Shown here one piece after another: positions 1-64,000 of a DNA stretch of 64,000 nucleotides. The stretch covers positions 17,871-81,870 of the forward strand of contig JAHZHI010000055.1 of the NCBI GenBank assembly GCA_019420345.1. Reading direction: 5' to 3'. The notes beneath the pieces are model-generated. The model worked only from the letters and a program-made list of their open reading frames with translations. It made no database searches and was not told the origin of the DNA. The translations under genes and the position numbers were made by a program. The DNA is from Peptococcaceae bacterium (GTDB lineage: Bacteria > Bacillota > Peptococcia > Peptococcales > Peptococcaceae). Within the stretch, counting starts at the first letter, position 1, and each line of letters begins with the position of its first letter.

Positions 1-100
1 CGACCATCAATAGCAGCGCCATGATGGCCAGCACCACCACCAGCTCAATCAAGGTAAAGGCGCGCTGAGCTTTTCTCTGCGCGATAGCCTCCTTTTTCAT
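1..100 (-). CDS. prepilin-type N-terminal cleavage/methylation domain protein (minor pseudopilin), N-terminal part only; continues past the window start
   Basis: Not in the ORF track because fewer than 60 aa lie in the window. A reverse-strand ATG at 98-100 gives MKKEAIAQRKAQRAFTLIELVVVLAIMALLLMV. That is a charged leader, the [GA]FTL[IL]E motif and a hydrophobic helix. It lies downstream of the ATPase, platform and pilin genes. Confidence 0.7.
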   Translation of the reverse strand, partial: MKKEAIAQRKAQRAFTLIELVVVLAIMALLLMV

Positions 101-428
101 ACACTTCATCGCCCTTCTTCAATGCCGCCTTAACCGCTCCCGACGCCGCGTGAACGTCATACTCATAGCCCTGAATTGGGCTTTCCACTGCCTGGGCCAG
201 CACACCGGCGGCAACCAGATCACGCTGAGAGGCAGCGGTTTCACCCGGATGGCGCTGAACGAACTGTTCCCCAGCAGTCACCAGCATGGTCAGATCGGCA
301 TCAATGCGCGTCTGCTGCGCTTCGTCCAAAGAACCTGTGATGCGCACGCTGACCAGCGTCGCCAGCACACCGATAATCACAAGGACCACCACCAATTCCA
401 GCAGCGTAAACGCCCGTCGTTTTTTCAT
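45..428 (-). CDS. type IV prepilin / ComGC-like major pseudopilin
   Basis: Internal start MKKRRAFTLLELVVVLVIIGVLATLV carries the prepilin signature (CAT at 426-428). It begins 11 nt after the platform gene stop. The upstream part of track ORF 45..557 is treated as non-coding extension. Confidence 0.8.
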   Translation of the reverse strand: MKKRRAFTLLELVVVLVIIGVLATLVSVRITGSLDEAQQTRIDADLTMLVTAGEQFVQRHPGETAASQRDLVAAGVLAQAVESPIQGYEYDVHAASGAVKAALKKGDEVYEKGGYRAEKSSARLYLD

Positions 429-439
429 GGCATCCTCCT

Positions 440-1642
440 TTAAGTGACCAAAAGCGACTGATAAGATTCCAGCACCGGCACAAAAAGCCCCAATGCCATC
501 AGAAGCACCAAGAGGCCCAGCAAAACAATGGCGAGTGGTTCCATAAAGCGCAGCCACAGCCCCATTTTTTCGAACAATATCGTCTCATAATAAGCCGCCG
601 CATCACACAGCGCCTCAGGCAGTCTCCCATAGCGCTCCCCATTGCGCAGCATCTGGCATGCCAGCGCTGGCACGAACGGCGCCTTCGCCAGCGTCTGCGA
701 CAGACTGCTGCCGTGGATCATGGCGGCAGCAATCGCTGCTACGTCGTCGGCGAACAGCGTGCGCGCGAAATACCGCTGCAGCTCCTGCAAGGCGTCACCC
801 ACCGAAACACCGGAACGCAGCATCTGCCCAAAGAGACGTGAAAAAGGCACGAACACCTGCAGCAAGGCAAACTGACGCAGCAGCGGCAATCGCAGCGCCC
901 CACGCTTGCAAAGCTGCCGCCACCGCGCATTCGAACTTTTGCGCAAATAAAAAACGACCATCACCAGTGCCACAATCAGCAGGAGCAGCACGCCGCCGCT
1001 GTCTCGCAGTACATCATGGAGCAGCAGAAAAACGCGCATTATGACTGGCAGATCGGCTTCCACGTCCAAGAACTGAACCGCCAGCACCGGCATCACCACC
1101 ACGCTGAGAAAACCGCCCACCACCAACACCGCTGCCAAAACCATGAATGGATAGATCAGCTGCTGTTGGATGCGTTTTTTTAAGCGTTCTTTTTCTTCAA
1201 GATGGTGGTAGACTTCTTCCAGCATGGCTGCCAGCCTCCCCTGCTTTTCACCAATCGCAATCCATTGGCTGAGCATCGGCGTCACACCTTTTTCGCGTGC
1301 CAGCGCCTGCGAAAAGGACAATCCTGCAAGCACCCCTTCTTCCAGCCGCATCACAAACGCCCGCTGGCGTGCGCCATTCTGCTCGTCTGCCATATACCGA
1401 AGCGCTTCCAATAACGGCACACCACTGGCCAGCGCCACCGCCAACTGACGAAAGAACAGCGCCAGTTCCCGCTGCGACTGGCGGCGTTCGCTCACGCCCG
1501 GCAGCCGCAGCTTCATGACAAAGATGGGATAGATGTTCTGCGCAGCCAATTTGGCACAGCAAACCGCTTCATTGGCAGCCTGTGTCCACGCCAGACGCCG
1601 ATGGCCATCACCGTCAAGATAATGATAGACAAACTTTGCCAC
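440..1642 (-). CDS. type II secretion / type IV pilus platform protein (GspF/PilC/ComGB family)
   Basis: 400 aa polytopic protein with duplicated GspF-like repeats (LAVALASGVPLLEAL and GQMLRSGVSVGDAL). It sits between the ATPase and the pilins. Confidence 0.85.
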   Translation of the reverse strand: MAKFVYHYLDGDGHRRLAWTQAANEAVCCAKLAAQNIYPIFVMKLRLPGVSERRQSQRELALFFRQLAVALASGVPLLEALRYMADEQNGARQRAFVMRLEEGVLAGLSFSQALAREKGVTPMLSQWIAIGEKQGRLAAMLEEVYHHLEEKERLKKRIQQQLIYPFMVLAAVLVVGGFLSVVVMPVLAVQFLDVEADLPVIMRVFLLLHDVLRDSGGVLLLLIVALVMVVFYLRKSSNARWRQLCKRGALRLPLLRQFALLQVFVPFSRLFGQMLRSGVSVGDALQELQRYFARTLFADDVAAIAAAMIHGSSLSQTLAKAPFVPALACQMLRNGERYGRLPEALCDAAAYYETILFEKMGLWLRFMEPLAIVLLGLLVLLMALGLFVPVLESYQSLLVT

Positions 1643-1645
1643 GTC

Positions 1646-3163
1646 TCAGCCCTCCTTTTCGCTCAAGGACAGCCCTTTTTGCTGCGCATCATCGGCCAAG
1701 GAACGAAAACCTTCTGACAGCGCTTTTTCCCGCAGAGAAAAGCCGCTGGCCCCAGCAGCAATCGCCGCGCGTGCAGTTTCATCCAGCTGCCAGATTTCCT
1801 GCACGCCAGTGCGGCCTGCATGACCGCTGCCCATGCACTGCCAGCAAATGCCACCCTCTGCGCTGCGCCCTTCTCCGCCGCAAGCGGCGCAAGGCTGCGG
1901 CAGCAGACGCTGATTGACCACTGCTGTCAGCACCGCGCTCAGCAAAAGATCGCTCAGCCCAAGGTCGCGCAAACGGTCTACAGCCTGCTGCGCGTCCCGT
2001 GCATGCAGGGTTGCAATCACCAGCTGCCCGCTCAAGGCAGCACGCGCAGCAATGTCCACCGTCTCTTTATCGCGCAGTTCACCGACAGCGATCACATCCG
2101 GGTCGCTGCGCAGGATGCCGCGCAGCCCTGCAGCAAAGCTGAAACCACTGCGCAAATTTACCTGCATCTGCTGCACCTCTGGCAGTACCGCTTCAACGGG
2201 GTCCTCGATGGTGTAAACAAGCCGGCCCTGAGCGCTCAGCTGTCTCAGACAGGCATAAAGCGTGGTCGTTTTTCCACTGTTGGTGGGACCTGTAATCAAA
2301 AACAAGCCCTTCGCCTGATGCAGCAGCCTCAGCAAGCGCGCTGCGTTGACATCGCTAACCCCCAGCACCGACAGTGACTTGCGTCGCTGCTGCTCTGGCA
2401 GAATGCGCAGCACAATCTTTTCGCCTTCCAAAAGCGGCAGTGTGCCCAAGCGCAGGTTATAATCGGCCTCAACGCCCTGCAGCTGTATGTGCCCATCTTG
2501 CGGCAGCCGATGCTCAGCAATATCCATCTCTGCCAGCAGCTTAAGTTTATTGATCAAACCATCTGCAGCCGACGGCGGCAGTTCGGCGTACGTCTCCAAA
2601 CGTCCATCTATACGAAAAACGACGCGGAGAACAGCGCCCATTTTGAACAAATGGACGTCCGTCGCTTCCGCGTCGATGGCATCATCAAGAATGGTTCCTA
2701 TCAATTGATCCACATGGCCGGGCTGGCTGTTTTTCAGCGTTTCTAAAGAAACCCTGTTTGCAGGCGCCGATGCGGCCAAATCCAGCGTCTGAGGGCGTAA
2801 AACCAAAGAATGCAGGCGCACCGCATCGGTCAGATAAAGCGGCGTCTGTCCCATCACAGACCGATAGGCGCGATAATCATCCGCCTGCGGCAGGCGCAGA
2901 CACACACAGCTGCCGTCGGACAGCCGCTGATACACCTTCCAATCTGTTCCATTCAGCGTCACTGGCTGCAGCGATGTGTTGGCATCCAGCTGCAGATAGG
3001 GCAGACCAAAATAGGCTTCCAGCACCGGTGCCGCTGCCGACAGCGACACCCCCTGAGCCGTCAGCCAATCGCCCAGCACATCCCGCTCCGTCCAGCCAGC
3101 ATCGGCGGCCAGCAAACCAGCTTCAGCCAGCACCGCCAATAAACGCGCATTCACCAGACCCAT
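1646..3163 (-). CDS. GspE/PilB/ComGA-family secretion ATPase
   Basis: Walker A GPTNSGKTTT, an Asp/His-box region, and a C-terminal tetracysteine CAACGG...CWQCMGSG. It is the first gene of the pseudopilus operon. Confidence 0.9.
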   Translation of the reverse strand: MGLVNARLLAVLAEAGLLAADAGWTERDVLGDWLTAQGVSLSAAAPVLEAYFGLPYLQLDANTSLQPVTLNGTDWKVYQRLSDGSCVCLRLPQADDYRAYRSVMGQTPLYLTDAVRLHSLVLRPQTLDLAASAPANRVSLETLKNSQPGHVDQLIGTILDDAIDAEATDVHLFKMGAVLRVVFRIDGRLETYAELPPSAADGLINKLKLLAEMDIAEHRLPQDGHIQLQGVEADYNLRLGTLPLLEGEKIVLRILPEQQRRKSLSVLGVSDVNAARLLRLLHQAKGLFLITGPTNSGKTTTLYACLRQLSAQGRLVYTIEDPVEAVLPEVQQMQVNLRSGFSFAAGLRGILRSDPDVIAVGELRDKETVDIAARAALSGQLVIATLHARDAQQAVDRLRDLGLSDLLLSAVLTAVVNQRLLPQPCAACGGEGRSAEGGICWQCMGSGHAGRTGVQEIWQLDETARAAIAAGASGFSLREKALSEGFRSLADDAQQKGLSLSEKEG

Positions 3164-3356
3164 GACACACGCCCCCCTTCGTTTGATGTTGTATCACTTC
3201 TATTATATCGGCTCTCCCTATGTGCCAGCAACAGCAAAAACCAAAAGATTCGGATTTTTTCGTCGATTTTTTTATCAATCCCTATGCGCCGCCATTTTCT
3301 CGCAAACAGGACATAAAAATACACCCCTGGACTGCCAAGAGGTGTTATTTTCATAT

Positions 3357-3911
3357 TCAAAGTTGCTCCACATCCGTTTGCGGACAAAACTCGCCCTCCA
3401 GCAAACGCTGGAGCTGATCAGCGAGAATGTCCAGATCCACATTCGGTTTGTGGCTGTTCTCAATGAGCACGCCGACAATGGCGCTGGAATAAAACGTCAG
3501 CATCACATCAAGATCGCTGGCATAGCGAATGCGCGGCTGGATGGCGCTGCGGCGCATCAGCTCAGAAAAAAACGTTCGCGCAGCATTGAAAAAAATACGC
3601 TCAGCGTCTTCGCGCTTGCGAGATTTCATAAGCTGAGTGACAAAATCCGGCTGCTCCTCGATCGTTGATAGAAGCACACGAATGGCTGCCTTGGGAGAGG
3701 ACGCCGCCAGCGTTTTTTCAAGCAGCACATCAACATGCTGGGCCATGAGCCATTCCACCACTTCCAAAAGGTCCTGGAAATGATAATAGAAGGTTTGCCG
3801 CGTAATGCCGCAAGTGTTTACAACATCCTTCACCGTCACCTTATCAATAGGCTTATGCTTCGCCGCCTCAAGAAAGGCCTCTGCAATCATCGCTTTTGTA
3901 TCGCCCGCCAT
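3357..3911 (-). CDS. TetR/AcrR family transcriptional regulator
   Basis: N-terminal HTH region KVTVKDVVNTCGITRQTFYYHFQDL, 184 aa. Confidence 0.85.
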   Translation of the reverse strand: MAGDTKAMIAEAFLEAAKHKPIDKVTVKDVVNTCGITRQTFYYHFQDLLEVVEWLMAQHVDVLLEKTLAASSPKAAIRVLLSTIEEQPDFVTQLMKSRKREDAERIFFNAARTFFSELMRRSAIQPRIRYASDLDVMLTFYSSAIVGVLIENSHKPNVDLDILADQLQRLLEGEFCPQTDVEQL

Positions 3912-3985
3912 GCGACCGCCTCCTCCACGTTTCTTTCCGTTTATCTTATCACAGATAATTCATGCCACACAAGTCTGCCAGCCCT

Positions 3986-4025
3986 AAAAAACCGGGACAG
4001 AAATGACAAGCATTTCTGTCCCGGT
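3986..4025 (-). terminator. rho-independent terminator after the DUF362 gene
   Basis: Perfect 15-bp stem accgggacagaaatg / catttctgtcccggt (3991-4005 and 4011-4025). An A-run at 3986-3990 gives a T-tract on the minus strand. Confidence 0.8.
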
Positions 4026-4042
4026 GCATGTTGCGTTTCCAC

Positions 4043-5182
4043 TCACTTCACAGTGATCAATTCATACTCGCGATTGCCGAGGCCAATCTTGGCGGCGTGT
4101 GCCAGGCAGGTTTTGTATTCTGCGTTTGGCGTAACATTTTCAAAATGATCGTGATGATCACAAAAATCTTCCTTCGCCATTTGCTCGGTGAGCAGGGTGT
4201 TTGGCAGTGGTTCCTGTTTCAGGCAGGCATCCACGCACGCTTGGTCGATTGCCAGCGGGTCGGTGGACGCAAACATGCCAACATCCGGCAGCATTGGTGC
4301 GTCGTTGCCACTGTGGCAGTCGCAAGTTGGTGAAACATCGACAACAAGCGAAATATGGAAGTTTGGACGACCATCGACAACAGCTTTGGCATACTCTGCC
4401 ATGCGGCAGTTGAGTTCAGCCACCGCTGCATTGTGCGCAAAATCGATGGCATCAAAGTTGCAGGCGCCAATGCAGCGGCCGCAGCCCACACAGTTGTCGG
4501 CATTGATGGTCATTTTCTTATTTACTTCATCATAAACGAGGCCATCGTTGGCACATTCACGCAGGCAGCGCTTGCAGCCACGGCATTTTTCTGGATCAAT
4601 GATGGCCTGACCATTGCAGTGCTGGTCCTTCTTGCCTGCGCGGGACCCGCAGCCCATGCCAATGTTCTTAATCGTGCCACCGAAGCCTGTCATTTCATGG
4701 CCTTTGAAATGGGTCAGCGAAATAAAGACATCCGCATCCATGATGGCATGGCCAATCTTTGCTTCTTTGACATACTCACCGCCATGCACCGGCACAGCAA
4801 TGTCATCGGTGCCTTTAAGGCCATCACCGATGATGACCGGACAGCCAACAGTCAGCGGCGTGAAGCCATTTTCCCATGCACAATAAAGATGCTCAAGGGC
4901 GTTTTTGCGGCTGCCTGGATAAAGGGTGTTGCAGTCGGTCAAAAATGGTTTTCCACCGTGGGCAATGACATAATCAACGACGGCTCTGGCATAGTTTGGC
5001 CGCAGGTAGCTCATGTTGCCCAGTTCACCAAAGTGCATCTTGATGGCCACAAACTTGCCTTCCAAATCCATGGCACCAAGGCCTGCTTGATCGATCAGGC
5101 GGCTCAGTTTTGTTGCAGGGCCTTCATCGACTTCACAACGAAAATCGGTAAAATAAACCTTTGATTTTTCTAATTCGCTCAT
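4043..5182 (-). CDS. DUF362 domain protein with inserted 2x[4Fe-4S] ferredoxin motifs
   Basis: Two CxxCxxCxxxC motifs (CRGCKRCLRECAND, CVGCGRCIGACNFD) inside a DUF362-like frame. Start MSELEK is at 5182, preceded by a GGAGAG RBS. Confidence 0.7.
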   Translation of the reverse strand: MSELEKSKVYFTDFRCEVDEGPATKLSRLIDQAGLGAMDLEGKFVAIKMHFGELGNMSYLRPNYARAVVDYVIAHGGKPFLTDCNTLYPGSRKNALEHLYCAWENGFTPLTVGCPVIIGDGLKGTDDIAVPVHGGEYVKEAKIGHAIMDADVFISLTHFKGHEMTGFGGTIKNIGMGCGSRAGKKDQHCNGQAIIDPEKCRGCKRCLRECANDGLVYDEVNKKMTINADNCVGCGRCIGACNFDAIDFAHNAAVAELNCRMAEYAKAVVDGRPNFHISLVVDVSPTCDCHSGNDAPMLPDVGMFASTDPLAIDQACVDACLKQEPLPNTLLTEQMAKEDFCDHHDHFENVTPNAEYKTCLAHAAKIGLGNREYELITVK

Positions 5183-5380
5183 AAGATTCTCTCCAATCTC
5201 TTTAATCATACGGCAAAATCTCTCTCCTTTAAGAATAATCCTGAAAGCCCTCATTCGTCAAGGAGAAACCCAGCATAAGAAAAGAGCCCGACACGCCTGT
5301 GCCAGGCTTTCAAAACGTTTCAGATTTTTTCTTTCCAAACCTGTCTACAGCGTTGAATTATCAAGACAACATTTTCAGTC

Positions 5381-6037
5381 TCAGGTCAACACCGTCGTGA
5401 CGACAATCGCCGTCATGAGACCATCGAGCTGGCGGATGACATCCGCCACAATCTTGCCATTTTCAGAATCAGCAAGCGCTTTTAGCTCTTCTTTCATCGC
5501 TTTCATTTCTTCTTTTGAAAAATACTCTTTCAAGCAGCCACCTTTGTCCAACAAAATGACCAGCGCTGCCGTCGTTTCATCGACTGGCGCATCGGCCAGC
5601 AGTTCTTGACGCAGAGCATCCACAACCATGTTCTCCGCTTTTTCCGATGGCGCCAAACTTTCTTTATTGCCAAAAAAGCCGGACTGCACCTTTTCAGTCA
5701 GCCCCTGAGCACGCAGCGCATCCATTACACCATCCAAAAGTTCCGTAAAGAGTTTGCCGGTGAACGTCATATAGAACTCATTGACAACCTTGTTCACCTT
5801 GACAGGCTCTTTTTCACAGATGTACGCATACAATGGCTTCAAATAAGCCTTGTCCCGGGACGGTTTCATCTTGCTCGTGACTTTTTTGTCAGCAATCAGA
5901 ATACACCCATCCAGTTCCAATTCCAACAACCCTGCGACAATCAAGCAAACCATTTTATTTTGATCAAAAGTCGAAATTTTTCCTTTATCGTTGACGGCAC
6001 ATACAACATACTGCTGCATCACAGACAATTCTTTCAT
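5381..6037 (-). CDS. GPP34/GOLPH3-like family protein (hypothetical)
   Basis: 218 aa from MKELSVMQQYVV with an AGGAGG RBS. The LIVAGLLELELDG and LLDGV...L pattern resembles bacterial GPP34. This is a weak by-eye call. Confidence 0.45.
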   Translation of the reverse strand: MKELSVMQQYVVCAVNDKGKISTFDQNKMVCLIVAGLLELELDGCILIADKKVTSKMKPSRDKAYLKPLYAYICEKEPVKVNKVVNEFYMTFTGKLFTELLDGVMDALRAQGLTEKVQSGFFGNKESLAPSEKAENMVVDALRQELLADAPVDETTAALVILLDKGGCLKEYFSKEEMKAMKEELKALADSENGKIVADVIRQLDGLMTAIVVTTVLT

Positions 6038-6190
6038 AATGTCGTCCTCCTGTGTCAATGCTCTTTGCTTATTCACTACTATACAGGAGATTCTGCGGCT
6101 GTCAACAAAAACTGCCGCCGATAAAAAGCGTTTTTCTAAAAAAGGACCCAACGGTTACACCGCCAAGTCCATTTTCAAGCACTACTGTTT

Positions 6191-6577
6191 TTAATAGCTG
6201 ATGTCAAAGCCGCCTTCGTGATCAACTGCTTTTACACTCACAGTCACACATTCTGGCACATCTACGGTGGCATGCCCGTCGGTCGTAAAGTTCTTGCTGT
6301 AAAGTGTATCGCCTTCTAAAGAATGTACTTGCACCGTCAAAGCGCCGTCCTCGGTGTCTACACCAATGTGCAGCGCATCCCCATCGCCACGCAGCTCATT
6401 GTCACAAGAACCTTGAAAACATGTGTAATCTGCATGCCAGGAATCGGCGACCTTCTTTTCCATGTCGCTGAAATTCATGCTGGCACCAAACGATGCCACC
6501 ACACCCATGACGCTCCACATAGCATACAGGATCACCACCACTGTAAGCACAATCAGAATGATCCTTTTACGATTCAT
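6191..6577 (-). CDS. small membrane-anchored hypothetical protein
   Basis: MNRKRIILIVLTVVVILYAMWSVMGVV forms an N-terminal TM helix. GGAGG RBS. No recognisable family. Confidence 0.5.
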   Translation of the reverse strand: MNRKRIILIVLTVVVILYAMWSVMGVVASFGASMNFSDMEKKVADSWHADYTCFQGSCDNELRGDGDALHIGVDTEDGALTVQVHSLEGDTLYSKNFTTDGHATVDVPECVTVSVKAVDHEGGFDISY

Positions 6578-6756
6578 ATCATTTTCCTCCCCGATCCGAA
6601 GCGTTTTGTCATCCCCTGACGACAAAACATCTCCTCATTATGAATATTGTAACAAATTTTTTCACATTTATACAATAAAAACAGGGGCAACCTTTCCCCT
6701 GATTTTTTAATAGTTTGCATTATCACATGCGCCGTCTTTCATCATTTTTTTACTGT

Positions 6757-7392
6757 TCAATGCATCACATCTTGAACAGCATCAAACGTTTTGCTGTAAA
6801 GGAAGCAATCCAGAGGAATGCATCCTTTGGGCATTTCCAAAACGATCGACGCTTCCTCAGCACGCACAAAACCGCGGTGGTCATAGAACTGATAGGTGCA
6901 GGCATTGTCGGTTTGCAGGAAAAAGGTTTTCTTAGGTTCTGCCGCCGCCAGCGCCGATAATAAGGCCGACCCAACACCCTGCCCCTGAAAAGCAGGATCG
7001 ACCGCTAGAAAGAGAATCTCTCCGTCGGGGCGCACCCTTTGACGATAACGCCGATCAAGTTCGGCCGCCGTCCGCTCATACAGATCCGGCCCACCTTTGA
7101 AAAATAACGCCATGACCGCCTCCGCCAGCGCCACATAGCTCCGCGCCAGCCAAGAACGTTTTTGCATCGTTTCGCCATACACTTCTGCCAGAAGCACCCC
7201 AGCGAAACACCCTTCTTCATATGCTGCCAACACCTGCGTCGCACGGCAGCGCTCCTTCAGCCAGAAATACCAGCCAAACGCCGCCAAGGCCCAGGCGTGC
7301 TCTAAATACCAGTCAAAATGCATGCCTTTGATCGCAAAGCGGACCGCCTTGGCCGCATCGCGTCGACGCAGCGAACGAATTTCCACCATCAT
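6757..7392 (-). CDS. GNAT family N-acetyltransferase
   Basis: Acetyl-CoA motif LAVDPAFQGQGVGSALL. The start may be 7389. Confidence 0.8.
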   Translation of the reverse strand: MMVEIRSLRRRDAAKAVRFAIKGMHFDWYLEHAWALAAFGWYFWLKERCRATQVLAAYEEGCFAGVLLAEVYGETMQKRSWLARSYVALAEAVMALFFKGGPDLYERTAAELDRRYRQRVRPDGEILFLAVDPAFQGQGVGSALLSALAAAEPKKTFFLQTDNACTYQFYDHRGFVRAEEASIVLEMPKGCIPLDCFLYSKTFDAVQDVMH

Positions 7393-7426
7393 ACTCCCTC
7401 CCTGACTGCCATTGTACCACAGCGCA

Positions 7427-7461
7427 CAAAAAAACGGCAGCTCGCAAGTAAGCTGCCGTTT
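7427..7461 (-). terminator. rho-independent terminator of the GntR-ABC operon
   Basis: Stem aaacggcagct / agctgccgttt with a T-tract on the minus strand. Confidence 0.75.
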
Positions 7462-7470
7462 TGACTGTCA

Positions 7471-8085
7471 TCATAAAACATCCCGTGCTGCGATCCGCGT
7501 GCGTGCGATCAGCCAGGACAACACAAAAAATGCCAGGCTAAACACCAAAAGCACGGTTGTTGTGAGCTGACGATCGTCTGTCACGCGCGCCACTGCAATG
7601 AAAATGCCGGTCATCAGCGGATAGGAGAGCATCATGCTGAGCATTGCTTTTTCATCGCTGAAAAGATAATAGCTCGGTATCATCACGCCACCGCTGAAAA
7701 ACGCCATGGTCACCGCAAGGCTGAGATACAGCCGCACCATCTCTGTGGCCACTGCCGTGTCCGGTCTGATCGTCACAATGATCCAACTGATGACAATACC
7801 GACCACAAAGCCCAGTACACTGAACAATACATAGAGCAAATATTTGCTGTCAACGACCGCCTTTTTTGAGATCGGCAAGGTGGCCGACAGTTTGCGCCAG
7901 CCGCTGTGCTTGTCGGTGCTGATGGTGGTGGCACTCATGATGCCAAACATCACTGCGCCAATGAGCACCACAACCCATGGCGTCACAATCACCGACATAC
8001 CAGCACCAATGATGGCGTAGGTAATGAGAATCAATGCCAGGCCAGCACGCACCAGGTAAAAATCTTTCAATAACAAACCCTTCAT
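7471..8085 (-). CDS. ABC-2 type transporter permease
   Basis: 204 aa, about 6 TM helices, immediately downstream of the ABC ATPase. Confidence 0.7.
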   Translation of the reverse strand: MKGLLLKDFYLVRAGLALILITYAIIGAGMSVIVTPWVVVLIGAVMFGIMSATTISTDKHSGWRKLSATLPISKKAVVDSKYLLYVLFSVLGFVVGIVISWIIVTIRPDTAVATEMVRLYLSLAVTMAFFSGGVMIPSYYLFSDEKAMLSMMLSYPLMTGIFIAVARVTDDRQLTTTVLLVFSLAFFVLSWLIARTRIAARDVL

Positions 8086-8086
8086 T

Positions 8087-8941
8087 TTACTTCTCCCCCT
8101 TTACGTACAGGAGCATGATTTCATCGATTGTTGCAGGAGTCACCATAGCCTTAGGATATTTCCGCATCATGGCTTCGCGATCAGCCACCAGCACCTGCCA
8201 TTCGTAATCCATCTTGCGGCTGCGCAGGCAGTCGGCCGGGTCCAATGCTGCATGCTGCGCATCGCTGCACTGCAGGATGCCATACTGTTCCAGCAGTTCA
8301 TCTTTCGGCTCCATAAACGCCACGCGTCCCTCGTGAAGAAAGACGATATAATCGGCAATTTTTTCCAAATCGCTGGTGATGTGCGAGCTGACGAGGACGC
8401 TGTGGTCTTCCTCTTGCACAAAATCCAGCAGCATATCCAAAATGTCATCACGCACCACAGGATCCAGCCCGCTGGTCGCCTCATCGAGAACAAGCAGCTT
8501 TGGATGATGGCTGAGCGCCACCGCAATGGCAAATTTCATCTTCATCCCTTTTGAAAACTGCTTCAATTTTTTCTGGGGCAGGCCAAACTGCGCCAGCAGC
8601 TGTTCAAACAAGGCGTCGTCCCAATGCTGATAAATATTCGCCATGATGCGGCCGATTGCGCGCGGCGTCAACATCTCCGGAAAATTGCTGCCATCAAAGA
8701 CCACGCCGATCTGTTCCTTGGTGGCATTGGCCAAAGCTTCGTCGCCCAGCACCACAATGCGCCCTTCGTCCTTGGCGATCAGGCCCATTGAAGCATTGAT
8801 GATGGTGCTCTTTCCCGCACCATTTTCACCAATGAGGCCAACGATGGTGCCTTCCGGCACTGTAAACGACACATGATCCAACTTAAATCCCGGATACGTC
8901 TTGGTCACATCTGAAATCGTCAATGCAGTCGTCATGGTCAA
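8087..8941 (-). CDS. ABC transporter ATP-binding protein
   Basis: Walker A GENGAGKST, signature FSKGMKMK, Walker B LLVLDEATSGLD. Confidence 0.9.
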   Translation of the reverse strand: MTMTTALTISDVTKTYPGFKLDHVSFTVPEGTIVGLIGENGAGKSTIINASMGLIAKDEGRIVVLGDEALANATKEQIGVVFDGSNFPEMLTPRAIGRIMANIYQHWDDALFEQLLAQFGLPQKKLKQFSKGMKMKFAIAVALSHHPKLLVLDEATSGLDPVVRDDILDMLLDFVQEEDHSVLVSSHITSDLEKIADYIVFLHEGRVAFMEPKDELLEQYGILQCSDAQHAALDPADCLRSRKMDYEWQVLVADREAMMRKYPKAMVTPATIDEIMLLYVKGEK

Positions 8942-9312
8942 TCCTCCTCATAGAGCAATGTCAAAAGGCCTGTCAAATGATCAAGATCGATGCCGCTTTC
9001 GCGGGCAATCTCGATGGCCGCTGTAAAATGTTCCTCGATGCGTTTCTGTTGTTCTTCCAAATAAAAATCCTGGTTCTGCGACGACACATAACACCCTTTG
9101 CCTGCTGTCGTCTCAATGAAGCCATCCTGCTGCAGCGCGTCATAGGCTTTTTGCACCGTCAGCACACTGATGTGCAGCGACTTCGCCAAAGATCGGATGG
9201 ATGGCAGCGCTTCGCCGGCCTGCAGCTCGCCGCTCATAATCTGCGCCTTGATCTGAGTCACAATCTGTTCATAGAGCGGACGGCTCGCCTTGTTGCTGAC
9301 CGATATCTGCAT
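8938..9312 (-). CDS. GntR family (YtrA-like) transcriptional regulator
   Basis: 124 aa with a wHTH (LPSIRSLAKSLHISVLTVQKAY). 4-nt overlap with the ABC ATPase gene. Confidence 0.85.
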   Translation of the reverse strand: MQISVSNKASRPLYEQIVTQIKAQIMSGELQAGEALPSIRSLAKSLHISVLTVQKAYDALQQDGFIETTAGKGCYVSSQNQDFYLEEQQKRIEEHFTAAIEIARESGIDLDHLTGLLTLLYEED

Positions 9313-9390
9313 ACGTTCACCGCCTTATACTGTATTGCTTTGATATACACAGTATAAGTCAGCACAATACAGATGTCAATATCTACACAC

Positions 9391-9422
9391 AAAAAAACAG
9401 CAGATTCGCCACGAATCTGCTG
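9391..9422 (-). terminator. rho-independent terminator ending the PadR/paralogue operon
   Basis: Stem cagcagattcg / cgaatctgctg. A 7-A run at 9391-9397 gives the T-tract on the minus strand. Confidence 0.75.
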
Positions 9423-9429
9423 CATCTGT

Positions 9430-10071
9430 TTAATCCACGCACGCATCCAAGAGCTTGAAAGCCAAAAAGCACACCACCAACACACCTGCCACAACAGCAA
9501 TGTGAACGCTACAGAGAAAGGTGGTCAGATAGATGCTGGCCAGCAAGGACGCTGCCAGCACCACAAACACCAGGACGAAAAGCCTGCCCAATTTGTCGTC
9601 GAAGGCATGGCGGGAGATGCTGTGAAAAATATAAAACGCCGCTGCCAAAATCAGAACTTGCCCGATCACATCGCCCAAGGTCAGCGGCAAATACGGCCCG
9701 TCCTGCGCGCCCACCATACCAATCACCCCATAGGCCAACCAGATCACACCGAGCACCACAAACGCCAGCAGCACATTGCGTACACTATCCAGTAGGCGTT
9801 CCTTTTGCGAGCGCGGCGGCAAGGCCGCAATCACCGCTTCGCAGAAGGCCTGCGCATCCTCACCCAGCACCTCTTCCGCCGTGCGCCCCTCGGCCTGGGC
9901 ATCCAGCAGCATATGCGTGATGTCCCGCCGCACCAGCTCCTGTTCGTACTCGCTGATGTTCGCCGAGCGAATGTAGACAACGATGTTCGTCATCACCTGC
10001 TGATTGTCCTTGTTCAACTGAGCATCCAAAGCATTGTTGACGCGCAGCAGTTCTTTCGTTCGTTTGCTCAT
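9430..10071 (-). CDS. PadR-associated membrane protein, paralogue 4 (DUF1048/DUF1129/HAAS-like N-domain plus TM domain)
   Basis: Starts MSKRTKELL. Conserved block DITHMLLDAQAEGRTAEEVLGEDAQAFCEAVIAALP, followed by about 4 TM helices. Confidence 0.6.
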   Translation of the reverse strand: MSKRTKELLRVNNALDAQLNKDNQQVMTNIVVYIRSANISEYEQELVRRDITHMLLDAQAEGRTAEEVLGEDAQAFCEAVIAALPPRSQKERLLDSVRNVLLAFVVLGVIWLAYGVIGMVGAQDGPYLPLTLGDVIGQVLILAAAFYIFHSISRHAFDDKLGRLFVLVFVVLAASLLASIYLTTFLCSVHIAVVAGVLVVCFLAFKLLDACVD

Positions 10072-10085
10072 GGTCATTCTCTCCT

Positions 10086-10745
10086 TCAAGCCTGTCTTTT
10101 GTCAATAATACGAGCAAGAAATACCCACGCCAATCCAACAAGCGCAACCACGCCAATGAGCAGAACCATATTCACAACGATCATTGGCTGTCCGAAAAAA
10201 CTATCAATGATCACGTCTCCCGCAATCAGGCAACACAATAATACAACATATAAGCCAACCACTCGCCCCGGCATGTCACTGAATGCATACTGTGCATTGT
10301 TCCACGAAATATACCAAGCCAAGACAATGAAACCAAGATAAAGCCAAATTCGTCCAGCTGTGAATGGAATATCTGGCCAAGCAGCCAAATTGTTGAACAG
10401 ATCCAAAACAATCCAAACCGCCAGGAAAACAAACAACTGCGCCAAAAATTGCTGTGCCAACGCCATCCACTTCATAACTGGTGACAAACGTGGCGCCGCC
10501 GCGATCACCTCATCGCAAAAAACACGGTAATCATCGCCGATAACCTCCTGCACAGACTGCCCGCGTGCCTGGCCTTCCAACAGCATATTGACGATATCGT
10601 GGTAAATCAATGTTTTCTGATCAGCACCAACATCAGTAAAACGAAGATAGTCCTTCATCTGCTGCATAAATTGCGCATAGTCAGAATGAAGTTCTGCTTC
10701 CATCTTTTTAATCTCTTTTCTAGCGATACGTGTCCGTTTACTCAT
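10086..10745 (-). CDS. PadR-associated membrane protein, paralogue 3
   Basis: Starts MSKRTRIARKE. Block DIVNMLLEGQARGQSVQEVIGDDYRVFCDEVIAAAP, then TM helices. Confidence 0.6.
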   Translation of the reverse strand: MSKRTRIARKEIKKMEAELHSDYAQFMQQMKDYLRFTDVGADQKTLIYHDIVNMLLEGQARGQSVQEVIGDDYRVFCDEVIAAAPRLSPVMKWMALAQQFLAQLFVFLAVWIVLDLFNNLAAWPDIPFTAGRIWLYLGFIVLAWYISWNNAQYAFSDMPGRVVGLYVVLLCCLIAGDVIIDSFFGQPMIVVNMVLLIGVVALVGLAWVFLARIIDKRQA

Positions 10746-11478
10746 GGTCGTTCCCTCCTTCATCCACATGTTCATTCAACCAGAAAAAGGCCCCCACCAA
10801 CAGCGCTTGCACCGCCACATTCACCACAAGCGGCAGCATAAATAATGGCTCTGTCAAGAAATCCGGTAACTGCACCCAACGACTGCCTATGTTTATGACA
10901 TACAATAATGCAAAAAATGCCACATAGTACAACACTTTTCGACGCAAAGAAAATTGAACATCGGCCTGCCAGCGTCTGCGTGTCACAGAGATCCGCGCGC
11001 ACGCCCAGCTCAAAACCATCAGCAAAAGCACTTGCAGCACCGTAAACGGCACACTTGTCGTCACACCATAATATTCTTTGACAACCTCCCACACCCCAGG
11101 AACCGACGAGTAGATCAAATAAATCTCGATGACAGGCACTAAAAAAGCCAGTGCCCAGCCGAGAGCCAGCCCGCCAATACCATCGCGTCCCATGCGCAGC
11201 CGCCGCTCACGCAGCGTAGGCTGCGGCAAAGCACCAATGATCGCATCACAAAACGCGCGGTGGTCTGTCCCCAAGACGTCTTCAATGCTGCGTCCCTGTG
11301 CCTCTGCCTCCAACAACAATTGTGCAATATCACACTGCACACTCAGCCGATGATAAGCACCAATATTTTTCATCTTTAAATAAGCAATCATCTTGTCCAA
11401 TGCAGCTGCCGCAGTCGGCGTCAGCTTTGGATATAAATTGTACAGTTCATCTTTCAGCGCACGCGTCCGTTTGCTCAT
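10738..11478 (-). CDS. PadR-associated membrane protein, paralogue 2
   Basis: Starts MSKRTRALKDE. Block DIAQLLLEAEAQGRSIEDVLGTDHRAFCDAIIGALP, then TM helices. 8-nt overlap with paralogue 3. Confidence 0.6.
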   Translation of the reverse strand: MSKRTRALKDELYNLYPKLTPTAAAALDKMIAYLKMKNIGAYHRLSVQCDIAQLLLEAEAQGRSIEDVLGTDHRAFCDAIIGALPQPTLRERRLRMGRDGIGGLALGWALAFLVPVIEIYLIYSSVPGVWEVVKEYYGVTTSVPFTVLQVLLLMVLSWACARISVTRRRWQADVQFSLRRKVLYYVAFFALLYVINIGSRWVQLPDFLTEPLFMLPLVVNVAVQALLVGAFFWLNEHVDEGGNDHE

Positions 11479-11494
11479 GGTCGTTCTCTCCTTC

Positions 11495-12154
11495 TCATTG
11501 CACCCATTTCAGCATTTTTTTCACAAGCAACACGAAAACAAGCAAAACCAGCAAATAGAACATCAGCGGAATATGCAGCTGCAGTGTTGGTACCAATCCA
11601 GCAAAGGCACCACATACAGCTGCTGCAAAGGCCAAAAGAAGCACCGGTCCTAACTGGTCTCGCCATGTACCGTGCAATTCCTGGCGTGCATGATAATATC
11701 TTGCCACATGAATGATTAAAAGCATTGCAAAGAACTCGGCAGTTGTCTGCGGCATTAGAACAACGGACCAAACATCCGCATTGTCCTCCAGCACCTCCAA
11801 AATGTGCCCAATCAGTTCAAAGGCCAGATAGAAGATCACAGCCAAAACCACATCGCACAGTTTGTTGATTAACCTGTTTCTCCAAGCCAGGCGCGGCAAT
11901 GCTGCAATCACAGACTGGCAAAAAGCTTCATAGTCTTCACCGATAATGTCTTCCGCCCCGCGTCCACATCGTTCTCCGTCCAAAAACATTTGTAAAATGT
12001 CCCACTTCACATTAAGACGCTCTTCAATAGCGATCGGTGCAGTGTCGATATAGTCGCAAAGATCTTCAAAAAGCCTCCTGTTTTCTTTGCCGAGCGATTT
12101 TTCTAGCGCATAAATCTCGCTGTAGCTCAGTTTGTTCCTGCCAGATGCGTTCAT
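11495..12154 (-). CDS. PadR-associated membrane protein, paralogue 1
   Basis: Block DILQMFLDGERCGRGAEDIIGEDYEAFCQSVIAALP, then TM helices. A GGGGGA RBS lies about 8 nt before the ATG at 12154. Confidence 0.6.
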   Translation of the reverse strand: MNASGRNKLSYSEIYALEKSLGKENRRLFEDLCDYIDTAPIAIEERLNVKWDILQMFLDGERCGRGAEDIIGEDYEAFCQSVIAALPRLAWRNRLINKLCDVVLAVIFYLAFELIGHILEVLEDNADVWSVVLMPQTTAEFFAMLLIIHVARYYHARQELHGTWRDQLGPVLLLAFAAAVCGAFAGLVPTLQLHIPLMFYLLVLLVFVLLVKKMLKWVQ

Positions 12155-12485
12155 CTTGCGTTCCCCCTTCGTCGTTCAGCAGCGTCTGTACGGCGGCGGC
12201 CATTTCGCCAAAATCACTCACAAACTGGGACAGTTCTTCGCGGCCGGCATCGGTGAGATGGTAGTACTTGCGCTTTGGGCCGACATCAGAGGCACGGTAG
12301 ACGGCTTCCAGGCGGCCGTTTTTTTCCAAACGCAGGAGCAAGGGATAGATGGTGCCTTCTGTGATTTTCCCAAATCCATAGTGTTCCAGCTGCTGCGAAA
12401 TTTCGTAACCATAGGTTTCATTTTGTGCAATGATGGCGAGCACACAGCCTTCAAGCACACCTTTGAGCATTTGTGATGGTATCAT
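12066..12485 (-). CDS. PadR family transcriptional regulator
   Basis: From MIPSQMLKGVLEGCVLAII..ETYGYEISQQL...GTIYPLLLRLEKNG...KRKYYHLTDAG, the canonical PadR wHTH. The 139-aa product has a tail overlapping the next gene by 89 nt. Confidence 0.85.
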   Translation of the reverse strand: MIPSQMLKGVLEGCVLAIIAQNETYGYEISQQLEHYGFGKITEGTIYPLLLRLEKNGRLEAVYRASDVGPKRKYYHLTDAGREELSQFVSDFGEMAAAVQTLLNDEGGTQDERIWQEQTELQRDLCARKIARQRKQEAF

Positions 12486-12573
12486 GGGATCACCTCCAGC
12501 TATCTTGCAAAGCAAAGTAGTTCTTTAGCTATATTGTATTGCAAAGTAGCTAAGACTGTCAATATGTAAGCAC

Positions 12574-12614
12574 AAAAAAAGAAGCATTCGCTGGGAATTC
12601 CCATACGAATGCTT
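12574..12614 (-). terminator. rho-independent terminator after the MATE gene
   Basis: Stem aagcattcg / cgaatgctt, with an inner gggaattccc palindrome. The A-run at 12574-12580 gives the T-tract on the minus strand. Confidence 0.7.
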
Positions 12615-12624
12615 TTTGTCTATG

Positions 12625-13992
12625 TTAGGCCAGCGAACGCTGTTTGCTGTCAGAAAGATGCCGCACCGTCCAGAGCATGGTGCAATAACAGCAAAGGCCG
12701 CCGATAAAATTGGAAATTGGCTCTGCCAGAAACACACCCATAACGCCGAGACCGCCAATCTGTGGCAAAATTATCGTCAACGGCACCACAATGATGACCT
12801 TGCGAAACAGCGAAAAGAACGTCGCTTGTTTCGACTTACCAAGACCAACGAAGGTGCTCTGCCCCACCGACTGAAAAGCCATGAAGAAGAAGCCAAAGAA
12901 AAAGAGATGCATGGCCGGTGTGCCTTTGGCGAGCAGCTCCGGATCCGAATTGAACACATGCATGATGGGCTGCGGCAGAAGAAAGATGATGAGCCAGCAC
13001 AGCGCCATGTATACCACAGTGACAGGCGTGGTGAAGCGGATAATCTGGCGAATACGGCCCAGTTTGCGGGCACCATAGTTGTAGCCGATGACCGGCTGGG
13101 CCGCGTTGGTAAAACCATGCAGCGGCAGAGACACCACGTCACGCACCGAATTCAGCACGGTCATGATGCCAATGTAAATATCGCCGCCATAGATGCCAAG
13201 CATGTTGTTGGCTGCCACTTGGACAATGCCATTGGTGGCCTGCATGACAAAGCCTGCAACGCCCAGTTGTGTGATTTGCTTGGTGGCGGTCAGATCGATC
13301 CGCGCCTGACGCACCCGCAGCGGTGTCAGCGAGCGACGGCTGGTGAGAAACGCCATGACCCAGATCACCGACAACAACTGCGAAATGACGGTGGCGATGG
13401 CTGCCCCAGAAATGCCCAAATCCAGCACGAAAATAAAAATAGGATCGAGAATGATGTTGATGATTGCTCCGATGAGGATGGTGAACATCCCTGTCTTGCC
13501 ATAACCTTGCGCGTTGATAAAACCATTCATGCCTGTCGCCAGCATGACCAGTGGTGTGCCAATAAGATAGATGCGCAAATAAGCCGCGCTGTACGGATAG
13601 GTTTCATCACTGGCACCGAACAAATAAAGAATCGGGTGCATAAAGACGAAGCACAGCACCATGACCACCACCGATGTCAGCAGCAACAGCAAGAAAGCGT
13701 TTTCCATATAACGGCGCTCAGCGGCCGCATCCTGTTTGCCGCGGGCAATGGAATAAAGCGCCACGCTCCCAGTGCTGAACAGATTGGTAAACGCCATGAT
13801 GATGGTGATGATCGGAAAGGTCAGACCCAGCCCAGTGAGAGCAATGGAAGACGTTCCCGGCAAATGGCCAATATAAATGCGGTCGACGAGATTATAAGCC
13901 ATCTGCACCAGCTGCGCCAAGGTCATCGGAATCGCCAGATCAATGATGTGGCGTGGAATGCTCCCAACTGAAAAATCATTTTCCACACTCAT
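12625..13992 (-). CDS. MATE family efflux transporter
   Basis: 455 aa, 12-TM pattern. MATE-typical N-terminus IIDLAIPMTLAQLVQMAYNLVDRIYIGHL. Start MSVEND is at 13992 with a GGAGG RBS. Confidence 0.85.
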   Translation of the reverse strand: MSVENDFSVGSIPRHIIDLAIPMTLAQLVQMAYNLVDRIYIGHLPGTSSIALTGLGLTFPIITIIMAFTNLFSTGSVALYSIARGKQDAAAERRYMENAFLLLLLTSVVVMVLCFVFMHPILYLFGASDETYPYSAAYLRIYLIGTPLVMLATGMNGFINAQGYGKTGMFTILIGAIINIILDPIFIFVLDLGISGAAIATVISQLLSVIWVMAFLTSRRSLTPLRVRQARIDLTATKQITQLGVAGFVMQATNGIVQVAANNMLGIYGGDIYIGIMTVLNSVRDVVSLPLHGFTNAAQPVIGYNYGARKLGRIRQIIRFTTPVTVVYMALCWLIIFLLPQPIMHVFNSDPELLAKGTPAMHLFFFGFFFMAFQSVGQSTFVGLGKSKQATFFSLFRKVIIVVPLTIILPQIGGLGVMGVFLAEPISNFIGGLCCYCTMLWTVRHLSDSKQRSLA

Positions 13993-14578
13993 TGCCAGCA
14001 CCTCCTTCTGCACGCGCCGACGCGGCATGCAGTCCATCAATATAGCTCTGCACGGCCAGGCGGTACGACGCCGCCGGATCAATGACAGGCTGGGTAAAAT
14101 AGCCCGCTTCCTGCAGCATCAGATAGCCATGAATGAGCCCGCGCAGCATGCGGTGCATGGCGACCACCTCCTGCGGCGGCAGATGATACGCTTCAAGCGC
14201 ACTGTAAAACGGCGCCAATGTTTCTTTAAAGGGGCCGCTCAAGGCCTCACCTTCTTTATTGCGCATGGCAATCGTCGCTTTGTAAAGTTCGGGATTCTCT
14301 TTCCCAAAACGATAGTACGCCTCGGCCAGCGCCCGCACCGCTTCATCCCCCTGTTTGCCAGCGATGGCCGCGCTCAGCACATCGTGCACCTGTCCCATCA
14401 CCGTTTCACCAACAGCGGTGTACAGTTCATCGATGTTGGCCACATGGTTGTACAGCGACGCCGCACGCACCCCCAGTCGTGCGGCCAATTCGCGCAGTGA
14501 AAACGCGTCCAGCCCCTGCGCTTCAATCATGGCCACAGCCTCAGCAACAATAAGATCTTTTGTCAAGCCTTTTCTCAT
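13976..14578 (-). CDS. TetR/AcrR family transcriptional regulator
   Basis: HTH region FSLRELAARLGVRAASLYNHVANIDEL. It overlaps the MATE start by 17 nt, so the two form an operon. Confidence 0.85.
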   Translation of the reverse strand: MRKGLTKDLIVAEAVAMIEAQGLDAFSLRELAARLGVRAASLYNHVANIDELYTAVGETVMGQVHDVLSAAIAGKQGDEAVRALAEAYYRFGKENPELYKATIAMRNKEGEALSGPFKETLAPFYSALEAYHLPPQEVVAMHRMLRGLIHGYLMLQEAGYFTQPVIDPAASYRLAVQSYIDGLHAASARAEGGAGNECGK

Positions 14579-14590
14579 ACAATCATCCCC

Positions 14591-14611
14591 TTAACTAACG
14601 ACGTTAGTTAA
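14591..14611. promoter_or_regulatory. perfect 21-bp palindrome, candidate TetR operator
   Basis: ttaactaacg-a-cgttagttaa has 10-bp perfect arms and lies 13 nt upstream of the TetR start. A degenerate second copy aactaacaccgttcgtt follows. Confidence 0.5.
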
Positions 14612-14660
14612 AATTTTAAACTAACACCGTTCGTTTGTCAATAAAGACGCAATATTCTTC

Positions 14661-14724
14661 TTGACAACGCTCACCAGTGTGGTATTCTATATGTAGAATT
14701 TTTATATATAGAAATCCTACATAT
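14661..14724 (+). promoter_or_regulatory. promoter plus inverted repeat (candidate PadR operator)
   Basis: TTGACA at 14661-14666, a 16-nt spacer, TATTCT at 14683-14688. Then an inverted repeat atatgtagaattt / aaatcctacatat (12 of 13 bp) spans 14689-14724. Confidence 0.4.
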
Positions 14725-14744
14725 TATTTTAAGAAGGCGATACC

Positions 14745-15065
14745 GTGTATTATCCGCTATCTTCACTGCTCATCGAGTGTCTCATCCTGGCGATTGTTCG
14801 TGAACAAGATTCCTACGGCTACGAGATCAGTCAAACCGTCAAACTCGTTGCTGCGATCAAAGAATCCACCCTCTATCCCATTCTGAAAAAACTCGAAACC
14901 AACGGTTACCTCACCACCTATTCCAAAGCCTTCAACAATCGAACGCGCAAATACTACCATCTTACCGACGCCGGGCGCGCTCAGCTGGAATTTTTGCAGC
15001 AGGAATGGCAGGAATACCGCAGCACCATCGACGGCATCATTGAAGGGAGCATTCGACATGAATAA
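14745..15065 (+). CDS. PadR family transcriptional regulator
   Basis: GTG start. Motifs SYGYEISQ, STLYPILKKLETNGYL and RKYYHLTDAG. Confidence 0.85.
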   Translation: MYYPLSSLLIECLILAIVREQDSYGYEISQTVKLVAAIKESTLYPILKKLETNGYLTTYSKAFNNRTRKYYHLTDAGRAQLEFLQQEWQEYRSTIDGIIEGSIRHE

Positions 15066-15657
15066 CGAAACCTATCAGCGCATTCTCACAAAAGACGAGT
15101 ATCTCGCAGAACTCAGCCGCTATCTGCGCAAGCTGCCGCAGGATGATTACGAAAGCGCCATGGCCTATTTCACCGAGTATTTTGAAGAGGCCGGTCCTGA
15201 AAACGAAGCGCAGGCCATCAACGATCTTGGCACGCCGAAAGAAGCAGCCGCTGAGCTGTTGCAAAACCTCCTGCACGATGATGGACAGCAGCACAAAAGC
15301 GACACCGCACGCACATTGAAAATCGCAGCGATTGCCATGCTGCTCTCGCCGCTTGGCTGGCTTGGACTTATCGTTGGCGGCGCGCTGCTGATTGCAGCCG
15401 CTGCCGTTATCGTCGCCATCATCGCCAGCGCCATCGCGGTCGATGCCGCGCTGTTTTACAGTGGCGGTGCACTCATCATGTACACCATCACAACCCTCGG
15501 CCACTCACTGCCTGCCGCCGGGGTTGTCGGTGGAAGCGGCATTCTCTGTCTCGGCCTCGGCCTGCTCATCATCACCATCGGCCTTGCCCTTTGCCGCGGC
15601 ATCGTCCATGGTGTCATGCTCCTGATCCGCCGCCTCTCACAGAAAGGACGTGTTTAA
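15058..15657 (+). CDS. DUF1700 (HAAS-type) membrane protein
   Basis: MNNETYQRILTKDEYLAELSRYLRKLPQDDYESAMAYFTEYFEEAG is the DUF1700 N-domain, with a TM-rich C-terminus. 8-nt overlap with the PadR stop. Confidence 0.7.
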   Translation: MNNETYQRILTKDEYLAELSRYLRKLPQDDYESAMAYFTEYFEEAGPENEAQAINDLGTPKEAAAELLQNLLHDDGQQHKSDTARTLKIAAIAMLLSPLGWLGLIVGGALLIAAAAVIVAIIASAIAVDAALFYSGGALIMYTITTLGHSLPAAGVVGGSGILCLGLGLLIITIGLALCRGIVHGVMLLIRRLSQKGRV

Positions 15658-15660
15658 TCC

Positions 15661-16494
15661 ATGAAAAAGCTCAATAGGATTCTTCTTGTTCTCAGCCTTG
15701 CGCTCTGCCTGGTCGGCGGCGTCCTGCTCGCTGTCGGTGCCTTTGCCGGCGGCATTGACGACGCCCAGGAGATCGCCGGCACTCGTACACGCACCTACAA
15801 CCAGGAAAAAATGCAGCTCGAAGACTTCACAGCCATCGATGCCGATCTCGCCACTTCCGATCTTGAGATTCGCCCATCCAGCGATGACCACGCCTATCTG
15901 GAATATCACATTGACGCCCCACTTGACCGTCAGCCCCTTGAAACGACCGTGCAAAATCAGGTGCTCACCCTGCGTGATTGGCGCGAAGGCGAAAGCAACG
16001 ACGTCACACCTTCTGTCTCAAATCTTCTCAGCTGGCTGCCATATGGCGAACATCGCAGCATCAATAACAGTGAAGTCATTCTCTACCTGCCTGCGACCAC
16101 CTTTGAGCGCTGCACCATCGACATGGACATTGGCGAACTCACCATCGATGGACTGAATGCCAGCGCACTTGATCTGTCTCTCAGCGTCGGCGATCTTACC
16201 CTTAAAAACTGCACCTTTGCCAGCAGCGACATTGACCTGGACCTGGGCGACGCCAATGGTGACAATATCTCCATGACTGGCGACAACAGTGTCAGTCTCT
16301 CCACCGGTGACCTTTCCTTCAAACTGACAAATCCAGATACTCTGAACATTAACGCCGATACAGACATAGGCGACGTTAACACCAACGACCGCTACACTGG
16401 TAACCTTAGCGACAGCCACTTCAACCAAACCAGCGACAACGCCAGCGGCAGCCTCACCCTTTACGCTGACCTTGGCGACATCACACTCGAATAA
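15661..16494 (+). CDS. DUF4097-like beta-repeat protein (putative adhesin/LiaG-like), N-terminal TM anchor
   Basis: Repetitive D-L-x-L-x-x-G-D strands (LDLSLSVGDLTLKN, IDLDLGDANGDNISM, SLSTGDLSFKL, YADLGDITLE). It completes the usual PadR-DUF1700-DUF4097 triad. Confidence 0.65.
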   Translation: MKKLNRILLVLSLALCLVGGVLLAVGAFAGGIDDAQEIAGTRTRTYNQEKMQLEDFTAIDADLATSDLEIRPSSDDHAYLEYHIDAPLDRQPLETTVQNQVLTLRDWREGESNDVTPSVSNLLSWLPYGEHRSINNSEVILYLPATTFERCTIDMDIGELTIDGLNASALDLSLSVGDLTLKNCTFASSDIDLDLGDANGDNISMTGDNSVSLSTGDLSFKLTNPDTLNINADTDIGDVNTNDRYTGNLSDSHFNQTSDNASGSLTLYADLGDITLE

Positions 16495-16555
16495 ACATCA
16501 TCACAACCTCATTCTTTATCATTTATTGAACGAAAAAAATATTTCTCTCCGTTTT

Positions 16556-16583
16556 GAAGCAGCAAATTGGCTGCTTCTTTTTT
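16556..16583 (+). terminator. rho-independent terminator
   Basis: gaagcagc-aaattg-gctgcttc followed by TTTTTT. Confidence 0.75.
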
Positions 16584-16629
16584 ATGTTCCGAAAATAGTG
16601 TCTGTTAATTGCTGCTCCCGTTATTTTCA

Positions 16630-16675
16630 TTGACACAAGCTGCCTCTCGCACTATTATAGTTCTGAAACGAACTA
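16630..16675 (+). promoter_or_regulatory. sigma-A type promoter plus candidate MarR operator
   Basis: TTGACA at 16630-16635, a 17-nt spacer, TATTAT at 16653-16658. A perfect inverted repeat tagttc-N6-gaacta sits at 16658-16675. Confidence 0.5.
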
Positions 16676-16694
16676 TTTTCAAAGGAGTGTCTGT

Positions 16695-17147
16695 ATGGAT
16701 ACGCACTGGAACATTCTATTCACCGTCAAAGAAGCCTATTCAAGCTGCATCCATCCGATCTGCGAAAAATACGGCATCAATTTAATGGCATATTCTATTT
16801 TAATGTTATTGGCAGACAATGCAGCGCAAAATACGGCACAAGAGCTCGCAAACACCTATCATTTGTCAAAATCACACATCTCAACATCCTTGACAGCATT
16901 GGAAAACAAAGGCTACATACAACGTTTGAAAAAAAATGGCCAGCGAAAAAACATCCACATCAAGATACTGCCAGCCGGGTTTGAAGTTGTCACAGCAGGA
17001 AAATCTGCCCTGGGCGACCTGGCACAAGTTGCTGCGCAGGGATTTTCAGAGCAGGAAGCCCTTTTTTTAAACAATAGTTTGATTAGGCTCAACGACAACC
17101 TGGAACGATACATTCAAGGAAAACAGGAGGAAAAACAATCGTTATGA
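16695..17147 (+). CDS. MarR family transcriptional regulator
   Basis: 150 aa with the wHTH region AQELANTYHLSKSHISTSLTALENKGYIQR. Confidence 0.8.
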   Translation: MDTHWNILFTVKEAYSSCIHPICEKYGINLMAYSILMLLADNAAQNTAQELANTYHLSKSHISTSLTALENKGYIQRLKKNGQRKNIHIKILPAGFEVVTAGKSALGDLAQVAAQGFSEQEALFLNNSLIRLNDNLERYIQGKQEEKQSL

Positions 17148-18499
17148 AAGAAGATCTCTCACAAGATAAAAGAATCTATACCATGGCAGAGGAAACACCG
17201 GTAAAAGCCGTGCTTAAAATGGGCGTGCCCGTCACAATGGGCATGCTGTTCATGGTCGTTTACAATCTCGTCGACACCTATTTCATTGGGTTGCTCCATG
17301 ACGACTACCAACTGGCGGCTACGAACCTTTCTTATCCTGTAATGATGGTATCGGTCGCAATTGCAAACATCGTGGGCAACGGCGGCGCTTCGTACATAGC
17401 CCGCTGTATTGGTGCCGGCCAACGGGAACGTGCAGCACACACACTCACAACCGGCCTTGAAATGATTCTCATCTGCGGCATTTTACTAGCCATCGTCGGC
17501 ACGATATGGATCGACCCCATCGTCACACTGCTAGGGGCATCTGAAAAAACATTTGCCTATACGAAAGATTACTGTCTTGTGACGATCCTCGGTTCTGTAT
17601 TTTTAATGAGCAATTTTGCCGTGGGGCAGCTGCTGCGCAGCGAGGGGTCAACATTCTACTCAATGATCGGCATGATCAGCGGCACCATTGCCAACATCAT
17701 TTTGGACCCAATCTTTATTTTCACCTTTAACTTGCAAATAACAGGCGCTGCCATCGCCACAGTGCTTGGCAACGTGCTCAGCACCGCCATCTTCTTATCC
17801 TTCTATATCAGAAGGAAAACCCTTTTGAGACCATCTCTGCAATATATCAAGCCAAAGAAAAAAATTGTCAAAGAAATTCTGCTCGTGGGCGTGCCGAGCA
17901 CACTCGAGCAGCTTTTTGCAACCGTCGCCATGATTGTCAACAACAACCTCGCTGCCGGTTACGGTGAGCAGACCGTTGCCGCCATGGGTATCGTCAACAA
18001 GATTATGAGCTTTGGCACCTACATCTACCAGGGCATGGCCGGTGGCTGCCAACCATTAATGGGCTATAACTTTGGAGCGCGCAATTATAAGCGCATGAAA
18101 CGCCTGCTCATCACCGGCGCCTCCGTCACTGCCGCAATCGAGCTGGTGGTCATGGCGATCTTTGGTCTTTTCGCACCATACTTGATTAGTATTTTCACCG
18201 CTTCCGCCGAAGTCATCTCAATCGGTGCCACCACCATGCGGGCACTCATGCTGATGCTGCCCTTCGTTGCTGTAACCACCATTGTCCGGAGCACTTTCAA
18301 CGCCATGGGAAAACCAATGTTTGCCTTTGGCATCACCGTCATCCGTCAAGGAGTGCTCTACATTCCATTCTTATTGCTCTTCAACCATCTATGGGGTTAC
18401 ACCGGATTGATCCATGCACAGCCTAGCGAAGAAGTCGTCTGCATGCTCTTCGCCCTGTGGCTAATGTTTTCACGTTTGAAAAAACTCCCAAATCAATAA
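17144..18499 (+). CDS. MATE family efflux transporter
   Basis: 451 aa, 12 TM. N-terminus VLKMGVPVTMGMLFMVVYNLVDTYFIG. ATGA overlap with the MarR gene. Confidence 0.85.
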   Translation: MKEDLSQDKRIYTMAEETPVKAVLKMGVPVTMGMLFMVVYNLVDTYFIGLLHDDYQLAATNLSYPVMMVSVAIANIVGNGGASYIARCIGAGQRERAAHTLTTGLEMILICGILLAIVGTIWIDPIVTLLGASEKTFAYTKDYCLVTILGSVFLMSNFAVGQLLRSEGSTFYSMIGMISGTIANIILDPIFIFTFNLQITGAAIATVLGNVLSTAIFLSFYIRRKTLLRPSLQYIKPKKKIVKEILLVGVPSTLEQLFATVAMIVNNNLAAGYGEQTVAAMGIVNKIMSFGTYIYQGMAGGCQPLMGYNFGARNYKRMKRLLITGASVTAAIELVVMAIFGLFAPYLISIFTASAEVISIGATTMRALMLMLPFVAVTTIVRSTFNAMGKPMFAFGITVIRQGVLYIPFLLLFNHLWGYTGLIHAQPSEEVVCMLFALWLMFSRLKKLPNQ

Positions 18500-18643
18500 A
18501 CCGCTCCCTTCGCCCATACGAGGCGTGGCAACTGTAGAATACAGCTGTTACGCCTCTTTTTCATTCTACATGCAGGCATAAGAAAAGCCCAAACCATCGG
18601 ATCAACCAAACGATTTGAGCAAAACAATATTCTGATGTTCTAT

Positions 18644-18695
18644 TTACGCTTCTACCTGACGCACAAGGTTGACCATTTCGATGGCGGCCTGGCGC
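18644..18695 (-). repeat. orphan direct-repeat copy of the ribH 3' end (left boundary of the AT-rich island)
   Basis: ttacgcttctacctgacgcacAaggttgaccatttcgatggcggcc(-)tggcgc. 45 of 46 core positions match 23219-23264, and the match extends with one 1-nt indel. Confidence 0.85.
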
Positions 18696-18792
18696 AATTC
18701 TTGATCATGAGGACGCCTTAAACATTCACACAGATAGATCCAGAAACCATCCACATAACTAGTAACCGAACCAACCATTTTATCCCCCATAT

Positions 18793-19470
18793 CTATCTCA
18801 TTCGCTGTTCTTCTAATTCAGAAATCATTCTTCCTAAATAATCCAAATCAATGACTAAAATACGTTTTCCTGATAAACGTTGTATAACGCCTAACTTTTC
18901 CAACTCCAACAAATATTTACTAATATTTGTTGTATGTGTACCAATCAACGATGCCATATCCTGACGAGATAAATAATCATCTAATATGACACCTCGTTCT
19001 AATTTTACAGAAGATGTTATTGCTATTTCATAGAGCAACCTATAAAAGCGTACTTTACAAAATAAATTTGAATCATTGATAAAATTCTCTATTAATCCTT
19101 CATATCTTTCATATACCTGATTCATAAAATTTAAAAAGAAATCTGGTATTGCCGCTCCCAATGAAAAAAAGTCTTCTTTCGTTATCATCAACAACTCACA
19201 AGTTTTAACAACCTGAATTTGTTTACTAATATTAAGCTTTTTTGCATGAAAAGTGGGAATAACGCAACCATCTCTTAGCAACCAAAGCAACCGCTCATTG
19301 CCTTCCATATCATTAACATATACTTTAATAATACCATGATTTAAAAGATAAATATATTTGTCATCCGGAGAAAAAAATTGTTCCCCAGCTTCCAACGTAT
19401 ATTTTAGCTGTGCATTGTCTAAAAAGACATTTTTCAAATATATATCATATGAAAAAAAATCAAAAACCAT
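18793..19470 (-). CDS. Crp/Fnr family transcriptional regulator
   Basis: 225 aa with an N-terminal cNMP-binding-like barrel and a C-terminal HTH (LSRQDMASLIGTHTTNISKYLLELEKLGVI). AT-rich codon usage. Confidence 0.75.
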   Translation of the reverse strand: MVFDFFSYDIYLKNVFLDNAQLKYTLEAGEQFFSPDDKYIYLLNHGIIKVYVNDMEGNERLLWLLRDGCVIPTFHAKKLNISKQIQVVKTCELLMITKEDFFSLGAAIPDFFLNFMNQVYERYEGLIENFINDSNLFCKVRFYRLLYEIAITSSVKLERGVILDDYLSRQDMASLIGTHTTNISKYLLELEKLGVIQRLSGKRILVIDLDYLGRMISELEEQRMR

Positions 19471-19584
19471 TGCCTATCACCATCCACTGCACTTGTACTA
19501 CTAATATATACGCAACCAAACCACTACACAATACTTTAAATCAAACAAGCGACAGGAAATACCGTCACTTGTTTGATTTAAAAA

Positions 19585-21030
19585 CTATAGCATTACAAAT
19601 CCCAATGGAATTCCCACACAGATCATGGATAATTCAACCGTCAGAAGAACAATAATCCCATATTTTAAAGCTTCTCGTTTACCAATCCATTCATACCCAT
19701 AAATCAAAGCCCCACGATTAGATGCTGCTGGTGTTGAAAGAGCAGCCAATAAACATTGACTACCACCCGCAGCAATAATCAATGCAACTTGTTCCGCCAT
19801 TCCAATTTCAATAACCAATGAGCTAATTAATGGAATTAATGTTGTTGCTAATATTAAATTATGTGCAAATTGTGTAGTAACACCTAATAAAATTAAACTA
19901 AAGACAATAATGACCACTGGTGACATACTATAGAACAATGGAGAAATAATCTCAACAATGTATCCAATAATATTCGTATCTTCAGAAGCTAGTGCCGCTC
20001 CCATCGGCATTGTTGCTGCAACCAATGCCATTAAGTCCCAATTCACACCTTTGTGTTCCAACGTAGCAAAATCGGCAACGCTTTTTTCTTTGAAACGCAG
20101 TGCACAGGCAATACATATCGCAATAATCAAACATCCAAAATCACCAACCAGGTTATAAAATCGAACAAGAAAGAAGCTTTCTGGCAATATTAACGGTAAT
20201 AGAATTACGATTGTAAATCCTACGACAATACTCCCGGATATAATTTGTGCCTTCTCGAACTTTGAGCTTCGACCGTTTGTAATTTGTTCCACTGTTAATG
20301 ATTTAAACTTTGAAACATCCACATGCAATATTTTTCCGGCAATTATATACAATACTAACGCAACAAAAGAAATAACGATCATATAAACAATAAATTTTCC
20401 AGAAGGAATAGAAAGACCCGTAGCTTGATTCAAGGCATTCAAACATACTTTAGGAAAAACTTGATACGGCATAACCGTTCCGCCAAGTGTCGCCATTTGT
20501 AAAACACCAACATGTAAAAATGCAGCAGTGTTGTGTTTTCGTTCATACCCAACGATATCACAAATGCTCCCCAAAATTGCCCAGAAGAAGAATATAATAG
20601 CATAAGTCATAATGAAAATGCCTAAGATATAGGCCGCTATGAATAACATAATAACAAAAACCCAAGGCTTTCCAGCAATGAATCGTCTAGTCAAAAACCA
20701 AATAGCAACCTTTTCACTAAGCCCCGATTCCGTTGCATAAGACGCAATGATAAAAAAGAAGAAAATCTGTAAAAAAGTGCTATTCCCAAAACCTTGTGCA
20801 AATGCGTCAGATACCGTCACATAACCTGTAGTGCCCAAAGCAACCAATCCCAGAAAAGATGGCCACAACATATCCACAAACATCCATCCATAGACAAGCC
20901 CTAAAAAAACACCCAATACTTTCATACCAATATCGGTTATTGAGCCAATTTCTGGCAAATAACCAAAGCCAAACATGATGAGCAACATTATAATACTATG
21001 AATATTATACTTTATATCTTTGTTCAACAT
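19585..21030 (-). CDS. ion-transporter superfamily permease (SLC13/DASS- or ArsB/NhaD-like)
   Basis: 481 aa from MLNKDIKYN, more than 10 TM helices. Hairpin-type motif STPAASNRGAL near the C-terminus. The family assignment is tentative. Confidence 0.5.
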   Translation of the reverse strand: MLNKDIKYNIHSIIMLLIMFGFGYLPEIGSITDIGMKVLGVFLGLVYGWMFVDMLWPSFLGLVALGTTGYVTVSDAFAQGFGNSTFLQIFFFFIIASYATESGLSEKVAIWFLTRRFIAGKPWVFVIMLFIAAYILGIFIMTYAIIFFFWAILGSICDIVGYERKHNTAAFLHVGVLQMATLGGTVMPYQVFPKVCLNALNQATGLSIPSGKFIVYMIVISFVALVLYIIAGKILHVDVSKFKSLTVEQITNGRSSKFEKAQIISGSIVVGFTIVILLPLILPESFFLVRFYNLVGDFGCLIIAICIACALRFKEKSVADFATLEHKGVNWDLMALVAATMPMGAALASEDTNIIGYIVEIISPLFYSMSPVVIIVFSLILLGVTTQFAHNLILATTLIPLISSLVIEIGMAEQVALIIAAGGSQCLLAALSTPAASNRGALIYGYEWIGKREALKYGIIVLLTVELSMICVGIPLGFVML

Positions 21031-21109
21031 AAACTTTCGCCCCTTTATGTTGAAAGCCCCCGGCAATCTTGATCAACAAACTGCCGGGAGCCTTCTTTTC
21101 ACCTAATGT

Positions 21110-23044
21110 TTATTGCTCCAAAGCTTGGTAAATAACAGCACCTTCACAGTTTTTCGGCACCGGAATGCCCGTAAGCGCACAAACTGTTGGAACAACATCA
21201 ACCGCACGCACACGTCTCTCAATCAAATTATGAGCTTTTACACCAGCCCCCATCATTGCAAAGAACGCTTTAACCGACGTTCCTTTGTAACTGTGAGTTG
21301 TTAATGACGTACCATGTACACGTGTCCATTCTGGATTAAACACAAAATAAATATCACCAACGGTGCTGCCATACAATCCCAAGACTTCCATTTCATCGCG
21401 GTCAAAGGCGAAAGCAACAGGGCGTCGTCCTTGTTCATCTTTATAATCCAGAAGATCATTTTTAATTTTCTTGACCAAGCTGTCATAATCTTTTGGATCA
21501 ACAATACCCTCAGGATCTCTTCCCTTCAAATTGATATAAATATAGCCACTTCTTTGGCCCAGTGCTACGGTTTTGCTCCAGTCAATAACTGGCACGCCAC
21601 CACTGCGATCTACAGATAAATAGCCGAGATCTTCCATGACCTTGCCGCCAACACTCCAAGGGTCACCAACAAGCGGCGTTTCGCAATCTTCAGCCTTACT
21701 CATGCCGCCATGATCCGATGCCAAAACAATAACGGTATTGCCATCATCAAAAGCTTCCATCATCCGCTTAACAAGATGATCGGTAATCTTATAATATTCA
21801 CGAATGATATTCATATAATAGTCCGCTTTTTCACCAGTGTATTCCGGCAAGCACAAATTCTGATAATTATGATTGCAGCAATCAAGTGCATGACAATGCA
21901 TATAAAATACATCCCATGGTTTATTTTCGCCTAAATAAATCATAGAATTTTCGATCCATTCATATTCTGCGGCCATGGTTTCAAGCATAACATCGTCAAA
22001 ACCACAAGCAGACATATGAAGCATTGGACCAACGTTCTCAAGCAATTCATCCGCGATGGTTTGTGGATAGAAATATTTTTTGTTACTTGCGTCAAGGATA
22101 TAGCTTCGATACAACGTATAACTCGATGCATCTGCCGCTAGTTCAATCAATTTTACTTTATAGTACACTTTTGATGTAATATTAGTGAATGTAAATTCAT
22201 CTTCAATCCAATCAGAGTATTCACCAATTTTTACGGTACCGATTGGCGTTTCATCAGAACGCTTTTTGAGAATTTCCATGGTATCATATTTACCATCTGC
22301 ATTTTTCACCAATCTGCCATAACGTCTCGTACGACCTTGGTTCAGCAGCAATACTGTTGTAAGTTCGCCGTCTTTGTCCTTAATTGGACAATTGTATCGG
22401 TCAATTTTAAATTTGATATTTGTTGCATTGGTTCTTTTATCATCAGCAATAACAAAACTTTCAGTTTGATTTTCTTCATAGTCACGGAATTCAAAATCCA
22501 ACGTTTCAATATCGTCTTCGACCACGCAGCCTAAACCTGAATTGTTCTTTTCATGCAATTCCGATTCTACATCAGCGTTGTTGATATCACCAAAATAAAT
22601 GCCCTCGCTTTCACAATATCCATGAGAATTAGGATTAATTGCAGTTCCATCAACAGCGATAATTTTTTCATTTGTTGGTGGCCATGCCGTTGGATAATTG
22701 AAAACAATCGCATTTCCACCCGCCTTAATTGCAGAATCCCAAATAAATTCAGCTCGACAAAGCTTAGAATTAAATCCTACATCTAATTGCGTCAATGGAT
22801 TTCCTGATTCATGATTCCAGTAGCAGGTTATTCCGTGAGTTCCTGGATACGCACCAGTTGCTAAACTGGCCCAGTTTGGAGGAGTAATCGTTGGTTGAAC
22901 GCCCAACATGCCATAATCTTTATTTGCCGTACCTTTATCAATAAATTTCTGAATATTAGGAAGTGCTCCCTCGTTCAAAAAACGAGACATCAACATTGGA
23001 TCTGCACCGTCAATACCTAAAAATAACACTCTTCTATTTTTCAT
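21110..23044 (-). CDS. alkaline-phosphatase superfamily protein (type I phosphodiesterase / nucleotide pyrophosphatase-like)
   Basis: N-terminal metal site VLFLGIDGADP, nucleophile region QPTITPPNWASLATG..PG.HG, and distal site LASDHGG. At 644 aa it is much longer than the roughly 400-450 aa core. Confidence 0.65.
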   Translation of the reverse strand: MKNRRVLFLGIDGADPMLMSRFLNEGALPNIQKFIDKGTANKDYGMLGVQPTITPPNWASLATGAYPGTHGITCYWNHESGNPLTQLDVGFNSKLCRAEFIWDSAIKAGGNAIVFNYPTAWPPTNEKIIAVDGTAINPNSHGYCESEGIYFGDINNADVESELHEKNNSGLGCVVEDDIETLDFEFRDYEENQTESFVIADDKRTNATNIKFKIDRYNCPIKDKDGELTTVLLLNQGRTRRYGRLVKNADGKYDTMEILKKRSDETPIGTVKIGEYSDWIEDEFTFTNITSKVYYKVKLIELAADASSYTLYRSYILDASNKKYFYPQTIADELLENVGPMLHMSACGFDDVMLETMAAEYEWIENSMIYLGENKPWDVFYMHCHALDCCNHNYQNLCLPEYTGEKADYYMNIIREYYKITDHLVKRMMEAFDDGNTVIVLASDHGGMSKAEDCETPLVGDPWSVGGKVMEDLGYLSVDRSGGVPVIDWSKTVALGQRSGYIYINLKGRDPEGIVDPKDYDSLVKKIKNDLLDYKDEQGRRPVAFAFDRDEMEVLGLYGSTVGDIYFVFNPEWTRVHGTSLTTHSYKGTSVKAFFAMMGAGVKAHNLIERRVRAVDVVPTVCALTGIPVPKNCEGAVIYQALEQ

Positions 23045-23155
23045 ATTAAATACCTCCTAAATGATTTCTTCACTACACGTAGAGAATATCACGATGCATG
23101 AACACAGCACTTAGAAATTACCAACTTCTTATCGTTTTCATTTATTTTTCTTATC

Positions 23156-23199
23156 AAAAAAAGACCATTGCAACACAAAACTTGCGTTGCAATGGTCTT
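23156..23199 (-). terminator. rho-independent terminator of the rib operon
   Basis: Perfect 14-bp stem aagaccattgcaac / gttgcaatggtctt (23161-23174 and 23186-23199), with a T-tract on the minus strand. Confidence 0.85.
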
Positions 23200-23218
23200 T
23201 CTATTTTCATTTTATTTT

Positions 23219-23271
23219 TTACGCTTCTACCTGACGCACGAGGTTGACCATTTCGATGGCGGCCATGGCGC
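23219..23271 (-). repeat. direct-repeat copy inside the functional ribH 3' end (right boundary of the island)
   Basis: Matches 18644-18695 (see that feature). It encodes ...[16 protein letters not shown] plus the stop codon. Confidence 0.85.
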
Positions 23272-23686
23272 TGTCGTAGCCTTTGTTGCCAGCTTTGGTG
23301 CCGGCGCGTTCGATGGCTTGTTCAATGTTTTCAGTGGTGACGACGCCGAAGAGCACTGGCACGCCGCTGGAGAGAGAGACGCTGGCGATGCCTTTGGAGA
23401 CTTCGTTGCAGACACAGTCATAGTGGCTGGTGGCACCGCGGATCACGGCACCGAGGCAGATGACGGCGTCGTATTTGCCGCTTTCGGCCATTTTCTTCGC
23501 GATGAGTGGGATTTCGAAAGCACCTGGCACCCAAGCGAGATCGATGTCTTCTTCCTTGACATCGTGACGCAGCAAGGCATCACGGGCACCTGCGACGAGT
23601 TTAGAAACGATGAATTCATTAAAACGCGCAGCAACAATGCCAATTTTAATGCCGTCCGATACGAGTTTTCCTTCAAATGTGTTCAT
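23219..23686 (-). CDS. ribH: 6,7-dimethyl-8-ribityllumazine synthase
   Basis: 155 aa. Contains [19 protein letters not shown] and [14 protein letters not shown]. Confidence 0.95.
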
Positions 23687-23714
23687 GATAAGACTTCCTT
23701 TCTTTAGTTAACAA

Positions 23715-24914
23715 TCAATAATTTAAGAGATGACCCATGCGGTCTTGTTTGGTCTTGAGATAGAATCGGTCATAGTCATTGGCTTCCATTTGAATTGGCA
23801 CGCGTTCAACGATTTCCATGCCAAATTCTTCGAGCTGGTAGACTTTGTCCGGATTGTTGGTGAGCAGACGCATGCTCTTGACGCCAAGCTCGCGCAGAAT
23901 CTGCGCACCGATGTAATACTCACGTTCATCGGCTGCAAAGCCAAGAGCGAGGTTGGCTTCCATGGTGTCCATGCCCTGATCCTGCAGTTCGTAAGCACGC
24001 AGCTTGTTGATGAGACCAATGCCGCGGCCTTCTTGGCGCATGTAAAGGAGCACGCCGCGGCCTTCGCGTTCGATCTGAGTCATGGCTGCAGCGAACTGCT
24101 GGCCGCAGTCGCAGCGCAGGGAGCCAAAGGTGTCGCCGGTAAGGCATTCTGAATGCACGCGGCAGAGCACGTTTTCGCCGTCGCCAATGTCGCCTTTCAC
24201 GAGGGCAATGTGGTGCTCGCCATTGAGGCGATTGACGAAACCATAAGCCTTAAAATCGCCGTATTTGGTCGGCATCTTCACGACGGCAGCCTGATCAACG
24301 AGTTTTTCGTGGGTCTTGCGATAATCCTGCAGATCCTTGATGGTGATGAAGGTCAGCCCCCACTCTTTGGCAAGCTCAACCAGCTCGGCGGTGCGCATCA
24401 TGGTACCATCTTCGCGCATGATTTCGCAGCAGAGGCCGCATTCTTTGAGCCCGGCAAGGCGGCAGAGATCGACAGTGGCTTCGGTGTGGCCATTGCGTTC
24501 CAACACGCCGTTTTTCTTTGCGAGCAGTGGGAACATGTGTCCCGGACGTCGGAAATCTTCCGGCTTGGCATTCTCATCCACACACGCCATAGCGGTGATG
24601 GAACGTTCTGCGGCAGAAATGCCTGTGGTGGTCGATGCGTGGTCGATGGACACGGTAAACGCTGTTTCGTGGTTGTCGGTGTTCTGGGTCACCATCTGTG
24701 GCAGGCGCAGTTTTTCGATGTATTCTACACTCATTGGCATACAAATGAGGCCTTTGGCATGGGTAGCCATGAAGTTAACATTTTCTGTGGTGGCAAATTC
24801 TGCCGCACAGATGAGATCGCCTTCATTTTCTCGGTCGGGATCGTCGGTCACAAGAATCAGTTTGCCTTGACGCAGATCTTCCAAGGCTTCTTCGATGGTG
24901 TTAAAGGTTGCCAT
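23715..24914 (-). CDS. ribBA: bifunctional 3,4-dihydroxy-2-butanone-4-phosphate synthase / GTP cyclohydrolase II
   Basis: DRENEGDL and HTEA motifs (DHBP synthase) plus [17 protein letters not shown] (GCH II). Confidence 0.95.
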
Positions 24915-24926
24915 ATCTATTTCCTC

Positions 24927-25571
24927 CTAAAAGCCATATTCGGCTAAAAATTCTTTTGTAATGCCGCTCTTCGCAGGCGTTTCCGCCGGTTGGAGCAGTT
25001 TTTCAACGTATTTGCCAATGATGTCACATTCCAGATTCACCGTGTCGCCTTCGTGACGTTCTCGCAGCACTGTCTGTGCCACAGTATGAGGAATGGCTGA
25101 AATGGAAAAATCATGTTCGGTCACTGCAGCCACCGTAAGGCTGATGCCATCAATAGTGATCGAGCCTTTTTCAACGATGTAGCGCAAAAGTGCCGGCTCA
25201 CAGGCCACGGTGTACCAAATGGCAGTATCGTCGCGCCGCAGTCGCGTGACACGGCCGGTGCCATCCACATGGCCGCTGACGATGTGCCCGCCAAAGCGTC
25301 CATCGGCAGCCATGGCCCGTTCCAAGTTCACATGGGTGCCGCTGGCGCATTGTGCCAGCGAGGAACGGTTCAGGGTTTCATGCATGACATCTGCCGTAAA
25401 ACCACCATTTGTCAACGATGTCACCGTCAGGCAAATGCCATTGACAGCAATGCTGTCGCCGATCTTGGTGCCTTCCAGCACCTTTTCACAGGCGATGGAG
25501 AGCACCGCTGAATGAGCACCGCGGCGAATGCCGCTGATGGTGCCAACTTCTTCAACAATCCCGGTGAACAT
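24927..25571 (-). CDS. ribE: riboflavin synthase
   Basis: MFTGIVEEVG, and the duplicated barrel motif GDSIAVNGICLTV / GSITIDGISLTV. Confidence 0.95.
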   Translation of the reverse strand: MFTGIVEEVGTISGIRRGAHSAVLSIACEKVLEGTKIGDSIAVNGICLTVTSLTNGGFTADVMHETLNRSSLAQCASGTHVNLERAMAADGRFGGHIVSGHVDGTGRVTRLRRDDTAIWYTVACEPALLRYIVEKGSITIDGISLTVAAVTEHDFSISAIPHTVAQTVLRERHEGDTVNLECDIIGKYVEKLLQPAETPAKSGITKEFLAEYGF

Positions 25572-26658
25572 GGTCGATCACCTCACTTTCAATCAAGATG
25601 TCTTCACCAAGGCGAGTGATCTCAGTAATACGCAGCTGCGCCGCTTCATCAGGCGTATCAATGCCCACGCCTTCCACCGGCGTCTTGGCCTCTCTGCCGC
25701 CAAAGAGCTTCGGCGCAATATAGCTGCACACCTTCTGCACGATGCCTGCTTCAAGCGCCGCCCAGTTCAAGGTGCCGCCGCCTTCTAATAAGACGCTGTC
25801 AACGCCCTCTTCGCCAAGGCGCTGCATCAGCACTGCGAGATCCACATGCCCTGCGTGTTCTGGCAGCACCCAAACGTTGCAGCCAGCTTTTTCGTATGGA
25901 GCACGCTTTTCCGGTACCGTCTCGCACGTAGCAATAAGCACCGGTGTTTCTTGTGCTGTCTGCACCAGCTTTGAAGACAGCGGTGTGCGCAGATGCGTGT
26001 CACAGACGATGCGCAGCGGATTGCGTCCGCCTGGCAGCCGGCAGGTAAGCTGCGGGTCATCCGCCAGCACGGTGCCCACGCCAACCATAATCGCTGCATA
26101 ACGATGACGCAGCGCATGGCCATGTGCACGCGCTTCTTCGCCAGTCACCCAGCGTGACGCACCAGTATGGGTTGCAATCTTACCATCGAGGGTCATTGCA
26201 GCCTTCATCACCACAAAAGGCTGCTTGTGACGAATATAATGTAAAAAGACTTCATTTAAGGCATCGCACTCAGCGCGCAGCACGTTCTCTGTGACGCTGA
26301 TGCCATGGCTGCGCAAAATTGCAACCCCTTTGCCCGCCACCAACGGATTGGGGTCAGCCGAACCCACCACCACACGACGTATGCCTGCTGCAATGATGGC
26401 ATCGGTGCAAGGCGGCTGCTTGCCATGATGACAGCAAGGCTCCAAGGTCACATACATGGTCGCTCCTTCCACCGATTCTGTCGCATGCTTCAAGGCATTG
26501 CGCTCTGCATGCAAGTCGCCGTAACGTTCGTGCCAGCCTTCGCCGATCACACGTCCATCTTTCACGATCACCGCGCCCACCATCGGATTGGGCGACGTCC
26601 ATCCGCAGCCGCGCTCTGCCAAGGCCAGCGCCTGGCGCATATAATCCTGATCGTTCAT
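25552..26658 (-). CDS. ribD: bifunctional diaminohydroxyphosphoribosylaminopyrimidine deaminase / 5-amino-6-(5-phosphoribosylamino)uracil reductase
   Basis: Deaminase zinc motifs HAE....TLEPCCHHGKQPPC plus the reductase C-domain. Start MNDQDY is at 26658, 6 nt after GAGGTG. Confidence 0.9.
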   Translation of the reverse strand: MNDQDYMRQALALAERGCGWTSPNPMVGAVIVKDGRVIGEGWHERYGDLHAERNALKHATESVEGATMYVTLEPCCHHGKQPPCTDAIIAAGIRRVVVGSADPNPLVAGKGVAILRSHGISVTENVLRAECDALNEVFLHYIRHKQPFVVMKAAMTLDGKIATHTGASRWVTGEEARAHGHALRHRYAAIMVGVGTVLADDPQLTCRLPGGRNPLRIVCDTHLRTPLSSKLVQTAQETPVLIATCETVPEKRAPYEKAGCNVWVLPEHAGHVDLAVLMQRLGEEGVDSVLLEGGGTLNWAALEAGIVQKVCSYIAPKLFGGREAKTPVEGVGIDTPDEAAQLRITEITRLGEDILIESEVIDHVHRDC

Positions 26659-26719
26659 TGGGATCACCTCACAAAAGAAAAAGCCCTGAACGATCTTGAC
26701 CGTTCAGGGCTAAAAGTTT

Positions 26720-26900
26720 TTGAAAAAAATAAATCTGGAATGATTGTCATTCCAGAGCCTTCGCACGTGAAACATTCACGCGTTCCATCTTCTTTCATCC
26801 AGACTGTACTGTCGGCTTCGGAGTTTCACCGAATCATGCGCATCGCGCTCGTGGGCTTTACCACCGGTAGGGACTTGCACCCTGCCCTGAAGATTTGTTC
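26720..26900 (-). promoter_or_regulatory. FMN riboswitch (RFN element) with intrinsic terminator
   Basis: The minus strand reads cttcagggcagggtgcaagtccctaccggtggtaaagcccacgagcg...ggtgaaactccgaagccgacagtacagtctggatgaaagaag. This matches the conserved RFN core. A terminator tctggaatga/tcattccaga (26734-26756) with a T-run follows. Confidence 0.9.
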
Positions 26901-27098
26901 TTATTCACTTATCGATTTCATCATACGCCTTTATAGAGAGACTGTCAAGATCGATGTAGAAATATATCGACAATTTTCACCATAAATATCCATAAAGAAC
27001 CTTTGTACACCTAATGGATAAATGCGACTTGTATTGTTGTGCAATTTGTTTTACTATTTATTATATTAAATCAATTTTTTAAGGGAGGCCTCCTTAAT

Positions 27099-28292
27099 AT
27101 GGAAACGCTGTCAAAAGATACCTTGATGCACATTCGTCCAGTTTGGGCTGAAATTGATCTCGATGCCCTCGCATTTACCATTTCTTCAATCCGTGAACGC
27201 GCTGGCAAGGACCGTCATGTCGCCGCCGTTGTTAAAGCCAACGCTTATGGCCACGGTGCCGTAGAAATTATTCCAACACTTCTGGAAAATGGCGCTGATT
27301 TTCTCTGCGTGGCACTGCTCGATGAAGCACTTGAAATCCGCAAAGCCGGATTCACCGATGTACCAATCTTGATTCTTGGTTACACCGAACCACAGCGTGC
27401 TGCTGAACTCGTCAAGTACGATATTCACCAAGCTGTCTTCACCTATGAACTCGCAAAAGCCATGAGCGATGCCGCTGTTGAACAGGGCAAAAAAGCATTG
27501 GTGCACATCAAAGCCGACACCGGCATGGGTCGTATCGGATTCCTGCCTACTGAAGAAAACCTCGATGCCATCGTTGACATTCTCTCCCTGCCTAACGTTG
27601 AATTCAGCGGGCTCTTCACCCACTTTGCCAAAGCCGACTATGCCGACAAGACTTACACCCATCTGCAGTGGGAACGTTACAACTACTTCCTCGACGGGCT
27701 CGAAAAGCGTGGCTTTACGCCAAAAATCCGTCACTGCGGCAACAGTGCTGTCATCGTTGACCATCCAGAATACTTCCTTGACATGGTTCGCCCAGGCATT
27801 ATCCTCTACGGCGTATACCCAAGCGATGAAACCCAGAATCAGAACATCGATGTTAAGCCAGCGCTCAGCCTCAAGGCCCGCATTTCCAACGTGAAACGCG
27901 AACATGCCGGCGAACGCATCAGCTACGGCGGCACCTACGAAACCGCTGAAGGCGATGTCATCGCCACACTGCCAATCGGTTATGCCGATGGCTGGATGCG
28001 CCTGATGTCCAACAATGGTGAAGTGCTCGTTCACGGCAAGCGCTGCAAGATCGTTGGCCGCGTCTGCATGGACCAGTGCATGATCAACGTTACCGATGTG
28101 CCAGACGTCAAGATTGGCGATGAAGTGGTCTTGATCGGCAGCCAAGGTGACGACCGCATCTCTATTGAAGAAGTGGTAAACCGCATCCCAACCATTCCTC
28201 ACGAAATTTTCTGCGACATCAACCGCCGCGTTCCTCGTGTATATCTTAAGAATGGTGAGATCGTAAAGATCACACAGTATCTCTTAGACTAA
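27099..28292 (+). CDS. alr: alanine racemase
   Basis: PLP-lysine region AVVKANAYGHG and the C-terminal YGG...P.GYADG motif. Start METLSK is preceded by a GGGAGG RBS. Confidence 0.9.
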   Translation: METLSKDTLMHIRPVWAEIDLDALAFTISSIRERAGKDRHVAAVVKANAYGHGAVEIIPTLLENGADFLCVALLDEALEIRKAGFTDVPILILGYTEPQRAAELVKYDIHQAVFTYELAKAMSDAAVEQGKKALVHIKADTGMGRIGFLPTEENLDAIVDILSLPNVEFSGLFTHFAKADYADKTYTHLQWERYNYFLDGLEKRGFTPKIRHCGNSAVIVDHPEYFLDMVRPGIILYGVYPSDETQNQNIDVKPALSLKARISNVKREHAGERISYGGTYETAEGDVIATLPIGYADGWMRLMSNNGEVLVHGKRCKIVGRVCMDQCMINVTDVPDVKIGDEVVLIGSQGDDRISIEEVVNRIPTIPHEIFCDINRRVPRVYLKNGEIVKITQYLLD

Positions 28293-28405
28293 TAATCGCG
28301 CCGCCTGTCGACCTTTGCGGTTGACAGGCGCGTGCTGTCTTTGTAGAATAATAGGTATAGACTTTACGAAATTATTCATCATTGATAAAAGAGGAGACAT
28401 GAACC

Positions 28406-28816
28406 ATGTATGTATTTGTACAGAGCAATTTTACCGATGCCCCTCATGCCCTGCATGAAGTTGAAGACTGCCTTGCTCGCGGTCTGACCACCAACGATTT
28501 TAAGGTTTTCATTTCCCCGGAAGGCGACGCCAAAATGTCCGCCAAAGAGCCACCGGTTGTTGAAGAACCGGAAGAAGCACCAAAGGGCAAGAAAAAAGAT
28601 GATGGTCCTAAGTTTGACCCAGCTGGTTACCTCTATTGGGCAAAGCTCAAAAAAGAAGTGCCAGTCAACATCATTGACCCTAGCGCCATCGACAGCCTTG
28701 ACCAGCCGGAAGAAGTGAAACTCGCTCTTCATGGCTCCCGCACACTGCTCGATCAGGGCCATATGCTGATCGTTGTGATTCAGCCAAGCCAACCACTCGA
28801 CGAAAAGTTTGACTGA
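28406..28816 (+). CDS. hypothetical protein with an acidic/Lys-rich central linker
   Basis: GAGGAG RBS. A TTGACA-17-TAGAAT promoter lies at 28321-28348, and the gene has its own terminator. No family was recognised. The overlapping minus-strand ORF 28379..28888 was rejected. Confidence 0.5.
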   Translation: MYVFVQSNFTDAPHALHEVEDCLARGLTTNDFKVFISPEGDAKMSAKEPPVVEEPEEAPKGKKKDDGPKFDPAGYLYWAKLKKEVPVNIIDPSAIDSLDQPEEVKLALHGSRTLLDQGHMLIVVIQPSQPLDEKFD

Positions 28817-28832
28817 TCCCTGTTGTAAGGTC

Positions 28833-28868
28833 AAGAGACCTGCTGCAAACCGCAGCAGGTCTCTTTTA
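28833..28868 (+). terminator. rho-independent terminator
   Basis: 14-bp stem aagagacctgctgc / gcagcaggtctctt, followed by TTTTAT. Confidence 0.8.
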
Positions 28869-28927
28869 TGTCTGTAAAGGCTATACACCGAGCTAATAAT
28901 TTAATATTATGACATTTCAATAATGTA

Positions 28928-28957
28928 TTGACATTTATAAATATTCCGCAGTACAAT
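28928..28957 (+). promoter_or_regulatory. sigma-A type promoter upstream of gltB
   Basis: TTGACA at 28928-28933, an 18-nt spacer, TACAAT at 28952-28957. Confidence 0.5.
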
Positions 28958-28966
28958 CTTAGCATC

Positions 28967-29016
28967 AAAGAGCGAGGGTGTTCGTTGAACGAACACCCTC
29001 GCTCTTTTTTCGTTTT
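28967..29016 (+). terminator. promoter-proximal intrinsic terminator / attenuator hairpin in the gltB leader
   Basis: Perfect 18-bp stem aaagagcgagggtgttcg / cgaacaccctcgctcttt (28967-28984 and 28990-29007), followed by TTTTTTCGTTTTT. Confidence 0.7.
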
Positions 29017-29141
29017 TCCAGGCTTTTAAATGTGTGCCGCACACAACGCCGAAAAATATTTTGAATAAAAATCCATGAAACAGCATATGCTGTATATATT
29101 GTTGTCACGATCCACCCTCATTGCCAAGAAAGGAGCCTGTT

Positions 29142-32100
29142 ATGAACGCATGTGAACACACGTCCCACAGCCTCTATGATCCGCGCTTTGAGCATGACGC
29201 CTGCGGCATCGGTGCTGTGGTCGCCATCGATGGCAAACCGTCACACGAAATCGTGTCCGACGCGCTGCACATCGTTGAAAAACTGCGTCACCGCGCTGGC
29301 CGTGATGCCACCGGCAAGACAGGCGACGGCGTTGGGATTCTCTTGCAGATTCCCCACCGCTTGTTCGCCGCCGTCGCCCAAACACACCACGTCGATCTCG
29401 ATACACCACGCAGCTATGCAGTCGGAATGTTTTTCTTTCCACAGGATGCGCTGACCCGTTCTCGACATCGCCGCCTCTTTGAGGTGATCCTCAACAAACA
29501 CCATTTATCGCTGCTTTTCTGGCGGCAAGTGCCGATCCATCCAGAAATCCTCAGCGACGCAGCGCATTCCTGTATGCCATACATTTGCCAGTGCGTCATC
29601 CAACGGCCGGAACATGTGACAAGTGATCTCGCCTTTGACCGTGCGCTGTACATTGTGCGCCGCGAATTTGAGCAATCTGTTTCAGGCACTTATGTGGCGT
29701 CCTTGTCCTGCCGAACCATCGTCTACAAAGGGATGTTTCTGGTTGAGCAGCTGCGGCGCTTCTACGCCGATCTGGAAAATCCAAACTGCGCATCGGCGCT
29801 GGCACTGGTGCACTCCCGCTTCTCGACAAACACGACGCCAAGCTGGGAACGCGCCCATCCAAACCGACTGATTCTGCACAATGGTGAAATCAACACCATT
29901 CGCGGCAACATCGATCGAATGCTGGCGCGTGAAGAAACGATGCATTCGCAAATCTTCTCAGAAAATCTCGATCAGATTTTTCCAGTTGTCAACCCTTCCG
30001 GTTCCGACTCGGCCATGCTTGACAACACCCTTGAATTTCTCATGTTCGCCGGTATGGAACTGCCCCATGCTGTCATGGTGACAATTCCAGAACCTTGGCA
30101 AAAGCAGCGTGACATCAGCCGCGCCTGCCGCGACATGTATCATTACTACGCCACCATGATGGAACCTTGGGACGGACCTGCCGCCATCCTCTTTTCTGAC
30201 GGCGACCAAGTGGGTGCTGCCTTGGACCGCAACGGTCTGCGGCCACTGCGCTACTATCAAACCAAGGACCGCCTGATTCTGGCTTCAGAGGTTGGCGTCT
30301 TAGAAGTGCCGCCAGCTTCCATCCTGAAAAAAGGGCGGCTGGAGCCCGGAAAAATGCTGGTGGCCGATTTGATCTCCGGTGTTATTCTCGAAGACACTGC
30401 CGTTAAAGAAAAATACGCCAGCGCGCAGCCTTATGGCGAATGGCTGGACCGCGAGCTGGTCCTTCTGGCAGATCTGCCAACAGCAAAAACACGCGTTGAA
30501 CGGCATCCGCAAACACTGCGCAGTCAGCTCTACAGAAACTTCGGTTACACCTTCGAAGATATTTATCATTCTATTTTGCCAATGGCCGCCTCGGGCACAG
30601 AGCCCATCGTTTCCATGGGAACAGATATTCCTCTGGCGGTGCTCTCCGAAGCTCCACAGCCATTGTTCAACTATTTCTATCAAATGTTCGCTCAAGTCAC
30701 GAACCCGCCAATTGATGCGTATCGTGAAGAAAGCGTCATTGACACAACGATCTACGTCGGCACCGACGGCAATTTGCTGGAGGATTCTCCCAAAAACTGC
30801 CGCGTGCTGCAGCTGGACAGTCCCATCTTGACCAGCATTGATATGCTGAAAATCAAGGCACTCCATATGCCAGGGCTGAAAAGCACTGTGATCTCTTTGC
30901 TTTACTATTGCAACACCTCACTAGAACATGCGCTTGAGCGCTTGTTCATCAACTGCGATAAGGCTTACCGAAACGGCGTGAATATTCTCATTCTTTCCGA
31001 CCGTGGCGTTGACGAAAACCACACGGCGATACCTTCTCTGCTCGCCGTTTCGGCCTTACAGCAGTATTTGATTCATACAAAGAAACGCACCGCGGTTTCC
31101 ATCATTCTGGAAAGCGCAGAGCCGCGTTCGGTGCATCATTTTGCGACACTTCTCGGTTACGGCGCCACTGCCGTCAATCCGTACCTGGCGCATGAATGCA
31201 TCGACGAACTGATCGAAAACGGTCTGCTTGACCGCGACAGCTCCGTCGCCATTGACGCCTACAACACCGCTGTCAAGAACGGCGTCGTGGAAATCGCTGC
31301 AAAAATGGGCATTTCCACCTTGCAATCCTACCAAAGCGCACAGATCTTTGAAGCAGTCGGGATTTCATCAGCGGTCATCGACCGCTATTTCACAAACACC
31401 ATCAGCCGCATCGAAGGCATCGGTCTTGACGACATTGCTAAAACCGTGGACTGGCTCCATGACCGTGGTTTCGACCCAATGGGCCTGCCAAGCAGCACCA
31501 CCCTTTCTACCACTGGCATGCACTGTCTGCGTTCTGAACCTGGCTCAGAAGACCATCTCTGGGACGCCAAAACCATCCTGGCTTTACAAAAAGCGGTGCG
31601 CGAAGATTCTTATGAGGCGTTCCAAGAATACGCCGATCTTTCCAACCATGTGGTGCACCCTCACACCTTGCGGCGACTGCTGGATTTTGATTTCAGCCAA
31701 GCAACACCAATCCCACTGGATGAGGTGGAAGCGGAGACAGAGATTGTCAAACGGTTCAAAACCGGCGCCATGTCGCTCGGCTCCATCTCCCCAGAAGCCC
31801 ACACCTGTCTTGCCATCGCTATGAACCGCATTGGCGGGCGATCCAATTCAGGGGAAGGCGGTGAATCGCCAGACCGGTTGGAAACCGAATCTGGCTCAGC
31901 CATCAAACAAGTGGCCTCTGGCCGTTTCGGTGTCACCAGCGCTTACCTGACCAGTGCCAAAGAAATCCAAATCAAAATGGCACAAGGTGCCAAGCCTGGT
32001 GAAGGTGGGCATCTGCCAGGAAAGAAAGTCTGGCCACACATTGCCAAGCTGCGTTATGCAACACCTGGCGTGACGCTGATCTCGCCGCCACCGCATCACG

Positions 32101-33653
32101 ATATTTACTCCATTGAAGACCTCGCGCAGCTCATTTACGATCTCAAGAACGCCAACATTCACGCCGATATTTCCGTGAAGCTGGCCAGTGGAGCCGGCGT
32201 CGGCACCATCGCTGCAGGCGTTGCCAAAGCAGGGGCTCAGATCGTACTCATATCCGGCGCTGACGGCGGCACTGGTGCTGCACCGCTCAACTCGGTCCAT
32301 CACGCTGGGCTGCCATGGGAACTCGGCTTGGCGGAAGCGCATCAAACGCTGATCGCCAACAACCTGCGTTCCTGTGTGCGCCTGGAAACCGACGGCAAAC
32401 TCATGAACGGCACCGATGTGGCTTTTGCCTGCATCCTTGGCGCCGAAGAATTTGGCTTTGCCACCGCACCGCTCATTGCCCTGGGCTGCAAAATGATGCG
32501 CCTGTGCAACAACGACAACTGCCCGATGGGTATTGCCACACAAGATCCTGAACTGCGAAAGAACTTTACCGGCAAGCCGGAATACGTGGAACGCTTCATG
32601 TTCTTCATTGCCCGACAGCTGCGTGAATACATGGCCGCTTTCGGCGTGCACACCGTCAGTGAACTCGTCGGCCGCACTGATCTCTTGAAAGTGCGGGAGG
32701 ATTCTTCGGCACCACACGCCAGCGCCCTTGATCTCAAACTGCTTTTGAGTCAATCGTCTCTGTCGATGACGCAATTCGACCCAGCGCACGAATTCAACTT
32801 TGAACTGGAAGACACCTTAGACGAACAAGTGCTTTTGCCAATTCTCAAAGGCCACGAACCGCATGTCGTCAAACTCACCTGCACCAACCGTGCTTTCGGC
32901 ACCCGCTTTGGTGCGGCGCTGACCCGCCGCTATGGCTCAGAGCTGCTAGCAGACAGCTACCATATTCGCTGTCAAGGCGGTGCCGGCCAGTCCTTCGGCG
33001 CTTTCATTCCATCTGGACTGACGCTGGAACTGGAAGGCGACAGCAACGACTATTTTGGCAAAGGTCTTTCCGGTGGTACACTCATCATCTATCCGCCGCA
33101 TGACAGCGTCGTCGTGCCGGAAGACAACATCATCATCGGTAATGTCGCCCTCTACGGCGCCACCTCCGGAAAAGCTTTCATCAACGGCGTTGCCGGTGAA
33201 CGCTTCTGCGTGAGAAATTCCGGCGCCACCGCCGTCGTCGAAGGCGTCGGTGAACATGGCTGCGAATACATGACTGGCGGCTGCGTGCTGATCCTCGGTC
33301 CTACTGGCCGCAACTTTGCCGCAGGCATGTCCGGCGGGACGGCCTATGTCTTCGACGAAGATTACAGGCTTTATCTCCACGTCAACAAAGCATTCATCGA
33401 CGTGGCACCTGTCAATGAACCGCACGACGTTGCCGCCATCCGCAGCCTGCTGGAAGAACATTATGCGGCCACCCATTCGCCGCAAGCCCAACGCATTCTC
33501 AGCCATTTCGCTGAAATGATCGGCTTCTTTAAAAAGATCATTCCACGGGAACAACGGCTGATCAACGAAGAAATTGCCGCTGCCGAACTGGCAGGGCAAA
33601 CACGAGAGGAAGCAGCGCTCACAGCCTTTTTGAAAAGGAGGTCAAGCCTATGA
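29142..33653 (+). CDS. gltB: glutamate synthase large subunit
   Basis: N-terminal amidotransferase region ...HDACGIGAVV. FMN/3Fe-4S central domains. C-terminal GXGXG beta-helix repeats (GNVALYGATSGKAFINGVAGERF). AAAGGAG RBS before the ATG at 29142. Confidence 0.95.
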   Translation: MNACEHTSHSLYDPRFEHDACGIGAVVAIDGKPSHEIVSDALHIVEKLRHRAGRDATGKTGDGVGILLQIPHRLFAAVAQTHHVDLDTPRSYAVGMFFFPQDALTRSRHRRLFEVILNKHHLSLLFWRQVPIHPEILSDAAHSCMPYICQCVIQRPEHVTSDLAFDRALYIVRREFEQSVSGTYVASLSCRTIVYKGMFLVEQLRRFYADLENPNCASALALVHSRFSTNTTPSWERAHPNRLILHNGEINTIRGNIDRMLAREETMHSQIFSENLDQIFPVVNPSGSDSAMLDNTLEFLMFAGMELPHAVMVTIPEPWQKQRDISRACRDMYHYYATMMEPWDGPAAILFSDGDQVGAALDRNGLRPLRYYQTKDRLILASEVGVLEVPPASILKKGRLEPGKMLVADLISGVILEDTAVKEKYASAQPYGEWLDRELVLLADLPTAKTRVERHPQTLRSQLYRNFGYTFEDIYHSILPMAASGTEPIVSMGTDIPLAVLSEAPQPLFNYFYQMFAQVTNPPIDAYREESVIDTTIYVGTDGNLLEDSPKNCRVLQLDSPILTSIDMLKIKALHMPGLKSTVISLLYYCNTSLEHALERLFINCDKAYRNGVNILILSDRGVDENHTAIPSLLAVSALQQYLIHTKKRTAVSIILESAEPRSVHHFATLLGYGATAVNPYLAHECIDELIENGLLDRDSSVAIDAYNTAVKNGVVEIAAKMGISTLQSYQSAQIFEAVGISSAVIDRYFTNTISRIEGIGLDDIAKTVDWLHDRGFDPMGLPSSTTLSTTGMHCLRSEPGSEDHLWDAKTILALQKAVREDSYEAFQEYADLSNHVVHPHTLRRLLDFDFSQATPIPLDEVEAETEIVKRFKTGAMSLGSISPEAHTCLAIAMNRIGGRSNSGEGGESPDRLETESGSAIKQVASGRFGVTSAYLTSAKEIQIKMAQGAKPGEGGHLPGKKVWPHIAKLRYATPGVTLISPPPHHDIYSIEDLAQLIYDLKNANIHADISVKLASGAGVGTIAAGVAKAGAQIVLISGADGGTGAAPLNSVHHAGLPWELGLAEAHQTLIANNLRSCVRLETDGKLMNGTDVAFACILGAEEFGFATAPLIALGCKMMRLCNNDNCPMGIATQDPELRKNFTGKPEYVERFMFFIARQLREYMAAFGVHTVSELVGRTDLLKVREDSSAPHASALDLKLLLSQSSLSMTQFDPAHEFNFELEDTLDEQVLLPILKGHEPHVVKLTCTNRAFGTRFGAALTRRYGSELLADSYHIRCQGGAGQSFGAFIPSGLTLELEGDSNDYFGKGLSGGTLIIYPPHDSVVVPEDNIIIGNVALYGATSGKAFINGVAGERFCVRNSGATAVVEGVGEHGCEYMTGGCVLILGPTGRNFAAGMSGGTAYVFDEDYRLYLHVNKAFIDVAPVNEPHDVAAIRSLLEEHYAATHSPQAQRILSHFAEMIGFFKKIIPREQRLINEEIAAAELAGQTREEAALTAFLKRRSSL

Positions 33654-34384
33654 ACGACCTGAACTTTTTGAAGCATCAAACGGAAGCCCAACGCTGTTAT
33701 GGCTGCGGCGTGCCATTCTGCCAAACTGGCACCGTCATCGACGGCAAACAATTTGGCTGTCCGCTCCACAACCTGATTCCAGAATGGAACCATATGCTGG
33801 GAAACGGCAATTTGCAGCAAGCGGTGTCCCGCCTTCTGCAAACAAACTGCTTCCCTGAAATTACTGGACGCATTTGCCCAGCATTCTGCCAGCAAGTTTG
33901 CCTCCATAAGGAGGTTGACACACCGGTGCAAACCCGTGCCAACGAGCTCTTTCTCGCTGAGTACGCCTTTGAAAAAGGGCTGATTGCACCGCTGATACCA
34001 ACGGTGTATTCCGATTGTACCATCGCCATCATCGGCGCTGGTCCGATGGGATTGGCCGCTGCGCATGATCTCAGTGCTCGTGGTCACACCGTCACCGTCT
34101 ACGACAAGGCCGCCGCTCCTGGCGGACAATTGTTGACAAACGTGTCTGAGAAACGTCTGCCTCGAGACATTCTCGCACGCCGCATTGCATTACTCGAGGC
34201 ACAAGGCGTTGAATTCCGCACCAACGAGGAGGTTGATGAGGAATCTCTCAAAACGTTCTATGATGGAGTCGTCAACTGCACACACGGCCAACCACGACCT
34301 TCTGTGGCGCTGGCAATCGCCGCAGGCACCAAGGCAGCGGCTGACGCTGAAAAAGCATTGATCGGCTATACCAATCTACTCTAA
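33650..34384 (+). CDS. glutamate synthase small-subunit-like protein, internally shortened (lacks the NADPH-binding domain)
   Basis: Fe-S Cys clusters and IAIIGAGPMGLAAAHDL, then a direct jump to a C-terminal GltD-like ...SVALAIAAGTKAAADAEKAL. It is 244 aa, against about 450-490 aa for canonical GltD. ATGA coupling to gltB. Confidence 0.7.
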   Translation: MNDLNFLKHQTEAQRCYGCGVPFCQTGTVIDGKQFGCPLHNLIPEWNHMLGNGNLQQAVSRLLQTNCFPEITGRICPAFCQQVCLHKEVDTPVQTRANELFLAEYAFEKGLIAPLIPTVYSDCTIAIIGAGPMGLAAAHDLSARGHTVTVYDKAAAPGGQLLTNVSEKRLPRDILARRIALLEAQGVEFRTNEEVDEESLKTFYDGVVNCTHGQPRPSVALAIAAGTKAAADAEKALIGYTNLL

Positions 34385-34440
34385 AAACAAAATATAGGAA
34401 ACGGCGAGGGTGTCGTTTACGAAAAAAGAAGGGTTCACTT

Positions 34441-36108
34441 ATGACAATCGAAATGATCGTAAACGAAATGACAGGCTTCTGGATGTTCATCTGCCTGATG
34501 TTGGTCTTCTTCATGCAGTGTGGATTTGCCATGGTTGAAACCGGGCTCACACGTGCTAAAAACGCCGGCAATATCATCATGAAAAACCTCATGGACTTTT
34601 GCATCGGCACCATTGCATTCATCATTCTTGGCTACGGCCTCCTCTGTGGCGACACAGTGAGCGGCTTCTTTGGAAAATACGTTTTTGTATTTTCTGATTT
34701 TCAGGCTTTTGACTGGTCCTCATTCTTCTTTAATCTCGTGTTCTGCGCCACTGCTGCTACCATCGTTTCTGGTGCAATGGCAGAACGCACCAAATTCTCC
34801 GCTTACTGCATTTACAGCTTCATCATCAGTTTCGTGATCTATCCTGTAGAAGCGCATTGGATTTGGAACAGCGGCGGCTGGCTCTACAATCTCGGTTTCG
34901 TTGATTTCGCCGGCTCCACAGCCGTTCATATGTGCGGCGGGGTTGCAGCCCTTGTTGGTGCCAAAATCCTCGGGCCTCGTATTGGCAAATACACCACCCA
35001 TCCAGACGGCAGTGTTAAAATCAACGCCATCCCAGGTCACTCCATGACGCTCGCAGCCCTTGGTGTGTTCATTCTCTGGTTCGCGTGGTATGGCTTTAAC
35101 GGCGCTGCCGCAACCAATACCACTCATGCCGCACAGATCCTCGTTACAACCACCATTTCCGCAGCGCTTGCCAGCACCGCAACCATGATCTTCACCTGGG
35201 CAAAAAATGGCGCCCCTGATGTTTCCATGACCCTCAACGGTGCACTGGCTGGCTTGGTCGGCATCACCGCCGGCTGCGCCAATGTGGATGCATTCGGCGC
35301 CACCGTCATCGGTATTGTTTCCGGTATTCTCGTTGTTGTTGTCGTCGAATTCGTCGATCAGAAGCTCAAAATCGACGACCCTGTCGGCGCCATCGCTGTT
35401 CACGGCAGCTGCGGTGCTGTCGGCACCATCCTCGTTGGTTTCTTCGACTACACCAACGGTCTCTTCTACGGCGGCGGCGTTCATCTGCTCCTCGTGCAGC
35501 TTCTCGGCGTTTGCAGCGTCATCGTATGGGTGGCAGTAACCATGACCATCGTCTTCAAAGTCATCAAGGCTACCATCGGCCTGCGTGTTACCCGCGACGA
35601 AGAAGTTGAAGGTCTCGATATCAGCGAACATCATCTCGCAAGCAGCTATGCGGACTTCATGTACACCAGCTATCCAATCGCGCCAACAACAACCATCGCA
35701 CCTGTGGAACAGGCCGTACCTGTTGAATTAAAAGAATCGTCCCAGGCTGACGCCACCTTCACCAAAATTCAAATCATTACCAACGAAAGCCGCTTTGATA
35801 CCTTAAAAACCGAGCTCGGCAAGATCGGCATCACTGGCATGACCCTCACCCACGTTCTCGGCTGCGGCACACAGAAAGGCAAAGACCGCTACTATCGTGG
35901 CGTTGCCATCGGCTTCGAACTGATTCCTAAGATTCAGCTGGACATCGTTGTCTCGAAAGTGCCTGTTGAAGATGTAGTCAACGCCGCTCGCAAAGCCCTC
36001 TACACCGGCAACATCGGCGACGGTAAAATCTTCATCTACAATGTCTCCAATATCGTTCGCATTCGCACCGGTGAAACCGGATACGACGCACTCCAGATCA
36101 ACGATTAA
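34441..36108 (+). CDS. amtB: ammonium transporter fused to a C-terminal P-II (GlnK/GlnB) domain
   Basis: Amt core (FMQCGFAMVETG, DFAGSTAVHMCGG, VHGSCGAVGT). A linker of roughly 40 aa joins it to a P-II domain: KIQIITNESRFDTLKTEL..GITGMTLTHVLGCGTQKG..YYRG...GDGKIFIYNVSNIVRIRTGE. Confidence 0.85.
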   Translation: MTIEMIVNEMTGFWMFICLMLVFFMQCGFAMVETGLTRAKNAGNIIMKNLMDFCIGTIAFIILGYGLLCGDTVSGFFGKYVFVFSDFQAFDWSSFFFNLVFCATAATIVSGAMAERTKFSAYCIYSFIISFVIYPVEAHWIWNSGGWLYNLGFVDFAGSTAVHMCGGVAALVGAKILGPRIGKYTTHPDGSVKINAIPGHSMTLAALGVFILWFAWYGFNGAAATNTTHAAQILVTTTISAALASTATMIFTWAKNGAPDVSMTLNGALAGLVGITAGCANVDAFGATVIGIVSGILVVVVVEFVDQKLKIDDPVGAIAVHGSCGAVGTILVGFFDYTNGLFYGGGVHLLLVQLLGVCSVIVWVAVTMTIVFKVIKATIGLRVTRDEEVEGLDISEHHLASSYADFMYTSYPIAPTTTIAPVEQAVPVELKESSQADATFTKIQIITNESRFDTLKTELGKIGITGMTLTHVLGCGTQKGKDRYYRGVAIGFELIPKIQLDIVVSKVPVEDVVNAARKALYTGNIGDGKIFIYNVSNIVRIRTGETGYDALQIND

Positions 36109-36120
36109 ACAGGCATACAT

Positions 36121-36161
36121 AAAAAGCGCGCCTTCTTTCAAGCAAAAAGGAGGCGCGCTTT
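36121..36161. terminator. hairpin between convergent genes (bidirectional terminator candidate)
   Basis: 11-bp stem aaagcgcgcct / aggcgcgcttt with A/T-rich flanks. Confidence 0.5.
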
Positions 36162-36167
36162 GCATGA

Positions 36168-36938
36168 TTACGCACGATATTTTTTCCAACGGTGATGGAT
36201 TTCGTAGATCAGATAAACAAACAAGCTGATGACATTGCCGATGAGCAGCGTAATGGCTGCTGTTTTGATATTGCCACTGTTGAGTGCGTGACCGCCAAGA
36301 TTGGCCATGATGATCGGTGGGAAGCGGGCAATGACAGTGATGCGAATCCAGGTGAGCAGCGACAGCGGCGTAAGGCCGACAGCGTAAGCCAGGAAGTCTT
36401 TCGGCGTACCGGGAATAAGGAAGGCGATGAAAACGATGCGTTCAATGTTTTCTTCGTTGTAAGCGCTCAGGTCCATTTTCGACCGTGTGCGCTCCGAGAA
36501 AAAGAATTCGATGAGCTTATAGCCAAAGATGCGTGTCAACAAGAAGGTGGTGATGGACGCCAGAAGCGTGCCCAACATACTGAGCAAAGAACCAACAACT
36601 GGTCCAAAAGCCAGGCCAGCGGCAATTTGAAAGGGTTCCCCAGGCAGAATGGCAACGACCACTTGAAGATAAACAATCACAAAAAGCACCAAGTAGCTCC
36701 ATTTGCCAAAGGAGAGAATCCAATCGCGTGCCGCGTTCGGCTCGGTGATGGTTTGGTAGAAGGGCACGCCAATCTTAATAATGAGCAGCGCCACAATGAG
36801 AATCATGACAGCTAAAACGCCGAGCAAAAAGAGAATGTACGGCATGTATTTTTCCAGCTTGCGTCGACGCAATGCTTTATTGACTGCACGTTTTCTGCTG
36901 AACGGCAGGCGTTTTTTGAGCTTGGTGAGCCAGAGCAC
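36168..36938 (-). CDS. TVP38/TMEM64 (DedA-related) family membrane protein
   Basis: VVAILPGEPFQIAAGLAFGP..G...S..G is typical of the family. 256 aa. The start is uncertain. Confidence 0.65.
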   Translation of the reverse strand: MLWLTKLKKRLPFSRKRAVNKALRRRKLEKYMPYILFLLGVLAVMILIVALLIIKIGVPFYQTITEPNAARDWILSFGKWSYLVLFVIVYLQVVVAILPGEPFQIAAGLAFGPVVGSLLSMLGTLLASITTFLLTRIFGYKLIEFFFSERTRSKMDLSAYNEENIERIVFIAFLIPGTPKDFLAYAVGLTPLSLLTWIRITVIARFPPIIMANLGGHALNSGNIKTAAITLLIGNVISLFVYLIYEIHHRWKKYRA

Positions 36939-37031
36939 AGTGCATCCTCCTTTCTGAATGATCCATCCGGTTACACATAGGCGAAAGGGGACCGTCCCTA
37001 TTGTGAACGGTCCCCCTTTATTGTTCCATTG

Positions 37032-37559
37032 TTATTCGTCAGTCGTCTCCGTTGATGCAGCTTTATCTGGATAGAGACGATCGCACAGCGCAGTGAAAGA
37101 CGCCTCATCCTGGCCAGCAGCTTTCACATCAGTCCCCAGGGTCTCGTTGATGTAATCGACGCCGACAGAACCTTCCACAAGGCCGGAATCCCCAGGATAG
37201 CTCCAGCTGACTTGTTCGCAGTCATCGATCAGCGCCAGCAAAAGCGTCGCAATGTTGACCATGTTCTGATCCATTGTTGTCAAATCGGTATCACCATGGA
37301 GATACATGAAGCGAATCTGCAAGGTATATGGATGTTCGTCATCCTGTACAGACAGGGTGTATTTCCCATAAGTATTGACGCCAACCAGCCGTGCCAGATC
37401 ATTGTTCGCACTGGTGTTTTCTATGTACGGATTCTTCGCAGCATACAAACTGCTGGCAAAAGTGGTTTGTTCTTCCGATTTTTTGTCGTTGCCGCAGCCG
37501 GTCACACAAAACATCGCCACCATTACCAGAACAGCGAGCGTCAATAGCTTCTTTATCAT
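37032..37559 (-). CDS. lipoprotein (DUF4825-like)
   Basis: Lipobox LAVLVMVAMFCVTGC|GN after MIKKLL. GAGGTGG RBS. The LYAAKNPYIENTSANNDLARLV segment resembles DUF4825. Confidence 0.55.
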   Translation of the reverse strand: MIKKLLTLAVLVMVAMFCVTGCGNDKKSEEQTTFASSLYAAKNPYIENTSANNDLARLVGVNTYGKYTLSVQDDEHPYTLQIRFMYLHGDTDLTTMDQNMVNIATLLLALIDDCEQVSWSYPGDSGLVEGSVGVDYINETLGTDVKAAGQDEASFTALCDRLYPDKAASTETTDE

Positions 37560-37691
37560 GGGTACCACCTCTTTTAGATATAATAATAACAAAAGTCCAT
37601 CAAAAAACCCTTGTGCTTCTATTATAAAGCACAGGGGTTTGATAAACAACAAAATGTTAACATTATCTGAAAAATTGACCTATTTTGTCGA

Positions 37692-37898
37692 CTATTTGTT
37701 GAGTACCAGGTACAGCACGATGACAACCACCGGCAGCAGCATGAGATAGGTCAGCGGCATTGTCTTTTTATAGCGCGCCATGCGTTCCTCCTGCGGCAGG
37801 TTTTTGTTGGCCAGCTGCATCATGCCATAGCCTTTAACAAGCAGGCTCGCTACCAAAAGCACCGCTGCCAGAATCAACAATATTGTATTCAATTCCAT
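37692..37898 (-). CDS. small membrane protein (2 TM), hypothetical
   Basis: MELNTILLILAAVLLVASLLV... is 68 aa and starts 3 nt after the upstream stop. Confidence 0.45.
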   Translation of the reverse strand: MELNTILLILAAVLLVASLLVKGYGMMQLANKNLPQEERMARYKKTMPLTYLMLLPVVVIVLYLVLNK

Positions 37899-37900
37899 GT

Positions 37901-38458
37901 CTACACCCCTCCACGGATTTCCAAAAACTGGCGAATCAGTGTCACGCACATCACCGCCCACTGTACGCCAAAAAAGAGATGCCATAGGCCGAACCGCTGC
38001 CATTTACTGTCAGCAAGCGCATCATTCAAATGGTCAATGAGCATTTGTTCGTTTTCCGGCGCCAGCGGCGTCAGACCAAGCCAACCGTCATAGCGGCAGA
38101 TGACCGTCGCCGGCGGCAATTGTGCTTCCTGCAGGCTCTCCCGAATGGCCTGTGCCAGCATGTCATAGGTCTCGGGGTCCTGACGAAAACCGCCGCCGCG
38201 AAAAACAAACCAGCGGCGGCGTCCAAACGCCTGCTGGATCAGCAGACAGCCTACGAAGACAAAGCAGATGAGCGCCGTCCAGCGAGCGCCAGCGGTCCAT
38301 CCGCCTTGCCACAGCCATTCAAACACCACGATCTCTGCTGCCAGAAAGGTCATTGGCAGCGCCAGCGGCACCACCACAGGTTTTCGGCGCAGAAGCGGCA
38401 GCACCAGCCCGGTCAAAAGAAGCACCAGTGCCAGCGTCCACAACCCTTCGGCATTCAT
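37901..38458 (-). CDS. membrane protein, hypothetical
   Basis: 185 aa with 3 N-terminal TM helices and 1 C-terminal TM helix. It starts 4 nt downstream of the obg stop. Confidence 0.5.
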   Translation of the reverse strand: MNAEGLWTLALVLLLTGLVLPLLRRKPVVVPLALPMTFLAAEIVVFEWLWQGGWTAGARWTALICFVFVGCLLIQQAFGRRRWFVFRGGGFRQDPETYDMLAQAIRESLQEAQLPPATVICRYDGWLGLTPLAPENEQMLIDHLNDALADSKWQRFGLWHLFFGVQWAVMCVTLIRQFLEIRGGV

Positions 38459-38461
38459 GAC

Positions 38462-41567
<3,106 letters not shown>

Positions 41568-41592
41568 GATTGTTCTCTTTCTTATAAATAAC

Positions 41593-41619
41593 AAAAAGGG
41601 ATGACCGAGCGGTCATCCC
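41593..41619 (-). terminator. rho-independent terminator after rpmA
   Basis: gggatgacc-gagc-ggtcatccc with TTTTT on the minus strand. Confidence 0.75.
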
Positions 41620-41630
41620 CCATTTTCTTC

Positions 41631-41909
41631 TTATTCAGCAGCATAAACGCTGACCAGGGTCTTATTGTTGCCCTTTTCGTAACGAACGACGCCGTCGATC
41701 TTTGCGAACAGGGTATCATCGCCGCCCTTGCCAACATTAGCGCCCGGATGGATCTTGGTCCCTCTCTGGCGATAAAGAATGTTGCCGGCCTTTACGGTCT
41801 GACCATCACTCTTCTTCGCACCGAGACGCTTGGAGTGGGAATCACGACCGTTCTTGGTACTACCTACCCCTTTTTTAGATGCGAATAATTGCAAATCGAG
41901 TTTGAACAT
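41631..41909 (-). CDS. rpmA: 50S ribosomal protein L27 (with N-terminal propeptide)
   Basis: [10 protein letters not shown]|[14 protein letters not shown]... The cleavable Firmicute extension is consistent with the adjacent Prp gene. Confidence 0.95.
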
Positions 41910-41922
41910 CTTGTCCACCTCC

Positions 41923-42252
41923 TCAAACATGAACACTGTTTGCTTTGATGAAGTTCGGATATGTCTCAGCCAGCGCGCTGGCTCCGACTTCTAACGTTTT
42001 CAGCACCGCTTCCGCGATGAGCGCTTCGCGATCATCCGCGATCGGTGATAACATCAATTTCACATAGCCTTCGTCTTGTTCGGCTTCGTAGTGCACCCCT
42101 TGCACAGCCAGACTGTTCTCAGTCACAATGGCCAGGGTGGAAGCCGCCGCACAGACCAAATCCTCACCATACGGAGCGGATTCTGCATGCCCGGAAAATT
42201 CATAACCTGCCAGGCGCTCGTCTGTGTCATAGTAAAGCGTCACTCGGATCAT
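41923..42252 (-). CDS. prp: ribosomal-processing cysteine protease Prp
   Basis: 109 aa between rplU and rpmA. Contains the GHA....DLVCAAAS catalytic His/Cys pattern. Confidence 0.85.
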
Positions 42253-42563
42253 TAGCCAACGATCGATTCAACAGTCACGCGGGTGTAAGGCTGACGATGA
42301 CCTTTTTTGCGGCGATAGTTCTTTTTAGGTTTGTATTTGAAAACAACGATCTTAGGTGCTTTGCCGTTTTCAACAACCTTGAGGTTAACCTTAGCGCCTT
42401 CAACGTAAGGCTTGCCGGTAACGATTTCGCCGTCCTTGTTGAGCAACAATACGGAGTCGATTGCTACAGTTTCACCAGCTTCAGCGTGGAGCAGTTCCAC
42501 ATCGAGAGTCTGGCCTTCTTCAACTTTGTATTGTTTGCCACCAGTTGCAATAATAGCGTACAT
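42252..42563 (-). CDS. rplU: 50S ribosomal protein L21
   Basis: [18 protein letters not shown]...KKGHRQPYT. Confidence 0.95.
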
Positions 42564-42668
42564 TTTTTCACTCCTCCCTGAGAATACTCGCTGCGGCTAG
42601 GTAGCAGCAGGGCTGCGTTTTCCAACCCGACGCAGGCGGTTTCGATCTGGGAAAACACCCATATCCGA
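42564..42668 (-). promoter_or_regulatory. structured 5' leader of rplU (L21-leader-like)
   Basis: A leader of about 105 nt with hairpins (ctgcgt..acgcag, gctgc..gcagc) lies between a consensus promoter and the RBS. Firmicutes are known to carry an L21 autoregulatory leader at this position. Its fold was not verified. Confidence 0.45.
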
Positions 42669-42674
42669 ATATCA

Positions 42675-42703
42675 ATTATACAGAATTGGCAGAGCGCCGT
42701 CAA
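42675..42703 (-). promoter_or_regulatory. sigma-A promoter of rplU-prp-rpmA
   Basis: On the minus strand: TTGACG (42698-42703), a 17-nt spacer, TATAAT (42675-42680). Confidence 0.7.
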
Positions 42704-42758
42704 GAAAAATGTGTGCTTTGCTGGTCATTTTTGAGAAATAATGAGCGCCGCCGTTCAT

Positions 42759-42792
42759 AAAAAAATCGGAAGACGGCAAGCGTCTTCCGATT
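42759..42792 (-). terminator. rho-independent terminator of the TIR gene
   Basis: Perfect 12-bp stem aatcggaagacg / cgtcttccgatt, with a 7-T tract on the minus strand. Confidence 0.85.
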
Positions 42793-42808
42793 GAATGATG
42801 GCTGCGGC

Positions 42809-43420
42809 TTAAAGCATCTTCGATACGTAGGCCACACGGTCGCCAGCCTCTTCGGTGAACGGTACCTGGCCAGCTTCCTGATCCTTAAGTACATCGAGGA
42901 TGACTTCGCAGAGGTTGTATTTGGTGTTGACATGGTCGACACGGTTGTTGTATTTGTCGCGGTATTTTTTCATACGTTCCGCTTCGGCTTCGCTGAGGTA
43001 TTCATCCTTGAACTGCCCATAAAGTTTGCCGTTGACATATTTTTCAATGTCGAGATTGTCCACCTCATCAAGATCAACGACGACCACTGGCAAAGCAGCG
43101 CGTTCATCGGTGACAGCATGACTCTTGGTGTATGCCACTTCCTTGGCACACTGCGCGGAACTCATGGATTCTTCACTGAGATAGAACAGCACACCTTTGC
43201 AGTTAAGGTTGGCAATGGCGCCGAAGATGGTGCTGTTGTAGCCATCCCCGGTCATATTGGATTCAACGTCGATCCAGAGATTTTTGCCAGCTTCCTGCAG
43301 CGCGATGACATCGGCATACACATTGGCGCCGTCACGGGTGGAATAGCTGACGTAAATATATGGCTGGCTGCAATCGCAGGCCTTGATTTTTGCTGCTAAT
43401 TCTTTAATGGTTTCTGTCAC
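42809..43420 (-). CDS. TIR-domain protein (stand-alone), with an uncharacterised C-terminal extension of about 90 aa
   Basis: GTG start with a GAGAGGAAG RBS. The sequence PYIYVSYSTRDGANVYADVIALQEAGKNLWID...CKGVLFYLSEESMSSAQCAKEV follows the TIR pattern: beta-A [FIV]SY, W-x-D, and beta-C plus S..S..C..E with a candidate catalytic Glu. Confidence 0.65.
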   Translation of the reverse strand: MTETIKELAAKIKACDCSQPYIYVSYSTRDGANVYADVIALQEAGKNLWIDVESNMTGDGYNSTIFGAIANLNCKGVLFYLSEESMSSAQCAKEVAYTKSHAVTDERAALPVVVVDLDEVDNLDIEKYVNGKLYGQFKDEYLSEAEAERMKKYRDKYNNRVDHVNTKYNLCEVILDVLKDQEAGQVPFTEEAGDRVAYVSKML

Positions 43421-43466
43421 GTTATCAACTTCCTCTCGATTCTAAACAACAACAGTTAATGGAAAA

Positions 43467-43500
43467 ATTATAACACAACCGGTCGGTGAATGAAAGACAG
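43467..43500 (-). promoter_or_regulatory. candidate extended -10 promoter for the TIR gene
   Basis: The minus strand reads TGTTATAAT (TATAAT at 43467-43472) with a weak -35 tttcat 17 nt upstream. Confidence 0.4.
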
Positions 43501-43539
43501 ACCGCGTTTTTTGTCCACGCTCCACCAACGCAGCGCGTC

Positions 43540-43578
43540 AAAAAAAGCGGCACAAAACATGCACGGTTTTGCGCCGCT
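43540..43578 (-). terminator. rho-independent terminator after proC
   Basis: Stem agcggcacaaaac / gttttgcgccgct (12 of 13 bp) with a T-tract on the minus strand. Confidence 0.7.
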
Positions 43579-43592
43579 CTCAAGTAACGCGA

Positions 43593-44423
43593 TTATGCCA
43601 GATCGGCAGCTGCCTGCGCCTCCATAGCCAGGAATTTTTCCGAGGATGCGTCCATGGCATCGATGAGCGCCGCCTTCATGCCCTGCTTTTCCAACACAGC
43701 CACACCAGCAATGGTGGTGCCGCCAGCCGAGCAAACAGCGTCGCGCAGCACTGCAGGATGTTCGCCGCTTTCCAGCACCAGCGCCGCTGCTCCCAGCACC
43801 GACTGCGCTGCGAACGTGTAAGCATCCTTGGCCGGGATGCCAAGCTTGATGGCACCTTCTGCCATGGCTTCGATGACCATGTACACGAAGGCTGGCGACG
43901 AACCGCTGACAGACCCCACCGCATGCATCACATCTTCACGCACAATGGCCACCTTGCCAAAGCTTTCAAAGAAACGTGTCACAGCAGCACGTTCTTCCTC
44001 CAGCATGTTCTCAGAGAAGCAAAGCCCTGCCATGCCCTGACCGATTTGCGCCGGGGTGTTCGGCATGGCACGTGCAATGCGCACGCCAGGATTGTCCACC
44101 AATGCAGCAATGGAAGCGATGCTGTAAGCTGGCGCAATGGCCACCACGATCTGGCCTGGTACGAGCACTTCACGAATATCCAAGAGCACCTGCTTATAAA
44201 TGTTCGGCTTCACCGCTAAAACGATAACCTCCGATTCTTTCGCCAACGCACGGTTTGTTTCTGCCGCCGCCACACCATATTCCTCAGCCATTGCCTGCTG
44301 ATGAGCCGGCGTGTTGGTATGCACTGCCACACGCTCCGGCATAGTCAGCCCAGCTTTCAGTGCACCAGCAAGCATGGCACGGCCCATATTGCCGCAGCCG
44401 ATAAATCCAAAACTGTATTTCAT
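43593..44423 (-). CDS. proC: pyrroline-5-carboxylate reductase
   Basis: FGFIGCGNMGRAM Rossmann fold and the C-terminal PGGTT-like motif SAGGTTIAGV. Confidence 0.9.
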   Translation of the reverse strand: MKYSFGFIGCGNMGRAMLAGALKAGLTMPERVAVHTNTPAHQQAMAEEYGVAAAETNRALAKESEVIVLAVKPNIYKQVLLDIREVLVPGQIVVAIAPAYSIASIAALVDNPGVRIARAMPNTPAQIGQGMAGLCFSENMLEEERAAVTRFFESFGKVAIVREDVMHAVGSVSGSSPAFVYMVIEAMAEGAIKLGIPAKDAYTFAAQSVLGAAALVLESGEHPAVLRDAVCSAGGTTIAGVAVLEKQGMKAALIDAMDASSEKFLAMEAQAAADLA

Positions 44424-44440
44424 TTGATCGTCTTCCTTTC

Positions 44441-45229
44441 TCACTGACGGCCCAGCGGAATCTGCCTCCGCACCGCCTGAACCATGTCAAAATCAATTGT
44501 CACCACGCGTGTCTCTGGCTCTATGCCGAGATCACAGACCACTTCAGCCCATGGGTTGACCACCATGGTGTGCCCCCAGGACACGTAGCTGGCATTCTCA
44601 TCACGCGCCGGCGCCACGCCAACAGCATAACACTGCCCATCCATAGCCCGAGCACGGAACAGCAATTCCCAATGGCGCGGACCCGTGGACATATTGAACG
44701 ACGCTGGATAAATGAGCAGCTGTGTGCCAGCATCCACCATCGCCGCTGCCATATCAGCAAAACGAATGTCAAAGCAAATCGCCAAGCCCACGCGTCCCCA
44801 CGGTGTGTCAAAAACAGTGAGAGACGTGCCCGGCGACAGAACGTCGCTTTCCTTAAAATACTGTCCGCCTTCAATATCGATGTCGAAAAGATGCATCTTA
44901 CGGTGTTTGGCCACACAAACGCCCTGCGGATTATACACATAACTGGTGTTGTAATAATGGCCATTTTCTTCTTCACAAATCGATCCGCCCACCAGCCAGC
45001 AGCCATTTTCCTTGGCAGCGGCCGCCAGCATCTGCTGGGCCTCGCCGCCTTCGGCTTCGGCGTAGTCGGCAAAACGTGATGTTTCATACGGCACGCAGAA
45101 CATTTCCGGCAGAATCACCAGTTCCGCGCCCTTGCGAACGACACGGTCAATCTCTCGGCGCGCCGCTTGGAGATTGGCTGTCTTATCGTCTCCAGCAGCC
45201 AGCTGGATCAATCCCAATCGACATTCCAT
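44441..45229 (-). CDS. carbon-nitrogen hydrolase (nitrilase/omega-amidase) family protein
   Basis: Catalytic E-K-C triad contexts: ILPEMF, HRKMHLFD, GLAICFDIRF. Confidence 0.85.
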   Translation of the reverse strand: MECRLGLIQLAAGDDKTANLQAARREIDRVVRKGAELVILPEMFCVPYETSRFADYAEAEGGEAQQMLAAAAKENGCWLVGGSICEEENGHYYNTSYVYNPQGVCVAKHRKMHLFDIDIEGGQYFKESDVLSPGTSLTVFDTPWGRVGLAICFDIRFADMAAAMVDAGTQLLIYPASFNMSTGPRHWELLFRARAMDGQCYAVGVAPARDENASYVSWGHTMVVNPWAEVVCDLGIEPETRVVTIDFDMVQAVRRQIPLGRQ

Positions 45230-45298
45230 CTTCACAGCCTCCTTATTGCAGATAATCAAAAACCTCGCTCATTCCACAGGAACAAACGAGGTTACACA

Positions 45299-46996
45299 TC
45301 AACTTTCTTCCATGATGATCGGCAGGATCATCGGGCGGCGGCGGGTGCGTTCATACAAGAACTTCCCTGTCACATCACGCAGGGCCTGCTTGATACTGGT
45401 CCAGTCGGTGACGCCGTCTTTCATGCATTGGTCGAGGGCTTTCTCGACACGTGCGCGGGCGTCGGTCATCAATTCATCGGCTTCACGCACATAAACAAAG
45501 CCGCGGGACACAAGATCCGGCCCAGCAACGACACGCTTGTTCTTGCGGTCAATCGTCACCACGACGATAAAGATCCCATCCTGTGACAGCTGACGGCGAT
45601 CGCGCAAGACGATATTGCCAACATCGCCAACGCCCAAGCCATCGATCAGCACACGACCAGCAGGTACCTTTCCTGCAAGGCCGACACGGTTCTGTGTGGC
45701 TAAAACAACGTGGCCGTTTTCAGTAACGATGATGTTCTCCGATGGGATTCCCACCTCTTTGGCAAGCTTTGCATGCGACAACAGCATGCGATACTCGCCG
45801 TGTACAGGCATAAAATACTTCGGTTTTACGAGATTAAGCATCATCTTGAGCTCTTCGCGGGCGGCGTGTCCAGAAACGTGAACACGTTGGTCGGTGTTGT
45901 CAATAACATCAGCACCGAGTTTGAAGAGCATGTCAATGACTTTGCTGATGAGCTTCTCATTGCCTGGAATTGGGCTGGCCGAGAAAATAACCGTGTCGCC
46001 AGCGCCAATGCGCACCTGACGATGCTCATTCATCGCCATGCGTGACAGTGCCGCCATAGGTTCACCCTGGCTGCCTGTGCAGAGAATCACCAGCTGGTTG
46101 TCTGGATATTGACGCATTTCATCCATCTCGATCAAGGTGTTTGGTGGCACATTGATGTATCCATACTCACTCGCAACGTTGATGGTGTTGACCATGCTGC
46201 GGCCAGTGATCACCACTTTGCGGCGATTGGCATGAGCAGCATTCAGCACTTGCTGCAAACGATGCACATTTGACGCAAAGGTTGCGATAATGATTCGCCC
46301 AGAAATGTGAGGGAACAACTTGTCAAACGTCTCGCCGATGGACGATTCACTCATGCTGAACCCTGGACGGGTCGCATTGGTGGAATCGCTCATCATCAGG
46401 AGCACCCCTTTGGCACTGATTTCCGCAATGCGCTGGAAATCGGTCGTGGTTCCATCCACCGGTGTCTGGTCGAATTTAAAATCCCCCGTATGGAAAATAA
46501 CGCCCAACGGCGTGTGAATGGCAACAGCGCTCGCATCCGGAATGCTATGGCAGGTCTTGATCAGTTCAACCTCCATGTGACCAATGCGAAACGGTTCGCC
46601 GTGCTTGACGACCACCAATCGTTGTTTGCCGAGGTTGCGTGCCTCCTTGAGCTTCGGTTCGAGCAGCCCAATCGTGAGGCGTGTGCCGTAAACAGGCACA
46701 TGGAGCTCTCGCAAAACATACGGCAAGCCACCGATGTGGTCTTCATGGCCGTGGGTGAGAACAATGCCCTTAACCTTTTCCTTGTTCGTCGTCAGATACG
46801 TGATATCCGGAATCACACAATCTACGCCCAGCAGATCTTCCGTTGGAAAGGACATTCCTGCGTCAATGACGATGATCTCATCCTTATATTCGACGGCTGT
46901 CATATTCTTCCCAATCTCTTCAAGTCCGCCCAGTGGGATGATCTTGACGCCATCTTTTGGTTTTTGCTTAGAAATAACAATTTCCTCCTTCTTCAT
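45299..46996 (-). CDS. rnj: ribonuclease J
   Basis: Metallo-beta-lactamase motif LTHGHEDHIGG, a beta-CASP domain and a C-terminal domain. 565 aa. Confidence 0.9.
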   Translation of the reverse strand: MKKEEIVISKQKPKDGVKIIPLGGLEEIGKNMTAVEYKDEIIVIDAGMSFPTEDLLGVDCVIPDITYLTTNKEKVKGIVLTHGHEDHIGGLPYVLRELHVPVYGTRLTIGLLEPKLKEARNLGKQRLVVVKHGEPFRIGHMEVELIKTCHSIPDASAVAIHTPLGVIFHTGDFKFDQTPVDGTTTDFQRIAEISAKGVLLMMSDSTNATRPGFSMSESSIGETFDKLFPHISGRIIIATFASNVHRLQQVLNAAHANRRKVVITGRSMVNTINVASEYGYINVPPNTLIEMDEMRQYPDNQLVILCTGSQGEPMAALSRMAMNEHRQVRIGAGDTVIFSASPIPGNEKLISKVIDMLFKLGADVIDNTDQRVHVSGHAAREELKMMLNLVKPKYFMPVHGEYRMLLSHAKLAKEVGIPSENIIVTENGHVVLATQNRVGLAGKVPAGRVLIDGLGVGDVGNIVLRDRRQLSQDGIFIVVVTIDRKNKRVVAGPDLVSRGFVYVREADELMTDARARVEKALDQCMKDGVTDWTSIKQALRDVTGKFLYERTRRRPMILPIIMEES

Positions 46997-47075
46997 AGAT
47001 TTGCCGATCCTATATACTCAGCTCTGTTTATTATAAACAATTTTTCCAGTGGTTGCAAGCCGCGCGGCACCGACA

Positions 47076-47112
47076 AAGAAAAAGCGACAGCATCGCGAAA
47101 CGATGCTGCCGC
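47076..47112 (-). terminator. rho-independent terminator after the ABC permease
   Basis: Stem gcgacagcatcg / cgatgctgccgc (11 of 12 bp) with a T-tract on the minus strand. Confidence 0.7.
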
Positions 47113-47121
47113 TTGCGGCAA

Positions 47122-49104
47122 CTAATACAGGCGCTGTCCAGCGCGAATGCGCGCAATGATGTTCTGCCGCCGCAGACGCCGCGCAGCCAGCGTGGTGATG
47201 CAAAGCGTAAGAGCCAGCACGCCCGCGCAGCAAAGAAGAATCGGCAGCAGCGGAAAATGATACGGCACAGGGAAAGCGGCGCGCACTGGCAGCGCCACAA
47301 GGTACGTCAAAAGCACCCCCAGCGGCACGCCGATGAGAATGGCCCGCAGGCTGCAGAGGATGCTCTCAAGCGCAAGCATTTTCCGCAAGCCCTCCGGTGT
47401 CATGCCGATGCTTTGAAGCACCGCAAATTCGCTCGAGCGCATGAGCACATTCGTGGACAGAGTGCTGACGACATTGGTGAAACCGATGAGCATGAGCAGC
47501 CCGCAGAAACAGGCGAGAAAAACCAACGCCAGCACAATAGCGATATTCATGACCTTGAAATAATCCTCGGTCGCATAGACGCGGGCGCTGTAACCATTTT
47601 CCATGTAATTGTCACGGCTCTGGTCTGGAAAATGTTCGCTGAGCACTTGCTCGGCGTACGCCATAAATCCCTGCATGTCTGCCGGCGCTGCCTGCCAGCT
47701 GTATTGGCGCAGCGTCATCTCCGGCAAAATCAGGCGCACCGGATTGGTGTTCGGATAATAGAGCACATCCGGCACCTCGCCAGCATCCAGCACGGCGTCA
47801 ATCGTCACTTCCGTGGTTGTGCCGTCGGTTTCTTCGAGTTTCAGCGACTGAGGCACCTTCTTGAAAAAGACCGTGTCGGTGTTGTAGCCTTTGATGTTGA
47901 GACGGTCGTTGTTAATGAGCAGAACGCTTCCCACAGGCACCCCTGCCTGCGCGCACAGCGCCTGATAATGCTGCTGGTCCAAAACAATGCACTCCACATC
48001 GAAGGCCGCTGTCGCTTGTCCTTCCAATTCATAGTAAGAACGAATCTCCGGCGTCAGCGATGCGGTATCCAGCGTCACATCGTAACGTTCGTAGTCATTG
48101 CCGAAGCCAAACACATCGGTGCCACCGTCGTAGCGCGCCAGCTCACCAGTGATGGCATCGCCAAGGGTGCTGGTGATCGGCGCCGCATACGCAGTATCAT
48201 CATCGGTCATAGCGGATTGATAATCGGCCGTCACAGTATAGCCATCGTCAGTCGTCATCATCGCGTTGAAGGTGCCAGCTTGATGCCAGAGAAAGCCAAT
48301 GAATACAAAAAGCACCACCGCCACCGCCAGCGCTGCCACCGTGGTACGAAAAGTCTGGCGGCTGCGTGTCAGTGTTTTATGAGCGAGCAAACCCTCGGGA
48401 CCAAAGACACGCATCACCAGTGCGTCCATCCACTGATGGCTGCGGCGTGCGCGGATCTTCACCGCATCACGGCCGCGCACACTGGCGATGGCACTCTGCT
48501 TGGCCGCTTTGCGTGCTGGCAGCCAGGCGCTGATGAGCACCGTCATCAAAGAAAGCACCACTGCCAGCAGCAGGCCCAACGGTGAAAGCACAAAGCGCAG
48601 ATGAAAGGTCATTGTTTTTATCATGATGTGCGTAAGGGCGTTCAATTCATCAAAGAAATGATTCGCGACAGCGATGCCGCCTGCTGTCAGCCCCAATCCC
48701 AGCAATAAACCAAAGGGAATGCCAATGAGCGCGAGCAGCACCGCTTCCCAGAGCATCGTCTTACGAATCTGCGCTGGTGTTGCGCCAACGCACTTCAAGG
48801 TGCCAAATTCTGCTGTGCGCGCACTGGCGCTGACGCGAAAAACATTTGAGATGACCACAACCGCCATGAGCATAATCAGTACACTGAGAAATGCTGCCGG
48901 CACCACCAGCACCCGCACATACATGGCACTGTACATCGTCAATCCGCCGCCAACGCTCTCGCGAATCATCGCCGCGCCACTGGCAGCAAAATGGGTCACA
49001 CAGGTGATGAGGGCCGTTGCCAGTACCACCGCCACCACCGTCCAAAAACTCCGCAAACGGTTGACACGAAACTGACTCTTTGCCAGATGAAGAAACAGGC
49101 GCAT
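47122..49104 (-). CDS. FtsX-family ABC permease, BceB-like (about 10 TM plus a large extracytoplasmic domain)
   Basis: 660 aa. Two FtsX-type 4-TM bundles flank a hydrophilic domain of about 200 aa. Confidence 0.75.
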   Translation of the reverse strand: MRLFLHLAKSQFRVNRLRSFWTVVAVVLATALITCVTHFAASGAAMIRESVGGGLTMYSAMYVRVLVVPAAFLSVLIMLMAVVVISNVFRVSASARTAEFGTLKCVGATPAQIRKTMLWEAVLLALIGIPFGLLLGLGLTAGGIAVANHFFDELNALTHIMIKTMTFHLRFVLSPLGLLLAVVLSLMTVLISAWLPARKAAKQSAIASVRGRDAVKIRARRSHQWMDALVMRVFGPEGLLAHKTLTRSRQTFRTTVAALAVAVVLFVFIGFLWHQAGTFNAMMTTDDGYTVTADYQSAMTDDDTAYAAPITSTLGDAITGELARYDGGTDVFGFGNDYERYDVTLDTASLTPEIRSYYELEGQATAAFDVECIVLDQQHYQALCAQAGVPVGSVLLINNDRLNIKGYNTDTVFFKKVPQSLKLEETDGTTTEVTIDAVLDAGEVPDVLYYPNTNPVRLILPEMTLRQYSWQAAPADMQGFMAYAEQVLSEHFPDQSRDNYMENGYSARVYATEDYFKVMNIAIVLALVFLACFCGLLMLIGFTNVVSTLSTNVLMRSSEFAVLQSIGMTPEGLRKMLALESILCSLRAILIGVPLGVLLTYLVALPVRAAFPVPYHFPLLPILLCCAGVLALTLCITTLAARRLRRQNIIARIRAGQRLY

Positions 49105-49105
49105 C

Positions 49106-49807
49106 TTAACGCGCCCCCTTTCGCCGGTCTTTCAACAACTCATCCGACAGCAGCCGTCCATCACCAATGGTAAGCACGCGATCTGCCATGAGCGCGATCT
49201 TTTCATCGTGGGTGATGAGAAGCAAGGTCTGCTTGTAACGCCGATTGGCCATCTGCAGCAACGCCATCACATCGCGGCTGGCGCGGCTGTCCAGGTTGCC
49301 GGTCGGCTCATCGGCAAGGATAAATGCCGGATCGTTGATCAGCGCCCTTCCCAAAGACACACGCTGCTGCTGGCCGCCCGAGAGCGCGCTCGGCAGATGA
49401 TTGGCGCGTTCCGTGAGTCCGCACATTTCCAGAATCTCATTCAGCTTGGCTTTTTCCGGCTCGCGCTTGTCGAGCAGATAAGGCAGCATGATGTTTTCTG
49501 ACGCTGTCAGCGTCGGCACCAGATTGTAAAACTGAAACACCATGCCAATATTGCGGCGCCTGAAAATGGCCCGCTCGCTTTCGTTCATGTCATAGATGGC
49601 TTGATCGTCGATGAAAACACGGCCTGATGTCGGCTCGTCAATGCCGCCGATCAGGTTCATGAGCGTCGATTTGCCGCTGCCAGACGCACCGACAATGACG
49701 ATGAACTCACCTTTTTCGACGCTGAAACTGACGTGATCCAGTGCCGTCACCGCTGTCTCACCGCTGCCATAGATTTTTGTCAGGGCCTCCACTTGAAGGA
49801 TTGCCAT
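49106..49807 (-). CDS. ABC transporter ATP-binding protein (BceA/MacB-type)
   Basis: [28 protein letters not shown]. Start MAILQV lies 8 nt after GGAGG. Confidence 0.9.
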
Positions 49808-49886
49808 AATCATCGCCTCCTATTTTCTCTATGGTTGTATCTTACCAAGCCAATGTGACTGTTCGGTGACAAGACGGCACATTTTC

Positions 49887-50711
49887 TCACTTATAAAACT
49901 TCATCGTAAAAGTGGCTCCTGTGCCCTGTCCGCCAGCATCCACATCAATATCGCCATGCTGACCGCGCACAATCGCTAGCGCCAACGGCAGCCCAATGCC
50001 AACGCCATTCTTGTTGGCAGAGCTAGCAAAACGCACGAACAGCGAAGCCATCTCTGCCCGTGACAGGCCAGCACCAGCATCACGGACCGAAAGCCATGCA
50101 TAAAGCGGATTGTCACCGCAGTCCACAACGATGGTGCTGCCGGCAGGCGAGGCCTCGCAGGCATTCTTCAAAAGATTCGTCAAGGCCTCTACCGTCCAGC
50201 GCCGATCACAGTGCAAAATGCCATCATCCATCAAAGTCACCTGCTGATCCTGTACGTCCAATAAAATCGCCAAAGGCGCCAACGCCGCGTCCAGCAATTC
50301 TCGCGCCATCACTGCCTGCTGTTCAAAGTGCACAGCCCCAGCGTCCAGCTTCGCCAGCTTGAGCAACGTGTCGACCAGCCAGTCCATGCGCGCCAAGCTC
50401 ATGCGAATGTTCGTCAAGAATTCTTCCTGACGTTCCGGCGGCGCGCTTTCAAGCAGATCGGCCATGAGCATCATCGAGGTCACCGGTGTTTTTAACTGGT
50501 GAGAAATGTTCTCCATGTATTCCGCAAATTCCAGCCTTGCTGCGTTGGCGGCATCACGCTCAGCACCCAGCTGCGCCACAAGCGTATGCAGATCGTTTTT
50601 CAGCAGCGACAAGGCGCCTTCCTGATTGTCGCGAAATTCCACCGGCTCACCATTGATCGCCTGACGCAATGTGCTGGACAAAGCCTCCAGCTCCTGTTTA
50701 CGCACCCACAC
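49887..50711 (-). CDS. histidine kinase without transmembrane or sensor domain
   Basis: H-box NISHQLKTPVTSM, N-box LLKNACEA, G-boxes DAGAGL and GVGIGLPL. No hydrophobic helix anywhere in the 274 aa. GTG start overlaps the response-regulator stop. Confidence 0.8.
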   Translation of the reverse strand: MWVRKQELEALSSTLRQAINGEPVEFRDNQEGALSLLKNDLHTLVAQLGAERDAANAARLEFAEYMENISHQLKTPVTSMMLMADLLESAPPERQEEFLTNIRMSLARMDWLVDTLLKLAKLDAGAVHFEQQAVMARELLDAALAPLAILLDVQDQQVTLMDDGILHCDRRWTVEALTNLLKNACEASPAGSTIVVDCGDNPLYAWLSVRDAGAGLSRAEMASLFVRFASSANKNGVGIGLPLALAIVRGQHGDIDVDAGGQGTGATFTMKFYK

Positions 50712-51342
50712 GATAGCCCAGCCCCCTCACTGTTTCGATGGTCACTGCATCCCCCAGTTTTTCACGCAGCCGCTTCACATACACGGTCAGCGTGTTGTCT
50801 TCGACAAAATTGCCATTTTGATCCCAAAGCTGATCCAAAATCTGCGCCCGCGTCAGCAGTTGTCCGCGATGCATCGCAAAAATCAGGCAGAGCCGATACT
50901 CCAGCGCCGTCAGCGCCACATCCTGTCCATCCACTGTAACCCGGCCGGTAGCTGTATCGATGCGTGCCCTGCCCAGACTCAATACTGTTTCCTGCTGCGG
51001 CAGTGCCCGGCGCGCCCGCGCCAGCAGCTCCCGCAGACGAAACGGCTTCGTCACATAATCGGCGGCACCTTGATCGAGCGCGCGCACAATGCGCGCCTCA
51101 TCGTCCATAACGGTGAGAAAAATCACACGCACCCCTTGTGCCAGTGCCTGTTCCCCTACGGCAAAGCCATCGCCGTCCGGCAGCTGCATGTCGATAAGCG
51201 CCAGATCGACAGCCACCTTTGCCAGCACATGCAGCGCCGCCTTCACCGTCGCTGCATGGCGCACCCCATAGCCTTCCTGCTCGAGGGCAAAGACCAACCC
51301 CGACGCAATCACGGCATCGTCCTCTACCAATAAGAGTTCCAT
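50698..51342 (-). CDS. OmpR-family response regulator
   Basis: Receiver domain (LLVEDD...DLALIDMQLPDGDG) plus a winged-helix C-terminus (VRGLGYRV). Confidence 0.9.
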   Translation of the reverse strand: MELLLVEDDAVIASGLVFALEQEGYGVRHAATVKAALHVLAKVAVDLALIDMQLPDGDGFAVGEQALAQGVRVIFLTVMDDEARIVRALDQGAADYVTKPFRLRELLARARRALPQQETVLSLGRARIDTATGRVTVDGQDVALTALEYRLCLIFAMHRGQLLTRAQILDQLWDQNGNFVEDNTLTVYVKRLREKLGDAVTIETVRGLGYRVGA

Positions 51343-51402
51343 GGTATCGCCTCCTTGTTATAAAAATAGCGACTGCCACAAATGACAGTCGCTTTGCTTT
51401 CA

Positions 51403-52125
51403 TTAAAGAACTTTTGCCAGAAAATCCTGGGTACGTGGTTCTTTTGGATTGTTGAAGATTTCTTCCGGTGTGCCCTGTTCCATGATGTAACCTTGATCCA
51501 TGAAGAATACACGGTCACATACTTCGCGCGCAAAGCCCATTTCATGGGTAACGATCAGCATGGTCATACCCGTTTCAGTGAGCTGACGGATAACCGCCAA
51601 TACTTCACCGACCATTTCAGGGTCAAGAGCGGATGTTGGTTCATCAAAGAGCATGATTTTTGGATGCATTGCCAACGCGCGAGCAATGGCCACGCGCTGC
51701 TGCTGACCACCGGAAAGTGCTGCTGGATAGCTGTCGGCCTTATCCAACAAGCCAACACGCTTCAGCAGTTCGCGTGCAGTCTTTTCGGCGTCCGCCTGTG
51801 CAATGCCTTTGACATTGATTGGCGCCAGGGTGATGTTTTCCAGCACAGTTTTATGAGGGAAGAGATTGAAGCGCTGGAACACCATGCCGAGATCTTCACG
51901 CATCTTGTTGATGTCGGTCTTTGGATCGGTAATTTCCTGGCCATCAATGATAATATGTCCGCTGGTTGGTTCTTCAAGCAGATTGATGCAGCGCAGGAAA
52001 GTACTCTTACCAGAACCGGATGGTCCGATGATGGAGACGATTTCTCCATCTTTGATGGTTTCGGTGATGCCTTTAAGGACTTCCAAGTCACCGAAGGATT
52101 TGTGTAAGTCTTTAATTTCGATCAT
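51403..52125 (-). CDS. amino-acid ABC transporter ATP-binding protein (GlnQ-like)
   Basis: [35 protein letters not shown]. Confidence 0.9.
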
Positions 52126-52146
52126 TGTTCAATAACCTCCTAATGA

Positions 52147-52830
52147 TCAGCGCTTGTCCGTCTGCAGACGGCGTTCATACCAGTTGATGATGCGCGTAAA
52201 GGTCAACGTCAATACAAGATATACCAAGGCAACCGCAACATAGGTTGGGAATGGTTCAAAATGAACAGAAGTATAAATCTGCCCACGCTTCATGATTTCA
52301 GACAACCCAATCGCAGCCAGCAAGGATGTATCCTTGAGCAGCATAACAAATTCATTGCCAAGTGGTGGAATAACCAGCTTAAAGGCCTGAGGCAAAATAA
52401 CCAGGCGCATGGCCTGCTTATGCGTCATGCCCAAAGAACGCGCCGCTTCCACCTGTCCCTTATCGACGCCCTGAATCCCGGCGCGGAAGATCTCGGCCAC
52501 ATAAGCACCACTGTTCAGCGACAGAACCACAATCCCTGTAACCAGCAGTGGGAAACTAAACTTGCCATTAAAGAACAGTTCTGCAATAATGCTGGCCACA
52601 CCAAAATGCCATAAAAAGATCTGCACGTAAAGTGGTGTGCCGCGAAGCGCTTCAATATAAACATTCGCGATTGCTTTGAGCACACGATTTCGGCCCATCT
52701 TCATCAGCGCCATAAGCAGACCAATGATGATCCCGAAGAAAACGCCGCAAACCGTGAGGAACAAAGTGGTCCCAGCGCCTGGAATAAGCTTTGGCAGCAC
52801 ATCAAAAAATGCTGTAAAAAAATCGCCCAT
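52147..52830 (-). CDS. amino-acid ABC transporter permease (His/Glu/Gln/Arg family)
   Basis: EAARSLGMT..QA...VILPQA signature loop. 227 aa. Confidence 0.85.
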   Translation of the reverse strand: MGDFFTAFFDVLPKLIPGAGTTLFLTVCGVFFGIIIGLLMALMKMGRNRVLKAIANVYIEALRGTPLYVQIFLWHFGVASIIAELFFNGKFSFPLLVTGIVVLSLNSGAYVAEIFRAGIQGVDKGQVEAARSLGMTHKQAMRLVILPQAFKLVIPPLGNEFVMLLKDTSLLAAIGLSEIMKRGQIYTSVHFEPFPTYVAVALVYLVLTLTFTRIINWYERRLQTDKR

Positions 52831-52857
52831 TTTATCCTCCTTTATGGAATAAACGCA

Positions 52858-52893
52858 AAGAATGAGATGCAGTTACCTCTGCATCTCATTCTT
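52858..52893 (-). other. intra-operon hairpin between the binding-protein and permease genes
   Basis: Perfect 15-bp stem aagaatgagatgcag / ctgcatctcattctt. Only a weak T-tract follows, so it is probably a partial terminator or mRNA stabiliser. Confidence 0.6.
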
Positions 52894-52913
52894 ATCTCAC
52901 TTGTTAAAAAATA

Positions 52914-53783
52914 TTATTCATCGCCGCTCATGATTTTTGCAACGGCATCTTTTGCGCTGCCATCCTTAACAGATTCTGGAACATCCAGTTCATATTTCGC
53001 GCAAAGTTCATCAAACTTACCGTTTTCAATGACATCGGCAAGACCTGCATTGATCTTATCAAGCAGTGCCTGATTGTCTTCGTCAACGACAATGCCATAG
53101 TAGTCAGAAGCATATGGTTCGCCGGTGAGTTTCACTTCATCACCATGATCTTTCAGATAGGACTGTGCAACTGGAATATCGATGATAATCGCATCGCAGC
53201 CACCTGTCAGAAGATCCTGTACGCAGGTGTTATAGTTATCAAGCAATTTTGCAGTAGCGGTACCAGCTTCTTCAAGAGCAGTTGCTTCGTCTGCACCGGT
53301 AGTACCGATCTGAGCAGCAACGGTCTTGCCCTGGAGATCATCAGCGCCGGTAATGTCACTGTCCGCCGCAACCATGATGCCAAGAGAAGCATCCATGTAT
53401 GGGTCAGAGAACAGAACATTGTTGCGCTTAGGGTCAAAACTCATGCCTGCAGCAACAGCATCAATCTGGCCAGTGGTCAATGCACCGATCAAAGCATCAA
53501 ATTCCATGGATTTGAATTCTACATCGAAGCCCTGATCTTCACCGATGGCCTGCATCAGGTCAAGGTCAAAACCGGTCATGTTGCCTTCGTCATCCTGATA
53601 TTCGAATGGTGCAAAGGTTGGGTTGGTCCCTACGACGACAACGTTGGAAGATTCGCTGGAGGCACTGCCTTCAGCAGCTGCACTGCTGGAAGCAGCATCG
53701 TTGCTGCCGCCACCGCAGCCAGCCAACAGCGTAACAGCCATAGCAGCTGTTAACAACATAGCTATCCACTTTTTGTTTTTCAT
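52914..53783 (-). CDS. amino-acid ABC transporter substrate-binding lipoprotein
   Basis: Lipobox LTAAMAVTLLAGC|GG. Family-3 SBP core (VGTNPTFAPFEY...). Confidence 0.85.
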   Translation of the reverse strand: MKNKKWIAMLLTAAMAVTLLAGCGGGSNDAASSSAAAEGSASSESSNVVVVGTNPTFAPFEYQDDEGNMTGFDLDLMQAIGEDQGFDVEFKSMEFDALIGALTTGQIDAVAAGMSFDPKRNNVLFSDPYMDASLGIMVAADSDITGADDLQGKTVAAQIGTTGADEATALEEAGTATAKLLDNYNTCVQDLLTGGCDAIIIDIPVAQSYLKDHGDEVKLTGEPYASDYYGIVVDEDNQALLDKINAGLADVIENGKFDELCAKYELDVPESVKDGSAKDAVAKIMSGDE

Positions 53784-53828
53784 GATATCTCTTCTCCTCT
53801 AATTTGTAATAATAAAACATATACAGTT

Positions 53829-53857
53829 ATTATAGAGCGACGTGTATATTTTTTCAA
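53829..53857 (-). promoter_or_regulatory. sigma-A promoter of the amino-acid ABC operon
   Basis: On the minus strand: TTGAAA (53852-53857), a 17-nt spacer, TATAAT (53829-53834). Confidence 0.55.
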
Positions 53858-53955
53858 TCACTTTCTGACCATTCTCAGGATAATTTAAGGCTTTTTACCG
53901 TCTCTCAGCAATCTATTAGCAATGTCTATGCATAAAACGCTGCATACTGTGCATA

Positions 53956-54654
53956 TTAGCGCAGTGCACTCGCCATCGTCACACTCTGCACCTGCTTGGC
54001 GCCAGCACGATGCAGCGCACGCGCACAAGCCAGCAGGGTGCTGCCTGTCGTCATGACGTCGTCCACAAGAAGCACACGTTGGCCGTGAACCAGCGCTTGT
54101 TTCTTTTCAGGCACGGCAAAAGCCTGGGCCACATTTAGCATGCGCTCAGTCTTTGACAGCCCAACCTGATGACGCGTGTTGACCACACGCAGCAGCCAGT
54201 CGTCATGCAATGGCAGCTGCCAAGCATGGCTCAATTCGCGCGCCAAGAGCAGGCTTTGATTGTAGCCGCGCTCGCGCAGGCGCGCTTTATGCAGCGGCAC
54301 GGGAACGATCGCATCAACCATCGGCGCTGGCCAATACGCAGCGAGCGCGCCAAAGCCTTCCGCCCGCCAGGGCTCACCATGATATTTAAAGCGCAGAATG
54401 GCCTCACGCACCGTATCTGTATAAGGAAGGAAAGCCGTATTGCCCAAGAAATACGCCGGCCAGTCACGGCAGGTGTCACAAACCGGCGCCCGCGAACCAA
54501 AATGCCCACAGCGCCGGCACTGACCTTCCAGCTCAGCAAAGCGCCGCCAGCGCAATAGGCACGTCTCACAAATGGTCAGCATTTCCGTTCGTTTTTCACA
54601 GAGCACACACATGCTGGGATTGGGGAAAATCAAATTTAACAGTTCTCTCCACAT
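53956..54654 (-). CDS. comFC: ComF family protein (phosphoribosyltransferase domain)
   Basis: N-terminal Cys4 zinc finger (CVLCEKR...CETC..CRRCG..C) and a C-terminal PRT motif VLLVDDVMTTGST. Confidence 0.8.
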   Translation of the reverse strand: MWRELLNLIFPNPSMCVLCEKRTEMLTICETCLLRWRRFAELEGQCRRCGHFGSRAPVCDTCRDWPAYFLGNTAFLPYTDTVREAILRFKYHGEPWRAEGFGALAAYWPAPMVDAIVPVPLHKARLRERGYNQSLLLARELSHAWQLPLHDDWLLRVVNTRHQVGLSKTERMLNVAQAFAVPEKKQALVHGQRVLLVDDVMTTGSTLLACARALHRAGAKQVQSVTMASALR

Positions 54655-54784
54655 AGTCCGGCACCTCCCTTGCCACACAACGACCACCATTGCATTTAGC
54701 GTAAACCACTGTCACCCATCTTGCAAGGAAATTCAAGAAAGCGTATAATTATTTTATTCTAGGATTACCACAAGGAGGAAACCC

Positions 54785-56719
54785 ATGCCTACATTGACAG
54801 AAAAAATTCTCGCTGCCCATCTCACCGATGGTGAAATGAAACCGGGCAACGAAATCGGATTACGCATTGATCAAACCCTCACCCAGGATTCCACCGGTAC
54901 CATGGCGTACCTGGAACTGGAAGCGATGGGCATTGACCGCGTAAAAACAGAACGTTCTGTGGCTTACATCGACCACAACATGCTGCAGAGCGGTCCTGAA
55001 AACTTTGACGATCACCTGTTCATTCAGAGCGCTGCTGAAAACTTCGGCATCACCTACAGCCGTCCAGGCAACGGTATCTGCCATCAGGTGCATCTTGAAA
55101 ACTTCGGCATCCCTGGCAAAACCCTCATCGGCTCTGACAGCCACACCCCTACTGGCGGCGGCCTTGGCATGATCGCCATTGGTGCCGGCGGTGTTGACGT
55201 TGCAGCTGCTATGGCTGGCCGCAGCTACTACATCACCTGCCCAGACGTTATCGAAGTACGCCTGACTGGCAAACTGCGCACCGGTGTTTCTGCAAAAGAC
55301 ATCATTCTCTATGTTCTGCAGCAGGAAACCGTTAAAGGCGGCGTCAACAAAGTGTATGAATATACCGGCGACGGCGTAGCCACCCTCTCCGTTCCTGAAC
55401 GTGCAACCATTACCAACATGGGTGCTGAACTGGGTGCTACCTGCTCCATCTTCCCTAGCGATGAAAACACCAAGGTTTACATGGATTCCATGGGCCGCGG
55501 CGATCAGTGGGTGCCACTGGCTGCTGACGATGATGCTGTTTATTTCAAGACCATCAACGTCGACCTCTCCACCTTGGAACCAATGACCGCTTGCCCACAC
55601 AGCCCAGACAAGGTTGTCACCGTTGAAAGCCTTGCTGGCATGAAGATCAACCAGGTGGCCATCGGCAGCTGCACCAACTCCTCTTACCTGGATCTGGCAC
55701 GCTGCGCAGCCATCCTCAAAGGTCAGAAGGTTGCTGAAAACGTCAGCCTCGTTATTTCTCCAGGGTCCCGCACCATCCTCAAGCAGATGGCTTCTGATGG
55801 CATTCTCTCCATCTTCCTCGAAGCTGGCGCCCGTATCCTCGAATGCGGCTGCGGTCCTTGCATCGGTATGGGCCAGGCTCCTAACACCGATGGTATCAGC
55901 CTGCGTACCTTCAACCGCAACTTCTTTGGCCGCAGCGGCACCAAGAGCGCTCAGGTTTACCTCGTCAGCCCTGAAACGGCAGCTATCTCTGCCATCACTG
56001 GCGTATTAACCATCCCTGCCGGCGACACCCGCCTGGAAGGCATTCAGGTTCCTGAACGCTATGACCGTGACGACCACCTCTTCATCTTCCCTAGCGATGA
56101 AAAGATCGGCCACACCCCACTGGTCAAAGGGCCAAACATCAAAGGCGTGCCACTGGGCGAACCTGTTCCTGAAACCTTCACCGGCAAAGTTGCTGCTTAT
56201 TTGGAAGACAACATCACCACCGACCATATCATGCCTTCCAACGCCAAACTGCTGCCATTCCGTTCCAACATTCCTCATCTGGCAAACTTCTGCCTCACCC
56301 CATCCGATGCAGATTTCCCAAGCCGCTGCCAGGAAATGCAAGGCACGGAATACGCACCAGTCATCGTTGCTGGTGAAAACTATGGCCAGGGTTCCAGCCG
56401 TGAACACGCAGCCCTCGCACCACTCTATCTCGGTGTTAAGGCCGTTATTGCCAAGAGCTTTGCACGTATCCACAAAGCAAACCTCATCAACAACGCCATC
56501 CTGCCATTGACCTTCAAAAATCCAGCCGACTACGACGACTTCAACCTCGGCGATGTGCTCAGCTTCTCTGATCTGCCAGCACAGGTCAAGGCACGCAGCG
56601 TAACCGTGAAGAACGAAACCACCGGCAAGACCTACGAACTCGCCCTCGAACTTGGCGAACGTCAGGAACGCCTCCTGCTCGAAGGTGGTCTTCTCACTTC
56701 CATCAAGCACGGCAAATAA
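54785..56719 (+). CDS. aconitate hydratase (644-aa clostridial-type aconitase)
   Basis: Fe-S ligand contexts [14 protein letters not shown] and CGPCIGMG. Swivel-domain [14 protein letters not shown]. Confidence 0.9.
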
Positions 56720-56730
56720 TTCATCCTCAC

Positions 56731-56762
56731 AAGAGCTGTCACTGACGTGACAGCTCTTTTTA
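56731..56762 (+). terminator. rho-independent terminator 1 after aconitase
   Basis: aagagctgtcac-tgac-gtgacagctctt followed by TTTT. Confidence 0.8.
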
Positions 56763-56770
56763 TAAGCAAA

Positions 56771-56820
56771 AGCCAGCGTTCTTACCGAAATTTATCGATA
56801 AGAGCGCTGGCTGTTTTTTT
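56771..56820 (+). terminator. second tandem terminator
   Basis: Long imperfect stem agccagcgttctta / taagagcgctggct followed by TTTTTTT. Confidence 0.65.
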
Positions 56821-56890
56821 GAGAAAGGCGTCAATATTTTCTAAACGCGATATAATAAAAAGAACTCACACGCCAAAGGAGGCCTTTTTC

Positions 56891-57736
56891 ATGCTTACCC
56901 ATCCTCTCACACCGCAAGACATCGCTGCTTACCTTCAATCTTTGCAGCGAGATGAACGCAGCACAGGCACGATCAAGAAATATGCCCACGACATTGATGA
57001 TTTCTATCAATGGCTCAGCACAAAACCAGTCAGTAAGGATGTACTCAACGCCTGGAAAAAACATCTGCTGGACAAAAACTACGCCCCTGTTACAATCAAC
57101 GCTAAACTTGCTGCGCTCAATGGACTTTGTCGTTTTCTTGGCTGGAATGATTGTCATGTACGATTTCTCAAAATTCAGCGCCGGCTTTTTCGTGACAGCA
57201 ACCGTGAGCTCACCCGTTATGATTACGCACGGCTCGTTTCCACTGCCAGACGCAGGCGGCAAGAACGGCTTGCTTTGTTAATGGAAACCATCTGTGCCAG
57301 CGGCATTCGCGTTTCAGAAGTCGCCGCCATTACTGTCGAAGCTGCTGCTGTCGGCCGCGCCGATGTGTCTCTCAAAGGGAAAATCCGCACCATTTTTCTA
57401 TCACCAAAGCTCTGCCGCAAACTGCTTAAATACGCTCGTAAGAAAAAAATCTTATCCGGCCCCATCTTCATTACCAGAAAAGGCCATGCACTTTCGCGCC
57501 ATCAAATCTGGGCGGAAATGAAGGCCCTTGCAAAAATTGCTGGTGTAAAAGCCAGCAAAGTCTTCCCACACAATCTGCGCCATTTGTTCGCCACTGTTTA
57601 TTACGCTGCCTGTAAAGACATTGTACGCCTAGCGGACATTCTCGGACATACCTCCATCGATACCACACGCATTTATCTCACTACCTCAGGCAGTGACTAT
57701 GCTCAGCAGCTCGAACGATTGAAGCTGATCTTATGA
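56891..57736 (+). CDS. tyrosine site-specific recombinase (XerC/D-like, phage integrase family)
   Basis: R...HxxR...H...Y catalytic pattern: GIRVSEV, HNLRHLFAT, LGHTSIDTTRIY. 281 aa. GC is about 42 % by hand count, below the flanks. Confidence 0.85.
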   Translation: MLTHPLTPQDIAAYLQSLQRDERSTGTIKKYAHDIDDFYQWLSTKPVSKDVLNAWKKHLLDKNYAPVTINAKLAALNGLCRFLGWNDCHVRFLKIQRRLFRDSNRELTRYDYARLVSTARRRRQERLALLMETICASGIRVSEVAAITVEAAAVGRADVSLKGKIRTIFLSPKLCRKLLKYARKKKILSGPIFITRKGHALSRHQIWAEMKALAKIAGVKASKVFPHNLRHLFATVYYAACKDIVRLADILGHTSIDTTRIYLTTSGSDYAQQLERLKLIL

Positions 57737-57768
57737 TAAGGCTTATATTATACGAGGGGGATAATATA

Positions 57769-58848
57769 ATGAAAGAATCGTTGTCTGAGTACTGTCATCG
57801 CACACAGCGCGAAGATCTGTTAAAAGAATGGGATACAAGGCGCAATCAACCACTGACGCCGGAGAAGATCGGTCCTGGCAGTCATCGCAAAGTCTGGTGG
57901 CAATGTGCCAAAGGCCATCACTGGCAAAGTGTCGTTTACAGCCGCACCGAAAATATGTCCGGCTGTCCCTACTGTGCCGGACGACGCCCCATTCCTGGTG
58001 AAAACGATCTTGCTGCGCTTTATCCAGCTCTTGCTGCGGAATGGCATCCTACAAAAAATGGCACCCTCTTGCCGGAACATTGTTTGCCCGGCAGCCACCG
58101 CCGTGTTTGGTGGCGCTGCAGCAACGGCCATGAATGGCAGGCTCAAATCAAATCTCGTGTTCACGGTGCCGGCTGCCCAATTTGTACCAATCGACACGTT
58201 ATAACAACAGTTAATGACCTGGCAAGCCAATATTCCAGCATTGCTGCCGAATGGCATCCTACAAAAAACGGCACCCTCTTGCCGACACAAGTGGCACCCG
58301 GCAGCCATCGCAAAGTCTGGTGGCAATGTGCCAAAGGTCACGAATGGCAAGCTCAGATCGCTTCTCGTACAATCGGCGGCAATGGTTGTCCAGTGTGTTC
58401 CGGCAAAGCCGTCGTCGCTGGCGTTAACGATCTTGCCAGCCATTACCCAAGGCTGGCCAAAGAATGGCACCCCACCCTTAATGGCCATCTCACCCCGGAA
58501 ATGGTCACACCAGCTTCTAATCGCAAAGTTTGGTGGCGCTGCGACAAAGGACATGACTATCAAGCCAAGGTGTCATCACGCACAATGACCGGCAGCCAAT
58601 GCCCTTATTGCACCAATCGCAAGGTATTGGCAGGCTTCAATGACCTTGCTACAAAAGAACCTGATATTGCTAAGGAATGGCATCCCACAAAAAATGGTGA
58701 TCTAACGCCCGCCATGGTTCTCCCAGGCAGCCATCGCAAAGTTTGGTGGCAATGTGCCGCCGGTCACGAATGGCGCGCAATGATTTACAGCCGCACCGGC
58801 AGTCAGCATAGCGGCTGTCCTGTCTGCGCAGGAAAAATCAAACAGTAA
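57769..58848 (+). CDS. protein of five tandem treble-clef zinc-ribbon repeats (DUF4379 / zinc_ribbon_15-like)
   Basis: Five repeats of about 70 aa: NDLA..YP.LA.EWHPTKNG.L.P..V.PGSHRKVWWQC.KGHEW.A.I.SRT....GCP.C.G. It starts 32 nt after the recombinase stop and no terminator lies between them. Confidence 0.75.
   Translation: MKESLSEYCHRTQREDLLKEWDTRRNQPLTPEKIGPGSHRKVWWQCAKGHHWQSVVYSRTENMSGCPYCAGRRPIPGENDLAALYPALAAEWHPTKNGTLLPEHCLPGSHRRVWWRCSNGHEWQAQIKSRVHGAGCPICTNRHVITTVNDLASQYSSIAAEWHPTKNGTLLPTQVAPGSHRKVWWQCAKGHEWQAQIASRTIGGNGCPVCSGKAVVAGVNDLASHYPRLAKEWHPTLNGHLTPEMVTPASNRKVWWRCDKGHDYQAKVSSRTMTGSQCPYCTNRKVLAGFNDLATKEPDIAKEWHPTKNGDLTPAMVLPGSHRKVWWQCAAGHEWRAMIYSRTGSQHSGCPVCAGKIKQ
57826..58845 (+). 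repeat. about 4.9 tandem copies of a 210-bp coding repeat
   Basis: Near-identical stretches recur. For example ggcag(c/t)catcgcaaagt(c/t)tggtggcaatgtgcc is at about 57876, 58300 and 58727, and gaatggcatcctacaaaaaa(t/c)ggcaccctcttgcc is at 58038 and 58248. Confidence 0.8.
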
Positions 58849-58859
58849 CGCTTTTTGAT

Positions 58860-58893
58860 CCGCACGTTTCGTCACAACGTGCGGTATTTTTTA
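58860..58893 (+). terminator. rho-independent terminator
   Basis: ccgcacgtt / aacgtgcgg followed by TATTTTTT. Confidence 0.75.
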
Positions 58894-58995
58894 TTTCGCC
58901 TATCTTTTTTCCTGTCTCGATTGTTATGATAAGTAGAGCGCGATGTTGAATCGCTTGCCAAAACGTTTTGACTGCTCAGGTGAAAGGAGGGCACC

Positions 58996-59535
58996 GTGGA
59001 CACTGATTTTCTCACCATCCGAAAAATGAAACAAGGCGATGAAGCAGCGCTGGACGCGTTTGTGCGTAAGTACTACAGCGATATTCTCAAATATTGCACC
59101 TTCCACAGCAAGGGCCAGCGCGAGGCCGAGGACCTTACCCAGGAAACCTTTGTCCGCTTTTTCGCCAAGCTCTCCGAATACCGCTACCAAGGAAAAACAA
59201 AAAACTATCTTTACACCATCGCCGCCAATCTCTGCCGCAATCAGTGGAAGAAGCCGCAGCCACTGCCAACAGACGATGCAGAGCTCGCCAGCCATCTGAC
59301 CGACACCAATCAGGAGGAAAGCACCACCACACACCTGCTTCTGGAGTGGGCGCTGGGCCAGCTGCCTGCAGAGCAGCGCGAGGTGATCATCCTGCATTAC
59401 TACCAGGGATTAAAACTGCGTGAGATTGCTGACGTGCTTGAAATCGGGCTGCCGCTGGTAAAATACCGTCTGCGTCAGGCAAAAATCCAGCTCAGCGAAC
59501 AACTTGGAAAGGGGGCTGCCAACCATGACACTTGA
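58996..59535 (+). CDS. ECF-type RNA polymerase sigma-70 family factor
   Basis: Region 2 DLTQETFVRF. Region 4 LPAEQREVIILHYYQGLKLREIADVLEIGLPLVKYRL. GTG start lies 5 nt after GGAGGG. Confidence 0.85.
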   Translation: MDTDFLTIRKMKQGDEAALDAFVRKYYSDILKYCTFHSKGQREAEDLTQETFVRFFAKLSEYRYQGKTKNYLYTIAANLCRNQWKKPQPLPTDDAELASHLTDTNQEESTTTHLLLEWALGQLPAEQREVIILHYYQGLKLREIADVLEIGLPLVKYRLRQAKIQLSEQLGKGAANHDT

Positions 59536-60283
59536 TGAACTGCTTAAAAACGATGCCCAAGGCTTTTCGCCGCCGCTGCAGGAAACACACATTTCTGCCA
59601 CGATCGCTGCGGCACGCACCAGTTTCATCCAGGCAGAAGCTGAAACGCCGCTGCCATTTCACATCTTTCTGCGTGCACAGCTGCAGCTGATCCAGAAACG
59701 CTGGTGGCTGGCACAAGGCGCACTGCTGTTGCTTCTGGCGCTGGCGCTGCCCAGCCTGAGCACCTTCACACTCTGCCGCAGCCTGGCTGTCGCGGCAGCG
59801 CTCTTTGTGATTCTGCTGGTGCCTGAATGTGCCAAGAACCGCACCTATGACTGCCTGGAAATTGAATGCACCACCTACTATTCGCTGCGCCACATTTACG
59901 CAGCGCGGCTGCTGCTTTTCGGTTTGGTAGACATTGTTCTGATCACAGGCTTTTGCTGCGCCGCGGCCTGGGTCTACGCGCTTCCGTTTCTTACGCTGCT
60001 GACTCAGTTTCTGCTGCCGCTGACGGTCACCGCCGGCCTCTGTTTTGCCATTCTCGCAAACAGGCGCGGCAATGGCCCCTTCGCCATCGTTGTCTGTCTG
60101 CTGACCAGCGGCGTCTGGTGGCTGCTGCTTCTCAACGACCGCCTCTATCAGGCGATCACTGTGCCAATGTGGCTGACGTTGTTTGTCGTCAGTCTGGCCT
60201 TTCTTATGTTCGTCACCCCTCGCTGGATGACGGCATCAACCAAACAATGGGAGGGATCCTTACATGGAACTCTGTATGACTGA
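59525..60283 (+). CDS. polytopic membrane protein, putative anti-sigma factor
   Basis: It overlaps the sigma gene stop and has about 6 TM helices. No HxxxCxxC zinc motif was seen, so the anti-sigma call rests on position only. Confidence 0.45.
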   Translation: MTLDELLKNDAQGFSPPLQETHISATIAAARTSFIQAEAETPLPFHIFLRAQLQLIQKRWWLAQGALLLLLALALPSLSTFTLCRSLAVAAALFVILLVPECAKNRTYDCLEIECTTYYSLRHIYAARLLLFGLVDIVLITGFCCAAAWVYALPFLTLLTQFLLPLTVTAGLCFAILANRRGNGPFAIVVCLLTSGVWWLLLLNDRLYQAITVPMWLTLFVVSLAFLMFVTPRWMTASTKQWEGSLHGTLYD

Positions 60284-61151
60284 TCTCACAAAACGCTTCG
60301 GTGATTTCACCGCTGTTGACGGTGTCACGCTGACCATGACCACCGGCGTCTACGGGCTGCTTGGCCTCAACGGCGCTGGCAAAACAACGCTCATGCGCAT
60401 GCTCTGCACCCTGCTGACGCCCACGCACGGACAAATCACTTTTGATGGGCAGGACATTTTCAAGATGGACGCATCCTATCGCAGCTTGCTCGGCTATCTG
60501 CCGCAGGAATTTGGCTTCTACCCAGATTTCACCGTTCATGACTACCTGCTCTACATCGCCGCCATCAAAGGTATGCGCCCAGCGGTGGCCAAAGAACGCG
60601 TGCACACTCTGCTGCACCAAGTTGGCCTGGACAACGCCGCCAAACGCAAGATGAAAAAACTCTCCGGCGGCATGAAACGGCGCGCCGGCATTGCGCAGGC
60701 CATGCTCAATGACCCACGCATTCTCATCCTTGATGAGCCGACGGCAGGCCTCGACCCAAACGAACGCATCCGCTTCCGCAACCTCATCAGCGAGCTCTCA
60801 GAAAACCGCCTGGTGCTGCTGTCGACCCATATCGTCAGCGATGTGGAATACACCTGCGGCGAGATCTGGCTCATGAACGCCGGACGCATCGTCGAACAAG
60901 GCAGCGCCGAGGACCTGATTCGTTCGATGCGCGACCAGGTGTGGCGGCTCACAGTGGCGCGAAGCGACGTCGCCGCCTACGTGGCGCGCTTCAAAGTGGC
61001 GAACATCAAAGCGGGCCACGACAGCGCCGAGCTGCGCATCGTGTCACCGGTCAAGCCTGCCCCTGATGCCATGCTTGAAACAGCGACACTGGAAGACGTC
61101 TTTCTCTACTATTTTGGCGAAGCAGGAGGTGACGACCATGGGACGTTATGA
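60264..61151 (+). CDS. ABC transporter ATP-binding protein
   Basis: GLNGAGKTT, LSGGMKRR, LILDEPTAGLD. Confidence 0.9.
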   Translation: MELCMTDLTKRFGDFTAVDGVTLTMTTGVYGLLGLNGAGKTTLMRMLCTLLTPTHGQITFDGQDIFKMDASYRSLLGYLPQEFGFYPDFTVHDYLLYIAAIKGMRPAVAKERVHTLLHQVGLDNAAKRKMKKLSGGMKRRAGIAQAMLNDPRILILDEPTAGLDPNERIRFRNLISELSENRLVLLSTHIVSDVEYTCGEIWLMNAGRIVEQGSAEDLIRSMRDQVWRLTVARSDVAAYVARFKVANIKAGHDSAELRIVSPVKPAPDAMLETATLEDVFLYYFGEAGGDDHGTL

Positions 61152-62361
61152 ATGGAAAAAAATATTCAGCCGCACAGGCGGCAAAATTGCCTTGCTCATT
61201 TTAGTTATCGGCGTGGCGGTCATCTGCTACGCTGCCACCCTCTACGTCTCCTACACCGACAGCAACGGCGATTCCCTCAGTGGTCCAGCAGCAGCCCGCG
61301 CCCTGCGCGACGCCCAGGAAGAATGGAGCGGCCCCATCGATGATGCCATGCTGCGCAAAGCCATCACTGTCAACCAATCCATCGTCACTTCCGACGACTA
61401 CCAATCCGACGATGTGCAGCGCCAAAACATTGCCTATTCCCGCACCCAAGGCTACGAAACGATCCGCAATCTGATTGCGCAAACCTTTGGCGGCTTCAAC
61501 AACTACGACTATTTTCTCATCAACACCGTCTGTGTCGATGATGTTGGCAGTCTTTATGAACGCCGCGTGCAAAATCTCGAAGAATGGTTCTCTAAGCCTG
61601 AGGTTAACTTCTCCGCCGCCGAACAGGCCTATCTCATCAATCATTACGAAGCGCTGGACACGCCCCTGGTCAACAGCTACAAAGAAGGTTGGGATACGCT
61701 CATTTACTACGCACCCACACTGATTCTCTTTTTGCTGTTCGTCATGGTCTTCCTCGTTTCCGGCATCTTTCCCTGCGAAGGCCGCTGGAAAGCCGACGCC
61801 ATTTTCTTCTCCAGCCAATTGGGCCGCAGCAAAGCAGTGCGCACCAAAATTACCGCCGGATTCTCCATGGTCACGCTGCTTTATTGGCTCGCCATCGGGA
61901 TCTACACAGCGGTGCTGTTGCTGCTGCTCGGCACCGACGGCGCCCAGTGCGCCTACCAGCTGCTGAAATGGGAAACTTTTTACAACGTCACCATCGGGCA
62001 GGCTTATCTCCTTACCATCGTTGGCGGCTATCTTGGCATCCTCTTTCTCTCGCTGCTCACCATGTTTGTAAGTGCCATCAGCAGATCGCAGGTCATGGGA
62101 ATCATCGTACCCTATGCGCTCGTGCTTGCTGCCAACTTTCTCAAAAGCCTGTTGTCCAGCTGGGAAGTGCTGCCAAGCCTCCTCGGCCTGCTGCCCGATC
62201 AGCTCTTACAGCTTGGCCAGGTGCTGGACGATTTCAACCTCTACAACGTGTTCGGACACATCACCGGCTCTGTCCCAATCCTCTTCGTTCTTTACGGCGT
62301 CCTTTCCCTTCTGCTTCTGCCGCTCATGTATCACATCTACCGCAAAACCACTGTGCGCTGA
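61138..62361 (+). CDS. ABC-2 type permease with a large N-terminal extracytoplasmic loop
   Basis: MGRYEWKKIFSRTGGKIALLILVIGV begins the first TM. A loop of about 170 aa follows, then 5 TM helices. It overlaps the ATPase stop. Confidence 0.65.
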   Translation: MGRYEWKKIFSRTGGKIALLILVIGVAVICYAATLYVSYTDSNGDSLSGPAAARALRDAQEEWSGPIDDAMLRKAITVNQSIVTSDDYQSDDVQRQNIAYSRTQGYETIRNLIAQTFGGFNNYDYFLINTVCVDDVGSLYERRVQNLEEWFSKPEVNFSAAEQAYLINHYEALDTPLVNSYKEGWDTLIYYAPTLILFLLFVMVFLVSGIFPCEGRWKADAIFFSSQLGRSKAVRTKITAGFSMVTLLYWLAIGIYTAVLLLLLGTDGAQCAYQLLKWETFYNVTIGQAYLLTIVGGYLGILFLSLLTMFVSAISRSQVMGIIVPYALVLAANFLKSLLSSWEVLPSLLGLLPDQLLQLGQVLDDFNLYNVFGHITGSVPILFVLYGVLSLLLLPLMYHIYRKTTVR

Positions 62362-62365
62362 CGCA

Positions 62366-62400
62366 AACAGCCCTCGCTCATAAAAGCGAGGGCTGTTTTT
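62366..62400. terminator. bidirectional terminator between convergent genes
   Basis: 13-bp stem aacagccctcgct / agcgagggctgtt with T-tracts on both strands. Confidence 0.8.
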
Positions 62401-62404
62401 ATAA

Positions 62405-63193
62405 TCATTTTTTGCCAATCAACAATTTTGCGCCATTCATGCGCATAAGCATCGCTTTGCCGTGGCTTGTAAAAAGTCCGTTCGTCGTCTCAATCAACTG
62501 CACCTCTTCATAACCAAGCGCACGCAGCTGCGCCGCAAAAGCCTCCATATCGCCATACTTGCTGCGCGGCATGATGTCATGAATGACAAAGAGACCACCT
62601 TTTTTCAGAACACGCAGCGTTTCCAAGAGCAGCGCCTGATGATCTGCAGCAGGAATGTTGTGGTACACGAAATTGCTGGTCACCGCATCAAAGGATTCAT
62701 CTGGAAAATCCAGCTGTCGCGCATCGCCAGCGCGAAACGCCACATTGTCAACGCCTTCAAGGCGTGCGTTGTTCTCACAAACCTCACGGCTGTAAGCATA
62801 GTTTTTGCCCCAAAGGTCCACGCCCACCATTCGCGCCTGGGGATTCCATTTCGCGCAGGCGATGGTCAATGCGCCGCTGCCACAGCCAACATCCAAGCCG
62901 CAGCCACCATCGGGCAGCTTAACCTGAGCGCTGACACCGTTCAAAATACGCCGCGCCACGCCCTTCTCATTTCTGTAAGAAAAAGCATGGGTCAGCAAAG
63001 CCGCCCATGTGGTTAATGCCGTCATCACCAGCATTGCCACTCCGGCAACAATGGAACACCTCTTTCCTACGCCCTGTTTTCGCTGCTTTTTTAAAGCACT
63101 TGCCAAGGCAGCGGCACACACGCCGCAGCCAGCCACCCCCATGGGACACAGCCATTCTGGCAGCCAATTTTTGTAATCTGCTTGCTGTTTCAT
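62405..63193 (-). CDS. class I SAM-dependent methyltransferase with N-terminal TM helices
   Basis: Motif I LDVGCGSGAL and post-I VGVDLW. Two hydrophobic helices precede the catalytic domain. Confidence 0.75.
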   Translation of the reverse strand: MKQQADYKNWLPEWLCPMGVAGCGVCAAALASALKKQRKQGVGKRCSIVAGVAMLVMTALTTWAALLTHAFSYRNEKGVARRILNGVSAQVKLPDGGCGLDVGCGSGALTIACAKWNPQARMVGVDLWGKNYAYSREVCENNARLEGVDNVAFRAGDARQLDFPDESFDAVTSNFVYHNIPAADHQALLLETLRVLKKGGLFVIHDIMPRSKYGDMEAFAAQLRALGYEEVQLIETTNGLFTSHGKAMLMRMNGAKLLIGKK

Positions 63194-63282
63194 CTTTCAT
63201 CTCGCCTTTTTATAAAAATATGCCAACATACCATTGATATACTCAGTGTAGCACGCAGAAAACATAGCAGCAAGACACGCGC

Positions 63283-64000
63283 TTACCATTTTTGCACAAC
63301 AGCGCAGCCTTCCTCCTGCACCAGTTCTCTGTGTACGTGCACCGCCATCACAACGGTAATCACAGCCGTCAGCACATCAGCCAGAGGCTGCGCATAAAGA
63401 ACGCCTGACACACCCCACCACAGCGGCAAAAACACGATCATTGGCAGAAAACAAATACCCTGTCGGCACGCACCGAGGAAAAGCCCTGCTCGCCCTTTAC
63501 CAAGTGCCAAAAACAACGACGCATAGACCGTATGAAAGCCAAAGAACATAAAAGACAAACCATTCGCCGCCAGCGACGCCGCGCCCACAGCCTGCATGTC
63601 GGCCTGTCCCTTGGCAAAAAGAGCCATGATCTGTGGGGCCAGCGCGGCCGCCGCTAAGCCAACCAACACACAAAAGCCGCTGGACCAAAGGATCGCCGTT
63701 CGAATCGCTTTTCGCAGACGCTCAAAATCTCTGGCGCCATAGCTGAAACCAGCGATGGCCTGAAACCCTTTCAAAAAGCCAAACACCACCAGCGTCCCCA
63801 TGGAAACAATGCGCGTAACTGCGCCCATCCCTGCAATCACAGCATCGCCATAAGGATTCGCGGCGCGATTGATCAACGCCATCGACAAGCTGGTCAAAAG
63901 CTGAAACACCAGCGTCGGCACGCCGATCTTCAAAATTTCTGCCATGATGTGTCGGCTCGGTGAAAAATGCTTAATGCCGAAGGAAAACGCACTCTTTCCA
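63283..64000 (-). CDS. MATE family efflux transporter, C-terminal half (5' end beyond the window)
   Basis: The track lists 63283..63945. The same frame stays open to nt 64000 (..GKSAFSFGIKHFSPSRHIMAEILKIGVPT), the typical mid-MATE repeat junction. Confidence 0.75.
   Translation of the reverse strand, partial: GKSAFSFGIKHFSPSRHIMAEILKIGVPTLVFQLLTSLSMALINRAANPYGDAVIAGMGAVTRIVSMGTLVVFGFLKGFQAIAGFSYGARDFERLRKAIRTAILWSSGFCVLVGLAAAALAPQIMALFAKGQADMQAVGAASLAANGLSFMFFGFHTVYASLFLALGKGRAGLFLGACRQGICFLPMIVFLPLWWGVSGVLYAQPLADVLTAVITVVMAVHVHRELVQEEGCAVVQKW

Follow-up and report, generated by a model that had tools for sequence, protein, structure and literature searches.

How could an AT-rich, three-gene cassette without an integrase come to be enclosed by two copies of the same gene end? 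The question is raised by the DNA 3′ of the riboflavin gene ribH in the stretch analysed here (64,000 nucleotides in all, hereafter the window), where a repeat search returned one direct repeat of 47 nt with 46/47 identities (18643–18689 and 23218–23264). The core pattern, with up to three mismatches allowed, occurs exactly twice in the 64 kb, against an expectation of 0 from 100 shuffles, and no third copy was found in the window. Read in the ribH orientation, the repeat comprises the third base of a Met codon, 14 codons, the TAA stop codon and 1 nt. Past a 1-nt indel the aligned copies share six further bases, GCGCCA, and outside the 47 nt and this hexamer no sequence could be aligned on either side. 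The copy at 23218–23264 ends the 155-aa DMRL synthase, the ribH product; the other is an orphan. An earlier note on this DNA had described a 46-bp direct core with 45/46 identities, extending to about 52 bp across one 1-nt indel, with the real ribH end at 23219–23271 and an orphan at 18644–18695; all of this holds for a core now 1 nt longer, save the number of ribH codons it contains, which had been put at 15 plus the stop. The repeat edges are sharp, and the compositionally foreign segment is exactly the DNA enclosed. The predicted pop-out or pre-insertion junction joins ribH ...GTAGAAGCGTAAA to TAGAACATCAGAATATTG, and the predicted circle junction joins ...CAAGAATTGCGCCAGGCCGCC...GCGTAAA to AAATAAAATGAAAATAGAAAGACC.

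In 1-kb windows the mean GC content is 0.374 for the cassette and 0.525 ± 0.033 for the background (z = −4.6, varying between −3.2 and −6.2); the cassette's tetranucleotide distance is 0.48–0.66 against a background maximum of 0.325, and the GC3 of its genes is 0.24–0.32 against 0.57–0.65 for host genes. These values bear out the AT-richness that the earlier note had seen between the repeats. An insignificant GC drop would, by that note, have spoken against the proposed insertion; the trough is extreme, and in compositional deviation the cassette matches a classical genomic island. ORF and Pfam analysis recovered the three genes that had been named there, a Crp/Fnr regulator, a permease and a 644-aa phosphodiesterase, all on the minus strand (Table 1). 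The phosphodiesterase gave weak matches to known structures, confined to its N-terminus, with PhnA and ENPP, an exact-protein look-up found it not on record, and a signal peptide is not obvious by eye; as judged from its sequence, the enzyme may be cytoplasmic. The cassette probably serves to import an anionic phospho- or phosphono-ester and hydrolyse it. The cassette also brought the terminator that now serves ribH: in a sister species (L092) the phosphodiesterase gene is preceded by a degenerate homologue of it, and the ancestral ribH terminator is gone from the window. As previously stated, no integrase, transposase or recombinase lies between the repeats; none lies in 16497–23218 either, an interval free of the mobility genes of a classical genomic island. 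The cassette is not self-mobile.

Table 1. Coordinates of the accessory block at the ribH locus, its parts and its chromosomal flanks (window positions).
Feature	Position	Strand	Basis or remark
DUF4097 (toastrack) gene, last in the PadR-HAAS-DUF4097 operon; left chromosomal flank	15661..16494	+	Pfam PF13349
Whole accessory block, between the convergent DUF4097 and ribH stop codons	16497..23218		Absent in empty-site relatives
Terminator-like hairpin within the block	16556..16577	+	Terminator scan; conserved in L092
MarR-family regulator, block module 1	16695..17147	+	Pfam PF01047; GC3 0.47
MATE efflux transporter, module 1, host-like composition	17144..18499	+	Pfam PF01554; GC3 0.61
Arm, MATE stop to orphan copy	18500..18642		Matches only same-strain contigs L001 and L002
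Orphan copy of ribH terminus (14 codons, stop, 1 nt)	18643..18689	-	Repeat search, alignment
Arm, orphan copy to Crp stop; begins with GCGCCA	18690..18792		Alignments
Crp/Fnr-family regulator, cassette gene 3	18793..19470	-	Pfam PF00027 and PF13545; GC3 0.24
Long hairpin between permease and Crp genes, 19-nt arms, 95% complementary	19535..19582	-	Repeat search, terminator scan
CitMHS/anion-permease family transporter, cassette gene 2	19585..21030	-	Pfam PF03600; GC3 0.31
644-aa alkaline-phosphatase-superfamily phosphodiesterase/pyrophosphatase, cassette gene 1	21110..23044	-	Pfam PF01663
Cassette-borne intrinsic terminator, now terminating ribH	23160..23200	-	Fold -29.5 kcal/mol, z -8.4, then U7
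Functional repeat copy, true ribH 3′ end	23218..23264	-	Repeat search, ORF/Pfam
ribD-ribE-ribBA-ribH operon, right chromosomal flank	23219..26667	-	ORFs, Pfam
FMN riboswitch controlling the rib operon	26783..26898	-	Rfam RF00050, 110.7 bits

Misassembly or chance similarity would be the most trivial source of such a repeat, and nothing speaks for either beyond the general risk attached to metagenome assemblies. Independent assemblies of three or four other samples recover both junctions: the contigs carrying the orphan junction (L119) and the ribH–cassette junction (L004) are identical to the window and both derive from the independent sample SRR31800730, and the same junctions are present in L001 and L003, from other samples. 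Runs positive for the cassette are SRR31800730, SRR21898928 (the run of the L001 strain), SRR34911926 and SRR9850977. The independent contigs rule out an artefact, which the earlier note had allowed for in the second repeat copy, and a 47-nt match with one mismatch, where shuffles predict 0, leaves chance a negligible part in the explanation.

Comparison with related genomes redrew the boundaries of the insertion. MATE was rejected as a syntenic anchor because its homologues at 76–79% identity occupy unrelated contexts, and empty sites were located instead through PadR, at the protein level, and through a degenerate form of the ribH core. In 11 contigs (L101, L109–L118; flanks 94–96% identical) ribH is joined directly to the DUF4097 gene, the spacer of about 50 nt (52 nt) holding a bidirectional terminator. 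A 78% identical outgroup (L100) is also empty, and in all of these contigs window position 16496 is joined to 23219 across the spacer. All 12 sampled empty sites (11 at ∼95%, one at 78%) also lack the MarR and MATE genes, so that the indel is 16497–23218 and the orphan copy lies at an internal seam. The earlier note had expected an empty site to show MATE beside a single-copy ribH end; DUF4097 occupies that place in all 12, and no sampled genome holds an intermediate with MATE straight after a single ribH terminus. Since the population comparison shifted the island boundaries by 2 kb, island callers that rely on direct repeats need the same check. Nor do all relatives carry the same genes here, an outcome that would have told against acquisition: the block is present in the window lineage and in the sister species (L092–L094) and absent from L101, L109–L118 and L100, a presence/absence polymorphism of the kind seen in classical genomic islands. 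It consists of two modules, a host-like MarR–MATE efflux pair and the AT-rich three-gene cassette, and the sampled locus occurs in three states: without any insert, with two modules (6.7 kb) or with three (8.6 kb). The flanks are mosaic. Identity between the window and its relatives varies from 0.82 to 1.00 in 150-nt windows, which we read as frequent homologous recombination; the rib operon flank is 97% identical to the empty-site strains up to the ribH stop, and in the DUF4097 gene divergence from them grows toward the junction, identity falling to 0.83–0.87. Past that junction the MarR gene is missing from the empty-site strains, and 3′ of DUF4097 the lost ancestral bidirectional terminator is now replaced by the hairpin at 16556–16577.

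Is the repeat then a pair of attachment sites? The earlier note took the two copies as attL and attR of a decayed or trans-mobilised island; the recombinase would be encoded elsewhere, and the cassette would resemble a CIME or pseudo-SCC element. CIMEs are decayed remnants of ICEs or IMEs, the fda-linked elements of Streptococcus thermophilus being examples. By definition, these cis-mobilizable elements have att-like repeats containing the target gene's 3′ end and lack integration and transfer genes (PMC5704250), and the architecture at ribH fits: the direct repeats (47 nt, 46/47) take in the terminus of a housekeeping gene and restore it, the foreign DNA exactly enclosed is cargo only, without integrase or transfer genes, and it stands in tandem with another module. 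The cassette is, moreover, horizontally mobile across taxa, and the window encodes one Xer-like tyrosine recombinase (56747–57736) that could be called upon; it is the sole recombinase in the 64 kb, lies 33 kb off, scores below the XerC/XerD cut-offs and has no core-like site near it. Against this reading, neither a related integrase-bearing element nor a second use of the site was found. A search of 10 kb downstream of 82 other ribH loci with each tail produced no convincing second ribH-end copy (four matches only, of 17–21 nt, judged chance), blastn of 18500–23300 found no match in PLSDB and INPHARED, the degenerate core was unmatched among IMG/VR viral contigs, and in metagenome contigs it picked out single-copy ribH ends alone. 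On these data we rejected the idea that the ribH terminus is an att site in common use. The block holds no ICE, IME or phage module remnant, and the core itself, apart from a 5-nt pair (ATGGC/GCCAT) at one edge, has none of the inverted repeats typical of a recombinase site; in contrast to the site of an IMEX, an integrative element that exploits Xer, it has no dif-like pair of inverted Xer-binding arms about a 6–8 bp spacer, being the coding end of ribH. The distal arm, which in a CIME is the original chromosomal flank, is here (18500–18642) unrelated to the spacer and terminator T that form the ancestral ribH flank (L100–L102, L092, L109–L118), no att copies accompany the cassette of the sister species, and no duplicated gene end brackets the cassette in its other contexts, L098 included, though L095 has a duplicated terminator. 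We consider it unlikely that the copies are attL and attR. What stands of the earlier proposal is the horizontal acquisition of foreign, strain-variable DNA at the ribH end; a recurrent att site does not. A tRNA target was also discarded, the one ARAGORN call being an implausible 4-base anticodon, far away.

A second comparison is with the pseudo-SCC and SCC-like cassettes of staphylococci, which occupy the rlmH (orfX) 3′ end. They too are recombinase-less cargo in composite islands where a conserved gene ends, with direct repeats of the gene end separating the modules. SCC repeats, however, are 15–18 bp sites of the Ccr serine recombinases with many documented occupants, whereas the present case is a single instance with a 47-nt repeat, one internal copy for two modules and no Ccr-like gene; the target is ribH rather than rlmH, and a scan of the window turned up no serine recombinase. 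Of the two arms around the orphan copy, the one on the MATE side bears the MATE terminator hairpin at about 18520–18556 (−23.9 kcal/mol, z = −4.6), no Rfam family was found in either arm (the FMN riboswitch alone scored across 12–30 kb), and neither arm has a match that would reveal its source in any fetched locus. The arm at 18690–18792 and the orphan together form a 44-codon ORF on the minus strand (18644–18778), whose product would end in the 14 C-terminal residues of RibH. We rejected it as a conserved gene because its start is not conserved: in L001 a 1-nt insertion alters the N-terminus of the 44-aa product, an alternative ATG keeping the tail in frame. That the ribH terminus serves an unseen trans-acting recombinase as the att site for shuttling cargo cassettes, optionally with expression of this ORF, is disfavoured on both counts by the evidence and strikes us as distinctly improbable; if true, a riboflavin gene of uncultured gut Clostridia would host a system akin to CIMEs or pseudo-SCC elements.

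The sister species bears most directly on the order of events. It carries the same cassette beside the same MATE gene without the duplication, its ancestral terminator is still joined to ribH, and an extra AT-rich TetR–MATE pair (GC 0.41) is continuous with the cassette. Between the species, the divergence of two of the cassette genes is close to that of the rib operon (dS 0.28–0.32 against 0.31–0.43), and the cassette is thus old, not recently integrated. The Crp gene stands apart at dS 0.68, and MATE identity drops from 94–99% over the first 300 aa to 79–80% over the last 150 aa; these last ∼150 residues are recombinant. Around the seam of the two genes the window has 345 nt (18466–18810), the orphan included, in place of a non-homologous 141 nt of the sister species. 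The orphan junction lies inside a highly diverged recombinant patch of roughly 1.5 kb. These features suggest a rival history in which the cassette entered without touching ribH, as in the sister species, whose AT-rich DNA begins past the terminator, and the orphan arose later in the window lineage. A break in the Crp–MATE spacer could have been repaired with templated filler or by ectopic gene conversion, or the orphan could have come in with an imported junction allele, the ribH-proximal junction resulting from a 2.2-kb deletion of the terminator, MATE2 and TetR2. The retained terminator and the continuous TetR–MATE pair of the sister species agree with it, as does the position of the 345-nt segment at the centre of the patch. 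So do the ∼18 A-rich nt after the real ribH stop, which align with the ancestral spacer and may be its remnant, as a deletion origin would leave, and an orphan that is 46/47 like the resident ribH end despite the age of the cassette (dS ∼0.3). Such a history requires two separate events in one lineage, however, and a ribH fragment in direct orientation would fall at the distal compositional boundary by chance in roughly 1 of 10 cases (five spacers, two orientations). Templated copying from ribH also leaves the flanking arms unexplained, and TetR–MATE2 is linked to the cassette in 0/4 other sampled contexts. Overall, this two-step history is rather unlikely, if still worth setting beside the one that we prefer.

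The explanation that we prefer, tentatively and at somewhat less than even confidence, is that a recombination hot spot houses the cassette as a decayed cargo islet, the repeat being the scar of a single crossover or of illegitimate recombination. The anatomy, the presence/absence polymorphism, the foreign composition, the mosaic junction and the allele-like orphan variants are observed, whereas the way of joining is inferred. The hot spot would be the short spacer between the convergent ribH gene and PadR-HAAS-DUF4097 operon. In an ancestor with the MATE module 3′ of ribH, incoming cassette DNA would have joined the chromosome at the ribH terminus either as a circular molecule, by a short-homology single crossover, or by homology-facilitated illegitimate recombination (HFIR) anchored in ribH with GCGCCA as the microhomology joint. 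Both routes would restore an intact ribH and leave the old terminus stranded; homologous recombination would later have spread and reshuffled the composite among related lineages. DNA uptake is possible, since genes for a type IV pilus or competence-type ATPase and platform (T2SSE/T2SSF) lie at 440–3163. The joint of arm and core is a 6-nt GC-rich GCGCCA match at a 1-nt offset, a single instance. Several points weigh against the islet-and-scar explanation. The intermediate with MATE next to a single ribH terminus is missing from the sampled genomes, no fetched locus offers a source for the two arms, and the ∼18 A-rich nt after the real ribH stop would suit a deletion origin of the ribH-proximal junction. 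A length of 47 nt is near the lower limit of RecA-dependent exchange, HFIR is not known from this bacterial group, and the sister species has no duplication and keeps the ancestral terminator beside ribH, which means that the scar was either lost there or arose later, independently of cassette entry.

The orphan copy behaves like an allele of ribH. Between two strains with identical arms the orphan cores differ at 5 sites, none of which changes an amino acid when read in the ribH frame (probability by chance about 7e-4), most of the variant codon states occur in ribH alleles of the population, and a derived GTA codon is common to the window's ribH and the window's orphan. The restriction of allele differences to synonymous ribH sites indicates that the core has been overwritten from functional ribH alleles; on the preferred explanation the stranded copy would have been overwritten repeatedly, by gene conversion confined to the 47-nt core. 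Excision and reintegration do not yield changed orphan alleles within identical arms, a further argument against attL and attR. A 47-nt non-coding duplicate that tracks the alleles of its parent gene is a natural example of conversion near minimal homology. A clean att-like picture, in which a gene-end duplication and a GC trough come without an integrase, can form, or in any case endure, where no dedicated recombinase acts.

Two known processes come close to the islet-and-scar explanation. The 6-nt GCGCCA match falls in the 3–10 bp range of HFIR joints (PMC6382021). The capture of foreign DNA by HFIR when cells are naturally transformed (de Vries & Wackernagel 2002; Prudhomme et al. 2002; summary in PMC6382021) resembles the present case in having no element-encoded recombinase, a conserved-gene anchor on one side and short GC-rich microhomology on the other, an intergenic insertion spot tolerated by selection and a heavily recombining population. 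It differs in that the documented cases do not usually end in a 47-nt duplication of the target, and the mechanism here would have to be read from the scar alone. More generally, pan-genome work is familiar with genomic islets that occupy chromosomal hot spots flanked by conserved core genes. The ribH locus shares with them presence/absence and module polymorphism at one spacer, mosaic flanks and no mobility genes; here, in contrast, a long, conversion-maintained duplicate of a gene terminus brackets the islet. Next to its rib operon, this abundant but uncultured gut lineage thus has a hot spot of modular make-up.

Cassette homologues with 71–85% aa identity were found in four other chromosomal contexts. 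In each of them the cassette GC content is 2–10 points under the local flanks, and no integrase is among the called neighbour genes. The occurrence of close homologues in at least four other genomic contexts indicates that the cassette moves horizontally. This regulator–permease–hydrolase cassette spreads widely among Firmicutes and may suit functional work on organophosphate use in the gut. In L095 a 36-nt terminator palindrome is duplicated, one copy lying on each side of its cassette.

The ribD-ribE-ribBA-ribH operon, which is preceded by an FMN riboswitch, ends in a normal 155-aa lumazine synthase gene (ribH), and the terminus of this gene is present a second time, in direct orientation, as an orphan copy. 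The repeat measures 47 nt with 46/47 positions identical, rather than the 46 bp, 45/46 and 15 codons of the earlier note, which had correctly recognized the duplication itself; in the ribH sense it comprises one base of a Met codon, the last 14 codons, TAA and one further base. There are only two copies in the window (100 shuffles gave no chance match), and six more bases (GCGCCA) agree past a 1-nt indel, beyond which neither side aligns. Both junctions were recovered from other samples (L119 and L004 from one run, L001 and L003 from others), ruling out an assembly artefact.

Features of the window and of related contigs (L-numbers); window coordinates unless a contig is named
Feature	Location	Strand	Remark
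T2SSF and T2SSE genes	440-3163		window start
DUF362/GPP34 genes	4043-6151		replaced in L112
ABC-2 permease ORF	7471-8085		
ARAGORN 'tRNA-???'	7912-8008		four-base anticodon
DUF1048-family paralogues	9430-12154		tandem
Accessory block	16497-23218		6.7 kb
Hairpin, block-borne	16556-16577		follows DUF4097
Segment holding the orphan	18466-18810		
Repeat, orphan copy	18643-18689		
Crp/Fnr regulator	between repeat copies	minus	
CitMHS-family permease	between repeat copies	minus	
Alkaline-phosphatase-superfamily phosphodiesterase	between repeat copies	minus	644 aa
Hairpin, cassette-borne	23160-23200		-29.5 kcal/mol, then U-tract
Repeat, end of ribH	23218-23264		
Glutamate synthase genes	29121-34384		
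Ammonium transporter fused to P-II domain	34441-36108		single 555-aa ORF
TIR-domain ORF (PF13676)	42809-43420		203 aa
Xer-like tyrosine recombinase	56747-57736		329 aa
Xer-like/DUF4379-repeat gene pair	56747-58848		
Extra TetR-MATE pair	L092 3684-5667		GC 0.41
Terminator palindromes	L095 361-396, 5395-5430		36 nt each
Broken ribH terminator	L102 12483-12570		
Insertion sequence	L112 110-940		rve-family transposase

The three genes between the repeats, confirmed as the earlier note had described them, form an AT-rich cassette. Its GC content in 1-kb windows is 0.374 against a background of 0.525 +/- 0.033, its tetranucleotide distance 0.48-0.66 against a background maximum of 0.325, and its GC3 0.24-0.32 against 0.57-0.65 in host genes, bearing out the drop in GC reported previously. 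Since the MATE gene beside the cassette has a host-like GC3 (0.61), the foreign segment coincides with the inter-repeat DNA. As far as the protein families tell, the most likely substrate of the cargo is an anionic phospho- or phosphono-ester, which would be taken up and hydrolysed with Crp/Fnr in control; no close characterized or solved relative of the phosphodiesterase was found. With the ancestral terminator lost, ribH is now terminated by the cassette-borne hairpin.

Relatives were found through a degenerate-core scan of metagenome contigs and look-up of an identical PadR protein. Eleven contigs of a common population (L101 and L109-L118; flanks 94-96% identical to the window) and an outgroup (L100, 78% identity) were recovered. 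In each of them, 10 nt of spacer separate ribH from a strong bidirectional terminator, and the DUF4097 stop codon, corresponding to window position 16494, comes immediately after. The empty site that had been predicted, in which MATE would adjoin a lone ribH terminus, was found in no genome sampled. These genomes are devoid of the cassette and also of the MarR-MATE pair, demonstrating that the true indel is the 6.7-kb block, in which the orphan forms the seam between two modules. As claimed, the proposed island is foreign and accessory, has no integrase and lies at the ribH end, but it is corrected in its boundaries, which take in MarR-MATE, and in its age. In an 85%-identical relative (L102), the ribH terminator is interrupted once its left arm and loop are complete, 70 nt before the end of the contig, which suggests a different, further insertion at the same hot spot.

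No recombinase was found in or beside the whole block, extending the previous observation that none lies between the repeats. The only one in the window, Xer-like, scores under the NCBIfam XerC/XerD/XerA cut-offs, and no core-like sequence was found near it. The island has no match among plasmids, phages or viral contigs. Close homologues of the cassette (71-85% aa identity) occupy four further chromosomal contexts: behind thrS, behind ABC permease genes, adjoining an HTH/3H regulator and in a neighbourhood of outer-membrane/Tol type. In all four, the GC content of the cassette is 2-10 points under that of the local flanks, and the called neighbour genes include no integrase. The cassette moves between genomes, with no sign of a recombinase of its own or dedicated to it. 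In a distant genome (L095), two terminator palindromes, 83% identical, bracket a homologous cassette (Crp, phosphodiesterase, permease and OsmC); here the 3' flank of the gene upstream may have been duplicated in a comparable way.

The repeats had been interpreted as att sites, and repeats that take in a gene end together with absent mobility genes are indeed common to the ribH cassette and to cis-mobilizable elements (CIMEs, as defined in PMC5704250). However, two further CIME features are missing here. No integrase-bearing relative was seen to use the site, the ribH terminus being duplicated at 0/82 other ribH loci examined, and the distal repeat does not lead into the ancestral flank: the arm after the orphan differs from the ancestral spacer and terminator expected of a simple attR. 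We found no evidence supporting an att system and consider a CIME-like element improbable.

A sister species (L092-L094, from an assembly labelled Peptococcaceae bacterium) has the cassette positioned as in the window with respect to ribH and MATE; its rib operon and its cassette are each 92% identical to the window, its other flank 88%. Between the two species, dS is 0.28-0.32 for the phosphodiesterase and permease, close to the 0.31-0.43 of the rib genes, indicating that the cassette is old. Synonymous divergence of the window from the empty-site population is only 0.10-0.22. The present/absent/present distribution of the cassette needs loss, transfer by homologous recombination or long-lived polymorphism. 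The sister species has no second ribH terminus. Its ribH keeps the ancestral terminator, between which and the cassette lies an extra AT-rich TetR-MATE pair (TetR2 and MATE2), so that the spacer holds three efflux or cargo modules. Another reading, which we regard as rather unlikely, makes the orphan secondary: it would be repair filler or would have arrived within an imported junction allele, and the ribH-proximal junction would have arisen when a sister-like ancestor lost terminator, MATE2 and TetR2. In favour of this reading are the terminator retained in the sister species and, in the window, 18 nt following the real ribH stop that may be left over from the ancestral spacer.

The segment holding the orphan replaces a non-homologous 141 nt of the sister species, and identity drops as this segment is approached from either side. 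The first 300 residues of MATE are 94-99% identical and the last 150 only 79-80%, as distant from the sister species there as unrelated MATE homologues are, and Crp has a dS of 0.68. This decay indicates that ~1.5 kb around the orphan derives from a third, more distant lineage and entered one of the two lines, that of the window or that of the sister species. Both arms beside the orphan have no match elsewhere in the sequences searched.

In L001, arms virtually identical to those of the window surround a core with five differences, each of them silent when read in the ribH frame (chance ~7e-4). The population's real ribH genes segregate most of the codon states that vary among the orphans: the orphan of the window resembles a GTC-AAC-CTT allele and that of L001 a GTT-AAC-CTC allele, and a derived GTA codon is common only to the window's ribH and its own orphan. 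Allele-like variants between undisturbed arms indicate that the core was overwritten from functional ribH sequence, apparently by gene conversion confined to the 47-nt homology. A 44-codon ORF also ends in the core, its start not conserved in L001; selection on it is not needed to explain the synonymous pattern. We tentatively favour, at somewhat less than an even chance, a cargo islet that lacks an integrase and occupies a recombination hot spot, with the repeat as the scar of the cassette joining the chromosome at the ribH terminus. A circular molecule would have joined by a single crossover at short homology, or the joining would have been homology-facilitated illegitimate recombination (as defined in PMC6382021), with ribH as anchor and GCGCCA as microhomology joint; homologous exchange among lineages and core-limited conversion would have followed.

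Elsewhere in the window, the T2SSF and T2SSE genes (platform and ATPase of a type IV pilus or competence pseudopilus) bear on the question of DNA uptake by this organism. The Xer-like recombinase gene overlaps the start of a gene for a 371-aa protein that is built from five tandem repeats of ~213 nt, with one DUF4379 treble-clef zinc-finger unit per repeat; the two genes could form a small pair, mobile or regulatory. The TIR-domain ORF is possibly defence-related, the ammonium transporter ORF directly follows the glutamate synthase genes, and the tRNA called inside the ABC-2 permease ORF is almost certainly a false positive. Strains vary locally: an insertion sequence replaces the DUF362/GPP34 genes in one empty-site strain (L112), and the DUF1048-family paralogues downstream of a PadR gene number two to four copies among strains of the related population (L109-L118).

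What the first reader, a model, noticed from the sequence alone, without database searches (positions are those of the whole stretch)
42759..43500. Orphan stand-alone TIR-domain gene between the L21 operon and proC
**Seen in the sequence**
- A 203-aa ORF has its own extended -10 promoter candidate and a perfect 12-bp-stem terminator.
- It sits between two strongly terminated housekeeping units: proC/nitrilase/rnj and rplU-prp-rpmA.
- Residues about 20-110 read as a TIR fold: YIYVSYSTRD, LQEAGKNLWID, and CKGVLFYLSEESMSSAQCAKEV with a Glu in the position of the NADase catalytic Glu.
- The C-terminal region of about 90 aa is charged and helical and not recognisable.
- GC is about 55 % by hand count, so the gene is compositionally native.

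**Established knowledge**
- Bacterial TIR proteins act as NAD+-consuming or signal-generating components of antiphage systems (for example Thoeris ThsB, or TIR fusions). They usually sit beside an effector or sensor partner.

**Inference**
- No ThsA-like (SIR2/SLOG/Macro), STING, CBASS or other partner is within the flanking 10 kb.
- It is therefore one of three things: a single-gene TIR system with a novel C-terminal sensor, a ThsB-type producer whose effector is encoded elsewhere, or a housekeeping NAD-related function.
Basis: partly seen in the sequence, partly recalled or inferred. Interest (0 to 1): 0.6.

Follow-up and report, generated by a model that had tools for sequence, protein, structure and literature searches.

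The report
Clade-fixed stand-alone TIR enzyme gene
This is a real stand-alone TIR ("immune-type", NAD-cleaving) gene, but unlike the usual mobile anti-phage TIR genes it has been inherited vertically, under housekeeping-level selection, by every sampled species of one gut Peptococcaceae clade, and it has no known partner gene.

Summary
The 203-aa ORF (42809-43420, minus strand) is real. It has its own conserved extended -10 promoter and a GTG start, and strong terminators lie on both sides. It scores above Pfam's TIR_2 cut-off. AlphaFold gives one compact domain (pLDDT 92) whose best structural matches are plant NLR TIR domains.

The "unrecognisable C-terminal 90 aa" is not a sensor. It is the helical alpha-D insertion plus the last strand and helix of an extended TIR fold. 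Glu94 sits at the catalytic Glu position and is invariant, but the Trp of the usual WxxxE motif is replaced by an invariant Gln.

The surprise is evolutionary:
- The family occurs only in one clade of gut Peptococcaceae: 12/12 species of the window's genus, Peptococcus simiae and one more genus.
- Presence maps as a single gain on an Obg tree, and the gene is single-copy.
- dN/dS is about 0.08, as low as proC and rplU.
- Its flanks were rearranged several times while the gene was kept.

No ThsA-type effector (SIR2_2, STALD, Macro_2) exists anywhere in the genome, and no neighbour is a defence gene. My best reading is a self-contained, assembly-gated NAD-cleaving TIR fixed in a core genome, with trigger and role unknown. 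It is an uncharacterised member of a known kind.

The parts
42809..43420 (-). TIR-only protein gene, 203 aa, GTG start. One extended TIR domain: N-terminal helix 2-11, beta-A 21-25, beta-C 74-81, alpha-C with Glu94, beta-D 112-116, alpha-D insertion 125-181, beta-E 182-186, alpha-E 192-202.
   Evidence: ORF and translation. Pfam TIR_2 37.6 bits. AF2 pLDDT 92.4, pTM 0.90. Foldseek top hits are plant TIR domains. dN/dS about 0.08 in this frame.
43467..43475 (-). Extended -10 promoter element TGTTATAAT of the TIR gene. The -35 is weak.
   Evidence: Read. Conserved as TG-n-TATAAT in 11 genus-mates.
43429..43437 (-). Ribosome-binding site GAGAGGAAG, 8 nt before the GTG start.
   Evidence: Conserved in genus-mates.
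42764..42792 (-). Intrinsic terminator of the TIR gene: 12-bp perfect stem, 5-nt loop, T-run.
   Evidence: Folds at -18.2 kcal/mol, z -5.1. A hairpin is present at this place in most genus-mates.
43540..43580 (-). Intrinsic terminator of the upstream rnj-nitrilase-proC unit. It insulates the TIR gene from read-through.
   Evidence: Read. Folds at -23.5 kcal/mol, z -5.3.
42675..42703 (-). Near-consensus sigma-70-type promoter (TTGACG-17-TATAAT) of the downstream rplU-prp-rpmA operon. It shows that rplU is a separate unit from the TIR gene.
   Evidence: 11 of 12 matches. Sequence.

Best explanation
The gene encodes a self-contained TIR-only enzyme.

**Shown**
- It is a single, compact, extended TIR domain with no extra sensor or effector domain.
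- It is transcribed from its own conserved extended -10 promoter and starts at a conserved weak (GTG/TTG) start codon.
- It was gained once at the base of a gut Peptococcaceae clade and has been kept as a single-copy core gene under strong purifying selection.

**Inferred**
- Like SpbK, AbTir, Cat1 or TIR-SAVED, it cleaves NAD+ with Glu94 as the catalytic residue.
- It does so only when several copies assemble head-to-tail, so that the BB-loop of one subunit completes the active site of the next.
- Low, tightly insulated expression keeps it below the assembly threshold.
- A trigger that clusters the protein then causes NAD+ depletion and/or release of ADPR-type products. The trigger is most plausibly a phage structural protein or a stress-induced ligand that binds the family-specific alpha-D surface (invariant KYxxKYNN, 152-159).
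- The protein is thus sensor and effector in one. It has become fixed in the chromosome rather than riding on a mobile defence island.
For: **TIR identity**
- Pfam TIR_2 is above the cut-off.
- The AF2 model is one domain, pLDDT 92.4 and pTM 0.90.
- 19 PDB matches have E <= 1e-3 and all are TIR domains: 18 plant NLR TIRs and TLR15. SARM1, AbTir, SPARTA and BtpA follow more weakly.

**Active-site residues**
- S25, Y26, D51, S82, S88 and E94 are invariant in the family and in the wider clade of N-terminal TIR modules.
- E94 aligns with the alpha-C Glu of Cat1 and TLR TIRs.

**No partner**
- Neighbours are housekeeping genes with no PADLOC match beyond chance level.
- This is the only TIR_2 in the genome.
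- SIR2_2, STALD and Macro_2 are absent.

**Autonomous unit**
- The promoter, RBS, start codon and terminators are present and conserved.

**Functional constraint**
- Median omega is 0.077, against proC 0.097, rplU 0.095 and prp 0.179.

**Relatives and precedent**
- The nearest relatives (a drop from 325 to 115 bits) are more than 300 TIR-X fusions with variable C-termini such as MrcB_N and Sel1. That is the architecture of one-protein sensor-effectors.
- Precedent for assembly-gated single-gene TIR NADases: SpbK (PMC12847820).
Against: - The distribution is the opposite of a typical defence gene. The gene is in 12/12 species of the genus and in the two sister genera. It shows one gain, a tree congruent with Obg, and no mobile-element context.
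- The Trp of the WxxxE motif used by many active TIR NADases is an invariant Gln (Q90) here, and Pro/Ala in the nearest relatives. Chemistry or substrate may therefore differ.
- There is no biochemical, expression or phage data.
- Many gut TIR domains with the catalytic Glu were not assignable as NADases in the only large survey (447 of 3,072 assigned; PMC9092222).
- The protein is acidic (pI 4.66) and has no obvious ligand-sensing module, so the trigger is pure inference.
Confidence: 0.45

Rival explanations
1. It is a Thoeris-like signal generator. The TIR makes a nucleotide second messenger (a cADPR isomer, His-ADPR or similar), and this messenger activates an effector of an unknown type encoded elsewhere in the chromosome.
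For: - Size and TIR-only architecture resemble ThsB. There are weak PADLOC ThsB hits (E about 2e-3).
- The catalytic Glu is retained.
- A clade-fixed gene could have a clade-fixed unlinked partner.
Against: - No SIR2_2, STALD or Macro_2 protein exists anywhere in the 99.7 %-complete genome.
- No conserved neighbour survives across the lineages. Flanks seen are proC, ribD, rpsR or an SDR gene upstream, and rplU, TetR or pirin downstream.
- The ThsB models score below the generic TIR hit.
Confidence: 0.2
2. It is a domesticated, non-immune TIR. The protein has a lineage-specific physiological role, for example regulated NAD+ turnover, or ADPR/cADPR-type signalling in stress, dormancy or growth control. 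That role would explain why it behaves like a housekeeping gene.
For: - One gain, then retention in every adequately complete genome of the clade.
- Omega is as low as for proC and rplU, and the protein diverges more slowly than proC in every pair.
- It is embedded among ribosomal and biosynthetic operons in all lineages, including rpsF-ssb-rpsR | TIR | rplU in L007.
- Composition is native.
Against: - No housekeeping role is known for any bacterial TIR.
- The gene is absent from five of the eight genera of the same family, so it is not generally required.
- Linkage to rplU-obg is broken in G004 and in Peptococcus simiae, so there is no functional operon link.
- Its closest relatives have the architecture of conflict-system proteins.
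Confidence: 0.2
3. It is a catalytically silent TIR. It acts as a protein-protein adaptor, or as a host-directed Tcp-like factor of a gut commensal that interferes with TLR/MyD88 signalling.
For: - The organisms are gut-associated: human and animal gut MAGs and Peptococcus simiae.
- The best sequence-level PDB hit of the family profile is an animal TLR TIR.
- The Trp of WxxxE is missing.
Against: - There is no signal peptide or secretion-system context.
- The catalytic-position Glu and the beta-A/beta-B active-site residues are invariant, which a pure scaffold would not need.
- The TLR hits are weak (E 0.005-0.012).
Confidence: 0.08

Closest known systems
SpbK (YddK) of Bacillus subtilis ICEBs1, a single-gene TIR NADase abortive-infection protein (PMC12847820, PMC8880864)
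   Same: - One gene with no partner.
- The TIR is both engine and output.
- The activity of this kind of protein depends on head-to-tail TIR assembly triggered by a phage protein. This is the mechanism I infer here.
   Different: - SpbK lies on a mobile element. Its TIR clustering is driven by binding to the phage portal protein YonE.
- The present protein is TIR only. It is chromosomal, clade-core and vertically inherited.
- No SpbK chain appeared among the sequence or fold matches.
Thoeris ThsB (TIR-only infection sensor and signal producer)
   Same: - About 200-aa TIR-only protein with a catalytic Glu.
- Weak PADLOC ThsB hits.
   Different: - No adjacent ThsA.
- No SIR2_2, STALD or Macro_2 anywhere in the genome.
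- Distribution is not patchy.
Plant TIR domains and TIR-only proteins (RPS4, RPP1, RUN1, L6, Roq1)
   Same: - Best structural matches: E 5e-6 to 1e-3, 186-200 aligned columns, target-normalised TM about 0.6.
- They share a long multi-helix alpha-D region between beta-D and beta-E.
   Different: - Only 8-17 % sequence identity.
- Plant TIRs have the WxxxE Trp and signal through EDS1.
- There is no evidence of direct descent.
Assembly-activated TIR effectors: Cat1 (CRISPR-associated TIR), TIR-SAVED, AbTir, SARM1 TIR
   Same: - Cat1 is the best sequence-profile hit in the PDB (E 1.4e-4). Its alpha-C Glu aligns with E94.
- The top PADLOC hit is a TIR-SAVED model.
   Different: - Those proteins carry CARF, SAVED, coiled-coil or ARM/SAM domains that control assembly. 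This protein has none.
N-terminal TIR modules of TIR-X fusion proteins, 300-1700 aa, uncharacterised
   Same: - Nearest relatives by profile: 80-115 bits for the 150 best listed; 341 of the 2,495 hits have E <= 1e-10.
- They share the N-terminal helix plus 'CD..KPY.FVSYS..D', 'N(L/I)WID' and 'S..S..SAPVCAEL' motifs, and the same roughly 200-aa module length.
   Different: - They continue into variable C-terminal domains (MrcB_N, Sel1 repeats, unknown).
- The present family stops at the end of the TIR module.
- It also has its own invariant motifs: STRD, GDGYNSTIF, SAQxxKE, KYxxKYNN.

Membership tests
TIR domain superfamily (Pfam TIR_2, clan STIR) | Profile match above the curated cut-off | tested here: met
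   TIR_2 scores 37.6 bits against a cut-off of 28, residues 22-140. Homologues carry PF13676.
TIR domain superfamily (Pfam TIR_2, clan STIR) | Flavodoxin-like five-stranded beta/alpha fold that superposes on solved TIR domains | tested here: met
   AF2 pLDDT 92.4 with strands beta-A to beta-E. All 19 PDB matches with E <= 1e-3 are TIR domains.
Enzymatic (NAD+-cleaving) TIR domains | Glutamate at the catalytic alpha-C position | tested here: met
   E94 is invariant in the family and in the wider clade. It aligns with the Glu of 'CQYEL' in TLR15/2 and 'WCWDEL' in Cat1.
Enzymatic (NAD+-cleaving) TIR domains | Trp four residues before the catalytic Glu (WxxxE). It is present in many but not all active TIRs. 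| tested here: not met
   The position is an invariant Gln (Q90), and Pro/Ala/Ser in the nearest relatives.
Enzymatic (NAD+-cleaving) TIR domains | Measured E-dependent NAD+ consumption or ADPR/cADPR-isomer production | not testable with these tools
   Needs purified protein or cell lysate assays.
Thoeris | ThsB-type TIR encoded next to a ThsA effector (SIR2-SLOG or Macro-TM) | tested here: not met
   Neighbours are proC and rplU. Flanking genes have no meaningful PADLOC hit.
Thoeris | A ThsA-type effector somewhere in the genome | tested here: not met
   SIR2_2, STALD and Macro_2 each give 0 matches at E <= 1 in the 99.7 %-complete genome.
Thoeris | Match to ThsB family models | tested here: inconclusive
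   PDLC00436 and PDLC00419 give E about 2e-3 and 15.7-15.8 bits. This is weaker than the generic TIR-SAVED hit.
SpbK-like single-gene TIR abortive infection | One-gene system in which the TIR NADase is the effector | tested here: inconclusive
   The single-gene status is met. NADase activity and phage defence are untested.
SpbK-like single-gene TIR abortive infection | Sequence or structural kinship to SpbK | tested here: not met
   No SpbK chain among the PDB sequence hits or the top 50 fold hits.
Mobile or accessory defence-island gene (general property of bacterial TIR defence genes) | Patchy distribution, mobile-element or defence-island context | tested here: not met
   Present in 12/12 genus-mates, 3/4 of genus g6 and 1/1 of g8. 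One gain on the Obg tree, with a congruent TIR tree. Neighbours are housekeeping genes.
CBASS TIR-SAVED effectors | SAVED (or STING) nucleotide-sensor domain fused to the TIR | tested here: not met
   The protein ends with alpha-E of the TIR fold. The PADLOC hit covers only the TIR part, profile positions 16-163 of 404.

The most novel reading that the evidence does not exclude
A TIR-only enzyme has been domesticated into the core genome of a gut Peptococcaceae clade, in one of two forms:
- The first bacterial TIR with a physiological, non-defence role, such as regulated NAD+ turnover or an ADPR-type second messenger in growth or stress control.
- A 'germline-fixed' innate immune sensor whose effector is unlinked and of an undescribed type.

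Its altered active site (QxxxE instead of WxxxE) and the invariant KYxxKYNN alpha-D motif would then mark a new product or ligand specificity.
Probability: 0.25. Interest if true: 0.7.

Novelty: new member of a known kind. Interest (0 to 1): 0.42.

Why it matters
- Bacterial TIR genes are almost always described as accessory, mobile anti-phage or virulence genes.
- This is a small, clean counter-example: a minimal TIR-only protein kept by every species of a clade at housekeeping-level constraint, with no partner.
- If it is an active NADase, it would be a compact model of how a bare TIR domain is kept silent and then switched on.
- It would also add an unrecognised source of NAD-derived metabolites in the gut.
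- If it is not defensive, it would widen the known biology of prokaryotic TIR domains.
- Peptococcus simiae is cultured and carries a homologue, so the question can be tested at the bench.

Tried and rejected
1. **C-terminal sensor domain: rejected.** The AF2 model is one domain. beta-E and alpha-E lie at the extreme C-terminus, and the module length is shared with the N-terminal TIRs of the fusion relatives.
2. **Canonical Thoeris: rejected.** No SIR2_2, STALD or Macro_2 in the genome.
3. **Functional operon link to rplU-prp-rpmA-obg: considered, then rejected.**
   - It was considered because the adjacency survives at 55-57 % identity with different upstream flanks.
   - A terminator and a near-consensus promoter separate the two units.
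   - TetR+MCRA is inserted between them in three species.
   - In the complete genome G004 the TIR lies 680 kb from obg.
   - Peptococcus simiae has rpsR-TIR-pirin, and a second species of genus g6 (G024) has SDR-TIR-pirin.
4. **Recent horizontal acquisition: rejected.** GC and GC3 are native, the gene shows a single gain, and the trees are congruent.
5. **Shadow ORF on the plus strand (42791-43399, 202 aa): rejected.** Selection acts on the minus-strand frame.
6. **Rfam:** no RNA family around the gene, at gathering thresholds or at E <= 1.
7. **Phage relatives:** BFVD gave only a giant-virus TIR/WD40 protein.
9. **Gut-TIR survey:** the supplements of PMC9092222 hold no Peptococcaceae entry or matching motif.
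10. **Earlier scan notes:** no look-alike by sequence.
11. **The fast-evolving 185-aa membrane protein after obg as a possible partner:** no support. It was detected only downstream of obg in genus g1 and evolves much faster than the TIR.

Full report
**1. What is there**

The ORF lies at 42809-43420 on the minus strand. It is 203 aa long and starts with GTG, 8 nt after the RBS GAGAGGAAG.

Transcription signals:
- An extended -10 box TGTTATAAT lies at 43467-43475, with only a weak -35. The consensus scanner needs two hexamers and did not list it.
- In an alignment of the upstream 130 nt from 11 species of the same genus, the TG-n-TATAAT box, the RBS and a non-ATG start (GTG in 10, TTG in 1) are conserved while the rest diverges.
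- Upstream, the rnj-nitrilase-proC unit ends in a hairpin plus T-run at 43540-43580 (-23.5 kcal/mol, z -5.3).
- Downstream, the gene ends in a perfect 12-bp-stem terminator at 42764-42792 (-18.2 kcal/mol, z -5.1).
- A near-consensus promoter for rplU follows at 42675-42703.

Pfam confirms the neighbours: RNase J, CN_hydrolase and P5C reductase on one side, and L21, Prp, L27, a MutS_V protein and Obg on the other. None has a meaningful PADLOC match.

GC of the ORF is 49.2 %, against 47.6 % for the genome. GC3 is 0.59, like the neighbours.

**2. It is a TIR, and the whole protein is the TIR**

- Pfam TIR_2 scores 37.6 bits against a cut-off of 28.
- PADLOC gives only generic TIR hits: TIR-SAVED at 5.7e-6 and ThsB at about 2e-3. 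NCBIfam gives nothing.
- AlphaFold2 on a 19-sequence family alignment gives one compact domain, pLDDT 92.4 and pTM 0.90.
- Its elements are an N-terminal helix (2-11), beta-A 21-25, alpha-A, a short beta-B in the LWID segment (residues 48-51), alpha-B, beta-C 74-81, alpha-C 83-97, beta-D 112-116, three alpha-D helices (125-181), beta-E 182-186 and alpha-E 192-202.
- In Foldseek against the PDB, 18 of the 19 hits with E <= 1e-3 are plant NLR TIR domains (RPS4, RPP1, RUN1, Roq1, L6, SNC1) and the other is chicken TLR15. The plant hits align over 186-200 columns.
- Other TLRs, SPARTA TIR-APAZ, AbTir, SARM1 and BtpA follow more weakly.

The 'unrecognisable C-terminal 90 aa' is thus the long alpha-D insertion plus the last strand and helix of the fold. 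It is not a separate sensor.

**3. Active-site residues**

- Family-invariant residues (19 sequences, 47-98 % identity) include S25-Y26-S27-T28-R29, W49-I50-D51, G58/G60-Y61-N62, C74, S82, S85, S88-A89-Q90, K93-E94 and K152-Y153..K156-Y157-N158-N159.
- When the family is aligned with the N-terminal TIR modules of its nearest relatives, S25, Y26, V34, L41, N47, W49, I50, D51, C74, S82, S88 and E94 remain invariant.
- Profile-to-PDB alignments put E94 on the Glu of 'CQYEL' (TLR15/2) and 'WCWDEL' (Cat1). This is the catalytic Glu position of enzymatic TIRs.
- The Trp four residues upstream (WxxxE) is an invariant Gln here, and Pro/Ala in the relatives.
- The protein is acidic, pI 4.66.

**4. Distribution and evolution: the unexpected part**

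- Only about 40 clusters in 5.8 billion proteins belong to the family. All are about 200-212 aa when complete, and those that carry a source name (two clusters) are called Peptococcaceae MAGs.
- Named genome records are uncultured gut Peptococcaceae (human and animal gut MAGs) and Peptococcus simiae.
- Among the 38 species genomes of the family, the gene is present in 12/12 of the window's genus. It is in 3/4 of genus g6 (which includes the P. simiae isolate M108); the one miss is an 82 %-complete MAG. It is also in the single g8 genome, where it is split over contig ends.
- It is absent from the other five genera and from neighbouring families.
- On an Obg tree, g1+g6+g8 form one clade (SH-aLRT 97), and TIR presence needs a single change. 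The TIR tree is broadly congruent.
- Median pairwise dN/dS is 0.077. The values for proC, rplU and prp are 0.097, 0.095 and 0.179.
- In every genus-mate where proC still flanks the gene, its dN is lower than that of proC.
- It is the only TIR_2 gene in the genome.

**5. Synteny**

- Within the genus the order is nitrilase-proC-TIR-rplU-prp. TetR+MCRA is inserted before rplU in three species, and one divergent species has ribD-TIR-rplU.
- A metagenomic relative at 55 % identity has rpsF-ssb-rpsR-TIR-rplU.
- In genus g6, P. simiae M108 has ssb-rpsR-TIR-pirin and another species (G024) has SDR-TIR-pirin. rplU is elsewhere in both.
- In the complete genome G004, the TIR stays with proC while obg is 680 kb away.

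The gene has therefore been retained through at least four flank rearrangements, and no neighbour is constant. The rplU adjacency is inheritance, not an operon.

**6. Relatives and partners**

- An exhaustive profile search collapses the family to one to three representatives (up to 326 bits). Scores then drop to 115 bits or less for 2,495 hits, 341 of them at E <= 1e-10. Most listed hits are N-terminal TIR modules of 300-1700-aa proteins.
- Their C-termini vary (MrcB_N, Sel1 repeats, unknown). None belongs to a named PADLOC system beyond generic TIR hits.
- The present family is this TIR module on its own.
- The ThsA hallmarks SIR2_2, STALD and Macro_2 are absent from the 99.7 %-complete genome.
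- BFVD holds no phage relative.

**7. Interpretation**

I am confident of the following:
- It is a genuine, expressed-looking, selectively maintained TIR-only protein.
- It is not Thoeris.
- It is not a TIR-plus-sensor fusion.
- It is not a mobile island gene.

The rest is inferred by analogy with assembly-gated TIR NADases (SpbK, PMC12847820; Cat1, AbTir, TIR-SAVED). On this reading it cleaves NAD+ through Glu94 once copies assemble. The weak start codon and insulated promoter would keep it sub-threshold until a trigger clusters it. I give this self-contained reading 0.45.

Rivals:
- A signal producer with an unlinked, unknown effector: 0.2.
- A domesticated non-immune NAD-linked role: 0.2.
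- A silent adaptor or host-directed Tcp-like protein: 0.08.

The QxxxE active site and the lack of any assay keep all of these open. In the one large gut survey, only 447 of 3,072 TIR domains could be assigned as NADases (PMC9092222).

**8. Novelty and score**

Stand-alone bacterial TIR proteins are known, so this is a new member of a known kind. What is unusual is its core-genome behaviour and its minimal architecture. Interest is moderate (0.42). It would rise to about 0.7 if a non-defence role or a new effector type were shown.

Noticed in passing
window 42636-42666 (-), in the rplU 5' leader: A roughly 30-nt stretch, GGATATGGGTGTTTTCCCAGATCGAAACCGC, between the rplU promoter and its RBS. 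It is conserved in at least three divergent genus-mates (G001, G008, G011) while the flanking DNA differs. No Rfam family, including the L21 leader, matches at E <= 1. It may be an undescribed variant of a ribosomal-protein leader.
   Followed up: partly
window 39738-41594 (-): A 618-aa protein with only a C-terminal MutS domain V (Pfam 429-600), lying between rpmA and obg. Found at this place in g1, g6 and g8 and, more distantly, in g2 and g4 (a short fragment in g5). It matches an earlier first-reader note on a membrane-anchored MutS_V ATPase.
   Followed up: partly
L001 8690-11335; L012-L014; L045 7132-12609: A TetR regulator plus an MCRA (PF06100, fatty-acid hydratase-type) gene are inserted between the TIR gene and rplU in three species of the genus. 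In the complete genome G004, further ORFs of about 210-360 aa (not annotated here) lie between TetR and MCRA, and rplU-obg lies 680 kb away.
   Followed up: partly
window 43418-43420 and homologous loci: The TIR gene keeps a non-ATG start (GTG in 10 species, TTG in 1 of 11). This is consistent with deliberately low translation of a potentially toxic enzyme.
   Followed up: partly
L007 3734-6064: In the metagenomic relative with rpsF-ssb-rpsR-TIR-rplU, a NUDIX hydrolase and a nicotinate phosphoribosyltransferase (NAD salvage) lie 2-4 kb upstream of the TIR gene. Probably coincidence, but relevant to NAD turnover.
   Followed up: no
window 37901-38458 (-): A 185-aa protein with a hydrophobic N-terminal part and no Pfam family, directly after obg. 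It was detected only downstream of obg in the window's genus and evolves fast (40-95 % identity where Obg is 85-99 %).
   Followed up: partly
G006 (L019) versus other genus-mates: One species classed in the same genus has a TIR only 56 % identical to the window's, although its Obg is 85 % identical. Its upstream flank is the ribD operon instead of proC. This means either accelerated evolution or an old split within the genus.
   Followed up: partly
G031:C16:9137-10411 (L073): The obg gene of one relative (genus g3) has an in-frame TGA. It could be an assembly error or a pseudogene, and is unrelated to the finding.
   Followed up: no
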